From positions 186,001 to 250,000 of the forward strand of contig CBFFRQ010000030.1 in assembly GCA_965644315.1 (NCBI GenBank): 64,000 nucleotides of DNA, given 5' to 3'. Shown here one piece after another: positions 1-64,000 of the stretch; the first letter of the stretch is position 1, and each line of letters opens with the position of its first letter. The position numbers and the translations under genes were made by a program. The notes below the pieces were generated by a model that did not search any database, was not told the origin of the DNA, and was given only the letters and a program-made list of their open reading frames with translations. The DNA comes from Caecitellus pseudoparvulus. Lineage: Eukaryota > Protista > Bigyra: Bicosoecida.

Positions 1-3000
1 TCCTCAGGCCCCTCCAGCACAGTCGTGAGCCCGCTCGCTGACCCCTCTGCCAGCGAGGCCTGGGGGGAGACAGGCCACGGCACGGGCGGAGGCAGTGCTG
101 CCGGGAAGGGCAAGGCATCTGGTGCCGCTGGCGGCAGTGGCGGTGGCTTCTTTGGCAGTGTCGCCTCGCGTGTCTTCGGCTCGTCGAGCGAGGGCAACCC
201 CTTCGAAGCGGCGGGTAGTCTGGCCCTACGAGGGTTCCCAGACATGCCCTGGTCCCCCGCTGCCCTGCGCATGCTGCGTGTGGCGCGGCAGTGGCTGCTG
301 CTGCTGCTCATGCACCCCAAGGGGCGGGAGCTGCTGCTGGAGCCAGCGGACCCCGCCGCCAAGCCCAAGGACTTCGCAAAGGAGCGGGCCAAGCACGGCT
401 ACGCGCCGGGTGACGCGCGACGTTTCATCGCGCAGATCCTGCTGGCGCTGCGGTACGAGGTGGGCAACACTGCCAACGTGAGCCTGTTCAAGCCGCTGGT
501 CATGCTGGACGACAGCCACTCCGATCCCAGCATCATGGCACCGCCCAAGGCCACCGTGAGCCGGGGCGCCAAGGGCATGCGGGAGTGGGAGGAGGAGGCC
601 TGTGCCAAGTGCCCGTCACCCTTCGCCTGGTCGCGCTTCTCACTCGTCGCGGGGCGCGAGCTGCTGGCGCTGGTGGGCGTCCTGACCTCCTGCAAGCAGG
701 GCATCGCCATCCTGCACGAGCTGGACAAGGCGGGCTTTGACGTGGAGGCGCAAGAGGTGGGCGGGGCAGGGGAGGGCGGCGGCCCAGTGCCCCCCCCTGC
801 ACACCCCTCCCATGGCGAGGGCGTGGAGGAGGAGGCGGAGGAGGGCGCTCGCCCCACCTCTACCTCCCGCCCCCGCCCCAGCATGCACAGCACCGAGCTG
901 GCCACCTATGAGAGCAAGGCCATGACGTCCTTCCGCCGCAAGACCATGCGGTCCAGCCATGCAGCCATGGACCTGACTGGCACCAGCGCTGCCACGGGGG
1001 GGTCGTCTGCCCCCGTCAGCAGTGCCGACAGCACACCTGCTCCATCCCCCGCCTCGACGCCACACCGGCCCTCAGCCGACGCACGCCGCATGTCCAGTGT
1101 CAGCGTCGCCAGCCGGGGCAAGGGGCGTGTGCGCAGCCTCAGCACGCTCATGGCGCCGGGAGCTGTGGTGCTGGGACCCGGCAGTCGCTCCACATCCACC
1201 CTCAGCATCGCGTCCGAGGGCCGCGAGGCGCGCTCCACCACTGGCTTCTTTTCCCACCTGTACCGGACCGGTGGTGGCAGTGGCGCGCCGACGCCGGGGC
1301 GGGACAACCTCGTCGCCCCCCGAGACGCCGACGCCATCGGGCGCATCTTGCTGCCCGCTGCCCGACACCGCTCCAAGGACTACCTGTCCCGCGCAGTGCT
1401 GTCGTACGTGGACTACGACAGGGCCGGCGCCGCCGGTCGTCTGCTCATCAGTACCTGGGCGGCATCCCGGGCCGCCTCCCCCTCGTTGCGCCTGTACGCG
1501 GTGGCCTACACCCGTGTCCTCCTGCGGCAGGGCTGCCCGGGCTGGTCCTCCTGGGCTGTGGACACGCTGGTCACAGCCATGCACCTGCGCCTGGACGCGC
1601 CACACCTCGCCGCCGCCGCGCTCAGCGTGCTGACCGAGGCTGCCGCGACGGCAGAGGTGTACCGCCGCGCCATCGTCGCCCGGCGGCCGCCAGTGCAGGA
1701 CTTCCCGCCCAGTGAGGTGTACCCGCTCCTTCTGCACCTCGTGTCTGAGCCGGAGGGCATGCTGCTGGCGGCGCAGTGCGGCATGCTGGGCAGCCTCATG
1801 CAGGCCTGGCTGGGCACGGAGCACGTGCGGTGGGCGGCTGAGGCGGAGGCTGCCCTGGCGTCAGGCCTCACCAGCGACGCTGCCTGGTGGGCACAGGCGG
1901 CCGAACCTGCCCGCCTGCCGCATGCCGCGGACCCCACCGCTGCGGGCTCTGCCCATGCAGCGCTGGCGGCCCAGGCAGCCCACGCCATGGCAGCGCATGC
2001 CACGGCCCTGCCCCACGCCAAGCAGGGGGGGCAGGTGCAGTCCACCGGCGTGCCTGGGCAGACGCCCCTCCCCCCTGCGCCCCCCACGGCTGAGCCGGAG
2101 ACGGCTGAGCACGTGGCAGTGCACGGCGTGTACCCGCGCAGCAGCGAGGGGGTGCCGTACACGCCCCCGCCACCCCCCTCCACTGCCTGGCTGGGCAGGG
2201 GTGGCAGTGCCCGGGGCAGCACCCCCCCACCGCCCGACGTGCCCAGTGCCACCCACCGCCCCCTGCTCACGCCCATCATCCTGCCTCAGTGCGCCAACAG
2301 CAATGGCGCCGGCGCAGCGGCCAGGGGCGGGGATGGCGTGGACCTGTGGACGCTGCACGCCCTGCCGTGGCGGGTGGAGGTGTGGGCGGAGTGGTCCCGG
2401 GGCGTACCTGGTGCCCCCCCCACGTCCACCACTGGAGCAGGCAAGGCAAGCGACCTGGTGCGCATCCGCCTGGCCTGTGACACGTTCGTGGACAGCTCGG
2501 GGTACAGCCCAGAGGCCGGCACAGTGCCCGGTGGCGCCCCCTCCAGCGGCCCCGTCGTGCGTGCAGTGGTGTGCAATGCGCAGGGCAGTCCCCACCCCGC
2601 CGAGGTGCCGCCCCACGCGAAGCTGTATGCTGCACTGTTCGTGGGGCCCACCGCCATGAACCACGTGGTGGGGGACATCCCCTTCGCCCCCGGCACCCCC
2701 CGCTCCAGCAGCCACACCCACAACTCCGACATCGCCGCTGTGCAGATGGGCCGGGCGTGGTTCGCGCCGCCCGGCACGAAGCAGGTGGACGACGCCCGCC
2801 TGCACGCGTGGCGGCGGCGGGTGGGGGCGGCGCGCCCCTCGCCGTTCGGTGGGCAGGGGGACAAGGCCGCCGACCTGTCCAGCAGCCACATCCGCGGCCT
2901 GGACCGCATGCAGGGCGTGCAGCGCGTGGGCAAGCTGCGCCAGGAGGGGGCGGAGGAGGCGGATGAGGCCCCCCGCAGTGCTGCGGAGGCCGCCGCCCTG

Positions 3001-5247
3001 GTGGCCCGAGCGCAGGCGGGCTGGCGCCTGGACACGGCGGCGGACCTGGGCAGCGTCTTCGCGTCCCTGGATGCGGAGGGCCCCGGGACGGCGGGTGTCC
3101 CCCGGGCCCTCGTGCTGCCCAAGGGCGTCGCGTCTGTGCTGGGTGTGGGCGCCGCCATGGGACCCGCCGGGCTGCCGCTCTTTGAGCCGCTCAAGCCGCT
3201 GACTGTGTCCACCGCCACGGCACGCTTGAAGAAGCGGCTGGAGGGTTTCAAGAAGGACGTGGAGAACGCCGTGGCGGCGCAGATGGGCGGCATCAACCTC
3301 CGGTCAGCGCACAGCTGGGCCGTGGCGACAGGCCTGTTGGGCGTAGCGGATGTGGCCCCCCCCAGCGCGTCAGGGGCCATGCTGGCGCTGTCCACGGGGG
3401 GTGTGCCCGCTGTGGCCGCCGCCAACCTCGTCGCGACACAGGCCTTCCGCGCGGCGCTGCTGCGCCACCTGGTCGCAGACGGCGACAGCGCGGCAGCTGT
3501 GGCAGCCCTGGCTGGCGTTCGGGGCACCCCGCACGACCTGCGCAACTCCGCCGCTGCCTCGCAACTGGATGCCGCCCTGCGTGTGGCTGGGGGCACCTTC
3601 ACCGTGCCGGAGCGTATTACGAACCGGAAGGAAGCTGAGGATGCGACGCGCATCGCGGCGTCTGTTGGCAGCTTCGCCGCCGCGTGGATGGTGTGTGTGG
3701 CGCAGGGTGCGGTGGATGTGCCCGCCGCCCCTGCACACCGCCCCTCCGCCGCGGCACGCCAACCCCCCCCCAACACCCCCTCCCCCGGCCCCACGGACAC
3801 CCCCGACGGCCCCCACACCGAATGCCCAGCGCCAGAGGAAGCACAGCCGAACCTCCTGCAGGTGCCCGGGTCCGCTGCACAGGAGCTGCAGGCAGCAGGA
3901 GAGGCAGTGTGGGGGGTGGGGTGCGGGGGCGACCCCCCCCAAACCCGGCGCGGCAGCACAGTGCCTGAGCCAGGGCACCCCTGTCTACCCACCCCCTGCT
4001 TCACCCGCACACCCCTGGGGGCCCATTGTGCTTACCACTTCACCACATCCCGCCTGTCCCCCGGCTCCATCCGCCTGCACTCGGTGGAGTTCCCCCTGGC
4101 AGTGCTGGGGAACAGCGGCGTGTCGCCACACCCGTCGGGCGGCCCCCCCGTCGCCACCACCTCCCGTGCTGCCCCAGCTGCAGTGGACGGCATGGGGTAT
4201 GCGCCCCTGCCCCTGCACCTGTACGGCGAGCTGACGAAGCACTCCGTGGGCCGGCGCACACTGCTGGCCTCAGGGCACCTCAGCGTCTTCATGGGCCGTG
4301 TCTGCGACGCAGGGTGCCCCCCCCTCTTGCGCCGGTCCGCACTGCTCAGCCTGGCTTCCGTGGCCAGCTCCCCCAAGGGCTACGCGCTGCTGTGCGACAG
4401 GGTGGCGCCGGACTTTCCCCTGCGCCTGGACGCGTTGGCGCGAGGCGCAGGGGGGGATTTGGCAGAGAAGGCGGCCCGCCTGCGTGCGTGCGCGACCCCA
4501 GATCGTGCCGCACGCGCCGCCGCCGCGGGAGGCCTCCGACCCCCCCCTCCCCCCCCCGCAGAGCAGTTTGCGCCGGGGACAGGCGAGCATGTGTCCCTGC
4601 GGGGGGCAGCCCTGCAAGCCATGTCCATGGTGGCGGGGCATGTGCGTGGTCGAACCGACCTGCGCGCCCTCGGCTGGGCCCGCGTCGTCGGCAGCGACCT
4701 GCCCTACGCCCCCGCCGTGCCGCTGCCTGGCAGCTGCACGCTGGACGACTTCTTCCGCCTGCCGGCCATCCCACGGCAAGCCCGGGACACGCCGGCGGGG
4801 GCCTTTGCCACGACGCCGTGGGCACCCCCCCTCGCAGGGGGGGCAGGGGGGGCCCCCTCCACCACCCCCGTCCCAGCCCTCAGCCCGGGCGAACTGCGGG
4901 TGGGGGACGGCCCTGTGCAGCACGACCCACACGCAGGCTTCACCAGCGCCATCCGGGCTGACGTGCCCACACAGGAGTGCGAGGAGGTGTTGGAGCAGGT
5001 GGCAGCCCTCAGCAACCGCATCGCCATGAAGGACTGCAAGCCAGCCCTGGTGGCGGCACGCAGGGGGCGCGCGCCGCTCTTCGCCCTGCCCTCCATGCTA
5101 TGGCGTGCCCACCACCTCCTGGCAGGCATGACGCACTCCCTGGGTGCTCGGCGGTTCGTGCACACGCTCTTTGACCGTGTCTCCATGTCGGAGCGCTACT
5201 GGCGCAACACCCTGCAGGCTGAGGCTGCCAAGCTGCAGCAGCAGTGA
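1..5247 (+). CDS. RICTOR: RICTOR/AVO3/Pianissimo (TORC2 subunit), 5'-partial
   Basis: Frame is open from base 1. Segments match Rictor blocks: DYLSRAVLSYVDYDRAG...LRLYAVAYTRVLLR, LPLHLYGELTKHSVG, LRRSALLSLASVASSPKGYALL, SLRGAALQAMSMVAG..G...L..LGW, and C-terminal EVLEQVAALSN...ARRFVHTLFD. Confidence 0.9.
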   Translation, partial: SSGPSSTVVSPLADPSASEAWGETGHGTGGGSAAGKGKASGAAGGSGGGFFGSVASRVFGSSSEGNPFEAAGSLALRGFPDMPWSPAALRMLRVARQWLLLLLMHPKGRELLLEPADPAAKPKDFAKERAKHGYAPGDARRFIAQILLALRYEVGNTANVSLFKPLVMLDDSHSDPSIMAPPKATVSRGAKGMREWEEEACAKCPSPFAWSRFSLVAGRELLALVGVLTSCKQGIAILHELDKAGFDVEAQEVGGAGEGGGPVPPPAHPSHGEGVEEEAEEGARPTSTSRPRPSMHSTELATYESKAMTSFRRKTMRSSHAAMDLTGTSAATGGSSAPVSSADSTPAPSPASTPHRPSADARRMSSVSVASRGKGRVRSLSTLMAPGAVVLGPGSRSTSTLSIASEGREARSTTGFFSHLYRTGGGSGAPTPGRDNLVAPRDADAIGRILLPAARHRSKDYLSRAVLSYVDYDRAGAAGRLLISTWAASRAASPSLRLYAVAYTRVLLRQGCPGWSSWAVDTLVTAMHLRLDAPHLAAAALSVLTEAAATAEVYRRAIVARRPPVQDFPPSEVYPLLLHLVSEPEGMLLAAQCGMLGSLMQAWLGTEHVRWAAEAEAALASGLTSDAAWWAQAAEPARLPHAADPTAAGSAHAALAAQAAHAMAAHATALPHAKQGGQVQSTGVPGQTPLPPAPPTAEPETAEHVAVHGVYPRSSEGVPYTPPPPPSTAWLGRGGSARGSTPPPPDVPSATHRPLLTPIILPQCANSNGAGAAARGGDGVDLWTLHALPWRVEVWAEWSRGVPGAPPTSTTGAGKASDLVRIRLACDTFVDSSGYSPEAGTVPGGAPSSGPVVRAVVCNAQGSPHPAEVPPHAKLYAALFVGPTAMNHVVGDIPFAPGTPRSSSHTHNSDIAAVQMGRAWFAPPGTKQVDDARLHAWRRRVGAARPSPFGGQGDKAADLSSSHIRGLDRMQGVQRVGKLRQEGAEEADEAPRSAAEAAALVARAQAGWRLDTAADLGSVFASLDAEGPGTAGVPRALVLPKGVASVLGVGAAMGPAGLPLFEPLKPLTVSTATARLKKRLEGFKKDVENAVAAQMGGINLRSAHSWAVATGLLGVADVAPPSASGAMLALSTGGVPAVAAANLVATQAFRAALLRHLVADGDSAAAVAALAGVRGTPHDLRNSAAASQLDAALRVAGGTFTVPERITNRKEAEDATRIAASVGSFAAAWMVCVAQGAVDVPAAPAHRPSAAARQPPPNTPSPGPTDTPDGPHTECPAPEEAQPNLLQVPGSAAQELQAAGEAVWGVGCGGDPPQTRRGSTVPEPGHPCLPTPCFTRTPLGAHCAYHFTTSRLSPGSIRLHSVEFPLAVLGNSGVSPHPSGGPPVATTSRAAPAAVDGMGYAPLPLHLYGELTKHSVGRRTLLASGHLSVFMGRVCDAGCPPLLRRSALLSLASVASSPKGYALLCDRVAPDFPLRLDALARGAGGDLAEKAARLRACATPDRAARAAAAGGLRPPPPPPAEQFAPGTGEHVSLRGAALQAMSMVAGHVRGRTDLRALGWARVVGSDLPYAPAVPLPGSCTLDDFFRLPAIPRQARDTPAGAFATTPWAPPLAGGAGGAPSTTPVPALSPGELRVGDGPVQHDPHAGFTSAIRADVPTQECEEVLEQVAALSNRIAMKDCKPALVAARRGRAPLFALPSMLWRAHHLLAGMTHSLGARRFVHTLFDRVSMSERYWRNTLQAEAAKLQQQ

Positions 5248-5390
5248 CGACTGCCCCCCACAATACACCAAACTGTTCCAAACTTCTTGCGTGTCAGGAG
5301 CTGCGTCGTTCGTGCGCACCGCCTGCGCACACCACGGCAAGGGTGGGACAGCAGAGCAACGCCAGCGAAACGCTCACACAACTGCGCAGG

Positions 5391-6515
5391 ATGGCTGACT
5401 CGTACCAATCCATCCGCATCGGCGGCGGGGCGCTGTCACACGGCCGGCCGGACCTCGTTGATGGGGGTGGGGAGGAACTCCCTGGCGTCTTCTCCATGGG
5501 CGGGCAGTACCGTGGCGCACGGGGCTCCGGGCACGTTTCTGCAGCTCGGCGCACCGCAGCGCCTGGCGCCCAGGCCCCGGCACAAGACCTGGAGCGCAGG
5601 TTCCGAAGTACCCCCACCTCCTCTCCCCCAGCCGCTCACCAGCCGTCCCTGGGCGGCCCCCCTCGCCGGGGTGTCGGCCGATCAGTCGTCAACGCCACCA
5701 CGGCCTCCACCCGAGCCAAGGCCGCCTCCACCCCCCGCCGCCCAGCCTCAGGGCGCTACCGTGTCTCACCCGTGCAGGAGTCCCCCAAAGTGAAGGCCGC
5801 TGCCGCGTCGGTGGCGCGCCGTGTCGCGGGGCGACCTGGACGTCACGCCACCGCCGCCGGCTCAGGCGGCGCTGGTGCCGCCACCGCCGCAGCCTCCGCA
5901 GCGCCTGGCCCGGGTCGCGGCAGCCCCAAGCGCCTCTCCCAGCAGCGCTTCAACCGCAAGGTGGCAGACCCCTTCGCGGCAGGCAAGGGCTCGCGCCGGG
6001 CGTCGCCGTTTGTGGAGGCGTACTCGGCGGGCTTCCCCGCCCGCCTGGCCCACACAGGCGCCCAGACCAAGCCTGCGCTGCGATGGGACAAGTCCGTCCT
6101 GAGCGTGGACATGGCGCACCTGCTGCCGCTGTGCGCTGGCGGACTCGTGGAGACCAGCCACCCCTATGCATTCGTCGCTCGCCAGGCCTTCCTGGAGCTG
6201 GTCGCGGCGCGACCTGCCGAGGTGCCCGCGCTCCTCCCCCTCCTCACACGCCCCCTGCGCGCAGCCCTGGGCAGCCGCGTCGACGGCGTCTTTGCTGGCG
6301 CGCTGTCCTGCCTCGTGGCGCTGTCCACCGCCACTGGGCCCGCCTTGACGGAGCACCTGCCCGGCCTGCTGTCGCCCCTGTCCGGTCGCATGCTCAAGGC
6401 CAAGTGGAAGGACGCCGTCACGAGCGCGCTGCAGACGCTGGAGCAGAACGGGGGCCCCGACGCCACGACCGCCATCAAGAAGAAAATACCCACGTACATG
6501 TCCATATTCTTCTAG
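5391..6515 (+). CDS. PACRG-like (parkin co-regulated family) protein with a low-complexity N-terminus
   Basis: C-terminal GLVETSHPYAFVARQAF...LTRPLRAAL...GPALTEHL...LQTLEQNGGPDATTAIKKKIPTY is typical of PACRG/PACRGL. First ATG in the ORF is at 5391. Confidence 0.85.
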   Translation: MADSYQSIRIGGGALSHGRPDLVDGGGEELPGVFSMGGQYRGARGSGHVSAARRTAAPGAQAPAQDLERRFRSTPTSSPPAAHQPSLGGPPRRGVGRSVVNATTASTRAKAASTPRRPASGRYRVSPVQESPKVKAAAASVARRVAGRPGRHATAAGSGGAGAATAAASAAPGPGRGSPKRLSQQRFNRKVADPFAAGKGSRRASPFVEAYSAGFPARLAHTGAQTKPALRWDKSVLSVDMAHLLPLCAGGLVETSHPYAFVARQAFLELVAARPAEVPALLPLLTRPLRAALGSRVDGVFAGALSCLVALSTATGPALTEHLPGLLSPLSGRMLKAKWKDAVTSALQTLEQNGGPDATTAIKKKIPTYMSIFF

Positions 6516-7824
6516 GGCGGACCCGCCCCCCTCCGCCGCAGCACGGCATCCGACTGAGCAATGTCGGCAACAGACCAGCCCTTCTCGCCCTCGTCCTCGC
6601 TCTCGTCTTCCTCTGCCACCTCTGGTCTTGCCCCCCCCTGCAACCAAGGCAGCATCTCCTCTGCCTCGACAGCCTCCTCGTCAGTCAGATCCCCCCCCAC
6701 CAGGCGCGAGCCAGGCCCAGGCGGCGGCAGCCCGTCACCCGCCCTCTCCGCCACACTCCGCCGCGCCAGGGCTGCCAGCACGTGCTGCCGCCGCGCCCGC
6801 TCAGCGGCGTACGACTCTGCTTCCCCCACATGCCCCACAATGCACAGCAGCGCCAGCACCAGCACCAGCAGCGTGAGTGTGGCCCCCAGCAGTGTAGCGT
6901 AGCCCAGCCCCAGCACCACCGTCTGCCCTGTGTACTCGCCCACCAGCGTGCTCTCGTACTGCGCCTGTGTTGCGACGCCGAGGCGCAGGAGAATGCCCAT
7001 CCACACCGCCTGCGCAGCCTCCAGCGCCGCCAGCACACCTGCTGCCCACGGCGCCAGTGACTCCGCCGTGGCCTCCCGCACACCCCTGCCTGCACGGGCC
7101 ACGCCAGAGAAGCAAGGGTCTGACGCGCTGCCGAGGGGGGCCAGTGCATCCACTGAGGCGACGGGCAGGCCCAGAGCCTGGCACGTCTGCTGTGCGAGGG
7201 CTGCCGTTAGCTCGGCGCCGAGGTCCAGGGGGGGGGCATCGGCGGGGGGGGGGGCAGGTCCTCCTCGCCAGCCACAGGGGGCTGCAGTGCGGCCATGCCA
7301 CCAGGTAGCACCTCGCCTGTCTGTCTGGGCTGCAACACGGCTGCCAGGCCGCCTGTCTGCCCCAGCAGCAGCTGCTGCAGGGGGGAGCACACCAGTTCGT
7401 GGGGGGTGCAGGGGTGCAAGCCCAGGAGGGCACCACCGCCCACTGCGCCCGCACTGGGCGGCGCGAAGAAGTCCTCCCGGCACGCAGAGAATATGCGCAT
7501 GCAGGTGGAGGGGCAGGCGCCCTTGACTCGCCCCGTACCAACCCACGGGTCGGCTGTGAAGCAGGCAGCTTCGCGCAGGGCGGACGCGCAAGGGGGGGAC
7601 ATGCCTGGGGAGCCTCGCCACAGCCGCATCACGGCCCCGAAGTGCGCTGGCATGCTCTCTGTGCTGTTAATGCACGTGTGCTTTTGAAAGGCAGCACAGG
7701 CGCCGCCTGGGAAGCGGGCCCTGCGGCTCACAGGCGGAAGGCCAGAACTAAGGCATGTGGCAGGCGCGCATGCCACCCCACCCACCAAGCAAGCTGCAGC
7801 GCTCAGCAGCAACCAGCCACGCAT
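6512..7824 (-). CDS. Folate-receptor-like Cys-rich membrane protein, frameshifted at a G11 homopolymer
   Basis: Signal peptide MRGWLLLSAAACLVGG and Cys pattern CASALREAACFTADPWVG..ACPSTCMRIFSACREDFF..PC....VC (ORF 7207..7824). It continues in another frame (GAELTAALAQQTCQALG...PCFSG, TM helix, acidic tail; ORF 6512..7621). The frame switch falls at the G run 7244-7254. Confidence 0.65.
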
Positions 7825-8147
7825 GCTGCCTGGATACTTTGATAGCTGAGCGGGTGCTCAAGGCAAGGCTGCCGGTCCACGTGCTTCTGGCAGCAGCCTG
7901 CGTGCAGCAGTGGATAGGCGATTTCCGCACCCAAACTAGGGACCGCACTCGCCTTCCAACCTTGGTAGATGGGAAGCAGAGAACATGCACGCGGCTAGCA
8001 CCAGGCAGAAAGCGTTCATACATTCAATTGTGCCATGGGTACCTCACCGCGGCAAGCTGCCAGCCAAAGCTGCGTGCAATGGGCGAGCGAAGGTGGCTGC
8101 GAGGTAAGATGCCACGCGCGCAGCCCGCCCAGCCGCGGGGGCCTGAG

Positions 8148-9102
8148 CTACCTGTCCATGGAGGGGCCGCGCTTGGCAACGTAACACTGCGAAGTTGGCG
8201 CTGACTCGCCTTTGCCGTCGCCGTCACTGGCCTCGCACTGCGGCGTGGTCTCCTCCACAACAGCCTGCACGTCTCCAGGTGTGGCGTCCGGAGCGATGAA
8301 TGGAGTCAGAGGCAGCTCAGCCTCGAACATAGTGCCAGTTGGTGCACACAGAAAATCATACCCGCCACTCAGTGTGCCCGTCGCGCTGTCCAAGCCAACG
8401 CCGGAGAAGTACTCAAAGCACTGCCCTGGGTGCAGAACCGGCTGCTGGCCGACGACTCCAGGGCTGCCTGCCGGCACCGTCGACGCCAGGGCCCCATCAG
8501 CATTGTGAAAGTCCAGTCGTCTGTGCAAGAGCTGCACCACAGTGTCTCCTGGGAATTGCAAGGGTGGGCGGGGTCTGCGTGATTCTGCACCTCGCAATTT
8601 CCGCAACGCAAGCCTCACCTATGTTGTGCAGCCTCACGCGGTAGCAGAAGGGGTACGCCGCCTCCCCCAGGGACACTGGCGCATCGTCCCCCATGAAGGT
8701 CGTCGTCACGCTGACAAGCATGCCCTCGGTGACTGCTTCCCGCGAGCAGCTGCTGCTCTGGCGTTGCTCTTGCAGGCGCCTCAGCGCAGCGAAGCCCGAG
8801 TTCAGAGACCCCTGCGGCTCCCGAAAGCAGGCCCGCACGAGGCGCAGCAAGGTGCCTTGGGGCAGGTACTCGTCTGGCAGCCCCTCCACCTCGGCTGCCA
8901 CACTGTCGGGCAGCGACAGCCCAAGTTCCTCCAGCACACTCTGCACGTGCATGCCGCCGCCGCAGCCAGTCCGAATGTACCCGAACGAGCCGAACTTCGA
9001 GACGCTCACAGGGGGCACCCCTGTCACACCACCCTCCTTCACTTGGTGCATGAGAGCTCGGTACAGAGCACGCACCACGCGTGCCTGCCCCTTGCCAGCC
9101 AT
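8148..9102 (-). CDS. ApaG-domain protein, 2 exons
   Basis: YPFCYRVRLHNIG joined across intron 8549-8618 (GTGAGG...CCCAG) to DTVVQLLHRRLDF...GVVGQQPVLHPGQCFEYFSG...GTLSGGY, the ApaG signature. Confidence 0.85.
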
Positions 9103-9293
9103 GGCTTTCTGTGCAACACGCCGCCTGGCGCCAAAACGGACACACCCACAAACCCGTACTCGCCTAATCACTGCGAGCCGGGCACGATGCACAAAGTGCA
9201 GTGCAGCGAAGGTCTCTCGCCACGTTGTCTCCTCCTGGGTCATTTGTAGTTTGTCGGGGCGACGGCACTTGCTGCTCAACTTCCGCACTCGCC

Positions 9294-10454
9294 ATGGCAA
9301 CGCCGGCTGCCCCGCTGACCTGGGAAAGCCTCACACAGGGCCTCTTTGAGCGTGGGTGGGAGGGCGGCTTCAAGGCGATGCTGAGATTCGCAGAGAAGAA
9401 GGGTAAGAGCGCCATGCTGCAGACCTCGCCTCCTGTGCACGGCCTTCCCCTGCGTCCCTGGCCAGAGTCCGAGACCACCTTGCAAGCTTGCCTGGATCAA
9501 GCCACGTTTGGGAGACCACGAAGGCCCTTTTCATCCACCATCCTCAGCAAGTCATTCGTCTGGTGCGAGTCAGCCGCTCCTCGTGCGGAATCGAGAGCTC
9601 CAGCGCCTCGAGCGCCAGCTCCAGCCTCGAAAGCTCCACCACCAGCGCCTCGAGCACCAGCCCCAAAGAGCTCAGCAACGGCGCCAGCTCCAGCTGCGCC
9701 CTCTGTCCCCCCATCCCGGAAGCGTCCTCGGCAGCAGGCGCCTCAACCCGCACGGCCAACCCCACGCCAAGCCGCACCTCCTGCGCCCAAGCGGGGCAGG
9801 CGAGCAGCTCCAGCAGCCAGCGTGCAGGAGCCAGGGCCAAGGGCAGCAGCTGCACCTACCACGCCCGCCATACCAGCCGGTGCCCATGCGAGTGGGAGCT
9901 CGACGCAGCACGTACCGGCTCACAGACCGGCGGACCTACCTCAGCTGACTCCAGAGAAGTCCAAGTTGCTGGCGAGGTCCATCAAACTCGAACCCAGTGT
10001 GCAAGGGGAGGCCCTCACACCAGCATGCCGTGAAGCCCTGCGGAAGCTCTTCGCGTACAAGCCGTGTGGAGGAGAAAACCACTTCCGCCTGAAGATCAAC
10101 TCCAAGTGGGCTGAGCAGTACGCGCCAGACTACTTTCAGCACATCGAACAGCCCATGGACCTATCCACCATGCGCTCCAAAAGCAACGCAAAGGACCCAG
10201 CCAACCGCTACCAGTCCATCGTGGAGTTTGAGGCAGACCTGCGCCTCATCGGCACAAACGCAATCGCGTACAACGGAGGCGAGCACGACGTGGCGTACGC
10301 CGCAGTAGACCTCTTGAAGTACTTCAATGAGTCCGTCTTACCCAACATGCAACAGAGGGGCGCAGAGGCAGTGCTGGACGCCCAACTCAAAGAGCTGCAC
10401 ATGCGCGTGCAGCGCCAGCGAGCGCAGCACATGCGAGCCAGCGCAGGCCAGTGA
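9294..10454 (+). CDS. Bromodomain-containing protein
   Basis: APDYFQHIEQPMDLSTM...YQSIVEFEADLRLIGTNAIAYN, with the conserved Asn. A Pro/Ala-rich RAPAP linker precedes it. Confidence 0.9.
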   Translation: MATPAAPLTWESLTQGLFERGWEGGFKAMLRFAEKKGKSAMLQTSPPVHGLPLRPWPESETTLQACLDQATFGRPRRPFSSTILSKSFVWCESAAPRAESRAPAPRAPAPASKAPPPAPRAPAPKSSATAPAPAAPSVPPSRKRPRQQAPQPARPTPRQAAPPAPKRGRRAAPAASVQEPGPRAAAAPTTPAIPAGAHASGSSTQHVPAHRPADLPQLTPEKSKLLARSIKLEPSVQGEALTPACREALRKLFAYKPCGGENHFRLKINSKWAEQYAPDYFQHIEQPMDLSTMRSKSNAKDPANRYQSIVEFEADLRLIGTNAIAYNGGEHDVAYAAVDLLKYFNESVLPNMQQRGAEAVLDAQLKELHMRVQRQRAQHMRASAGQ

Positions 10455-10501
10455 GGGGCGGCGCCGGCCAGCGACAGAATGCATTGCTGTTTGTCCCACG
10501 C

Positions 10502-11005
10502 TCAGCCCAGCAAAGAGCCCTGAGACTGCGAAATGATCTGAAAGATCGCTGTGGAAGGGCGAGGGAGCAGCGGACAATGACACCAGCCCCTGCACGCCAG
10601 CCGCGCGTCATGGAGACACGCACCAGAGCCAATGACCAAGAAAATGAACAAGCCGACAAGGTAAGGGCTCAGAGTGGGTCCGCTCTCCTCTTCCTTGGCC
10701 TGCACAGACCGTGCAGGGCAAGCGGGCTGGTCTGGGCGTGGCAACACGTGTTGGTGCACTGCCCCACGCACCGCCTTCTTGTTTGTGGCGCTGCCAGTGC
10801 CTCGCTTCGTGATGTTGGCATCGAACTTGTCCCCCTTGATCTTCCTGGACCGGGGAACCCCTGGCTTGTTTCGCTCATGGCTGGGCTTCACCTTTCGCTT
10901 CAAGCCTCCCTTGCCACTCGTGGGAGCTGTGTACACCTGGCTACGAGCATTGGGCTGCGTCTGCTTTGTGGCGGCAGCGGCCGCTGGCTGGTCAGAGTCA
11001 GACAT
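10502..11005 (-). CDS. RAMP4/SERP1 ribosome-associated ER membrane protein with an N-terminal extension, 3 exons
   Basis: KFDANITKRG...GPTLSPYLVGLFIFLVIGS/AIFQII after removing two short GTGCG..CAG introns. Confidence 0.8.
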   Translation of the reverse strand: MSDSDQPAAAAATKQTQPNARSQVYTAPTSGKGGLKRKVKPSHERNKPGVPRSRKIKGDKFDANITKRGTGSATNKKAVRGAVHQHVLPRPDQPACPARSVQAKEEESGPTLSPYLVGLFIFLVIGSGACLHDARLACRGWCHCPLLPRPSTAIFQIISQSQGSLLG

Positions 11006-11486
11006 GGTGAATGAGTCGATGCATGAGTGTATGAAAACAACGCCAGGGTGTCGCGTCATGTGTTGAATTGTGCATGCAGGCGGGATACTGGCTTGGTGCT
11101 ACCTCAGTCTCGAGCCGGCTGACATTTCATGTGTCGATAGGAAGCCGCGACTCGCGCGCACCGCCCAGCTTGCAGGTGACTGGACCCCCAGCTTGCTGCC
11201 CGGATTTGCTTGATGCCCCCAACACCCAGGCGTCTAGCCCGCTGCGCTGGTGCCTGAGACCTGCATGGCCAGCTGGGCAGCCGTGAGACAGCTGCAAGTG
11301 CAGAGCTCCCTTGTCAGAGCAGCACAGGTACCGGTTCCCGGGTACTGCAAGCCACCACAGGCCAGCATGCATTGGCCCGTTTGGGGGACTGCGATGAGTG
11401 CCCTCCACGCCGCTTGGCTGCTGCTTCGCATGTGCTCCGCGGCATGCAAATGCAACGGAGCACGTTGAGCAGCACGAGCACTGCCC

Positions 11487-14400
11487 TCACAGCTGACTGA
11501 GCCAGCCATAGACCTCATCAGAAGGGATCATGTCGCCTGATTGACGCTGGTGTACGCAAGCTCGCAGCAGGACCAGCGCGGCTTCCCTCCGCCTGGCCTG
11601 GTACAACCTGGCTTGCTCTGCCTTCTCATGTGCCGCTTCCAGCACTGGCATGATGTGGGTGCCCACCAGAGCCCCCCAGGCCTCTTCACACACCCCGTCA
11701 GGCCACTCGAAGCTTCCGCTGTCCAGGTCCTCGATCAGATGTGGCAGCGCTGTCTCCAGACATCGCCGCCAGAAGTCTTCGTACCGCTTCAGTGACTGTG
11801 CGTCACCCTCAGGCTGAGCCAGCACGGCAAAGGTCTCTTGGACCAGGGCAGGAGTGACCAGTGCCAGAATTGTGTCGCTGTCAGGAACAAGCTGTGAAGG
11901 ACAGCGGGGAGTGGGGAGTGTGTGAGGGGCTGTGGCGAAGGTGCGAGGCACGGCAAGGTCGTGCGTTCGGAGTGGACGGTTCAAGAACCACCCACACGCA
12001 CCCTCATCTGCCGAAAGCCTCGGCTCACAGCTTTGGTGGCGAGCGGGCTGCACGAGCTCGCGTGCAGGTGCTTGAATGCTTCCTTTGCCTTGCGTCGCGT
12101 GTCCTGGTCCATGGCGTGGAAGCCCTTGTCCGGGCGAATCCTGGAGGCTTCCACCGCACGAGCCTGGCCCGCGGCGTACAGCAAACCGCGGACTGGGGGC
12201 ATGATGCAGTCAGTGAGGAAGGCATGCCACGCCTCCTGGCCCACCCCTTTTGGCTGTGCCCACGTCCCTCCGCACAGCCTGCGCAGAAGCGTGCCGGGCT
12301 TGCGCTGCACGACATCTTCCCAGAAAGCCCCAAGCCGCTCAAGTGACGGCGCCGCCATGGGGGGCTGTGCAAGTACAGCTGAGGACTGCATCACAAGTTC
12401 GAGGGTAAGCAGAGCGTTCACTGTCTCCCCTTGGATGCGAGACTGCAAAGCGAGGGCAGGGGATCAGTGTTTCTCTCACACGCACCAGGCGCAGGCCGCC
12501 ACCTTGCGCACGGGCAAAGGAAAACCTACCCTGCGCATGGCCATGGCAAACGAGTACAACACAACAGTGATGATGTCTGGGTTGACTTTCGCTTCTTCGA
12601 GCGCGGATATCACGCCCCGAATCTCAGGCTGCAGGGTATCCTTCAGCTTGCCTTCGGCATCACGCAGGTCCTGCTGGACTTTCAGTTCCATGCGCGCCAA
12701 CGTGCTCGTATAAGAGGCGGTTTTCAAGGCTGGCAACATATGGGTGCCCACCAGAGCCCCCCAGGCCTCCTCGCACACCCCGTCAGGCCGCTCGAAGCTC
12801 CCGCTGTCCAGGTCCTCGATCAGATGTGGCAGCACGGTCCGCAGACACCGCCACCAGAAGTCCTCGTACCGCTTCAGTGACTGGACGTCACCCTGAGGCT
12901 GAGCCAGCACGGCAAAGGTCTCTTGGACCAGGGCAGGTGTGACCAGCGCCAGAAGAGTGCCTCCGTTCCTGTCAAGCTGTGAGGGGCAGCGGGTAGTGGG
13001 GGGCGTGTGAGTGGCAGTGGCAAGGCCATGAGTTCGTGGTGAGGAGGGCGAGGTCTTAACGCACAGGCCATTGAAACATTGTGTGCTTGACAACAATGAC
13101 GGCGTCGGGGTGGCACGTGGAGGCGTCCAGGGCTTCGAAGGCCTCCTCGGCCTTGCTTCGCGTAGACTGATCCAGACGATCCAGCGTCAAACTGAACCTG
13201 GCGCCCACTCGCTCAGTCATGGCGTGCAGTGTATGCTGGTACAGCGCCTCTCGCACGTGCTTCTTCACGAACATGTCCCAGTCCTCCTGAGACACCCCAT
13301 CAGGCTTGGCAAGGCTCCCCTCAGACAGTTGTTGCTGCAGGGTGTCCAGCGGCCAGCTCGTGAAGGATCGCCAGTATGCCTCGAACCGCCGCAGTGATGG
13401 TGCGTCCCCTCCAGGCTGTGCCAGCAAGCGGAAGGCCTCCTCGACGACAGCAGGGCTGGCCAGAGCTATGACAGTGTCCACGCGGTAGGAGGGGGTCTGT
13501 GGTGCAGCAGCGTGGGCTCAGTGCGGGGCGTGCGCGGGTGTGCGGGGACGGGTGGCAGTGCACGCACCTGCACAAACGCGTCCTTCACGGCGATGACGGC
13601 GTCGGGGTGGCACGTGGAGGCGTCCAGGGCCTCGAAGGCCTCCTCGGCCTTGCTTCGCGTAGACTGATCCAGACGATCCAGCGTCAAACTGAACCTGGCG
13701 CCCACTCGCTCAGTCATGGCGTGCAGTGTATGCTGGTACAGCGCCTCTCGCACGTGCTTCTTCACGAACATGTCCCAGTCCTCCTGAGGCACCCCATCAG
13801 GCTTGGCAAGGCTCCCCTCAGACAGTTGTTGCTGCAGGGTGTCCAGCGGCCAGCTCGTGAAGGATCGCCAGTATGCCTCGAACCGCCGCAGTGATGGTGC
13901 GTCCCCTCCAGGCTGTGCCAGCAAGCGGAAGGCCTCCTCGACGACAGCAGGGCTGGCCAGAGCTATGACAGTGTCCACGCGGTAGGAGGGGGTCTGTGGT
14001 GCAGCGGCGCGGGCTCAGTGCGGGGCGTGCGCGGGTGTGCGGGGACGGGTGGCAGTGCACGCACCTGCACAAACGCGTCCTTCACGGCGATGACGGCGTC
14101 GGGGTGGCACGTGGAGGCGTCCAGGGCTTCGAAGGCCTCCTCGGCCTTGCTTCGCGTAGACTGATCCAGACGATCCAGCGTCAAACTGAACCTGGCGCCC
14201 ACTCGCTCAGTCATGGCGTGCAGTGTATGCTGGTACAGCGCCTCTCGCACGTGCTTCTTCACGAACATGTCCCAGTCCTCCTGAGGCACCCCATCAGGCT
14301 TGGCAAGGCTCCCCTCAGACAGTTGTTGCTGCAGGGTGTCCAGCGGCCAGCTCGTGAAGGATCGCCAGTATGCCTCGAACCGCCGCAGTGATGGTGCGTC

Positions 14401-15402
14401 CCCTCCAGGCTGTGCCAGCAAGCGGAAGGCCTCCTCGACGACAGCAGGGCTGGCCAGAGCTATGACAGTGTCCACGCGGTAGGAGGGGGTCTGTGGTGCA
14501 GCAGCGTGGGCTCAGTGCGGGGCGTGCGCGGGTGTGCGGGGACGGGTGGCAGTGCACGCACCTGCACAAACGCGTCCTTCACGGCGATGACGGCGTCGGG
14601 GTGGCACGTGGAAGCCGACAGGGCGCCAAACACACGGCGAAGTTGGTCCTGTACGCGTGGCTCAAGCTGGCTGACTCGGTCCTCGAAGCGCTCACGAACC
14701 CTGGCCTCCATGACTTGTTTGTCGCACTCGTCGGCGAGCTCTGCGGCTTGCTTGTCCAGTACACCCACAATCAGGACTCGAAGTTGTTCATAATTATTGG
14801 CAGCTTCCAGCTTCATCGAATGGGCCCCATCGTGGGCTCCAATGAACTGCCTGAAAGGCTTTGGGAGCCAACGGGCACACTCTTGGATGAACGATTGGAA
14901 TGCGAGGTGAGGATTGGTGCTCGAAGGCGATGCACAGAAGGCTTCAAACAATGCGGTGAGTATGCTTGGTTCCAAGAGGAAGGAGAGGGTCTCCACTCGC
15001 GGAAAGCGCTGCAGGGTTGGAGAGGGTTGGCTTTCGTGCCTCATGCGCTGGGCAGCGGGCGTGGCTTGAGCGCTGTCTCACTGGGCAGCCCGCGATGGCG
15101 CGAATAGCAGCAGCGATGGCGTCAGGATCTTCACCACTGGACAGCAGGGTTTCAACGAACTGGGTGAGGGTGCCTTTTCGTGCGTCATCAGACCGCTTCC
15201 ACCAGCGATACTTCTCAAATTCCGCGACGGCGCCTGCAACGCTGATGTGGTGCGCGGGCACAGATTCAGCGGCTGCACCTGCGCGACAGGGACAATGATG
15301 GAAAAATTTTGGGTTTCTTTGTCAGACCACGGCGTCGCCCCCTCTTGGGGCGCGGAGAACGCTGTGCTCACCGCCTGCGTCGGAAGGCTGCTGCGTTGCC
15401 AT
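11487..15402 (-). CDS. Orphan modular helical repeat protein, 9 predicted exons (7 homologous ~140-aa exon modules)
   Basis: ATG at 15402 (MATQQPSDAG). GT-AG introns give one open frame to the stop at 11487. Exons 3-9 share a consensus of roughly (D/E)T..AL..P..V.E.F..LAQP.G...SL.R.E.FW...L..L..G....PDGV..E.W.. Confidence 0.7.
13096..14612. repeat. Tandem repeat, 497-bp unit x ~3.05 (71-nt intron + 426-nt exon)
   Basis: ATGACGGCGTCGGGGTGGCACGTGGA recurs at 13096, 13593, 14090 and 14587. The units differ at only a few bases. Confidence 0.97.
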
Positions 15403-15751
15403 GCTGCAGCTTTCATGTACTGCGCAGTCGCCTTGTCGCGCCGCGCGCTTGCAAAGCAGCCAAAGGAGTACCACAGTTGGAGAGTATAGGCTGCATTGCA
15501 TGCATCTGTCTGGCAGATGCGAGCTTGCTGGACAGCAAGTGTGATGTGGGCTGCGGTCCCATATTCTTCAGTCTGGCGGTGGTGCGAATGGCAGCAACCC
15601 ACTCGTTCACACCAGCCTTGGGGCTGGTTGCGGCCATAGCCTGTGGTTGCCTGCATTTCTACTGCATTTGACCCCCTGCTACCGCAGCAGCAGCCGCGTG
15701 CGTTCAGCAGGGCTCATGTCTGAGGACTGGTGCTTGCCGCGGCTTGAAGCC

Positions 15752-18570
15752 TCAGTGCTGCCGAGGCAACTTGGCAAGGCGAGGATTTCCCGTTCCAGCC
15801 CGTGCACGCTTTGATCCACCTGTCTGCTCGGAGGTCCGCCCTCGGCGAGTCACCACAATGCCCGACGACGTGGTGGTCGTCGTGGGAGCCTTGCCACCGC
15901 CGTCCTCCGTGAGCTGCACTGGGCGCCCCGCGAAGGACCTCCCCGGCAGCGCTATCGATGCCTGTCTCAGGGCAAGCGGCGATTTAAAGAACAGCTTGAC
16001 AGCACCATCGCGGTGGCCACACCCCTGCACCCCCAGCACCTGCCTTCCAGCACCTGGCGTGTGTGCGTTCAGGCCTGCCACTGCCCAGCTGAAGACAGCT
16101 TCCCACCGGACACGCGCTGGCAGTCCGTGCAGGTGGGTGTGGAATTCGGAGAGTTGCAGTTTGGGCGAGCTGCGGACGGAGAGGGCCAAGTCCTCGTCCA
16201 CAGGCAAGCCGTGCATGACTTCCTGTGCCTGTTGAGCGGCTGCAGGGGTTGAGAATGTGACCGACCCGCCGCTGGCCACCAGCTGCCCAGGCCCACGTTT
16301 CACCAGGGCACTCTCTGCACCCTCCACTCGATCTTGGAATGCACGCAGCAGGTCTTGGCGGCTCCAGGAGAGTGGGACACAGCCAACCAGCAGCGTGCGT
16401 GTGCCCGCAGGTTTTGCTTGGGGTCGCGGCTCAGCGTGTCCCCCGTCGCCTGCCATTTCTGTGCCAGTGGCTGACGGGGAAGCATCAGCAGAAGCAGTGG
16501 CGGGAGGTGCTTGTGCCTCCCCACGTCCCCTGTCCCCCGACGCGCCTTCTGCATCCGACTCGTCGTCGTCATCCAGCAGGTCACCGACATCCACAGGCAG
16601 TGAGGAAGGGCTGGCGGACTGGGCTGGTGCCACGACAGCAGCAGGCGCCACGGCCCTGCCTTGCTCCACTCGTGCTGGTGGACTTGGTTCTGGGAGTTTG
16701 CAGCCCGGGGGTGGTGGTCCGTCGTGTTCGGGCAGCTTGGGGCGCGCAGAAGGGGGTGCGGTGGCACCCGGCAGGGTCATGCCTCGCACATTGTACATGG
16801 CACGCAACATGTCCTGGTGCTCCTCAAAGTGCAAGTACAGCACGGGGGGGCCTTTGCCGCGGATGACCGTTGCGCTGCTGAGGGAGGGGTGCTCTGCTTC
16901 GAAGAACGAAAAGGCGTCCTCGTCGGACCACTGCAACGGGACCGGCTCGATGCGCAGGCGGAAGGTGTCGGGTCGCAGCGCAGGGGCACTCTCCCCTGGC
17001 CGGGTGGCGGGCCTCACCCGCAGTCTTCGCCCGTGCGCACGCGTGTAGTCTAGCCGCTGCACAGCGGCATCGGCTGCTGCTTGTTGTGAAAAACGCAGGA
17101 AACCAAACCCCTTGGACCTGCCTCGATCCATTTGCACGTGAGCAGAAGTGATGTCAGGGCACAGCGGCTTGAACGTCTCCAGGAGCGCCTGGTCGTCCAT
17201 GGACGGGTGCAAGCGCAAGACGCACACTGACGGCTCCAACTGCCGCGGTGCGCTCTGGGCAGGGTGCTGCTCAGGATGGCGAGGCTGGCGTTCCCCCCGC
17301 TCCTCCCACCTGCGCTGCGGAGGTGGGTGGTGTGAGTGGCGAGCAGCCTCTGCACTTGCGGCTTGGCCTGCACATGGCTCCACGACAAGGGGGGCAGGCC
17401 CCATGCGCAAGCCGGGCAAAAGACGCAAGGCATCTGCATGTGCTGCAGCATTCACCGTGCGCACGATGGCCACGGGCGGCGCGTCAGCGTCTCGCGGTAT
17501 CCAAACATTGTCCACACCCCCTGGAATACTCCGGTCCACAAACTCATACACTGCCTTCATTGTGACGCCAGAGGGTAAGTTGGACACCCGCAGCTCCAGA
17601 GACTGCTGGGCATCACGGGAGGGTGGCGTCCGCGGAGGGTTGCCAGACACCTGCACCACACTTCCTCCGACTCGCACCGGCGTGGGGTCTGCTAAGAAGG
17701 CAGCTGCCTCCCGCGCATCGGCAAGGCGTACTCTGGCGGTGGGCATGGGCGCTAAGTCAGCCCCACCTTCTCGGCGCACGCCAATGGCAACCATACTGCG
17801 CAGGCGCCGCTGCAGGGCGGCGAAGACGTCTCCCTCCAACGTACCCCGAGGCAGGCCGGCCAGGAACACATCTTTGCCTGCAGGGACGTCCCCTGCAGTC
17901 ATACGGAGCAGCAGGGGTGACCCCTGGAAGGGCGTTCCTGTGAGCTGTGACACCGCCTTCACAGCGCTGACAAAGTCAGGCATCGTGACAACCAGGCGCG
18001 TTGGCCCTGCTGCCGCAACATGTGTGAGGCGGTGGCCCTGTGACTCCATCCAAAGCCCCAACTCCCGCTCCTGCACGCGAGGCTTCAGGTTCATCGCCCA
18101 CACCTTCACACCCTGCTCTTGCTCTGACTGGTGGCGCCTTGGGTGGGGTCTTGCGCCCACCGCGCCCTCCCCGCCATGCTGTGCCCCTCCTGGCCTCCGA
18201 GGCGTCCCGCCCCACCGCCTGTCTGCGCCGCCCTGCCTGCCACGTGAGCCAATACCCTGTCTGCGTTCCTGCCTGACATGGTGGTGTGCATCTGAATCTG
18301 CAATGCCAACGGAGTCTAGAGTGGGCTCGCTGGTCACACCCAACACCACGCCAGCGCAACTGTCAACCCACCGACACCCCGCAAGCCCTCACGTGTTGCA
18401 GCCTGGCTTCCAGACACCTGAACCGGCTCCACTGATCCAAAGGTAGCCTTCATGTACTCTGGATCGGGGACCCACTCCTGCCCATCCCAAAGCCAGCCGT
18501 TCGCACGGAGTGGCGCCTCCCCAACTTCCGCACCGCCTGCGCCAGACTGTGAATGCTTGCCCTGATCCAT
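15752..18570 (-). CDS. Multi-RRM RNA-binding protein, 2 exons
   Basis: Canonical RNP1 RSKGFGFLRF plus several degenerate RRMs (VWAMNL, VFLAGLP, LRVSNLP, LRIEPVP, LLVGCVP, LHGLP). Exon 1 (MDQGKH...) is joined via intron 18298-18392. Confidence 0.8.
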
Positions 18571-20373
18571 TGGGGAAAGAGACACGTGCCAAGCGTTTTC
18601 CTTGAATGCTTAGCGAAAATCCCAACCTGAGGGTGCTCCAGGTCGGCTTCGAAGTTGAGAGCAGTGCTCGCGCCAGCTGGCTCTGCTTTCGCTGCGGACC
18701 AACGTGACTTGCCTTCACTGCATTGGCAAATGCAGCAACGCACAAGCGCAGGAGAGGGGCTTTTTGTTTATATTTGATGTGTGTTTTTAGCCAGAACATG
18801 TTCAGTGCTTCCGGCACCGGGAGGGGCGCGACAAAAAGGCACGAGTCGACGCAGTCTGCCACAGAGGCGTCATGGGCTGTACTTGCAGACCCCGCTCACA
18901 ATGTGTATTAGGACGCAAACTGGTGAAGACCAGTTGCACTCCAAGTACTCCCAAGGTACATATTTCACTTCTGATTGTCATGAATGGGCAATGAGTGGCT
19001 TCGTTATCTGACAAAGTAGCTGGGAAGTTCCTCCTCAGCTGCGGAAATTACTTGGTTTTGCAGGCTGAGAACGTGCAGGGTTGCCGTACGCAGCACAGCA
19101 CGCAAGGTGAAGTTTGTCAAAGGGAGGCGGAAAAGGGTGGGCGCAGAAGGATTAGAACGGTGATGGGCTGCCTAGCTTCGTTTGAAGGCTTTAGTGGCCG
19201 AGATTGGTGCGCAGCGATCAACGCCAGAAAGCTCGCCGTCGTACAGCAAAGACCCGAGGATTCTTACCCCCGGGCAACGGACAGCGCCTCGACTTCACGC
19301 GTGCCTGAGGCCAAATGAACATTGCCGTGGCTTCTTGGCGGTGCGGTATGACCACAAACTGTTGAGGGGCAGGTCTCTTTTGCGGAGTATTGTGTCATCT
19401 TGCTTCTGCCTTGGAGGGCTGCTCAGAGCAAGGGTGAGGGCCACAGACAGCCCTGTTGTTGCCTTGGCACACACCAAATGCTTGTTGGGCACTCTGCTGC
19501 GTACCCTGCCCGGACGACAGAGAGGGAGCGGCAGGCAGAAGTGTGTCAGGCTCCCCCCCCTCACCAGCCCCCCGTCACCGACCCTTCGAAGGTGGCAACT
19601 TTTGCGCGAACGCCTGTCAACTGTGAGTGATTTTTCAAAGTGACGGGGACGGCCAGGAAAAGCATGCAAACGGTTCTGTTAGGTGGCTGGGGGTGGCTGG
19701 TGGGGATTGTGGCGCGCCGCGGTGGCGTGCGGGCAGTGGGGAGGCGGCCGTGTGGTGGAGAGGGGGCTGTTGGTTCGCACGGTTCGGCTGGCAAGCGCGT
19801 GCGCTGTGGGCTCAAAACTTAATATGACACAAAACTCAGATCAATTGCTGCAGTTACCTGTGGGTGCACCCTGTGGTCAGTGGCAGCGCGTGGGTCTAGC
19901 TGGTGGCGCGTGCAGGGCGTCGGCAGTGGAAGGTTGCAGGCTGCGGAAATTGACGCCGCCACCACGCCGGCCGGCAGGGGGATGTATACTCACGAAACGG
20001 CCTCCTCACGGCGCGTGAGGCAGGTTTGGCGATGCTACTTGGTACCATGACGCACTGGGTGGATTTTTGCGCCGTTTCATGTCGCCAACCTCCGGTGCCT
20101 CTGCCTCTGCCTCTGTGAGGTTGCAGCGAGTGTGGCGCGAGGCTCAGGCTCCCTCCTGAATGGACGGTGAGCGCCCTTCCTGGGTGCATGGGCTGATTCC
20201 CACGAACAGGTGAGGTGCACAGGGCACATAGGGGGGAGGGCGGTGCACTTACACCATCCACAACACAGTGCACTGCCCGTGCATGCCTGCCGGTGGAGTG
20301 CACTCCCAAGCCGTGCCGGACTGGAAGGGCGTCGCCTCGCTTGGGACTGCTCCTCAGCCACGGCACGCCACAG

Positions 20374-20960
20374 GTCATGAAGTGGCAGGGCAGCGTGCTG
20401 GACCACGTCTCGGCAGCACTTGGCGACGGGTGGAGGGGGGTGGACGCTCAGTGCGTGTGGGAGCGCGGCGCGCAGGTTGTGCTGTATGGTGGCATCAGCA
20501 CGCGCGCTGACCAGATGCAGACCCAAGGAGGGGAGGTGGATAGATCTGTGCACGAGACTGCGCTGACACGGCGAGGCCGCTGCGTTCTAACCCTGCTACA
20601 GACCTTCGTGGGAACCATCAGCTCCGAGGCGGGCGCCCAATCTGCGCCACGCCTGGCAGAGTCCGTGCTGGCCTTCGCAGACGCCGCGGTAGCCGGAGTC
20701 CTGCCTGAGTCGAGTCAGCTCTAGGCCGACTCAAGGGCCCTGACGCTGGTGAAGGCATTAAGGCGAGACATGCAGCGCGGAGAGGAAGCTGCGGTGAGCC
20801 GCTTGCCCCCTCAGGCTTTGTGCCGTCGCCACCTGAGGGATTTATACACAGCCTGGGGCACGTCACGCGGTGGTGGGCCGGGGTCCGGCTGTGCGGCAAC
20901 GGCGGCTTCCCCAGCCGCCCTGCCGGCACTAATCGCAGACGACGAGGGCCCCTCAGCGTG
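20374..20960 (+). pseudogene. Coding-like frame with an in-frame TAG inside the transposon
   Basis: GC3-rich frame VMKWQGSVLDHV..., with a 66-nt in-frame intron candidate 20536-20601 (CTAAC branch motif). TAG at 20722-20724, after which the same frame resumes (ADSRALTLVKALRRD...). Ends are uncertain. Confidence 0.35.
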
Positions 20961-23900
20961 TTGGTTGCGCTGCTTGCCAGAGGGGCCGGCGCGCAGCCAG
21001 TGGCGGGTGGGACCCCCACTTGCCGCGCTCAGTGCGGCCATGTGCTGGGCGACGTGGGTGCACGCCCGGCCTACGAAGCACGACCCGTTCACGATGCGCC
21101 AGTCTTGGGCCCCGGATGGGGGGGACTCCACGCGGTGCCAGCCACTGACACCGTCGAAGGAGGTGTCCACTGTGCGGCACAGGAACCACACGTGGCGTGG
21201 GTCGGGCACGTCTTTGGGCCGGAGGTGGGGACACAGGCACAGCGCCACGTCCAGCAACTCCCGCTGCATGCTGGGGCATGGCGCCCCTGCCTCGTGCTCT
21301 GGCAGGACAAGGTTGTCCACGTAGGCCGGCAGCTGGACGGCGTTGGTGATGCCGGAGGAGAAAGTGAGGCGCACCTTGTCGCACTGCGCCAACTGCCACA
21401 GCGGCACGTCGTCCGGCATGTCCTCCTGGCGCAACGTCCACCCGGAGCCGGTTTCGCGCAGACCCAGCCAGGTTTGGATGGCCTCCTTGCACGGGTGCTC
21501 GGAGATGTCTGGGGCCCGGCCGATGCGGCTCTTGATGGGCACACACACCGTCGGCCAGGCCATGCCGTCAGGGTTCACCGGCACCAGGAGGTCGCCGCCT
21601 TCCTGCCGAGCGAGGGCTGCCCACCCATCTGGTGAGGCCTTGAAGCCGGCCAACGGCGGCCATGGCGCGGCTTTCAGGGACGCCACCACAGTGGCACGCT
21701 TCAGCACCCGGAGACTGGCCCCCCCCACGCCCAGATTCGTGGATCGGTGGAGACGGTTCACAACGGTGTGAAACGTCTCCCCGATGTCGGTGTCCACGGC
21801 CTCAAGGCTGCCAAACCACCACATGCACCACCCCATGTGCGTGATGGCATGGGCCTTGGGGTACGTGACGTCGGCCGCGTCGCGGTCGGCGGAGGCCAGG
21901 CAGGCCTCCACCAACTGGAAGGAGACCATGGCTCGGGCGCACCACTGCGCCAAGCGGCATGGGTCTCCAGCTCCAGCCACGGCCCGGCCGTACACCAGGT
22001 GCACCAGCACCTCCAGCATACCGCAAGCCGCCTGTAGGGCATTCAGCACCTGCGGCTGCCCGACGACTTGATCATCCCTGCCAACGAGGAGCGGCAGCCA
22101 GGGCAGCGTGGCCAGCCGCTCCTCGGCAGTCAGCTTGGAAGGCCCTGAGAACAGGGCCCCTGACAGGCCTTCGCGAAGGCCCATGACCCGCACGCCGTCC
22201 ACGTTGTGGGGTGTGCACGCAGCGGCTCGGGCTTCGAAGGTTGCCTTCCGACTCTTCTGGGTGCCAACCCCGCGGGCCTCCCAGCCTCGCCGGAAGAGGC
22301 CCCAGACCTTTTCCCCGGTCACGGCAGAGGCCATGACGTGGGTACGGTCTGTGGGCCGAGCCGCGTAGGGGGAGCCTCCCGGGAACAACGCACTGTACCT
22401 TTCACAAGCACACACGTGCTGGGGGTACTTGCGCTGGTTCAGCACGGCCTTCACGCTGTCTGGCAAGCCCATCCCTTCCTCGTGGGCTTTCTTTGCTGCG
22501 TCAAGGGCGTCTTGGTGTTCCCGGGGTGGCCGGTGGGTGCAGCTCGTCAGGCAGGCGACGCATGGGGGGATGGCGAAGTCGGGCGTCTTGGGCAAGCCGG
22601 TGGCAGGGTCTTGCTTCGGAGGGGGGGGGCACGAACAGTGGGTGCTGTGGAACTGCTTGAGGTTCAGGAGCACCCAAGCCTCCTTGAAGTCCAGTGACAG
22701 GACGGCGATGAAGACCCGCACCTTGCAGTGGTACACGGTGCGGCCGCCTCGCTGTCTGTGAACAGTGCTCACCCCCAGCGCCGTCAGGCGAGCTGCTGCC
22801 TCTGCATCCTCGGTGGACGCCCAGAAAGCCCCGGCAGCGTTTCCCTCCTGGATGGGCTTGAGGAGGAGCTCCTCAAACTCGGCCTGCTTCGCCAGGTGGC
22901 GCTGCAGGCCGCCGTCGCCAACCGTGTCGGACAGGTCGGCGTCCCCTGACAGCAGGCCCACCAGCGTCGACGAGCATGTGCTCCTGGTATGAGCCGTGCC
23001 GACGCAGAGTGGGCCTATGGACAGGGGGCGCACCATGGTCTTGGAGCGCCCGTCCAGCACGGCGTCATCCAGGAAGACGCGGATGGGCATGGGCAGGGCG
23101 TGGTCGGCCAGCGCCTCCCTCCAGCACACCCGCATGCACTCGCCGGATGCAAAGCCGGAGTACGTGCGGGTGCTCGGTTCCGTGCCACCCGCGCTGGTGG
23201 GCGCCTGCAGGCCTGCCCCTGCCTTCCACGTCGTGCCAGGGAGGCGTGTCAGGGTGGCCCCTGGGCAGTTGCGTTCGAAGTGATCATATGCCAGCTCGTC
23301 TGCCTGCTGAAACAAGGAAATGCTCGTCACCGCCTCTGCACGGGTGCTGGGGACCTGCACGGCAGGCACGTGCATGGGGTCTGGGACAGTGCCCGCCCCC
23401 CGCACAGGCATCATGGTCGACACATCGTGCCGCTTGGCCATGTCCTGCAGCACTGCCTTGATGTCGAGACTGGCCACCACCGACTTGCCGGCGCAGGATG
23501 TCACCGTCCTGTCGCTGGCCCCCTTCAGGAGCGGGTACCGAGTCAGTTGCTTCTGCTGCTTGTCCAGCTCCTTCGCTGGGGGGCGAGGCATGTGGGCCAT
23601 GACCACCTTCAGGGTGCGCCACGGGGCCTTGGTCTGCAGGAGCACAGCCACAAACCAGGCCCAGTCATACGCTCGGACTGCGTGGATCCCCGCGCCACTG
23701 CACGACGTGTTCAGCATGACCTTGAGCGCATGGAGGTTTGGGGTGTCTGGGAAGTCGGTGGGGGGCGCTGGCTCCTCGGCAGGTTCGCATGCCTCCCCGC
23801 TGGGGCCGGTCTGTGGCGGGCCGGGGGCAGCAGCAGCTGCGGGAGCGTACGGCTCAGAGGCAAAGAAGCTGTCTTCGAACTCGCCATCGCCGGCTCCTGC

Positions 23901-24278
23901 CCCAAGGTCAGCGCCGTCCAGGGCTGCCGCTGGTGTCGGCGTGGCAGCCCCGAAGGGTACTCCGGCGCCGGCGCCTGCGTTGGCGCCAGGGGCCGCGTGA
24001 AGCTCTGAAAACTGCTGGGGGTTGGCGTGCTCAAGTGCATCTTGCTGTGATGCGACTGCATCTCGGGGGGATGCTGCGTGGCTGCACCGTGGAGCCTTGG
24101 AAGTGTAGCGAATGTCACGGGCGCGAAGCCGATGAGACTTCTTCACGCTGCGGTGGAGCCCAGTGCCAACGGTGTGGGGGTTCTTCTTGCAGAAACGCAA
24201 GTGATGCAAAACATTAGTGCTGCAAGAGAAGGTCTTCTGGCAGTACGGGCAGATGGCGACCTCATCATGCGAGGCCAT
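20811..24278 (-). CDS. Plavaka-family DDE transposase with an N-terminal C2H2-type zinc finger
   Basis: CPYCQKTF....LHHLRFC zinc finger, then Plavaka-type blocks PIRVFLDDAVL...VRPLSIG, VLSLDFKEA...HCSCP, PTDRTH and YPKAHAITH...FGSLEAVDTDIGETFH...HRSTN. Intact 1155-aa ORF. Confidence 0.8.
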   Translation of the reverse strand: MASHDEVAICPYCQKTFSCSTNVLHHLRFCKKNPHTVGTGLHRSVKKSHRLRARDIRYTSKAPRCSHAASPRDAVASQQDALEHANPQQFSELHAAPGANAGAGAGVPFGAATPTPAAALDGADLGAGAGDGEFEDSFFASEPYAPAAAAAPGPPQTGPSGEACEPAEEPAPPTDFPDTPNLHALKVMLNTSCSGAGIHAVRAYDWAWFVAVLLQTKAPWRTLKVVMAHMPRPPAKELDKQQKQLTRYPLLKGASDRTVTSCAGKSVVASLDIKAVLQDMAKRHDVSTMMPVRGAGTVPDPMHVPAVQVPSTRAEAVTSISLFQQADELAYDHFERNCPGATLTRLPGTTWKAGAGLQAPTSAGGTEPSTRTYSGFASGECMRVCWREALADHALPMPIRVFLDDAVLDGRSKTMVRPLSIGPLCVGTAHTRSTCSSTLVGLLSGDADLSDTVGDGGLQRHLAKQAEFEELLLKPIQEGNAAGAFWASTEDAEAAARLTALGVSTVHRQRGGRTVYHCKVRVFIAVLSLDFKEAWVLLNLKQFHSTHCSCPPPPKQDPATGLPKTPDFAIPPCVACLTSCTHRPPREHQDALDAAKKAHEEGMGLPDSVKAVLNQRKYPQHVCACERYSALFPGGSPYAARPTDRTHVMASAVTGEKVWGLFRRGWEARGVGTQKSRKATFEARAAACTPHNVDGVRVMGLREGLSGALFSGPSKLTAEERLATLPWLPLLVGRDDQVVGQPQVLNALQAACGMLEVLVHLVYGRAVAGAGDPCRLAQWCARAMVSFQLVEACLASADRDAADVTYPKAHAITHMGWCMWWFGSLEAVDTDIGETFHTVVNRLHRSTNLGVGGASLRVLKRATVVASLKAAPWPPLAGFKASPDGWAALARQEGGDLLVPVNPDGMAWPTVCVPIKSRIGRAPDISEHPCKEAIQTWLGLRETGSGWTLRQEDMPDDVPLWQLAQCDKVRLTFSSGITNAVQLPAYVDNLVLPEHEAGAPCPSMQRELLDVALCLCPHLRPKDVPDPRHVWFLCRTVDTSFDGVSGWHRVESPPSGAQDWRIVNGSCFVGRACTHVAQHMAALSAASGGPTRHWLRAGPSGKQRNQHAEGPSSSAISAGRAAGEAAVAAQPDPGPPPRDVPQAVYKSLRWRRHKA

Positions 24279-24440
24279 GTCTGCTCAAACTGCGCAGGCA
24301 GAAGCAATTACCGCACTTGCAACGCCACCACAGTGGCGCAGTCTGCACCATTTGCCAAACCCAACACCTTTCATTTGAGCAAATATTGTTGCTTTGCATT
24401 TTTGTTGTGGCTAGATCCCTGGTGCAACCCCGCTTCCCTC

Positions 24441-26242
24441 ATGAGCGCCGCTCCCTCAGGGGGACACCTGCCCCCTGCCGACGCAGCCAGTGCGCCGAGC
24501 GCCCTCCCTGCTCTAAAGCACAAGGCCGCCATGACGAAAGTGAGGCGATTTGCAGAGGAAAGGCTAGGAGGGACACATGTCGAGGGGCAAGGAAGCCACG
24601 GCCTCGACAGTGGGACCTTGAGCCGTGAGTTTGTTGTGGCAAGTTTTTCCTCAAACACGCCACGCCAACACGCCTGTGCCTGCGCCGACCCCTCAGGCAC
24701 GGACTTTCTGCGGGCAAGCTTTGCAGCATTGATGCAAACACTTGAAGGACAATCTGAGCAGCCGTCAGATGGTGCAGGTACGCCCAGCTGCACGTGCTGA
24801 AGGCGCAGCGCCTGGCCTGCGCATGCACTGGTTGGCTCCGCTCCTGCGCAGGCGAGGCGCCCGCCACCCCTGGAAGCCAGGATGTGCATGATGGGATCCA
24901 TCTCCCAGAGCTGCAAAAACTTACCAGCAGCTCCGATGCGCGTGCCAGGCGCAGGTTGTTGAGAGGGCTTGCCATCCACATGGAGGTGGTGGAGGAGATC
25001 GTGGCAGCTCAGGCCGCCACCATCGCGCAACTTGTGCGCCAAGTACAAGCCCTCTCAGCCCCAGTGCAGGTCAGCACAGCCCAGAGAAGCAAGCCCCAGG
25101 ACTGCCCACTGGTGGCATTTGGTGAAGAAGAGGGTGACCCCGCGGCCGCCTTTCGCCGACTGTGGACCAGGGCCGTCTTGGAGGGGGGTGTGGGTGTCTT
25201 TGGGGGCGGGACCTTGGATGCCGTCAAGGCCATGGTGGAGCGCCAGGAGAGTGGCCTGCCAGACTGGATGGGCGCCCTTGGCTTGGAGGCCCCCTTGCAG
25301 GGGGTCTACGAGGGGGAGCACTCCGCGGTGTGGGCGGCCGTGCAAGCTGCCGTCGCCAGCGTCAAGGAGGGCATGGGTGGGTACGCTGCGGGTCAAAAGC
25401 GCATGCGAGCGCGTGTTCGGAAGTTCATGGACAATGCGACGGGGATTGTGGGCATTCAGAAGGAGATCGGCGGAGAGGCAGTGAGCAGGTCAGCCGCCGG
25501 CCGCCGAGAGATTGACCACCGCATCCAAGTGCTGAAAGGGAACACTGAGGAGGAGGACTGGATTGCATGGTACAAGCCAAAGAACGGTCGCGTTGGGAAG
25601 GAGTCCTTCGCCAAGGCGGACATCGAGGCGCTGCACGCTGCCAACTTCGCCGCCATCGGCGTGCTGGGGAACGGCCAGGACCCCCCTCTGCTCGAGGACC
25701 TGCTGCTGGCCTCACTGCGGGACGCTGCCAGCGGCACCAGGGAGTCCAAGACGGACAAGCTGTACAGCTTCGTGCAGGTGGGGTACAACGCCGCCGTGGG
25801 GCCCAACCCCCGGGACTCAGGGTGGGGCGACCTCACCCCGCCTGACCTCTCCAAGGAGCGCTTCCACACCCTGTCGTGGGCGCACCTGCAGCTGCTCTTG
25901 CCGTTCATTGCGCTCGCGTGGCTGGACGCCCGGCGCGAGTCGCTGCGGGATGGCCGCCTGGAGTGGGTGCTCAGTCGCATGACGACCTTGGACTCGGCGG
26001 CGGACCACGCGGCGTTGATGGCGCGCCTGGAAGCTGAAGCTGCACCACAGCAAGCCCCCAGCGCTGACGCACATGGGCCGGCAAGTGGCCGCTCCATGGG
26101 CGGGGGCGTGCGCTGCCGAGAGGGAACGGGTCTGGAGGACCCACGCCGCACCAGCGAGCCCCGGAGCAGCAGCGAAAGCGGGAGCCCAGGGAACAGCTCG
26201 AGCTCCTGTGAGAGCACCGGGACCTCGTTTTGGGATCATTGA
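24441..26242 (+). CDS. Hypothetical transposon companion protein, divergent from the transposase
   Basis: ATG at 24441. Intron 24778-24851 (GTACGC...GCGCAG) joins it to the 482-aa ORF with strong GC3 bias. A short coiled coil is followed by a helical domain; no recognisable family. Confidence 0.7.
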
Positions 26243-27909
26243 CAAGCACCCACACGTGAGTGGCGGGGTGTGGAGGTGTTGCACTGACTCATCAAGCATG
26301 GGCTCATGTGCTCAGTGACGTGTACGGGCGCCCTCAATGCAGGAGCAGCGCCGCCGCTTGTCCATGCCACGGTCTGGCGTCTGTGGGCCCACCGACCCAA
26401 GACGTTGGCGGTGCCCCGGGCGCAGAGCCAGTGGCACTCCGTCACACCTGCGCAAATCAAACTCACCCTCCCATCCTACCCCCCTAACCCTTTCGCAGAT
26501 CTCTTGCTACCTGTGCGTCGTAGTGCGCCGCAGGTGAGTGTGTACAGGCGCTGGCGTGCCTGGGACCGTGCCTGCACACCATCACCTTGCCATATTCCGC
26601 AGGCACTTGCCACGCCCTCCATTCCTCTTGAATCCGCGCGCGCGCCCCAATCCACCCTCGTCCACAGGTATGCGTGTATTGAATATTGCTTTGAAGAGAG
26701 CGAAACGGGGAAGGGCGCCGCCACATTCGCTGCGCGGGCCGGTGAGTGAGTGACCCGGCGCTGTAACGCCAGTGCCAACGCACACTCTGACAGGGAGCCC
26801 CCGCTCGGCCCTGCGCCCACCCCTGCACTGTACAGACCCACATAAAGCATATCAACCATCAAAGGTGAGTGTGCGGGTGCTCACAGCGCTCGTGCACCGC
26901 CCACGCCTGCACCCGTACAGGCGTTTCCTCCTGCGCAGAGCCTCTGCAACGCCATCACGCAGCCCGCCCCCCCCCTTCCTCCACAGGGAGCGCCAGGACG
27001 CATGTTCCCACTGGATGACTTCCCGGACCAATCAGGTGAGCCCTTGCGGGACGTGCTGGCCCCCGCAATGGCGTCTTCGCAGTGCCTGTGCCGCCAGCGC
27101 AGCGTGCGTGGGCACGCACGCGAGGCGCAGGCGGCCCAGGCCAATGGCTGCATGGCGCGGCCCCGCAGGGGCCACGGGCGCACTGTACAATGCAATGAGC
27201 ATCACACAGGGCCTGCATTTCGGCGCGCGGAGCCCAATTCAGCGGGCAGGGGGGCCGGCTGCCAGGGGGCGCCGCGGGCGAGGGCAGCCCCCATCAACCG
27301 CGCCTTGGTTCGTGCACGTATCGCTAGCCTGCCCCCCATCAACGAAGGAACCCCCGCGTGGTTCCCACCCCGCAGGGATCAGTGACGGCCGCGAGCGCCC
27401 CCTTAGCGCTCATGTTGAAGGACCCAACGCAAATTCTTCTTCTGCCCCGATTCATGAGCACGTTGAACTTGTTTTGTGTTTTACTGGCCGAGACTCTAGG
27501 TACCCGTCTGCTCGCCGTGCATCGCTTGAGCGGTGTGCCCACCAGAAGGAGAGGGCTGATGCGGAACGAGTTCAACCATCACAAGCAAGGTTGCTGTGCT
27601 GTCGCCTTGCCCAGGCCTGAGCTTCAGTGTCAGTGGAGACTTCCTGCTGTAGACACTGAGGTTGAACCTTCTTGACTCCTCATTCCAGACCTCGTCGTTT
27701 GACGCCGGATCTCAGCCATGTTGCAGGTTGCTGCGGCCCTCCAGCCACCTTGCACTAGCACCGCACGTTCCTCGCATGGGCGAGGGTCTGCACCTGCGTC
27801 GATCGTGAAAAGGTTCGATATTGCGATGATGACTTTTTGGGGCAATATCCTTGAACGTCATGCCGTTCTAGCCAAGACGGGCAGTCCACGACAGCGTGTA
27901 GCTGGCAGC

Positions 27910-30900
27910 ATGTGGTGCCTGGCTCTCTCCCTCACTTTCGCTTTGACAGGCTTTTGCCATGCAAGTGCCAGGCCATCGCTGATTGAGGTTGGAGAGGGAG
28001 GGTTTTATGGCAGGCATGTTCGTCGGCTCGCAGGTGCGGGGTCACATGGCTTCAATGTTTCTGCTGGGGCCTCTCACACATGTGCCTGGCTTCATGGCAA
28101 AGTGCGATGCTGGGGATACGGAAGTGATGGGCGGCTGGGGTACGGCAACACCAACAACATTGGTGATGATGAGCTCCCGTACACTGCAGGCACTGTGAAT
28201 CTGGGCGTTGGTATGACTGCCACACAGGCCTCAGCTGGGCACTATCACACTTGTGCTGTGTTGAGCAGCGGCGATGTGACGTGCTGGGGATTCGGAAATT
28301 ATGGGCGGCTGGGGTACGGCAACACGAACGACATTGGCGACGATGAGCTCCCGTACACTGCAGGTACTGTGGATCTGGGTGCTGGTGTCACTGCCACACA
28401 GGTGGCAGCAGGGACTCAGCACACTTGTGCTGTGTTGAGCAGCGGCGATGTGATGTGCTGGGGACAAGGAGGTAATGGGCGGCTGGGGTACGGCAACACG
28501 AACGACATTGGCGACGATGAGCTCCCGTACACTGCAGGCACTGTGAATCTGGGTGCTGGTGTGACAGTCACGCAGGTGGCAGTAGGGTACTTTCACACAT
28601 GTGCTTTGTTGAGCAGCGGCGATGTGATGTGCTGGGGAGGTGGAGACTATGGGCGGCTGGGGTACGGCAACACCGACAGCATTGGCGACGATGAGCACCC
28701 GTACACTGCGGGCAGTGTGAATCTGGGCGTTGGTGTGACTGCCACACAGGTGGCAGCAGACCGCTTTCACACTTGTGCTGTGTTGAGCAGCGGCGATGTG
28801 ATGTGCTGGGGCCGTGGAAATAATGGGCGGCTGGGGTACGGCAACACGAACGACATTGGCGACGATGAGCTCCCGTACACTGCAGGCAGTGTGAATCTGG
28901 GTGCTGGTGTCACAGTCACACAGGTGGCAGCGGGGTACTTTCACACTTGTGCTGTGTTGAGCAGCGGCGATGTGATGTGTTGGGGACCAGGAGACTATGG
29001 GCAGCTGGGGTACGGCAACACGAACGACATTGGCGACGATGAGCACCCGTACACTGCAGGCACTGTGAATGTGGGCGCTGGTGTCACAGTCACACAGGTG
29101 GCAGTAGGGGGCTATCACACATGTGCTGTGTTGGTCAGCGGCGATGTGATGTGCTGGGGAGATGGAAACGTTGGCAAGCTGGGTTATGGCAACACCAACC
29201 ACATTGGTGACAATGAGCTCCCGTACACTGCTGGTTCCGTGCCCCTTTTGCCACCTCCATCACCGTCACCGAGCGCAACGCCGACCAGCACTCCAAGTGG
29301 ATCAGTATCTCCGTCAGCACCACCCTCCCCGACTCAGACTTCATCCGTCTCCCCAACTGCCTCTCCCACTGCTTCTGTATCTCCCACTCCGACAGCATCA
29401 GTCACGGCATCGGCCACTGTGTCGCCATCGGTCTCGGGCACTGTGTCGCCGTCGGCCTCGGGCACTGTGACTCCGTCGGCATCGGCCACTGTGACTCCGT
29501 CGGCCTCGGGCACTGTGTCACCATCGGCCTCGGGCACTGTGTCGCCGTCGGCCTCGGGCACTGTGACTCCGTCGGCATCGGCCACTGTGTCGCCATCGGC
29601 CTCGGGCACTGTGTCGCCATCGGCCTCGGGCACTGTGTCGCCATCAGGCACTGTGTCGAGCTCGCCAACGCCAAGCACATCTGCCACAGCGACCACCGCT
29701 CCCTCTCCAAGCCAGTCAAGCACGACTCAGTCCACAGCCACACCCACCACATCTGCAGCTGCTACAAGCAGCGCTTCCCCAACTGCCCTGGCCAGCACCA
29801 GCACAGCACCATTGAATGGGCAGCTCCAGGGTGACACGATCTGGCACGCGCTGTTCCTGCCTCGGCAGCCTCCTCGTGTTGTGCTCCAAGACGCATCCAA
29901 CTCAAACGCAAGTATTCCCCTCACGCTGCGAATCGGGGCAACCTCAGCCCAATGGGCTGCTTTCCTTCGTCTGGTTGGAAGCGCGGCGATGGACCAGGCG
30001 TACCTCTCCTGCGACCCCGAAGCTCCAGTGTGTGCATCCTCAACGCCATCCGAGGTGCAGGCAGCACTGACCAGCATTGCGCCTGAGGCTCTCGCCTTGC
30101 TGCCGAGTGTTGCAGTGCAGCCAGGCGGCAGCGCAGGGCTGCTGAGCACGAACGGCGAGGTGCAAGAGGTCGCCTTGACAGCCGAGGTGTCGCTTCCAGC
30201 AGTGTTGGAGTCGCACGCCGTATCTGCCGTGTTCTCCTTCGCCCTCACGGTGTCAAGGGTGGGTGATGCGTCTGGGACTGAGCTTGACTCCATCCCCATC
30301 ACCATCGAAGTGCTGCTTCCCAAGCTCAGCGTGTCGCCTCAGTCCATCATTGAGTTCTTGCGCCCGAGCTCAGTTGTGCCTGGTGGCATGAGCACCATGA
30401 GCATCACAATGTCCAACACTGGCGCCAGGTCCGGCATGGTGCTTGCCTTACTTCCATATGATGTTTGCTGGCTCACGCTACCCGCAACTGCACAGCCGTG
30501 CAGCACTGCCAAACTCCAGCGCTTGCCTTCTTCCATGCAGTCTGGTCATGCTTGTGTGCAGGTTGCCGTTCCCGCCCACAGCACCAGCTCCTTGCGGCTG
30601 CAGGCGTTGGTGGCTGGGCTGCGAGCCGGGCTCCACTCAGCCACTGTGACCATCGCCATGGAGTCAGGTGGGGCGCCACCGGGCTGGGAGGTGACCCCTG
30701 TGCCTGTGCGACTGCTGGTATCGGCGGTGTCCATCTGCCCCAGCTCAGTGTCCATCCAGGGCTTGCGGGCTCCCCGGCTGGCGTCGTCCCAGCCCACAGT
30801 GTTTGCCCAAGGCATCGTGCACATGACGAACCTCGGCACTGGGTCCATGCGTGTGCAGCGAGCAGCCGTACTGGATGTGGACAGTGCCAGCCTTGCACCT

Positions 30901-33900
30901 CCAGGCAAGAACTCCAGCTGTGCATCTGGAACACGCAACGCCAGTGCGGACTTCGCAGCTTTGACTTCCCAGCACAGTGCCCTTCAGTGGGCGTCCATGA
31001 GCATCTCCAGTGTGCCTGTGCCAGCTTTTGGCGGGGAGGTGGCCGAGCAGCGGCTGTTCTGGGAAGGCGAAGCGGCGCGGGGTGTGGGCGAGGTGGCGTT
31101 CCTTGACTCGGGCGCAACGCAGCCAGGCTCACAGGCGGCATTGCACGTGACGCTGCACTACAACAAGCACAGCATGCCTCACCTTGGGAGTCATGTCGGC
31201 ACGATTGCTCTTGTCACTCGCGATCTCGTGACGGGGGTTGAGGAGCTGCACAGCATTCCCGTCCAAGTCAGCACAGGCCCTGGAGCAGCCAGTGCCGCAG
31301 CCAGCACTGTCCACCCTCGGCTGACCCCCATTCAGCTGGATTCAGCCGTCATGCTGTCAGGCGGTGCGCAGGTGGCACCTGGCACACGGCAGAGCGCGTC
31401 AGTGGCGGGCGTGCTGCACGTTGTGGATGCCATGGGCTTCCCGCTGTCCAGCGATTTAGCCAAACAAGCCGTGCGTATCGAGGCCATTCGGGGTGCTGGA
31501 GGCCGAAGGCTTCAGAGTGGCGAGTGCCCGGATGGCAGTAGCGTGCCAGCCTGGGTACAGGAGGCTTCTCCAGCTGCAGTGCAAGCTGTGGCAAGTGGAG
31601 GCGGGCAGGGTGCTGTAGAGGTGCTCGTGGCACCCACAGCTCCAGGCGACTTGGCCCCCACCTTCCACGTGGCGCCTGTGGATGTGTCGCCACCAAGGAG
31701 CAACTTGGCCTCGCCAGTGCTGCACAGCACGGAAGGGTGGGACGCGCCGCCAACTGCCTGCGTGGCCCTGGCCTCGTCAGTGACGCTGGAAGTGCTGCCA
31801 GCGCTGTGCTCGGGGGTTGGGCGTGTGAGTGTGGCGAATGGCACTCGCTGTATGTGTGCGGCAGGCTTCGGCATGGACCCAAGTCTGGCCTCGGCCCAAG
31901 TCACCCCCGCCTCGCTGCGTTGCCTGCCCTGTCCCGCGGGCACCTTCAGCTCCCTGCCCACTCTGCGGCCTGTGGATGCGGAGGGCGTGTGTGTGCTGTG
32001 TGTGGAAGGCACGTACTCGCTGGATGGCGCCAGAGCGTGTGGGCCATGTCCTGCGAACACGGCCTGTGCGGGGGGCAAGGTGCAGGTGAATGCGGGGTTC
32101 AGCTTGGCGCGTGGGGGGTTGAATGCTGAGGACATCACAGCAGTGGCATGTCCGAACCCATTTGCGTGTGAGGTGGGCGGGAACACCTCCGCCTTGTTGC
32201 AGAACACGCAGTGTGCGGAAGGGCACGACTCAACCAGCGAGCTGTGCGGCCACTGCAGTGCCGGTTGGCAGCACTACCCCCCCGCATCAGGCACGCGAGG
32301 CGCTTGTCGTAGGTGTCCTCCCGCGGCCCAGCAAGGCCTCGCGATTGCTGCTGCGTTCATGTTCGCCCTGGCACTATACATGTGCGTGATCGTGAGCTGG
32401 CGTGCAGGTGGCGAGCAGTTGGCCGTTGTGAAGGTGAAGCTGACGCGGAAGAGTGTTCACGCGACCAGCACAGGCCGTCTCCGAGGAGACGAGGCCAACG
32501 TGTCTAGTCTGCGTTTCACTGTGTTGGGCTTGCACTGGGTGACGTCCGACGCGGTGCGCACTGTGACCGGCTTGGCTCACTCCACCGTGGCAGGCATGTT
32601 GGCGCCACTGCGGAGCGGGATCAGCCCATCCCTCCGCGCCTTTGCCGCTTGGGCGCTGCTCATCTTCCTGCAGCTGAACGGCGCCATTCGCGACCTGCGC
32701 ACGGACGCCTCGCCTGCTCTGACACTGTCATCTGCGGTGCTGGGCGCGCCGTCTCTGCTGTCCCCGAACAGCTTCGAGTTCGTGTGTGCCTTTGGCCAGG
32801 CTGGCGTTGGGCTCAATCGCCTGTACGTGGGGCTGCTGTTCCCGTTGGTGGTCTTGGCTGTGGCTGCGGCGGCTGCAGCGCTTGCCGGCGTGGCGATGCA
32901 CACTTTCCAGGCCCGGGCATGTCCCGGTTCACAAAGGATGCTCAACACGGTGCTGGACACAGTTGCATGCGTGCTGCCGCTGGCACTGTGGATGTCGCTG
33001 CCGCCTGCGCTGAACGCTGTGGCCACCGCCATCCTCCCTGTTGTGCAAGGGCGTGCAGGTGAGTCTCGCCTGGTGTCTGATTTTTCCACCATCGATGAGG
33101 GGCAAAGAGTGGGCCTGTCCATCTTGGCGGCTCTGTTCATCATCGCTGTGTGCCTCGGCCCACCTCTAGTGCTGGCCAAGGTGTACAGCACCGCGAACAG
33201 GCTGGAGGAAGGCGCCTTCATCGCAGAGGGGCGCATGGCTCGCGAATGCCACACCAGCGCACCATCCTTCGCCAGGCGAGCATGGGGGTATTTGTGGGGA
33301 TGGCACCAGCCCGGCACTTGGTGGTGGAATGCGGTGCTCTTCACAGCATCCTGTTTCTTTGCCTTGCTGCCCGCCATTGCCGCCACCGTCTGGCTGCGTG
33401 CCTTCCTCGCCATGCTCATCTGCACGTTGCTTTGGCTTGCGCTCGGGTACCTGGAGCCATACAACGTGCATGTGGCGGTGGACCAGCAGCGGTCAGTGGG
33501 TCATTTGGTTGGCTTGCCTTCCACTGTCGCTCCAGGTATGGAAAAGAGCGACCTTCGACAGCAGTTGACGGTGCACCGCATGCATGCGGAGGCGCATACA
33601 CGGACCTGGATGATGCGGGTGATCGTCATTGCAGTGCTGGCACATGCTGGCGCCATCCACGTCAGCAACGTCTGGCGCGTGATGCTATTCGCTGACTCCT
33701 CCTCCTCTGCCGCAGCTGCTGGAGCGCCCAACGCGAACCTGGAAGGCAGTCTCCGCCCCAGCACACTGCGTGGCTCACTGGCTGCGGCGGACTGGGTGCT
33801 GTGGCTGCAGCTGTGGCTTCCAGTGTGCATGTGTTTGTTTCTGCTGCTTCCAGGGCGAGTTGTGGCATCGTGCACGGCGCTGTGGGCATCGGCGTCGAGT

Positions 33901-34413
33901 GCGTCTGCGCAAGTCGTCTCCACTACACCGACAGGGTTGGGCAAGTCAGAGTCAGCTCGCCCAGCCCAGCACCGGCCTCAACCGGCACGCAGCAGCGTGT
34001 TGACCAAGCATGGGGACTTGGCAAGCCAATTGCACAGTCCAAAGGTACAGGTGGGTGAGGTGGACGTTTCTGGGGTGCTCCAAGCCCCAAGCGCAGTGTC
34101 CCAGAACCCAATACTGAAGCCCAGGCGAGCACAGCGTCGCACTGCGTCCTCAGCACCTGTGGCAAGACTGTCTGTGCATGGGCTGCATGGAGATGCTGAA
34201 GCTGCTGGGTCATACAACGTGAGTGTGCCGTCGGCGACTGTGGGCGCCCGCCTCCGAAGTTTGAGCAGCAGCAGGCAGGCAAGCATTGGTGCTGTCGTGA
34301 AACGTCAAAGGCGTTCCACGATACGCACGTCCACTTCCAGGTCCCAGCCCGAACAGGAGGAAGGGCAGCGTGGGCGGAAGCGTGGGCGTCGAAGAAGCGT
34401 GTCCCTGTTTTGA
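27910..34413 (+). CDS. Large receptor-like surface protein: signal peptide, 7 RCC1 repeats, S/T/P stalk, beta-rich domains, Cys-rich repeats, multi-pass TM region
   Basis: MWCLALSLTFALTGFCHASA signal; 58-aa HTCAVLSSGDVMCWG..GRLGYG repeats; (TVSPSASG)n stalk; CLPCPAGTFS / CVEGTYS / CGPCPANTAC Cys-rich repeats; about 8 or more hydrophobic helices; basic cytoplasmic tail. Confidence 0.85.
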   Translation: MWCLALSLTFALTGFCHASARPSLIEVGEGGFYGRHVRRLAGAGSHGFNVSAGASHTCAWLHGKVRCWGYGSDGRLGYGNTNNIGDDELPYTAGTVNLGVGMTATQASAGHYHTCAVLSSGDVTCWGFGNYGRLGYGNTNDIGDDELPYTAGTVDLGAGVTATQVAAGTQHTCAVLSSGDVMCWGQGGNGRLGYGNTNDIGDDELPYTAGTVNLGAGVTVTQVAVGYFHTCALLSSGDVMCWGGGDYGRLGYGNTDSIGDDEHPYTAGSVNLGVGVTATQVAADRFHTCAVLSSGDVMCWGRGNNGRLGYGNTNDIGDDELPYTAGSVNLGAGVTVTQVAAGYFHTCAVLSSGDVMCWGPGDYGQLGYGNTNDIGDDEHPYTAGTVNVGAGVTVTQVAVGGYHTCAVLVSGDVMCWGDGNVGKLGYGNTNHIGDNELPYTAGSVPLLPPPSPSPSATPTSTPSGSVSPSAPPSPTQTSSVSPTASPTASVSPTPTASVTASATVSPSVSGTVSPSASGTVTPSASATVTPSASGTVSPSASGTVSPSASGTVTPSASATVSPSASGTVSPSASGTVSPSGTVSSSPTPSTSATATTAPSPSQSSTTQSTATPTTSAAATSSASPTALASTSTAPLNGQLQGDTIWHALFLPRQPPRVVLQDASNSNASIPLTLRIGATSAQWAAFLRLVGSAAMDQAYLSCDPEAPVCASSTPSEVQAALTSIAPEALALLPSVAVQPGGSAGLLSTNGEVQEVALTAEVSLPAVLESHAVSAVFSFALTVSRVGDASGTELDSIPITIEVLLPKLSVSPQSIIEFLRPSSVVPGGMSTMSITMSNTGARSGMVLALLPYDVCWLTLPATAQPCSTAKLQRLPSSMQSGHACVQVAVPAHSTSSLRLQALVAGLRAGLHSATVTIAMESGGAPPGWEVTPVPVRLLVSAVSICPSSVSIQGLRAPRLASSQPTVFAQGIVHMTNLGTGSMRVQRAAVLDVDSASLAPPGKNSSCASGTRNASADFAALTSQHSALQWASMSISSVPVPAFGGEVAEQRLFWEGEAARGVGEVAFLDSGATQPGSQAALHVTLHYNKHSMPHLGSHVGTIALVTRDLVTGVEELHSIPVQVSTGPGAASAAASTVHPRLTPIQLDSAVMLSGGAQVAPGTRQSASVAGVLHVVDAMGFPLSSDLAKQAVRIEAIRGAGGRRLQSGECPDGSSVPAWVQEASPAAVQAVASGGGQGAVEVLVAPTAPGDLAPTFHVAPVDVSPPRSNLASPVLHSTEGWDAPPTACVALASSVTLEVLPALCSGVGRVSVANGTRCMCAAGFGMDPSLASAQVTPASLRCLPCPAGTFSSLPTLRPVDAEGVCVLCVEGTYSLDGARACGPCPANTACAGGKVQVNAGFSLARGGLNAEDITAVACPNPFACEVGGNTSALLQNTQCAEGHDSTSELCGHCSAGWQHYPPASGTRGACRRCPPAAQQGLAIAAAFMFALALYMCVIVSWRAGGEQLAVVKVKLTRKSVHATSTGRLRGDEANVSSLRFTVLGLHWVTSDAVRTVTGLAHSTVAGMLAPLRSGISPSLRAFAAWALLIFLQLNGAIRDLRTDASPALTLSSAVLGAPSLLSPNSFEFVCAFGQAGVGLNRLYVGLLFPLVVLAVAAAAAALAGVAMHTFQARACPGSQRMLNTVLDTVACVLPLALWMSLPPALNAVATAILPVVQGRAGESRLVSDFSTIDEGQRVGLSILAALFIIAVCLGPPLVLAKVYSTANRLEEGAFIAEGRMARECHTSAPSFARRAWGYLWGWHQPGTWWWNAVLFTASCFFALLPAIAATVWLRAFLAMLICTLLWLALGYLEPYNVHVAVDQQRSVGHLVGLPSTVAPGMEKSDLRQQLTVHRMHAEAHTRTWMMRVIVIAVLAHAGAIHVSNVWRVMLFADSSSSAAAAGAPNANLEGSLRPSTLRGSLAAADWVLWLQLWLPVCMCLFLLLPGRVVASCTALWASASSASAQVVSTTPTGLGKSESARPAQHRPQPARSSVLTKHGDLASQLHSPKVQVGEVDVSGVLQAPSAVSQNPILKPRRAQRRTASSAPVARLSVHGLHGDAEAAGSYNVSVPSATVGARLRSLSSSRQASIGAVVKRQRRSTIRTSTSRSQPEQEEGQRGRKRGRRRSVSLF
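28060..29243 (+). repeat. 174-bp coding tandem repeat x7 (RCC1 blades)
   Basis: The TGYTGGGG (CWG) anchor falls at 28108, 28282, 28456, 28630, 28804, 28978 and 29152. Confidence 0.95.
29405..29657 (+). repeat. 24-bp coding minisatellite (TVSPSASG/TVTPSASA), about 10 units
   Basis: GGCACTGTGTCGCCATCGGCCTCG and variants in tandem. Confidence 0.9.
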
Positions 34414-35026
34414 TGGACTTCTGAGACTGTATTCTCGCGAAGGGGGAAGAGCAGTGGAATTCACTTTCACCCCCACATGTCCCCTGCAGCTCACTTTCGG
34501 TTGAAGCCCCTCCCCGCAGCGCTCAGCGGGCAACCCGTCTCCCCCCCTCAACTCCACGGAGTGAATTCAGCTATCCACTCATCGACTTCAACGGCGCCAC
34601 CCACAGCAGTCCTCCCAGCTCTGATGGCACGCCTGGTTGTGCCACAACGCCAACTGGCGCCACGTCACTGGACACGAAGCGGGCATGCCCACCGGCCTGG
34701 TCGTGTTCGTGCTCAGCTCGGAGCGGCGTGATGCGGCCGCTGCTGTGCGCATCACGCCGCCCCAGGGACGGTAGGCCGGTGCTCGTCGGTGTCGCAAGAT
34801 TGGGCACGGACGCCCGGCTGCCAAGGTGTGCCGTCCCCAGCCCACCTGCTGCATACTCACCTCCAGCGCTCTTCCGCGTCCCCACGGACTCAGGTGTGGG
34901 CAGCTTCACCCGGCACGTCCCAGACTTCACAATTGTCTCACCCCACACAAGTTAGCGAAGGCGACGTTGGCAGCCCTCTTCATGCCTTGCACGGCATACT
35001 GGACGCCTGCTTCCACCGCCAGCACC

Positions 35027-36242
35027 ATGCAGTTTGCTACGGTGGCGCGGCGCAGCTTTGCGTCGGCTGCGGCAGGGGCTTCACGCCGAGCCATTCCCCG
35101 GCGCATCCAGCGCCTCGTGGACAGCACGCCTGTCAGCTTGGATGAGAGGTTTCAGAAGATGTTGGAGCTGGAAAAGTGGATGAAGAAGACAGGAGTTCAG
35201 CTGCAGCTGCCCAAGAAGGTGCTGTGGTTCATCCCAGAGCTGCCTGCGGAGTTTGAGATGGAAGTGGAGGATGCCGGTGGGCCTGCCGCTCATCCTGCGT
35301 TTGATGGCTTTGTGGGGCGAGTGGCGACATTTCGAGGCGACGCGTACATGGAACATCGCACTCTCCGTGCTCGCATTGGCTCCGATGGCAAGCCCTGCAG
35401 CGAGGCGTATGTGCAGCGAGTGTTTGACAGGTAGGTGGCCTATTTCCGCTCTTCTGCCTGGCTGCAGGGCGGCACTTGCTGGTCCATTTTCCATGCACAG
35501 CGTGTCATCTGAGGAGGACCTGGAGTTTGTTGAGAAGACGCTGGACTTGTGCGCCGCCAGGCACCTGCGTTTGACGCCCACCAGCCACAAGCACCTGGTG
35601 GCAGCTTTTGCCCGCATCGGCGCCTTGCCCGCGCTGGCACAGCTGCTGGCACGGGCTCCCCACCGCCGTCTGTTCTTGGAGTACAAGACCTGGGCCGATG
35701 CCATCACAGCGTGTGGTGCAGCGGGCGATACCGGCTCCGCAGAGGCACTGGTGGATGCCATGCTGCAGCACAGCAAGCGGCCGCCCAGCTCGCGCTCCCA
35801 GTTCCGCCTCTTGCACGCTGCTGCAGGTGTGCCTGCGTGGGTGGCTGGGGCCAAGATCGCCCTGCATGTGGCCCAAGAAGGCGTTGCGCTGAACCCCGTC
35901 GCGCTGACGCACTTTGCCCAGGCCATGCAGGGCAGTGGCGCAGAGCAACTGGGCCAGTGGGAGGCGGACGCCGCAGGCGCCCCCTCCACAGCGGCAGCTG
36001 ACGCCGAGGAGGGGGGGGGGCAGGATGAGCCTTCCCCTGTGGCCACCCTTCAGGCTTTCGGTGCCTTGCTGCGCAGTGCGAAGGGCGGTGATGAGCTGTC
36101 GAGCGCAGTGGCGCAACTGGCCGCCACGTACCCGGTGCTGCTGGGAGGCCAGCCTGCCCCACAGCAAGCTGAGAGCGCGGAGGAGGTGACCAGCGCAGCA
36201 AGTGATAGTGAGGGGGCCAGCGAGGAGGAGGACAGGGCGTGA
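35027..36242 (+). CDS. Probable mitochondrion-targeted helical-repeat (PPR-like) protein, 2 exons
   Basis: Arg/Ser/Ala-rich presequence MQFATVARRSFASAAAGASRR; intron 35431-35500; PPR-like TWADAITACGAAGDTGSAEALVDAM. Confidence 0.55.
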
Positions 36243-36496
36243 GGGTCGCGGCAATGCAATGCGCTGGCTTGTAGCGCCACAGCCGCACACGAGAAAGCTC
36301 ACGAAGCTTGCAGCATGTGTCACGTGCATTCATTCAGTCCCCGCTCGCACAACATCCACGCACCACATCTTCCCTCTAGAACTTGCACAGTCCTTCCACC
36401 GCGTTGCCGTGCCCCTGTCAGCTCGCTTACGCTTGGCTGCCTTCCGGCACCACCCGTTGCATTCTCAGCAAATTCCGCTGCTGGCGCTGCAGCCCA

Positions 36497-38552
36497 ATGT
36501 GCGGCATTACCGCCTTTATGTGTGTGCAGTCGACGCGTGTTTTGCCGCGAGTATCCGCCCATACCTGAATTCTTTCTCCTTGCTGCAGTGGGACCAAGTC
36601 GGCGCTGGGCGTCTTGCTGAATGGCCTGCAGCGCCTGGAGTACCGCGGTTATGACAGCGCAGGCGTCGCTGTCATCGATGCCAACGGTGACAGCCACAAG
36701 CTGACCATCGTGAAGAAGGCGGGGAAGGTGGCAAACTTGCGTTCTGCGTGCGACTCCCTGCAGGCCTCCAGCGGGGATGCTGCGTCCACAGGCGCTGGGA
36801 CAACCGGTGGCGTGTTGGGGGGAGTGGTGGGCATCGCTCACACTCGGTGGGCCACCCACGGCGCCCCCAATGACGTGAATGCCCACCCGCACGTCAGCGG
36901 CAACGGCAAGATCGCCCTGGTGCACAACGGCATCATCGAGAACTACACCGCCCTGAAGTCCCTGCTGACCAGCAAGGGGTGAGAGCCCTCCACGTGGCAT
37001 GGCGTGCGGCGACCACCCACACGCAGTGCACCCCTGCCTTCCCAGGTACACCTTCAAGAGCGAGACAGACACAGAGGTGCTGGTGCAGTTGATTCAGTAC
37101 GAAATGGACACCGACCCCAGCCTGCCCCCCAGCCAGGCCGTGCGCCAAGCTCTCGCAGCCGTGGAGGGCGCCTTTGGCTGTGCCATCGTGTTCGAAGACC
37201 ACCCCAACCTGCTCATTGGCATGCGGCGTGGATCGCCACTGCTGCTGGGCATCGTGGAGGACGGCACGTATGTGCTGGCCAGCGACGCCTCCGCCGTCGT
37301 GGAGCACACGCAGAGCGTGGTGTACCTGGAGGAGGACCAGATGGTGTGTGCGACGCCGATGGGGTATGAGATCACCAGCGTGCACTTGGACGACACCACC
37401 CCCAAGCCCGCCCGCGTGGTGGAGCTGGAGATGACGCTGGACGCCATTGAGAAGGGCGGCCACAAGCACTTCATGCTGAAGGAGATCCTGGAGCAGCCCA
37501 AGGTGCTGGCAGACGCCATGCGCGGGCGCCTGGATGTGCCCGGTGCCAAGGTGCACCTGTCTGGCCTGGAGGAGCATGTGGACCGGGTGATGGCTGCGCG
37601 CCGCATCGTCATTGCGGCCTGCGGGACGTCCTACCACTCCGGTCTGGTGGGGGAGTACCTCATCGAGACCCTGGCCCGCCTGCCCGTGGAGGTGGAGTAC
37701 GCCTCTGAGTTCCGGTACCGCGACCCCATCCTGGGCCCCGAAGACATCCTGGTCGTCATCAGTCAATCTGGAGAGACGGCTGATACCCTTGCGGCTGTGA
37801 AGTTGGCCAAGGAGAAGGGCGCCCTCACCTTCGGCCTCGTGAACGTTGTGGGCAGCACCATCGCCCGCGAGACTGACTGCGGCGCGTACCTGCACGTGGG
37901 GCCAGAGATCGGCGTCGCCTCCACGAAGGCCTTCACGGGGCAGGTGGTGCTGCTGACGTGCCTGGCTCTGTACTTGGCCAAGGCCAAGGGCTCCATGTCT
38001 GACGAGCGCATCCGAGAGGCCATGACTGCGCTGCAGGCCGTGCCTGAGAAAGTGGCAGCGGTGCTGGAGCAGAAGGGCGCCGTGTACGAGTTGTGCAAGG
38101 GGTTCCGCTTCGCCTCTTCCTTCCTGTACATGGGGCGCGGGTTCAACTTCCCCGTGGCGCTGGAGGGGGCCCTCAAGCTGAAGGAGATCTCGTACATTCA
38201 TGCCGAGGGGTACGCCGCCGCGGAGATGAAGCACGGGCCCATCGCCCTCATCGACAAGATGATGCCGGTGGTGTTCCTGGCGCCCATGCGGGACCACTGC
38301 TACGACAAGGTGCGCTCCAACGTGCAGGAGGTGCTGGCGAGGGGCGGCAGCGTCATCGTCGTGACGGAGGAGGGCAACCACGACTTCGACGACATGGTGG
38401 ACGCGGTGCTGTACATCCCCGCCACGCCGGAGTTCCTGTCCCCCCTCCTCACCGTCATCCCTCTGCAGCTCATGTCCTACTACATCGCTGACTTCCGCAA
38501 GTGCAGCATCGACCAGCCCCGGAACTTGGCCAAGAGCGTGACTGTGGAGTGA
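36497..38552 (+). CDS. glmS: Glutamine--fructose-6-phosphate aminotransferase (isomerizing), 3 exons
   Basis: MCGI start, [53 protein letters not shown] and [11 protein letters not shown]. Introns at 36520-36588 and 36979-37045. Confidence 0.97.
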
Positions 38553-38602
38553 GGTGGCCGCCACCATGACAATGCACGGGCCCCCCCGCCTGCACCGCGC
38601 CT

Positions 38603-40079
38603 TCACAATTTGCTGAAGGTGTACCGCGCCTCGTCCTCGCCTTGCAGGGCTGTCAGCTCCCCCCGCAGGTCCTTCAAAAACAGGGCCCGCACTTCAGGCG
38701 TGGACAGCCCGGGCCGCCCCAGCAACCACCCCAGCTTTGTCACAGCTGCCTCCGTGGTCATGTCCTGTGCTGACAGGACGCCTGCTGCCCCCAGCACCGC
38801 CCCAGCAGCATACGTGTCCCAGGACACAGAGCCCTTGCTGCACTGCGTGGTGCCCACCACCACGATGCCTGCGTGCACAGCTGCCTTGAGGGCGGCGATG
38901 AGGGGTGCTTTTTGCCGCCCCACGTTGCCTGTGCCCAGCACCTCCAGGACGATGCCCTTCAGGCCTGGCGTGGACACCAAGCCCTTGATGAGCATGTCAT
39001 CACAGTAGCCTGGCACCAGCTTCACCACGGCGATGTTGGACTCCCACGTCTGCTGCACGCGTAAGCGGGCACTGGCCTGGGGTCGCCAGCGGGAGGGGTA
39101 GGGCACGAGCTTGGTGGTGAGGGAGGCCAAGGCGGGGTAGTTGGGCGAGTCGTACGCCTTGAGGCCGCCATTGTGCACCTTCATCGTGCGGTTGCCCCGG
39201 AACACGGAACGGTTCATGAACACCACCACCTCCGGCACATCAAGGTATGCCGCCACCAGGCCAGACACGATGACGTTGCGCCTGGCGTCATTGTACGGCT
39301 CAGCCAGCGGCACCATGGCGCCCGTCAGGCACACGGTCTTGCCCAGGTTCTCCAGGAGGTAGGAAAGGGCGGAGGCGGCGTACCCCATGGTGTCTGTGCC
39401 CATCATGACCACAAAGCCGTCGTAGTCGAGGTAGTGCTTGGCGATGATGTTGGCGATGGCGACCCAGTGTGCTGGCCCCTGCACGGAGGAGGAGGGTGGG
39501 GCGGATGGCGCAAGCATGTGTCGCGGCGCCAGGGAGCCCAGCACGCACCATGTCCGAGCTGTCGATGAGGGGTGTCAGTCTGCGCGGTAGGCATGGGGCG
39601 TCGCTGGGCGGCCTCCAGGTGGACAAGGGCACGCGCTCTGCTCTCACTCAAGCAGGTCGGACGCTGGCGCCTTGGAGGTGAACAACTCATCCATGTTCTT
39701 CATCTGCACAGCGTGCGTGCGTGGCAACGTGGTTGTGTGACAGCTCGCGTGCTTGGCGCGGGGCAGTTCAGCAACGCACCCGCTCCGTAAGGTAGCCCGG
39801 TGCTGGAGCCAGCGCACCTGGTGAGAGAAGGGGGCGGCAAGCCATACTCTCAGGGACATATACAGGACCGTCACTGGTGTATGGGTCCGCACCATCTTGC
39901 TGTGGCTTCATGCCCAGCGTGCCGCCAGTGTACACAAACAGCACTCGCGGCAGGGGGGTCGTTGCATCTTCCTTGCTGGGCTTCAAGTGCACAATGGGCA
40001 GTTCTGTGGGCAGCATCACCTCGTCGCTGCCCGTGCCGATGTGAGAGGCCTGCGCAGCAGGGGACGACTCGGCAGCCAT
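38603..40079 (-). CDS. L-asparaginase type I, 5 predicted exons
   Basis: YTGGTLGMK, PLIDSSDM, GFVVMMGTDTM, LENLGKTVCLTGAM, RGNRTMK, DSPNYPALA and DMTTEAAVTKL, with four short GT-AG introns. Confidence 0.92.
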
Positions 40080-40535
40080 GGCCTCCTGCGGAAATTGAAC
40101 CCGCCCAATCCACACACGAAAAAGACACAGGTGCCAGCGCAAGGGAGTGAGTGAGGCACCTGACCAGGCGCAGGGAGGAACTGTAGAAGTAGATAGAAGT
40201 GGCACCGTGCCATGGCGGTGGAGCTGTCTGCTGCAGCAGTTGGCGCGGGCCGCAAAGGGTGTGAAGGGGGGCAGCCCAAAGTCTGCAAGTGCACTGCCCC
40301 GAAGTGAGCCAGCGGTGCCGCCCCCCCCACGCACACACCAGCACCCGCAAGACGCGCATGGCACATTGCCCCCGCCGAACCAAACTGGCAAACTCACTGA
40401 ACCCCTGCCCCAGTCGCGCCCGATCGCAGCCCTGCTCAGCACCGCTGGCAGGATCGTCCGCGTTGCTCGTGTGGCTGGTGCTGACGCACTGTGCCTGCCC
40501 GGGACAGAGCCTGCCATCAAACCCGCACCCTCAGC

Positions 40536-43028
40536 ATGGCCCAGGAAGCCCCTGTTGCTGTGCCCAGCAGCGCCACGGCGCCGGCTGCCGCTGTAGTGCC
40601 CCCCACAGCGGCAGCCGCTGTGCCACCGCTGCTGTTTGTGCCACCCCGACCGCCAGCCCTGCCCAGCAGCGCTGCCGCCGTGTCTCCGTACGTAGACTGG
40701 CGCAGCGGCGGGAAGATGTGGCTGCTGATCAAAGAAGGCATCCACATCATCCTGGACCGCATCCTGCTGAAGGACAACGCGCACCTGTCTGCGAAGTGCC
40801 CGCTGTACGGCCGGCTGAGCCGTGCGGAAAAACGGGCAGCAGTGCTCAACTACGCTTCCCGCATGGTGCTGAAGAAGTCCCTGCGGCGGGATGTGCTGGT
40901 GGACACCATTTCCATGTGTGTCTTCGAGGCCTGTGAGCAAGAGGCTGTCCTGGAGGCGCCCTCCCTGGACCTGAAAAAGAGCAAGTCCCGAGTCCCGTTC
41001 ATGCAAAAGGTCATGGGGGAGGCGATGCAGGAGCTGCTGGGCGCCAGCGCCAACGCGGAGGACGAAGAGGTAGCAGCGCACCTCATCAAGCAGACCGCCG
41101 GCGAGGCCATCATTGCCGACGCCGTGGACCGCATGCGGGACGTGTGGATGTCGGCCCAGGTGACGCTGTTTTTCGACCGCGTGTCGGAGAGCGACAAGCC
41201 CTCTCCCCTCGTGTACGACGTGGGGGTGGAGGACATCGTTGGCGTGCAGTACTTCCTGCCAGAGGTGCCTGCCCTCACCCCTGCCGCCGAGCGCGACCTG
41301 GCCGACGCCATTCGCCTGGACGAGTCTGACGCTGGCAAGGAAACGGTGTTTGCCGCCAACTTGAAGAAGGCCCTGAAGCTCATCCGGCAGTCCCGCAGGG
41401 GCCCGGGGGGGCTGGGCGAGGACGAGGAGGGACACGATGATGACCTGGGCAGTGTCATCACCACCGGCAGCGCCGAGTCCGCCTCTACCGCCGGCTCCGG
41501 CGCCGGCTCAGGTGGCGCCGAGTGGTGGGTGGACCAGTCCTGGATCCTGCGCCACTGCCAACTGCCAGCGACGGAGGTGGCGGGCCGGCTGCTGGAGGCG
41601 CCTGCTGCCTGGTTCGGCCAGTGGCGCAGCATGTCCACGGCAGAGCGGCGGGAGGTCATGTCCCTGTCCGCCGCTGAGACGTGCGACGTCATCGACCACC
41701 ACCCCCTGTGGTTCTCCCTGCGCGGCATGGTGGGCTGCAACCTCCTGCGAGACGGCATGTGGCCCATCATCTCCAACGACGGCCACCTGTCCTGCGTGCA
41801 CTTCTCCAAGGACTCCCGCTCTCGCTTCTGGTACGTGCCGGAGAACATGAACATCAGCGTGCTGTTCCCCATGTTCATGGCGTGGGGCCGCACCATGTCC
41901 GAGACCCTCAAGTTTGAGCTGCGCGCCATGGGGTGGGCGCTGGGGGAGGGCCGCCTGGATGAGGTGTCTCGGGGGGTGCAGTACCAGCTGGAGAACGCCG
42001 TGGTGTCGTTTGTTCTGTTCAAGATTGTGGCCAAGTGCATGCAGCGCCACGCCGCCCAGGCGGCCGCCAAGATGGCAGACATGCTCCTGCAGGAGGAGCT
42101 GGAGGCCGCCGCCGCGGCAGAGGCCAAGGAGGGCAAGAAGGCCGCCAAGAAGGCCAAGGAGCGCGCTCGCAAGGCGGAGGCGCGCGCCAAGGCGGAGGCC
42201 AAGGCCAAGGCGGAGGCAGAGGCCAAAGCCAAAGCAGAGGCGGAGGCGGCCGCGGCACAGGCAGCCGCTGCACGCGACAAGGCTGCTGCCAAGCTCAAGG
42301 CTGAGCGCCTGGCTGCGGCCCAAGCTCGGGCACAAGCCAGGGCTGCGCGGAGTGCCGCCAAGGCCAGCAGCGCCCAGGCCCAGCCGGTGCCAGGCGCCGG
42401 CCTGCCGCAGGAGGTCACTCCTGTCCCCCCCCCCACGGCGGAGGACGCGTCGGCGGGGTCCAGCCTCTCAGGCGGCTTCCCGGGCGACATGGGCTCCACC
42501 CTGGGCCTCGGCTTCGGCATGTCCCTCTCCTCCCTGGCAGGGGGCATGGGAGACCCCTCCGCGCTGGGCGTGAGCGGCAGCACCTCCTTGTTGCCTGGCA
42601 GCGACATGGCCGCCAGCGCCCCCGCCGATGCAGGCGCAGGGCTGACTGCCTTCCACTCGGGGCCAGAGTCGCATGACATGGCCGGTCTCTCGGCGCCCAG
42701 CACCGCAACCTCTCGCGGCTTGGCCCACGGCGGTCTGGGGGGGCTGGACATGCCCTGGCACCTGGGTCTGAGCCTGGGCCTGCCCTCCCAGCCATCCAGG
42801 TCGCGCCCTGCCACGTCAGCCAGCCCCTCCGACTTCAGCGGGCTGGGCTTTGGCGCCTCCATGTCCTCACTCTCTTCCCTTGGAATGGCGCCGACGTCTG
42901 CCTACGCATCCGATGCCCCCTCCTTGCCCGGCCTGCCAGGGCTGGCAGCAGCGCCGTCGGACTCGGGGCTGGGCCTGCCCACTTCTGGCTCGCGCGGCGC
43001 GGCCCAGGCTTCAAGCCAGGGCATGTAA
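40536..43028 (+). CDS. Hypothetical protein with an AEAKAK coiled coil and a Gly/Ser-rich tail
   Basis: Long ORF with strong GC3 bias; MADMLLQEELEAAAAAEAKEGKKAAKKAK charged helix. No family recognised. Confidence 0.75.
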   Translation: MAQEAPVAVPSSATAPAAAVVPPTAAAAVPPLLFVPPRPPALPSSAAAVSPYVDWRSGGKMWLLIKEGIHIILDRILLKDNAHLSAKCPLYGRLSRAEKRAAVLNYASRMVLKKSLRRDVLVDTISMCVFEACEQEAVLEAPSLDLKKSKSRVPFMQKVMGEAMQELLGASANAEDEEVAAHLIKQTAGEAIIADAVDRMRDVWMSAQVTLFFDRVSESDKPSPLVYDVGVEDIVGVQYFLPEVPALTPAAERDLADAIRLDESDAGKETVFAANLKKALKLIRQSRRGPGGLGEDEEGHDDDLGSVITTGSAESASTAGSGAGSGGAEWWVDQSWILRHCQLPATEVAGRLLEAPAAWFGQWRSMSTAERREVMSLSAAETCDVIDHHPLWFSLRGMVGCNLLRDGMWPIISNDGHLSCVHFSKDSRSRFWYVPENMNISVLFPMFMAWGRTMSETLKFELRAMGWALGEGRLDEVSRGVQYQLENAVVSFVLFKIVAKCMQRHAAQAAAKMADMLLQEELEAAAAAEAKEGKKAAKKAKERARKAEARAKAEAKAKAEAEAKAKAEAEAAAAQAAAARDKAAAKLKAERLAAAQARAQARAARSAAKASSAQAQPVPGAGLPQEVTPVPPPTAEDASAGSSLSGGFPGDMGSTLGLGFGMSLSSLAGGMGDPSALGVSGSTSLLPGSDMAASAPADAGAGLTAFHSGPESHDMAGLSAPSTATSRGLAHGGLGGLDMPWHLGLSLGLPSQPSRSRPATSASPSDFSGLGFGASMSSLSSLGMAPTSAYASDAPSLPGLPGLAAAPSDSGLGLPTSGSRGAAQASSQGM

Positions 43029-43151
43029 GCGCCCTTGGGACGCACAATGCACACCCTAGAACCTGTTACGTCCACTTTCGCGACTAAGGCTGCTTCTCTT
43101 CGAAACACATTCGGCCGCACGATGCGGAAGCTTCCGGGGGGTACAGTGTCT

Positions 43152-43157
43152 AAAAAA
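43152..43157 (-). terminator. RNA polymerase III oligo-T terminator of the 5S gene
   Basis: A6 on the + strand (T6 on -) directly downstream of the 5S 3' end. Confidence 0.8.
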
Positions 43158-43158
43158 G

Positions 43159-43279
43159 AATCAGCAGTACTCGGGATTCCCGTGTAGTCCCCTACCACAG
43201 TACTAACCGAGCTCGGCCCAGCTTGGCTTCCGGGTGCGGAATGGATCCGGGCATATCCTGGGCGATGTGACCGCTGCTG
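43159..43279 (-). rRNA. 5S rRNA gene, single dispersed copy
   Basis: Minus strand reads CAGCAGCGGTCACATCGCCCAGGATATGCCCGGATCCATTCCGCACCCGGAAGCCAAGCTGGGCCGAGCTCGGTTAGTACTGTGGTAGGGGACTACACGGGAATCCCGAGTACTGCTGATT. About 120 nt, with terminal helix CAGCAG/CTGCTG, a TTAGTAC...GGGAA loop-E motif, and a T run downstream. Confidence 0.92.
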
Positions 43280-43720
43280 GGAAGGGGAGTGCCAGCACAG
43301 TATCTAAGCCACAAAGCAGTGTTTGGTGGCTTCACCAATGCAGTGGGCACTCCCCCACGTGTAAAGCCTTGTAGGCTCATGGAGCAACACCTGCACACTG
43401 ACAAGGGTTGCTGCCTTGTCTTGAAGAGCTCTGTGGTGTTGCAACTCTGAACACGGCAGTGGCCACCGCAGCCACACTGCGGTGGCCTTGAGACCCAAGC
43501 CCGCGCGATGCTAGCAGCCCAGGGCAGGCGGGATCGGCAAAGCGGAGGTCAGTACGCGCAGAGTGTCACGTTTGTTGCGTTGGCACTCCCGCGGCTGCTC
43601 GGGTGGGGTCCACGTGGAACGGTCGCCGCACATTGGCCCGCGGCCACCAAAACCTACGGACTGGCTCAACCTGTGCGAGCCCTCCAGCGCCCACGGCATG
43701 GCGAGCTGATCTAAATTAGC

Positions 43721-45436
43721 ATGGCTTCGGATGACAGCAAAGGGGGCGCAGTGCCCCCAACAGCCCCCTCTGAGCCTGTGGCAGAGCCCACACCTGCTGC
43801 TGCCGCTGCCAAGAGCGCCAGCGCTGAAGGCAGCGGGAAGAAGACCCGCAGGGGTGGGAAGAAGTCAGGTGGAGCTGCTGCGGCACCCAGCACTGCGGCA
43901 GCAGCTGCTGGCGGTGGTGGCACGAGCAAGGACACCTTTGGTATCAGCCCGTCAGACATGACGAGGGAGCAGGTGCGTGCAGGGGAGGTGGAGCCAGGCG
44001 CCTTCCTCCGTTCACGCTGCGCCACGCGCCCGACACAGCTGCTGAGGTTGCTGGGACAGGACCCATCTGCAGCATCTACGGAGAAGAAGCACAAGTTCTG
44101 GGACACGCAGCCAGTGCCCAAGATCTGTGCGTGCTGCGCAGCGGGCGTGCCAGGGGTTGCCCGTCAAAGTCCGCACCTGCTGCCACCAGCGCAAGCCTCC
44201 AACAGCGGCAGCGGCGGCCACACACACAGCGCCCCGCCCCTGTGCAGCTGAGACTGTGGCAGACTGCGGTCCAATCGACACGGTGAAGTCGCCTTCAGAC
44301 GTTCGTGCGACGCCATACCCCCTGCCCACTGGCTTTGAGTGGTCCACCGTCAACGTGGACGACGAGGAGGAGCTGCGGGAGCTGTACACCCTCCTGACCG
44401 AGAACTACGTGGAGGATGACGACAACATGTTCCGATTCGACTACTCAGCGGCGTTCCTCAAGTGGTGCGTGCCGCACACCCCGCAGAGCAAGGCGCTTCC
44501 CATCCCACACGAGCCGCTCCACCCCACCCACGCTTGCACAGGGCGTTGACGCCGACAGGCTTCATCCCAGACTGGCTCGTGGGCTTGCGGCGCAGCAAGA
44601 CGGGCGCCTTGATGGCCTTCATCGCCGGCATTCCCGTGCAGTGCCAGGTGTACGGGGAGAAGATCAGCATGTGCGAGATCAACTTCCTCTGTGTGCACAA
44701 GAAGCTGCGGGAGAAGCGCCTGGCGCCTGTGCTGATCAAGGAAGTCACGCGCCGCGTCAACATCACAGACGTGTGGCAGGCTGTGTACACGGCGGGGGTT
44801 GTGCTGCCCAAGCCCGTGTCTGCCTGTGGCTACTTCCACCGGCCCCTGAACCCCAAGAAGCTCGTCGAGGTGGGCTTCTCCCGCACCACCAGCCGGATGA
44901 CCCTGCCCCGCATGATTCGCCTGCACAAGGTGCCCACCCAGCCCAGCATCCAAGGCATCCGCCCCATGACGCCAGAGGACGTGCCTGTGTGCCACAAGAT
45001 GCTGTGCGAGTTCCTGACCAAGTTCGACTTGTACCTGCACTTCGAGTCGGAGGCAGAGTTCGCACACTGGCTCCTGCCTCGGGAGGGCGTCGTGAACTCC
45101 TACGTCGTAGACGGCCAAGACGGCGTGAGCGACTTCTTTTCCTTCTACCACTTGCCCTCCTCCGTCATCGGCAACGCGAAGCATGACAAGCTGAATGCCG
45201 TGTACGCCTTCTACACCGTGCCCAAGGCGCACACCCTGCTGGAGCTGATGCGGGACGCACTGGTCATGGCCAAGAGCATTGGTGCCGACGTGTTCAACGC
45301 CTTGGACCTGCAGGACAATGCCGAGTTTCTCAGCGAGCTGCGCTTCGGGCCCGGGGACGGCAAGCTGCAGTACTACCTGTACAACTGGAAGTGCCCACAG
45401 ATGCCGGCCAACAAGGTTGGCATTGTCATGCTCTGA
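43721..45436 (+). CDS. NMT: Glycylpeptide N-myristoyltransferase, about 4 exons
   Basis: HKFWDTQPVP, LLTENYVEDDDNMFRFDYS, EINFLCVHKKLREKRLAPVLIKEVTRR, QAVYTAG and FGPGDGKLQYYLYNW. Confidence 0.97.
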
Positions 45437-45878
45437 GCACATCAGCCTGGCCCAGAATGCATCGCAGATGCCCTGCGCGTGGCAAAACGTGTGGCACGAA
45501 CCTGCCCCTGTGTGAAGTGGAGGCTCCCCGCTCCCGGCTGAGAGAGAGGCACAGCACACTGCCTGCCCTTGGTTGGGCCAGCCGCTGTCGCCCATGGCGC
45601 TGGTGTCTGCGACGGGGCTGTTCCAGTCGCCCCAGCAGCGAATTCGGTCCTTGAAACTCAAGCTAGATGCTCTCTGCCAAGCTTCGTACACGCTGGCTCA
45701 GCAGCTGCAGCTCCTCGAGGCCGCTGGAGATGCTGCGGGTGAGTGGTGCAGCGTCGCAGCGACGGGACCCGCTGCAATTTGCTCGCTGGCCCCCGGAGGT
45801 GCTTTTCATGAGAACTCCTTGCGCCCACGACACCCAGATGACACATCTACATCGGATTCGCGCGTAGCACCGGGGTCA

Positions 45879-48626
45879 ATGTCGCTTGTTCCTGCACCAG
45901 GCTCCCGCGGCGCAGGGGCGCCACCCCGCCCAGCAAGCAGTGACCCACAGGCTCGCAGCATGGAGGAGCTGAGGGCCATGCCGCGCAGCTCCGTCCTGGA
46001 GCTTTGCTGCACGCTGCAAAGGCGGCTCAAAACTGCCCGCCTGTCAAACTCCTCTGCCCGGACAGCTCTCTCTGATGGCGTGGCTGCAGTGCAACGACAG
46101 AGCGATGCGGTGGCGAAAGAAGCCGAAGGTCTGCTGCAGCAGGCCACCGCCAGCTCAGAGCTTGTCCTGCAAGGCACACACGCCGCGGCACACGAGCACG
46201 GGGGGGACGCTCCTCCCTTGTCCTCCTCTGTCGTCGACATTTCCAGTGACTCGGTCCTCCGGCGGTGGGCCGAGCTGCGCCGACGCAGCACGTTGGACCG
46301 CCACGATGCAGAGCTGCTCGCAGTGCTCTCATACACCCGTGAAGTGGCAAACCGCCTCGAAAGCGAGCGAGCAAATGGCCAGACTCTCCGTGCGCGCCTA
46401 GCAGCAACTGTGGAGCCGCTACGGGCTGCACAAGCCTTGCGGGAGGAAGTCATTGCCTCCAACGCAGCTGCCACAGAAGCGCGGCGCGTTGCTGCGCAGC
46501 GCATGGAAGACATCTCCAAGGCCATGGAAGAGACCCACCAGGCTATGCTGCGTGCGGATGCTCAGCATGCCTCCCAGCTCGCAGAACGGGACGCCTTGCT
46601 CACCCGGCAAGAGACTCATGCAACACACGCAGCCAGCGTCGCTGCGACCCAAATCTCTGCGCTGCAGGAGCGCTTGCGCAGTGTGCAGAGCAAGGGCTCT
46701 GTGCTGCACGCCCAGGTGTCTGGTCTGAAGAGCATGGTGAAGCAGGCAGGCCTTCAAGCACAGCACCAGCAAACGGTGCTGCAGGGCGCCATCCAGCAGG
46801 CGCTGCGAGAACTGCGAGAGAAGCTTAGCGAGGCAGCAGAGTCCAGTGCAGAAGCCGAAGAGCGAGCCACTGCGGCAGAGGCGAAGTTGCAGGCGTGGAA
46901 AGACAAATACGCAGAGGCAGCGCGCACTGCGGCGCAGGCCACAGAGGTTGCAGGGCACCACCGGGCTCGCATGCTGGCTGCCCAAGCTGAGGTGGTGCGC
47001 GTGGAGCAGCAGCGAGACGAAGCCCGAGAAGGCAGGGCAGCAGCGAAAAAGGCACAGAAAGCGGCGGAGGCGGCCAAGCGCAAGGCAGAGGCAGCCCGTG
47101 ACGACGTCAAGGTGGCCCTCATCGCCTCCCAGCGCCAGGTCGCAGTACTGAAGGCATCAGTGGAGCAAGAGAAGGCTGCAGCCTCCAGCGCCCTTGCTCG
47201 GGCCAAGGCTGCAGACCAAGCGAAACGAGCTGCGACGGGTGCTCAAGGCAAGTTGGTGCAGGAGTGTGCTGCTGCGAAGCGCAAGGCCTCTGACTTGCAG
47301 CGAGCCCTGGACAAGGTGCGCAACTCAGGCGCTGCTCAGGCTCGAAAGGCAAGGCAGCACAAACCTGCCATGGGTGAGATGGGTGTACAGACTGATGCTG
47401 TGTGCGCACTTGGTCCCAAGCTGGCACCCCCTGGCCTGGGTGCCGCTGGCGCCGAGGCTGGCGAAGTGGCGGAGGAGTCCCCAGAGTCACCCGCTCCCGC
47501 GGCCCCCCTCGCCGCCCCACAGGACTCAAGCCAAAGCACTAGACTCGCAGATGAAGACACAGTACCAGGCCAGAGCAATGTGCCGTTGGGAGTCGCAGGG
47601 CCTGACTCTAAGCGAACAGGGGAAGCTCCACCTGGTGCCCTAGGCTTGGCGATGCAGCAAGAGCTGCACGCGGCTCTTGCCTCGGTGGCTGAGCTGCAAG
47701 AAGCCCTGGAAAAGAAACAAGCGCAAGTAACTGAGTTGGAACAGAGGCTGGAAGCTTCCAACGCGGCCAAAGCGGCCATGGACACGGACAAGGCGTCTCT
47801 ACAAGCTGCGCTGGCCAGTGTTGAGAGCCTGTTGCAGAGCTTGGGCACGGCTCCGTTCTCTGCAGCAGCAGAGGCGGCCATGCGTGCTCCTCAGAGCCCT
47901 TCCTTGACACGGCAAAGTTCTGATGATGCAGAAAAGGCCCGTGCTAGGGCAGCCAAGCGTGCCCAGTTGGCGGCACGGCGCAAGGAGCTGCAGGCGGAGT
48001 GTGCGGCAACTGAGAGCTTGCTGGCTGCTGCTCGCCAGGAGCGAGCAGAGTCTGAGGCGGCTTCGAAAATCATGGTGTTCATGACCAACTTCACCGCAGA
48101 GGGGCGCTTCGCTAGCGCGGTTCGGGGCATCCTCGCCAATCGGCGCCTCATCAGCCGGCTGCGCATGAAGCAAGGCAAGCCCGGCGGTGCACACGCGCCG
48201 CACAGTGCAAGCAAGCAGTCTCCGCCACCGCGTCGACTGCACTCGCCCAGTCTGTCTGCTGCAGGCAGCCCCCTGTCTGCGTCATCCCCTGGCAAGCAGC
48301 GGGCCCCAGGCGGGTCGCCTTCGGCTGGCTCCCCCCGCAGAGGCATGGATCGCCAGCGCCGTAATACGCTCACCGCCTTCTTGAAGTCCTCATCTGTGCG
48401 CACAGCGCTCGCTCCCACTTCCGGCCTGCAAGGCTCCATCCAAGAGGAGGTTTCTGCGGACGCCCTCCGGGATTCAAGTGTGGAGTCTGGCGGCAGCACG
48501 TTCAACCTGGATGTGCCCGCTGCTGTGCTGGGGCCGGCGCCCGTGCCCGTCCAGCCTCGCCCACAGCACAAGCCGGTCAGCCCACCAAAGGCCCCACGTC
48601 CTCCCCCCCGTCCCGCAGCGCCGTAA
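45879..48626 (+). CDS. Long coiled-coil protein of unknown function
   Basis: About 900-aa A/E/Q/R/K-rich heptad-type ORF. The start codon is uncertain (ORF is open from 45573). Confidence 0.7.
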   Translation: MSLVPAPGSRGAGAPPRPASSDPQARSMEELRAMPRSSVLELCCTLQRRLKTARLSNSSARTALSDGVAAVQRQSDAVAKEAEGLLQQATASSELVLQGTHAAAHEHGGDAPPLSSSVVDISSDSVLRRWAELRRRSTLDRHDAELLAVLSYTREVANRLESERANGQTLRARLAATVEPLRAAQALREEVIASNAAATEARRVAAQRMEDISKAMEETHQAMLRADAQHASQLAERDALLTRQETHATHAASVAATQISALQERLRSVQSKGSVLHAQVSGLKSMVKQAGLQAQHQQTVLQGAIQQALRELREKLSEAAESSAEAEERATAAEAKLQAWKDKYAEAARTAAQATEVAGHHRARMLAAQAEVVRVEQQRDEAREGRAAAKKAQKAAEAAKRKAEAARDDVKVALIASQRQVAVLKASVEQEKAAASSALARAKAADQAKRAATGAQGKLVQECAAAKRKASDLQRALDKVRNSGAAQARKARQHKPAMGEMGVQTDAVCALGPKLAPPGLGAAGAEAGEVAEESPESPAPAAPLAAPQDSSQSTRLADEDTVPGQSNVPLGVAGPDSKRTGEAPPGALGLAMQQELHAALASVAELQEALEKKQAQVTELEQRLEASNAAKAAMDTDKASLQAALASVESLLQSLGTAPFSAAAEAAMRAPQSPSLTRQSSDDAEKARARAAKRAQLAARRKELQAECAATESLLAAARQERAESEAASKIMVFMTNFTAEGRFASAVRGILANRRLISRLRMKQGKPGGAHAPHSASKQSPPPRRLHSPSLSAAGSPLSASSPGKQRAPGGSPSAGSPRRGMDRQRRNTLTAFLKSSSVRTALAPTSGLQGSIQEEVSADALRDSSVESGGSTFNLDVPAAVLGPAPVPVQPRPQHKPVSPPKAPRPPPRPAAP

Positions 48627-48667
48627 TGTGAGTGCACTGTGCTCCTGTTTCGTGAATGCATTGTGTT

Positions 48668-51600
48668 CTACTGCGTGGGGGACACGCCTCTCCCCAGAGG
48701 GGACCCCGCCGAAGGGGGCGGCATCGTGAACGTGCTTTCAGAGGCAGGCACAGCGGAGCTGAACGTACCTGTCAGCCCGGCCGCTGCCATGCGTGCCTGC
48801 AGGTCCTGTGCGAAGCGTGCTGCTTCTTCTGTGTACCAGGCCGAGTCCAGCTGGCTTGGCAGGTCGGCTGGGCCCGTTGCTCCTGCACCCCTGCTGGCCA
48901 CGCTGGGCACTGACACTCCAGGCACCACGCGCTGCGTGCCAGGGGGGGGCCTGCTGGAGGGTGGGGGTGGCGGAGGGGGTGGTGGGGCGCCTCCCCCCAC
49001 CTCGTCCATGGGCATTCCTGGGGGCGGAGGCGGGAAGCTGGGCTGGCCCGGGCTGGTGGTAGAGAAGTCCACGTACTCGTACGCTGGGGCTCGCCTGGCT
49101 GAGTCCGGTGCGGGTGGCGCGGCGTGCATGCGAGCAGCCTCCTGCTGCATGCCAACCCGGATGTCCTCTGCACTGATCCACAACGCAGGGTCCTCGTACG
49201 TGAACTCATCAGGGGCGTACTCCACTGCCCCCCCCGCGTCCACTTCCGGCGCTGCACGGTTGGGGTCCAGGAAGGGTCCGCCACTGCCACTGCGCCGTCT
49301 GTGGCCTCCGCCGCCCTGTCCTCTCAGCTGGCGCTCCCACTTTGGAGCTTCAGACACGTCTGGCTGGGGGGGTGCGTGGCGCCGTGCCATGCCGCGTGGG
49401 GCTCTTTGAGGGGCACTGGCATGGCCCCCACCCTCCGCTTCCCCTCCGTCGCCGTACACACGCCCCACCACGAAATCTGCACGGCCAATGCTCTTTGCAC
49501 GCTGCGCTGACCGGCCTGAACGCACTGGAAGACTGGACCCCTCGCCTCCAGAGCGAGCGTAGCCTGGACGCTGGTGAGCAGGCATGGCTTTGCCCTTGCT
49601 TGCACTCTCTGCTGCCGTGCCTGGCGCACGGGGCGGCAGGGCACCAGCGGCCTTCTGGCTCTCCACCCGGCTCACTGTCTTGGGCTTCACGTGCGACCAG
49701 TCCACTTTGTGAAACGTCGCCTTGCCCCGGCGTGACTTCCCCTCCGCAGGAGGTTGCTTGCGGGGGGCTGCCGCGGACTGGCCGTAGCCACTGCTGCTGA
49801 CACTGGCCTTGCCCGGCTTCTTGCTCCCATCGCCCTTGGCAGTGACGAGGGACTTATACATCCCCTGCAAGCGTGCAGAGGTGTGCTTTTGGGGATCGGG
49901 GGGCACCAGCAGCGCAGCCACTTTCACGCGCCCACGCACGGCAGCGCCTTCCTGCTCCCGCGACCGCAGCGGCAGCCAAGCCTCCCTCACCGCAGTCACC
50001 GCGCTGCTTTCGAAGGCGCCCACTTCGTCCAGAGGCAGCGCAGCCCACCCCAAAAAGGTGTCCTTCGCAAAGCGGTCCGAGTCCCGCACCTCCACACGCA
50101 GGTCCACGGCAGCCCACTTCATGCTGGGCCAGTGCTGCACCGGGGATGTGGGCACTTGCTCGCTCAGGCGGCGCAGGGCGTCGTCCCCCAGCTCCGGCTC
50201 GACAGGCAGCGCACCGGCGGCCTGCGCAGCGCGCTCAACCTCTGGCTCCAGCACCGCCCGCAGCTCCACTTCAACGCTGGGCGCGCCACCCACTGCCCTG
50301 GCCCGGTCCTCCGCCGCATCTGCGACGCGCAGGGGAATGGTCAGCACGCATACTTTGCGCCAGGAGGGGCTCAGCGTGCCTTGCACGATGCCTGTCTGCC
50401 GCCGAGGGCCGAGGACGGAGACTGTCGTGCCTGCAGTTTCGCTGGTGCCCAGTCCGTACACGTCCTCAGGAGGGGTGTCAGGATGCAGCGACGCGCCCTT
50501 CACTGTGCGCCGGACCAGGTATGCCTCTGCAAAGGGGTCCCGGGAGGACGCCGACTTTGGGGCGGCGGCACTGCCCGACGCGGACGCATCTCGCGCCATG
50601 CCGGGTCCAGGGGCCAGTGTGTTCGGGTCGGTGCGGCCGGGAGCCAGCCCCTCCGCCTCGTCGATGCACAGCACCACCCTCCAGCGCGCCGAGCTGGGCA
50701 GCGTGCTTGCGACGCCAGCCAGTCCCTCAGGCTTCTTGGCCTCGTCTTTGGCCTGTCTGCGCTGTTTGTGCCATGGCTTCGCAGGGGCTTCCGCACCGCC
50801 ACCCGACTCGGACCGGGGTGGGTGGTCGCCGGGTGCCCCAGGTGCAGAGGTGGCGCCCGCCCCTCCCTTGGCTGCCTTGCGCTTGGCGTTGCGCTGCCGG
50901 ACCTTCGCGCCATAGTCCATGGCCTTGCGGCCGAGAGCGCCACCCTTCGGGGCTGCGCGCTTCGACCGGATGGCCAGCGGAGGCGCTGCCTGTGCGGCCT
51001 TGGCAGGCGCGAGGGTGCCGGCCTGCGCGGCCTTCACCCAGGCCTGCGCTAGAGCTGCACCCGATGCCGTCCCCAGTTGTGCGTGCAGGGAGTCGATGCT
51101 GGCAGATATCTGCTGTTGAAGTTGTGCCATGAAGGCGTTCGCGGCTGGGTCGTCTTCTTCCCCGGCCGCCTCGGCAGCGGCCGCCTGCCGCTGCTCTGTC
51201 TGCAGCATGCTGCGCGTGTCGCGCACTTCCCTGCACAGCTGGGTCACTTGCGGGCTTCGAAACAGACTGCGCACTTGCCAGCCTCGCAGCAAGCCTGGCA
51301 AGGCAGCTTGCAGCTGGTGCCCCACTTGGCTCCACGCTGTTGCCCATGCTTCGCTGGGCGGTTGGGCGCTCGGAGCATTGGGCCCACGAGGGGAAGCGTG
51401 AGTGCTGGCCTGGGTCGGGCTCCCGCTGAAGGGGGGCTGCTCTGTTGGCGCTGGCAAGGTGGGTGGCGCCTGCTCAGCTGCCGCAGCAGCCGCGTGAAGC
51501 TGGCGCATGTGCTGCATCATGGCGTCTGTATCCGCATCCGCCTGCGCCAGGCTGCCGTCAGGCCCTGCGGCTCCCGGCAGGGCGACGGGCTCAGAGTCGA

Positions 51601-54493
51601 AGGCAATGCTTGCAGGGGGATGGGGTGCCCACGAGTGTGCTTGGGCGGCGTGGGGCGGGGGGGCAGCCTGCCCTGCGAATGGCACTGGGACTTGCCCAGG
51701 CACGCTGGGTGCCATGCCCCACGCCGGAGCTTGGCTGGCCGTGGGCATGGGCAACCTGGGGAACAGCCCCTCCTGTGGCTCGCCCCCGAAGAGCGCTGCC
51801 CCGCTTGGCACGTACTGCCGAGTGGCAGGGTCGTACAGCGGGATGTCCTGGTTGCTGCCAGGGAAGGGGACTGCCGCGGGTTCGGGTGGAGGAACAAGCC
51901 CTTGCTGGGCAAATGCCCAACTGTCCCCCACGCCGTACTCTGCGCCAATGACGTATCCGCGGTCTGGAGCTGCCTCAGGAAGGGCACCTGGCGAACGGAC
52001 TGGACTTTGGTGACTTGCAGGGCTGGTGGGACTGTGTCCTGGCGCGGCGGTGAAGCCTTGCCCCACCCGCATGCCCATGCCTAGCGCCATGGCCAACTGC
52101 GCTGCCACATCAGGTGCGCCCTGGCCTCTTGGGCTTCCCCTGCTGTCCCGCCGATTATGGCGGCGTCTGGACCTGTGCCGGCTGCGGCGCCGGTGCGACG
52201 GTGACTCGCCGCGGCGGTCTCTGCGGCCGTGCCTGGAGCTGCCGCGATGCCTGTGGCGGTCAGACTTGCGAGCCGTGCGGCTCCTGCTCTTGTGTTTCCT
52301 GCGCCTCCTGTGGTCCGAGCGGACACTGGACGCCCTAGAGGCTCTGGAGCCTGCAGATGACCCTGACGCGGCGCTGTCACTGCCCTGCGCATCGCTGCCT
52401 GCACTTGACCAGGGCTCACGAGCGCTGCTGCCACGACCCCCCCTCGACTGCCGCTGTGCTGGCTGTTTCTGGGAGGGCCTCGGGCCATCCGATAGCGACG
52501 CTGCTTCGTCACTGCTCGCGTGCACGGACACTGCGGGGGGCGGGGGAGGGGGCGGGTTGGATGCTGCTCGCGCCGCTGCGGCCGTTGCAGCTGCTGCCTC
52601 CGCCCGTGCCAAAGCTGCCTCCTGTCGAGCGGCTGCAGCCTCTCGTGCCGCCGCTGCTTCCCTTGCTTCGGCGGCAGCACGAGCTGCTGAGGCTTCCTCT
52701 GCTGCTCGCAGGGCAGCTCTTTCCCGTTCACTCATCGCCTCTGAATGGGCCTTGTCGACCGACCCCATCGCTGCCTGCACTGCCTCCCGGACCATATCCT
52801 GCAGGTCAGCACCTGACACAGGCGCACTCGGCGGGCTACGCGCAGGGGAGGTGGGCGCCACACCTGGTGAATGGCTGCCCGGGCTGGAGGCGCCAGGCAG
52901 GGACGCGCCCTCCTCAGAACCCGGCAGCGCAGCAGCAGCGCCCTCGTCAGAGACACCTCCCTGCCCTTGCAAGGGCTCTACTGCTGGTCGCACAGGCGTC
53001 GCGTGGACTCCGCTGTCTAAGCCTGCTGGCGGCGTTGCCGTGGCCTCCTTGACGTCTTTCAGAGCTCGCCGAGCTGCTTCAGCCCCAACTTCGGCACGCC
53101 TGGCAGCTGCAGTGGCGGAGTCTGCCGCAGCCATGGCGCCGGCCATGTCACCAGCACCTGCACACTCACCCGCAGCTTCCGCATGCTCGCGCGCAGCAAC
53201 TGCCGCGCTGTGCACACGCCGCTGCGCGGCGGATGCGTCTGCAGAGGCAGCGGACGCCGCAGCACTGTCTGGTTGAGCATCAGCCAAAGAGACTGCTTCG
53301 TGAGCGACCTCATCAGTCTGTGATGCGCAAGCAGTGGCTCGCTCTGCCGCGGCTGCCGCTTCTTGGGCGGTGGCGGTGGCAATGCGCACTTGGCGCTGAT
53401 GTCTTGCTGCTGCTGCACGCTCCTCTGCCTCGCGCTGTGCCGCTGCGGCCTCGGCTGCTGCTGCACGCTCCTCCGCTTCGCGTTGTGCCGCTGCGGCCTC
53501 GGCTGCTGCTGCACGCTCCTCTGCCTCCCGCTTCAGCTCTGCAGCCTCCTCCGCGGTCAACCTCGGCGGAGAGGTGGAGGCTGCAGAAGAGGGAGTCCCT
53601 GACACTGCTGCTGAACCACCCTCGTCCTCGGCAGATGCGGCGGGGGAGGTGTGGGGCGAACGCCGAGCAGAGTCACGGGCCGGCGAGGCAGGTGCTTCGC
53701 TGCCCGAGTCTGAGCGGGTGTCCACAGGCCACACCCGCTCACACAGACCTGTCGCTGCGTCGTATTCCGGCACAGTCACTTCGTCTGTCAAGTACTGCAC
53801 CAGCCAAATGCGCCCTTCTCCCTGCGCGCCGGCTGGCACTTCTTGGCTGGGCAGGCGCAGGGCCCGACGCTGCAGGCCGACTGGGTGCACCACAAGTGCC
53901 CACTCTACCACTACGCTACCCTCCTTCTCTATGGGCAGCAGGGGTGGGTTGCCGTACTCGTCAGTGTCATCCTGCTCCCCGCGCAAGTATGCCTGCAGGA
54001 CAGAGGGTGCCTCGGCTCCCACCGGCAGTCGCACAGCGCGCGTTGTGTTTTCGTCATCTCCGGGAAGAGACCCAAGGTGAGCGCTTTCTTCCGATGACAG
54101 ACTGAGGTAGGTGTAACCATCATTCCGCCACTCTGGGAGTCGCGCCTCGTCCACGATGAAGAGTGAGCCAGAGTCCTGCACAGGAGGCCCGTTGAAAGCG
54201 TGCCAGCACCAGGCCAGCCAACACCCAGCACAGCGCACGACTCACTGGCCTCACCGGCGGCCCCACCGGTCCAACAGCTTCATAAATGATATCCACCGCT
54301 CGTCGCGCGCCATGGCGCAGGAAATCAATGCCATCACCTGCCAAGGGGTCAATGCAGCGGCGGGTGCGCAACGCACATGAAACTCAACGTCCGCAACGGC
54401 GATCTCACCCAGAGCTATCCAGTCCTCGCGGGCATCCTGCACCAGGGATGCAAAGTACTGCGGCAACCATGCATCAACGTCCTGCTGGGCCAT
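48668..54493 (-). CDS. Large protein with an N-terminal CG-1-like domain, an IQ-like motif and a C2 domain, 3 exons
   Basis: Splicing introns 54338-54408 and 54176-54245 gives LVQDAREDWIALGDGIDFLRH...PPVRPDSGSLFIVDEARLPEWRNDGY (CG-1-like). Also LPGLLRGWQVRSLF (IQ-like) and IDEAEGL...SRDPFA...GTLSPSW...LRVEVRDSDRFAKDTFLG (C2). Confidence 0.7.
53405..53530 (-). repeat. 48-bp coding tandem repeat (REAEERAAAAEAAAAQ) x ~2.6
   Basis: Direct repeat visible in both DNA and protein. Confidence 0.85.
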
Positions 54494-54946
54494 GCTATTC
54501 TGCAAGCTGCAGCCCTCCTCAAAGATGCTGCCAGTGTCGCCGCAGCAGGCTGGGCAGGTGGGCTTGGCAGCTGGCGCGACGTCAGCGTTCACACAGCCTC
54601 AACAACCCTTTCGCAGACGCATCGGCACGTCGAGGCTCTTGCCTGGTGCAAAAGGGCGTCGACGGTGCGGGGATCCTCGAAAGTATCGTGTGGACTCTGC
54701 GATGTGCCTGTTGAGGGGCGTTGCGAGCCTGCTCAGCTTGGGATCCGGTAGGCGGCACAACCTTCGGGGACGGGCGAGCTCAAAACCGACATCCGCAAGG
54801 GGTCAACGTGAACATCCTTGCCCCAGGGGTAAACTACTCGGGTCCTTTCCTTGCTTGCAGTTCCAGCGTGCTCGCTCTACGCTGTGCAGCGGCCTTGGTG
54901 ACGTGCGGTAATTGAACCTGACCCTTACACCGCAGTGCCGTGTTGC

Positions 54947-56938
54947 ATGGCGACTCAGGAGGACGCACTTGCGGACTCTGGCACAGATCTGCCAGTGCAT
55001 AGTAGGGAATCTTGCGAACCAAGCCTTGGCGTTGGGCCCGGGGCAGCGTCACCGCCAGAAAGCGACGAAGAGAGCCCGCCAAGCACGGCAACTTGTCACG
55101 ATGATGCTGCCTCCGCCGCCGAGGAGGACGCCCCTGCCCTGGCAGGCGGCGCCACGTGCGTCGATGAGTCGATAGATGCAAACACTCAGATGCATGCCTT
55201 CCTTCGGCACGGGACAGTGCCTTGCCTGGGCCACGTGGGCAGCATTCCGTGTGCCAGCTGCGGGCCAGCGAAGGAGGACGCGGCTGCGGGGAAGAAGCGC
55301 GCAAAGCCGTCGAAACGGCGCCGCAAGCCCGACGACAGCTTGTACCACATCAGCGACACGCTGTCTGACCAAGCAAAGCAAATCCTAGACCGTGTCAGGG
55401 CTCGATTCGACACCATGGACGCCTTCGTCGAGGCGGCCTTCGGACCCTGCATCTCTCGGCAAGCTGCCCACACATTCCTGACCGGGTACCTGAAAGCTAA
55501 TGGCATTGCTGGGAAGCTGAACGTCCAGTGGGACCCGCAGCTGAACGTGGGGGGGAGGGTGTTCGTGGCCCTGCACAGCAAGCACCCAGAGAAACGCAGG
55601 TTCACACTGAAAGTGTACGACCCCACGCTTGCCCCCGCGCCTGCACACGCAGACACACACACTGACGAGTGTGCAGGTGCCAGTGAGCAAGTGGGCAGTG
55701 GAGCCAAGAGCACCTCCCAGCAGGCAGTGCCATCTGCGTCCACTGTGCTCCGGGAGCAGGGCATCGTGTCGTTCGCAGACCACGAGCTGGGCTGCCACCT
55801 GGTGCGTTCCCTGAACGACGGGCACCAGGTGTGGGCGGGGCGGCGGAAGTCATTCGGCCTGCAGGCCTGCCCGAGGGCACAGCTTGCGACTGAAGAAGGT
55901 CTTGCTTCGCTCCACTCTGCCCTGGCATCCAAGGCCCCAACGCTGTTCTTCACGGCGCTGCTGTACTACACCGCCGCCTGCGCCGCCACCATGGGTTTCA
56001 CGGAACTGTTCAACCACCTGGAGCCGTACGTCCCCGACCCACACGCGCGTTTTCGGCAAGTTGCGCGCGCCAAGTACGGCATGTGTCGACCTGAGATGCC
56101 AGGCGGGAACGGCAAGGGCCAGGCGTACTTTGAAGGCAACGTTGCAATCCTGCAGTCCCTCGCGACCTTGGACATCCGCCTGCTGTACTGCGGCAAGCTG
56201 ACTTTGCAGGACATGGCTCAGCCACGCATCAAGAGACTGGCGAGGACGGGGTCCCTGGCCCTGCCTTCATTCGTGAAAGATGCGCCTGACTTCCTCAAGC
56301 GACTGCGAGCGCTGGGCGTGTCCAGCGGCATCATCCCGCCCAGGCTGCCAAGGCTGGTGCAGCCACGAGCCGGGGCGGCCTCTCAAGCATCCAACCCACG
56401 ATCCACTGTTTCTGGTGTGGCGCCTACGTTGCCTTCCTCGCCACAGACTGAACCGGTTGCTGGCAGCCCGCGGAGCGAAACTGACACGCCACCAGCTGAC
56501 ACCAAGGAGAGCGCAGGCGAGGCAGCACCTGCCACGGAGGACGGCACACCACGCCCAGCATCACCGCCCGTGACAGACCTTCCCCGTGTTCATGCCTGGC
56601 ACGGCGCCTTGCCCAAGCTCGTGTCACCGCTTCGCCCGGCACAACCTGCCTCAGCACGGGCAGTCACCGCTGCGAGCGGGAAGCGAGTGCGGGTGCCTAG
56701 GCGCCGGAGGAGGAGTGCGTCCTCGCTCCCAGACATCGGGCGGGGTGTCGTCACGACGCAGGCGTCCCCGCCCGTCTCTCCCGTGCGCATGCAAGATTTG
56801 TTCCCAGGCACCGCGGCAGCCCTGCCTTGCGCTGTGGTGCCCGCCTTCAATGGAAAAGTAGAAGGGCGGACAGGGGGCAGCCATACAGCTGGGAAACGCA
56901 CTGTAGTCAGCAATGGGTGGGTGCAGACATTGCATTGA
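54947..56938 (+). CDS. MATCAP/KIAA0895-like (DUF1704) tubulin tyrosine carboxypeptidase
   Basis: LREQGIVSFADHELGCHLVRSLND (HExxxH), ATEEGLASLHS, ALLYY, FTELFNHLEPYVPDP..RF..V.RAK.G, KGQAYFEG and LLYCGKL. Confidence 0.85.
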   Translation: MATQEDALADSGTDLPVHSRESCEPSLGVGPGAASPPESDEESPPSTATCHDDAASAAEEDAPALAGGATCVDESIDANTQMHAFLRHGTVPCLGHVGSIPCASCGPAKEDAAAGKKRAKPSKRRRKPDDSLYHISDTLSDQAKQILDRVRARFDTMDAFVEAAFGPCISRQAAHTFLTGYLKANGIAGKLNVQWDPQLNVGGRVFVALHSKHPEKRRFTLKVYDPTLAPAPAHADTHTDECAGASEQVGSGAKSTSQQAVPSASTVLREQGIVSFADHELGCHLVRSLNDGHQVWAGRRKSFGLQACPRAQLATEEGLASLHSALASKAPTLFFTALLYYTAACAATMGFTELFNHLEPYVPDPHARFRQVARAKYGMCRPEMPGGNGKGQAYFEGNVAILQSLATLDIRLLYCGKLTLQDMAQPRIKRLARTGSLALPSFVKDAPDFLKRLRALGVSSGIIPPRLPRLVQPRAGAASQASNPRSTVSGVAPTLPSSPQTEPVAGSPRSETDTPPADTKESAGEAAPATEDGTPRPASPPVTDLPRVHAWHGALPKLVSPLRPAQPASARAVTAASGKRVRVPRRRRRSASSLPDIGRGVVTTQASPPVSPVRMQDLFPGTAAALPCAVVPAFNGKVEGRTGGSHTAGKRTVVSNGWVQTLH

Positions 56939-56959
56939 AAAGGCTGGGCCAGTGCGCCC

Positions 56960-57642
56960 TCAAATGTGCACCCCCAGGTCGGTGGCAGCGCCGTTGTTGA
57001 CGGCAGACCAGGCCATGTCCCCGAACATGCGGAAGTCAGACATGAGAGAGTACGTCGGGTAGATGAAGGTTGCAGGCTTGTTGTGCTCGAAGCCGAAGTG
57101 CCCGAGCCATGCGAAGAAATAGCCGCACAGCGGCACCATGAGGGCAAGAGGCAGGCTGCCCGTGCTGCGGTACGCAAGGTACAGGAACAGGGGCAACACG
57201 AGAGCAGCCTCGGCGATGCCGTACTCCATGTGCTGGAACAGGGGGAACACCTGTGGCGGGGCGAGCGGAGCAGTGAAGGGCAGTGCACGTGCGCCGAAGC
57301 TCAGGCCAGACGCACAGCATACCCGACCGAGCCGGCTGCGGCCATGGCCAGCGCCAGGCTGGGGAAACGCAGCAGCAACAGACAGATAATGGATGTCCCT
57401 GCAAAGTGCAGGCGCTTGCACGTCTGGTCACTGTGCTCTGACAAGTAGAAAGGGTAGAACTCCTCCCACGTGTTGTAGGGCTTGTTGGCGTGGGGAGGGG
57501 GCAGCTTCAGCTGGTCCCCCATCTCGCTGTGGAGGTACTGCACGCCCACACCCACTGCAGCGACGAGGATGGACTCAAAGTTCCTGGCCAGGGCGCTGCT
57601 CTCGCTGCCCTGCCCAGATTTGCTTGCCTGAGTCGAAGTCAT
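56960..57642 (-). CDS. DUF962 (Mpo1-like) membrane protein, 2 exons
   Basis: FYPFYLSEHS..CKRLHFAGT, then GYFFAWLGHFGFEHNKPATFIYPTYSLMSDFRM after intron 57251-57315. Confidence 0.9.
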
Positions 57643-58036
57643 GGCTGTGATGTGGGAGGGTGATGGCGTGGTGCGCTCTGACGAAGGGAGCGCAGGGGGT
57701 TGACGGATAGAGCACGATGGCAAAGAAAGTGGGGGGGGTGGGGGGCGAGGGACTATCTTTTGTGAGGCACAGCGTTTTGGGCGAAGTCGTCCAACTGCTT
57801 ACGGTCTGTCGCCTGCACGCTCCCGCAAAATCCGCAGTGGACTGGGAAGGAATGCTGCGCGCTGGCCAACGCAGCGACACGCCTTGCTGCGTGCACATGC
57901 AGCGACGGTTCAAATTTTACACAAGATGCGCCCGACGCAGCCGGGCTGTTGCACTCCGCACGCTTGCGCGGGTACGCGCAGCTCATCTCACTGCTTCGCG
58001 GCTGTGGGCGTTTGGGACTGGGCAGCACAAGTTGCA

Positions 58037-59669
58037 ATGGGTACGAAAGCCCTGGATCCCCACGTGTGGCATGCCCCCCATATCTAGCTGGCCCCCGCAG
58101 ATGTTCTGGCCGTTGGCCGCTCCCTGGCACCATGGGTTCCGATGGCATCGCCTCCCCGACAGGTGCGAGGTGACCCGATTTCCGCAAGCTGCCGCTCCCC
58201 CACCCCTGTCCTGGCGCCCACAGAATCCGAGCTTTGCATCTCGCAAGTGGACGACGTTCGCATGCCTTGTTCTGTATCTGGTGCTGTGTGGCACACCCCT
58301 GTGGGGTCCCACCCTGCCGCCCTCCGTGGTGCATACTGGCCTGGCTGAGGTGCTCATTCCCCGCGGCAGTGTCATGGAGCTGGCCCTGCTCTCTCTGCTG
58401 GCCGCCCAAATGCTCTTGCCGGCCCTGGCACGCCCCAAGCTGCTGCAAGAAGCTGACAAGAAAGCGCCCAAAGACCGCACACCGGCTGAACAAGACGCCG
58501 CAGTGGTCTTCTCCTGCGTCGTGGTCAAGGCGGCGGCCATGCTGCTGAGCACGACCCTGGCACTCCTCGCCGCCGCGGCAGGGGCGTATGGAGACTTGAG
58601 CAGCACGTGGTTGGGCTTCACTGGCGCTGCTGTCGCCATTGCCGCGCAGTCGGCCGTCGCCACCCTGCTGCTGGGCCTGCTGGATGAGACGCTGCGCATG
58701 CACAGCCTGTTCAAAAACGGCACAGCAGCCCTCATCGCCACCTCTGCTGCCACGAATTTCGTGTGGAAGCTGTTCAGTTGGACCCCCCTCACGACCCAGT
58801 CTGGGGGTGATGTGGAGGGCGCCCTCACCTCCCTGGCTGCCCCGCTGCTAGGCTTGGTCAGCGGCAGCAACGCCACATCGCCCCAGGAGCCGTGGGTATC
58901 CACTGCACTAGCCCGCATGACCAGCGGTGCCCCCACACTCATGGGTGGTGTGGGTACGCTGGTGGTGCTGGCAGTCGCCCTTGGGGCACTGGGCATCGCC
59001 TACCGTACCAAGGTGTACCTCGCCGCGCACCGGAAACCGGAGGTGCACACTATGGCCCCCGTGTACCACGCCCTGCCCATCACAGCGCTCGTGGCCACTG
59101 CAGTGCTGCTGCACCTGCCTGCCCTGATGGCAGGTGACGTGTCGGGGGGGGGGCTGCTGGCCCAGTTGGCGCCTGTACAGGGGCTGCTCAGCGCGGCGCC
59201 CCTTCACACGGTGTTCCGGAGCATGTACGTCGTCATGGCCTGCTTTCTGACACCCCGCCTGTGGGCCGAGAGCCTGTCCCCTGCCTTGACACGGGAGGGG
59301 CTGGTGGCCTCCCTCACCAAGCGCAACGTGAAGATCCAGGCAGCACGCAACGACCCAGCGGCCCTCGACAGGGTGCTGGGCTCTGCCGCGGCCCTGTCCA
59401 TGACCATGGGGCCCCTCGTCCTCGCAGCGTGCCAGTTGTGTGTGGAGCTCACGGGCGCCTTTGCCTCAGCCCCAGTGCTGTTCGTGGTGGCTCGCTTCCT
59501 GGGGGACAGCGCACAGCCCCTCATGCTGGCCTTGAGGGGGGTGGACGTGGACTTATTGCAGGCACAACAGCATGCCATGCAGCGCCAAGCTGCAGGCCCG
59601 TCCTCGGGGCAGCGGCGACACCCTTCCAGTGGAGGGCGTGACGGCAGGCGTGCTCGGCGTCGAAAGTAG
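58037..59669 (+). CDS. Highly divergent Sec61-alpha/SecY-family protein, 3 exons
   Basis: Exons 58037-58040, 58101-58162 and 58224-59669 give MDVLAVGRSLAPWVPMASPPRQNPSFASRKWTT..LVLYLVLCGTPLWG, RGSVMELAL, GAYGD, LLGLLDETL, LIATS...VWKLFS, DVEGAL and LVASLTKRNVKIQAAR. These are colinear with Sec61-alpha; about 10 TM helices. Confidence 0.85.
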
Positions 59670-60030
59670 TGCTGACCCTGTGCAGGCGCCCCGGGTCACA
59701 ACCGAGCATCGCTCAAGAATACAATCAATACCCTCTTCACACTCGATCCATGTTTGTGGCGCTGGACCACTTCCTGTCCCTCGCTGCACTTCTGGGCCTT
59801 GAGTTTGCTCGCAAGTGGCAAGGCGAGGGGCCAGCGTTTCACTCCAGCACACAGTCTATCCTGCGTGGCTCGATTCGTTACAGCAGCACCACAGAGGGAT
59901 TCTAGCACAGTGCAACACGCACATACACGTGCCATTCTGTCGTTTGTTTTGGTGCACGTTTGCGGCGTGCGGTTCCCTTCCCTAGTTCGACACTGGTGCT
60001 GGAGCAAGCCAGAGTTTCACTCGACGAAGC

Positions 60031-62156
60031 ATGGCCGGAGCTGGCGGGGGCACCGCCTTCGTGTCCCTGCCACTGCTGACAGCAGCCTTCTGTGTTCAGG
60101 GGCTCTCTGTACCTGCCATTTTCGCCTGCCTTGGATTGGTGCATGTTGCAGCTGCTTTTAGACACGGTGCGCATTCCTTTGCCAGGCCCTGGCCCACTGG
60201 CACCCACCCGCTTGCACTTTGCGGCGGCGCAGATCAACCAACGAGTGGATCCAGGCAGAAGGTAAGAGGACGATGCTGCCTCGCTGTGGGTGGCGCGTGT
60301 CTTTCACACCGCCGCCGCCCTTGCCTATGCAGCGCCTGTTGCGCAGCACTCAGATGGATGCCGCGGCTGCCCTCATGCAAGGGCTGGTGGTGGCCTGCAC
60401 GCTCTTGACAGGACCAACGCCCATCGTAGGGTTTTGGGCTTTTCGCCATGGCCTCATTTTGAAGACTGTTCACTGGCGGCAGGCCAAGCGCTTGGACGTG
60501 CATGCCCTGTTCTGCTACGTGGCGTGCCTCGTACTGCTGCCCTTCACAGGGGACGGCGGCCTGGCGCCACCACACATGACATGGAGCCATGTGCTTGTAG
60601 GGCACTGTTGCATGTTCTGTGCGCTGTGGTTGTCGCGCTGGCTGCAGCAGCACCCTGCCACGCGTGACGCCAAGCAGCCCCTCATCCCCACTCAGACAGC
60701 AGAACGCAGCACGGCACCTCCAGCACCCGCCCTCACTGCAGCACGCATTGTAGCCCGGTCTGCGGGCCTCCTCATCCCTGTGGGCGTCCTCCTCTTGGTG
60801 TGGCAACCCCCTGTCGCTCCAGCACCTCCTGGGTGGCCTCTCGCTGCCACGTGCATGGCAGCCTGGGCTCTATGGGCGGCGGCAGAGGAGTGGGCGCACT
60901 GGCTCCCGCTGCCCCTTCCCGCCATGTCAAGTGACGCTGCCGCAGCTGTACATGTGTGTGTGCTCTTGGCCATGACTCCCCTGGAGCTGTCCGTTCACGC
61001 GGCGCTGCATGTCGCCATCGCATGCTCGCGGGCACTGGTGCACCTGGCTCGCCCAGCCGTGCAAGTGTCCCTCGCGTCAGCTTCCTTGGGCCACGACCAA
61101 GGCGCAAAGGCGTGGGATCTCGTTAGACAACGACTCGGTCGTTTGCAGGCCGGTGCCCTGGGCTGGGTCTCGGCTGCAGCAAGCAGCACTCTCAATGTGC
61201 TGTCGCTGCTGGCCACCGCACCTGCCACGCGTGCTGTCTTCGCCTTCCTACTCCTAAATGTCGCTCTCATGCTCGCTGAGCTGGGCACTGGGTGGTGGGC
61301 CAATAGCCTGTCCCTAATGTCTGATGCTGCACACATGGCGTCAGACTGCATGTCGCTGGCGATCGGGCTAGCAGGCGCGTTCGTGGCAGCGCGCAGTGGC
61401 CGCGCAGGGAGCCACAGCCGAGCAGAGGCCTGGGCAGCGCTGGCAAACGGCTGCATCCTGCTCGCCTCAGCCGCCTTGGTGTTGTGGTCGGCTGTCCATC
61501 GCTTGATTGACCCGCCTGAGATGAACACAGACTTCTTGCTCCCCGTGAGCCTGGCAGGGCTGGTCGTGAACCTCATCGGCCTTGCATTCTTTCACGAGCA
61601 TGCGGGGCATGGACATGGGCATTGCCACGGGCACAGCCACGGGCACAGCCACGGGCACAGCCACGGGCACAGCCATGGGCATGGGCAGTGCCAAGGGGGG
61701 GGAGGGCATGCAAGCAACATGCACGCTATTTTCCTGCACGTGCTGGCCGACACTCTGGGGAGCATCAGCGTTATCGCTTCCTACGTGCTGTACCAAGTCT
61801 ACGGCTGGACGCTGGCTGACCCTGTCTGCTCCATCCTCATCGCCCTCCTCATCGTCCTGGCTGTGTGGCCCCTGCTGCAGAGCTCGTGGGCCCAGGTACG
61901 AAGCGCATCCCCCGAGGCCGCCGGGCAGCAGCAAGTCCACCTGCCTCCCCCGGTAACGAGCGCAATCTTGGCACTGCCTGGCGTGACGGCGGTGACCGCC
62001 ACTCAGCAGATCGGCGCCGGCACGGGGGGGCTGCTCGTCACTGTATCCTGCGGCAGCTCACCTCCACAAGAGACAGACATTCAGCGCACCCTGAGATTGC
62101 ACGGCCTACTTGGGAGCACACTCATCTTGCACAGTGTGGAGAGCAAGGCAGAGTGA
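60031..62156 (+). CDS. Zn-type cation diffusion facilitator with an N-terminal multi-TM extension (ZnT5/Msc2-like)
   Basis: SLSLMSDAAHMASD (HxxxD), a His-rich loop, NMHAIFLHVLADTLGS and ADPVCSILIA. Upstream exons are joined by short introns; the true start may be as far upstream as 59750. Confidence 0.88.
61625..61686 (+). repeat. 12-bp repeat (CCACGGGCACAG) encoding the HGHS His-rich loop
   Basis: About 4-5 tandem units. Confidence 0.9.
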
Positions 62157-62181
62157 CGCGCAGTGGGTCGCGGCAGGGCAG

Positions 62182-62886
62182 TCATGCTTTGCCCACGGAG
62201 GCTGCAGCTGTGGCAGGGTCTTCCAACGCCTTGGCTGTGGGGCGCACCTCATACACCGCGTCGACGATGCCCCGCTTCCACTTCATGTTCACCCCCTTGA
62301 AGCCGATGTAGTGGATCTTGCACTCTGTGTCTTCCCCGCCCACGGAGCGCGTGAAGAACATGGTCAGGGTGTGCACTGAGCTGAACTTGGACGTGCGCAG
62401 GGGGTAGTCGATTTCGCCAGCCACGTCCACGTTCAACGCCAGGACTTGCGTGGCCTTCAACTCGTGGCCATTCTCAAAGTCAATGTCGTCCCTGTTCGTG
62501 AACAGACGAACCTCCACCGGGTGCTGGGCGTCGCCGTCCCCCGCAATGCACACAGACTTGATCTTTGCCGCAGCGGTGAAAGGCACGTGGATGATGAGCT
62601 CGGGGTCCCCCTCGTTGGACACGACGCGGCAAGACTTGTCAGCTCGGAACTCTTGGGGCCGGAACACTGTCTTGGCGCTGCCCTCCTCCTCCTCGTTCAA
62701 TGCTCGCACCTTCTCCACGTCGATCAAGGAGTACAGGCTCTCGCCCTCGGCGTCTGCCTCTTCGTGGCAGCCACAGGCGCATCCTGCAGGGTGGTTACCT
62801 GTACCCGAGGAAAAGCAGGGCGTGACTTGTGCATACTATAGTGTCACATATAGGGCTCGTGCGCAGCACGCACCAGCATTGGCCAT
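62182..62886 (-). CDS. PITH-domain protein (PITHD1-like), 2 exons
   Basis: MANAG joined via intron 62799-62873 to NHPAGCACGCHEE..SLYSLID...DPELIIHVPFT..KIKSVCI...LFTNRDDIDF...IHYIGFKG...AVYEVRP. Confidence 0.9.
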
Positions 62887-63148
62887 CGTGCGGGCTTGGC
62901 ACACTTGCGGAAATCGACTGCAACGCGAGCAAAGATGAAGTGCTTGAGCGTGAGAGTGGTTCAATCGCCACACTGAAAATGGGTTCAGCACATGTTTGGG
63001 ATATATAGTTTGAATTCTCTACCTGCAGTGCCCGCCTTTGGAACTGCACAGACAGGAACCACCCCCCCCCCTGAATCCGCTCGAAGGAGCACTGGAGCAG
63101 GCCCGCGTTTCGCAGCGCTCTGCGCAGCAGGCCTCCGAGCTGCATGGC

Positions 63149-63968
63149 TCACTGCGCGTAAACCTGCACGATGTCTCGTATGCGTTTTCGGCAGTAAGGG
63201 CAGTGCCCAAAACTGCTGTGGATCCGCTCTGCGCACGCTTTGCAAGCCAGATGGCCACAGTCATAGAACACCGTGTCGACATCCTTGTCCAAGCAAATGC
63301 CACACTGAGAAGCCAACACCATAGCTTGGTTGGGGCTGTATCCTGCAGATGCAGGCTGGGCAGCGCCTCCCGACTGCGCGTTGGCTCTCAACTCGGCAGC
63401 CTTTTCCGCAAGCTGCCCGCCTTGTTGCAAGTGACCCCAGGCTTCAGAGTCAGCGACCTGCACAGCTCGAATGTACGCTGCATACTGCTCACGAGCGACT
63501 TGTGCATCCCCAGTATCCTCGGGGTGCGCCTCTGGCGCAACAGCAGCAGAGCCCGCTAGCCTGCTCTCTGACCCGGATGACGCCCGCAGCACACCCAAAG
63601 CGGTGGCATTCATGAATAACCCTTGCCCAGGGCCACCAGCAGCGGCATCTTGATCCTCGCAAGCTCGGGCGTAGTTGCCCAGCAGCCATGACAAGCGAAA
63701 GGTAATGATGCCTGCCACGACGTCCACGATGAAGAAAGCGAACACAACGTAGACGATTTCCACGCCCTCGCCACCCTCTCCGTCGGAGCCCACAGTCAGC
63801 GTCAACAGGAACATGAGTGAGAAGATCCCCACCAAGCCAATGGCCAGTGTGGCGTGGCCGTACAGCGCCAGCTGGTTTAGGGTCACGGCACCGTAGAAGC
63901 CCATCGCAGACAAGACTGCCAGGCCCAGGTTCATGCCAAAGGAAATGCGCGCGATTCCAGGTCGAATC
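63149..63968 (-). CDS. Transmembrane RING-HC (C3HC4) E3-ligase-like protein, 5'-partial
   Basis: Three or more TM helices, then CGICLDKDVDTVFYDCGHLACKACAERI....CPYCR. A TTGCAG acceptor near 63968 implies upstream exons beyond the window. Confidence 0.85.
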
Positions 63969-64000
63969 TGCAATGGCACATCCTCCGCTGCGGGTGTGCC

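Follow-up and report, generated by a model that had tools for sequence, protein, structure and literature searches.

Positions 19572-27388 of the window, a 64,000-nucleotide stretch from the marine single-celled eukaryote Caecitellus pseudoparvulus, are occupied by a 7.8-kb transposon. It is best read as a young, recently mobile, autonomous cut-and-paste element with terminal inverted repeats (TIRs), belonging to a divergent CMCT branch whose nearest relative is Plavaka (probability roughly 0.8). The CMCT clade comprises CACTA, Mirage, Chapaev and Transib. The preliminary description had proposed a complete multi-gene transposon of Plavaka type; TIR ends, near-identical copies, a target-site duplication (TSD) and an empty allele bear out the complete, multi-copy transposon, while the Plavaka identity stands only in part. 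The parts of the element are as follows.

19570-19571, no strand: left TSD copy (CC), from the empty allele in run X11
19572-19584, forward: left TIR, 13 bp, starting CCGTCAC, from end comparison among copies
19585-20241, no strand: left arm, from similarity to C204 and C155
20242-20367, forward: captured piece 1, part of a Kelch repeat of the host Kelch-BTB-BACK gene on C75, out of frame with piece 2, from comparison with C75
20369-20808, forward: captured piece 2, same gene on C75, 85% identity to the host gene
20811-24278, reverse: 1155-aa CMCT-type (Plavaka-related) DDE transposase, from ORF, motifs, and profile and structure comparison
24441-24624, forward: partner gene exon 1 with putative start codon, from a splice joint in run X15 and a frame open in four copies
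24697-24777, forward: partner gene exon 2, acceptor seen in X15
24852-26242, forward: partner gene exon 3, from frame, conservation and homologs
26499-26533, forward: micro-exon b, from an X15 contig (14 nt to donor 26513, as read; 35 nt to donor 26534)
26668-26741, forward: micro-exon c, alternative donor after 26745, from X15 contigs
26836-26864, forward: micro-exon d, 29 nt, skipped in one spliced form (joint 26745>26987; loose end at 26987)
26987-27035, forward: micro-exon e, 49 nt, from X15 contigs
27084-27141, no strand: subterminal imperfect hairpin, about 80% self-complementary, from self-comparison
27376-27388, reverse: right TIR, from end comparison among copies
27389-27390, no strand: right TSD copy (CC), from the empty allele in run X11

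The boundaries at 19572 and 27388 are exact: similarity to the copies L001, L002 and L066 ends there. The 13-bp TIRs are imperfect (11 of 13 bases pair), and beyond them a weaker similarity between the left and right ends extends to about 29 bp. The dinucleotide CC directly flanks the element on both sides, and an empty allele in another strain (run X11) carries one CC fewer, which supports a 2-bp TSD from the one insertion for which both flanks were read. A paralogous RCC1 locus aligns across the insertion site without a gap. Within the left side, the outermost 195 bp are matched at 89% by a tip on contig C204, and 19900-20017 resemble C155:3518-3632 (74%).

Two other contigs of the genome, and marine metagenomes, carry full-length copies that are 96-99% identical (L001, 98.7%; L002, 96.5%; the metagenome copy L066, 96.4%; L074, ~96%). 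The right flanks of the window element, L001, L002 and L066 all differ (four read; L074 ends short), and additional right-end flanks are present in runs X11 and X2. The copies are thus dispersed at unrelated sites with common ends, and, together with the empty allele, they supply what the preliminary description had proposed to look for in the genome. Both in-genome copies lie at contig ends, as might be seen if the region were a domesticated single-copy gene or a segmental duplication and no mobile element at all; however, the chance of this is negligible, as the sharp TIR limits, the TSD, the empty allele and several copies with unrelated flanks refute it. Strain polymorphism and intact reading frames suggest that the transposon is active at present. 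Since the element is young and polymorphic between strains, it is testable and may find use as a genetic tool.

The intact 1155-aa frame with Plavaka-like blocks that had been reported was found at 20811-24278 on the reverse strand, with its motifs present. It is open in five copies and evolves under purifying selection (dN/dS 0.25-0.40). The candidate catalytic acidic residues are retained, as had been noted, in the form of a triad D404/D530/E834; D404 and E834 are invariant among 17 aligned sequences and D530 is nearly so. Further motifs are CxC (548-550), D644xxH647 and H810xxxH814. The last of these corresponds to the H(3-4)H motif ahead of the catalytic E, although one sister family lacks the second H. 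After the second D there is no C(2)C motif; CxC (C548, C550) occupies the corresponding alignment position in every in-genome family. The zinc finger is also there, but in the window copy it is of the C2HC type (C10, C13, H26, C30) and not C2H2, as first described.

The affinity of the transposase emerged only from sensitive comparisons. Alone, it matched nothing in Pfam or among PDB sequences; neither it nor anything else in the genome matched the Plavaka family PF18759, it had no match to Transposase_21 (PF02992), and a word-index homolog search returned a near-identical metagenome copy as its sole match. The Plavaka HMM search that had been suggested thus gave no match for the window protein, while distant homologs found by profile search do carry PF18759 (6 of 9 tested exceed the cut-off). 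When eight aligned family members were compared with PF18759, three gave weak matches (best E 0.0019), and profile-profile comparison with four fungal Plavaka proteins reached a probability of 97 (E 7e-11). A structure model of the full-length protein had a pLDDT of 40 and its fold search was uninformative, whereas a core model built from 17 sequences reached 82. In Foldseek the best match of the core was RAG1 (E 5e-5). Against solved structures, RAG1 led with a VIA Z of 14.8, followed by ProtoRAG (14.3), the P element and Transib (8.8), and in the Atlas comparison Plavaka was best (TM 0.71-0.72), ahead of Transposase_21 (TM 0.65-0.67). The modelled core shows a predicted RNase-H-type DDE fold with a RAG1/Transib-like insertion domain, so that the lack of an RNase-H fold, named beforehand as a sign against a transposase, did not arise. 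By profile and predicted structure, Plavaka is the nearest known transposase group. The likeness to RAG1, ProtoRAG and Transib comes with only 9-12% identity, and the window element has no RAG2-like partner. Those systems have TSDs of 5 bp, compared with 2 bp here.

Whether the element belongs within Plavaka is a different matter. It shares with Plavaka the affinity of the transposase, the DDE triad with D-x-x-H and PK-x-H blocks, short TIRs, a 2-bp TSD and accessory gene(s) adjoining the transposase. The window element ends in CCGTCA..TGACGG; most sister families share CCGTCA and one has CAGTCA, whereas published Plavaka termini are TGT..ACA (PlavakaA) and CATCA..TGATG (PlavakaB) (PMC12730594). 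Strict Plavaka membership is doubtful, since the published lineages differ from the element in both termini and C(2)C motif. An ordinary, if divergent, PlavakaB nevertheless remains a candidate, at clearly less than an even chance: its closest neighbours in sequence and structure would be Plavaka, as found, the 2-bp TSD agrees, and the terminal CGTCA is one transition away from CATCA, displaced by one base. Set against this are the ends, with CCGTCA or CAGTCA in place of TGT or CATCA (PMC12730594), the CxC in place of C(2)C, and a separate clade formed by the families of this genome and two outside proteins (support 93/94 in an unrooted 20-row tree that holds no EnSpm, Mirage or Chapaev rows). 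Plavaka-type identity therefore holds as regards the nearest transposases, but not as regards the missing Pfam match, the ends and the CxC. CMCT elements mostly end in 5'-CA..TG-3' and have TSDs of 2-5 bp; here the TSD is 2 bp and the termini are CC..GG, with CA..TG in the L025 family. EnSpm/CACTA (PF02992) elements are alike in the CMCT fold (Atlas TM 0.65-0.67), the two-gene build and a TSD of 2-3 bp, but the window element lacks a CACT terminus, and its partner gene is arranged head-to-head and lies outside all Pfam families. Plavaka-like transposons have been described from fungi and algae (PMC12730594; bioRxiv 10.1101/2025.02.11.637652), those of red algae including giants of 17-19 kb as against 7.8 kb here (bioRxiv 10.1101/2025.02.11.637652). 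The present element adds a marine protist to their range, and is distinct in its ends, in its motif and in having an orphan partner gene.

The divergently transcribed second gene is present, as described, and spliced. The GT..AG joint of its first intron (24625-24696) is seen in run X15, and the intron between exons 2 and 3 follows from a conserved GT..AG and the frame. The three exons encode 552 aa. The core of the gene is under purifying selection (dN/dS 0.17-0.33), and homologs stand head-to-head with sister transposases on C149, C51, C147, C161 and L068. By these sequence comparisons the partner qualifies as a genuine element gene. The exons of its spliced models were searched individually; the protein belongs to no known family in Pfam, PHROGs or PDB and has no usable Atlas match, and a word search found two family members only. 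Antibody light-chain rows in the partner search were dismissed as noise. By analogy with TnpA of CACTA, the partner is most likely a DNA-binding helper, at about even odds. An origin from the DNA-binding domain of a Crypton-like tyrosine recombinase, which would make the element a hybrid, is suggested by a sister homolog whose Atlas feature matches fall in integrase SAM, DUF3435, NDC10_II and DUF3504 clusters. This is rather unlikely, however, as the scores (0.84-0.87) count as leads only, the window's own partner is blank in the Atlas as in Pfam, PHROGs and PDB, and the DDE enzyme already accounts for the TIRs and TSD.

Downstream of the partner gene, the micro-exon array (26243-27388) proved real: it contains five GTGAG(T/C) donor motifs, compared with about 0.6 per kb over the window, and spliced contigs are found in metatranscriptome run X15. 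The splice sites are conserved among copies. The micro-exons themselves vary like their introns (8.6% vs 7.2% variable sites), and whichever of the three frames is taken, most changes are replacements; coding constraint was not found, and a coding frame for the array is not supported by this pattern. DNA and protein searches of the genome returned no parent locus. The array is probably a spliced transcript region that is non-coding or decaying.

Host DNA lies between the transposase stop and the left TIR. Its two pieces derive from a single donor locus, C75, whose Kelch+BTB+BACK frame runs uninterrupted for 792 aa; they are joined over a 486-nt skip of the host gene, the junction shifts the frame, and piece 2 ends beside the transposase stop. 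A host Trp codon has become TAG at 20722-20724 in all five copies. Divergence from the donor (dS 0.27) exceeds that among transposase copies (dS ≤ 0.07), and the dN/dS of 0.49 is close to that of one constrained and one neutral branch. The damaged convergent third gene described earlier thus exists as an open frame ending at that TAG, but it is a fragment of a host gene and not a gene of the element; judged from its sequence, it is a decayed Kelch-BTB-BACK piece, now a pseudogene. In sister family C149 the same slot contains a different host piece of 1.2 kb, which shares 87% identity with a frame of 1306 uninterrupted codons on C64; it is frameshifted between copies, and a duplicated stretch of the transposase 3' end (about 300 bp) is split around it. 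That the C64 donor is a host gene rests on the frame length and on C64 having no transposase match. Most other sister families have no tested capture.

Among the frames of the element there was no match to TET/JBP or other 2OG-oxygenase cargo, nor was methylase or SET cargo found; such enzymes set Plavaka apart from the window element, in which no enzyme cargo was found and which does not demonstrate a new one. An undescribed functional cargo set, as first envisaged, is not borne out: one item is a decayed host fragment, the array lacks coding constraint, and only the partner is gene-like. It is improbable that the accessory segments function, the Kelch piece by yielding either a regulatory RNA or a protein of 115 aa and the array by encoding a small helper protein. 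In favour of this, none of the five copies interrupts the 115-codon frame, the changes in the piece over 144 codons hint weakly at constraint (5 synonymous, 2 replacement), the micro-exons have conserved splice sites and spliced contigs, and fungal and red-algal Plavaka carry genuine accessory genes (PMC12730594; bioRxiv 10.1101/2025.02.11.637652). However, the Kelch piece lacks BTB, BACK and a complete Kelch repeat, is frameshifted at its junction and stops prematurely, a sister family has an unrelated, frameshifting piece instead, and the micro-exons vary as introns do, with replacement changes predominating.

By the chemistry of RAG1 and Transib, the transposase would bind the TIRs, excise the element and insert it at a 2-bp staggered cut. 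The segment from the transposase stop to the left TIR is a slot for host DNA. Capture probably came about through template switching while the double-strand gap that excision leaves was being repaired; it would long predate the recent burst, and the pieces would be carried along passively. A bolder reading, tentative and on balance unlikely, is an undescribed CMCT lineage sister to Plavaka (CCGTCA ends, CxC, its own partner) whose autonomous members repeatedly capture host pieces at a fixed slot and, by splicing the micro-exon arm to exons of the host, serve as an active engine of exon shuffling.

With host-gene fragments internal to its TIRs, the element resembles Pack-CACTA, Pack-TYPE and Pack-TIR elements, which likewise spread fused host fragments and show signs of template switching, but which are described as non-autonomous and plant-borne (PMC6379663, PMC8903248, PMC8277862). 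The window element instead keeps an intact transposase (five copies) and its partner gene, and two sister families fill the same slot from different donors. Pack-type capture thus occurs in elements that are still autonomous. With two donors that are independent and a template-switch scar that can be read, its mechanism becomes testable beyond plants and animals.

The element at 19572-27388 (7.8 kb) is a real, young transposon. Positions 18000-29000, searched against the 215 contigs (30.6 Mb) of the window's genome, retrieved two other full-length copies, on contigs C141 and C190, whose matches start and stop exactly at 19572 and 27388; these limits and the terminal inverted repeats (TIRs; 13 bp, imperfect, starting CCGTCAC, 11/13 bases paired) bear out the borders proposed in the preliminary description. 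The right flanks of the copies are unrelated to one another. The same element occurs on two marine metagenome contigs (L066 and L074), both of which break precisely at the left TIR, and copies are 96.0-98.7% identical across the whole element. The window copy has CC on either side. In sequencing run X11, one contig runs directly from the left flank into the right flank across a single CC, and runs X11 and X2 contain other right-end flanks of the element; the insertion is therefore polymorphic between strains. The empty allele with one CC therefore gives a target duplication of 2 bp, for the window insertion, the only one for which both flanks were read. A paralogous empty site is supplied by L008. 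This paralog of the adjacent RCC1-repeat gene aligns gap-free over the site minus the element and one CC. Other copies, shared ends and empty sites, which it had been proposed to seek, were thus all found. These observations show that the element was recently mobile. The suggestion that it may be active is favored by this mobility and by a transposase that is full length, with all key residues, in five copies; activity at present is what we infer. Isolated left tips of the element lie beside another RCC1-repeat gene (L018/L065, C204:6375-6569; 195 bp, 89%) and at the end of contig C39 (L056; 33 bp).

The transposase frame (20811-24278, minus strand, 1155 codons) carries the Plavaka-like motifs described previously, although its finger is C2HC and not, as stated, C2H2-type. 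Its dN/dS is 0.25-0.40, and the genome contains 48 matches in several families (about 69%, 32-34% and 26% identity). Sequence searches with the window transposase gave no significant Pfam or PDB match. A profile built from eight in-genome transposases found 25 proteins; seven of the nine distant ones scanned match PF18759 (Plavaka), six of them above cut-off. The named distant proteins are fungal, and one lacking a Pfam match is red-algal. When compared with only four fungal Plavaka proteins, the profile reached a probability of 97 (E 7e-11). The core (residues 365-875) was modelled at pLDDT 82 and, among solved structures, matches RAG1, ProtoRAG, the P element and Transib; its predicted fold is of the RNase-H type. 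In Atlas, the core retrieves Plavaka clusters first, then Transposase_21. D404, D530 and E834 align with the acidic positions of Plavaka.

The Plavaka assignment stands for the distant homologs, the profile and the core model, but not for the protein's own Pfam match, the C(2)C motif or the termini. The transposase has CxC where Plavaka has C(2)C, and the element ends in CCGTCA, whereas PlavakaA and PlavakaB have TGT or CATCA (PMC12730594). Most sister families share CCGTCA, and one has CAGTCA. In an unrooted tree without an EnSpm outgroup, the families of this genome group with two outside proteins in a separate clade (support 93/94). The element works like a Plavaka/CACTA element, yet is not filed as PlavakaA or B. 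In fungi and red algae, Plavaka elements are known to carry accessory genes (PMC12730594; bioRxiv 10.1101/2025.02.11.637652); a literature search of incomplete coverage for Plavaka in stramenopiles yielded a fungal paper only. Distant Plavaka-like transposases on metagenome contigs L067 and L072 have CCGTCAC near the contig start (L067:56, L072:42), possibly by chance; a search for the partner end found none. Contig C18 (167679-179758, L027/L028) holds two copies of one family 8.7 kb apart, and C161 (L031/L037) several related elements, packed or nested.

The divergent second gene is confirmed as a partner gene of three exons and 552 codons. Run X15 shows intron 1 as a GT..AG joint, and intron 2 is predicted. 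Four copies keep the frame open, and the dN/dS of the core (0.17-0.33) is in the purifying range. Homologs with 27-30% identity stand head-to-head with sister transposases. Pfam, PHROGs, PDB and Atlas searches gave no family match for the partner protein. Atlas feature matches of one homolog hint weakly at tyrosine-recombinase binding domains, as a lead only. The protein may be a DNA-binding helper.

The damaged convergent third gene is not a gene of the element but captured host DNA, and a sister element carries a further, putative capture.

Captured pieces in the element and in a sister transposon
20242-20367: captured piece 1, 83-86% to part of one locus on contig C75
20369-20808: captured piece 2, 83-86% to a second part of the same C75 locus
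L024:55-1362 (= C149:82649-83956): C64-derived piece in the sister transposon, fused behind a duplicated transposase tail

On C75, the donor frame spans 792 codons without a break and encodes Kelch, BTB and BACK domains; homology to it ends no more than two bases short of the transposase stop. The junction of the two pieces skips 486 nt of the donor, with a frameshift, and a donor Trp codon is a premature stop in 5/5 element copies. The captured DNA differs from the donor by a dS of 0.27, well beyond the value among copies; a dN/dS of 0.49 is close to the expectation for one neutral branch. The piece may nevertheless not be purely decaying, as a 115-codon frame is open in five copies and, in small numbers, 5/7 variable codons are synonymous.

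In the sister element on C149, a 1.2 kb insert in the same slot matches, at 87% identity, a frame of 1306 uninterrupted codons on C64, a putative host gene judging by frame length. The insert splits a duplicated stretch of ~300 bp from the 3' end of the transposase into parts of 152 and 144 bp, as expected from polymerase template switching, which has been discussed as a source of such patterns (PMC8277862). The insert also occurs in metagenome copies (L076/L077), with frameshifts between copies, and partially on C13. Gene-fragment capture is known for plant Pack-CACTA elements (PMC6379663), but those are non-autonomous, whereas the present elements capture repeatedly while autonomous. Window 19900-20017 matches C155:3518-3632 at 74% and is possibly a further captured fragment.

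The micro-exon array is real: the region 26499-27035 contains four short exons whose splice sites are conserved, and X15 contigs show them joined in two forms, one including and one skipping the 29-nt exon. X15 is labelled a metatranscriptome and flagged as probably DNA, and its contig depth is unfit for ranking expression. The exons are as variable as their introns; no coding constraint was found in any frame, and no parent locus in the genome. The sequence spliced 5' of the first micro-exon in X15 is absent from the element copies examined and exactly matches C46:54786-54801, followed by GT. As a lead, this joint may represent a host-element chimeric transcript, or the match may be due to chance. 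A TGA in the right TIR (27383-27385) ends a 127-codon open frame that crosses the last micro-exon, and the proposed last acceptor of this frame is not conserved. With the third gene a host fragment, the micro-exons showing no coding constraint and no functional enzymatic cargo found in the element, the proposed undescribed cargo set is not supported. The element's interest lies in its distinct lineage features, orphan partner gene and repeated host capture in autonomous elements.

The element is placed between two divergent host genes. An RRM protein gene (15752-18349, minus strand, 865 aa) lies 1.2 kb left of the insertion, and 330 bp from the right TIR lies an intronless gene (27718-34413) for a membrane protein of 2231 aa, which contains 6.5 homogenised 174-bp RCC1 repeats and has many paralogs in the genome. 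Further left, a 497-bp unit is repeated three times at 99% identity (13096-14612).
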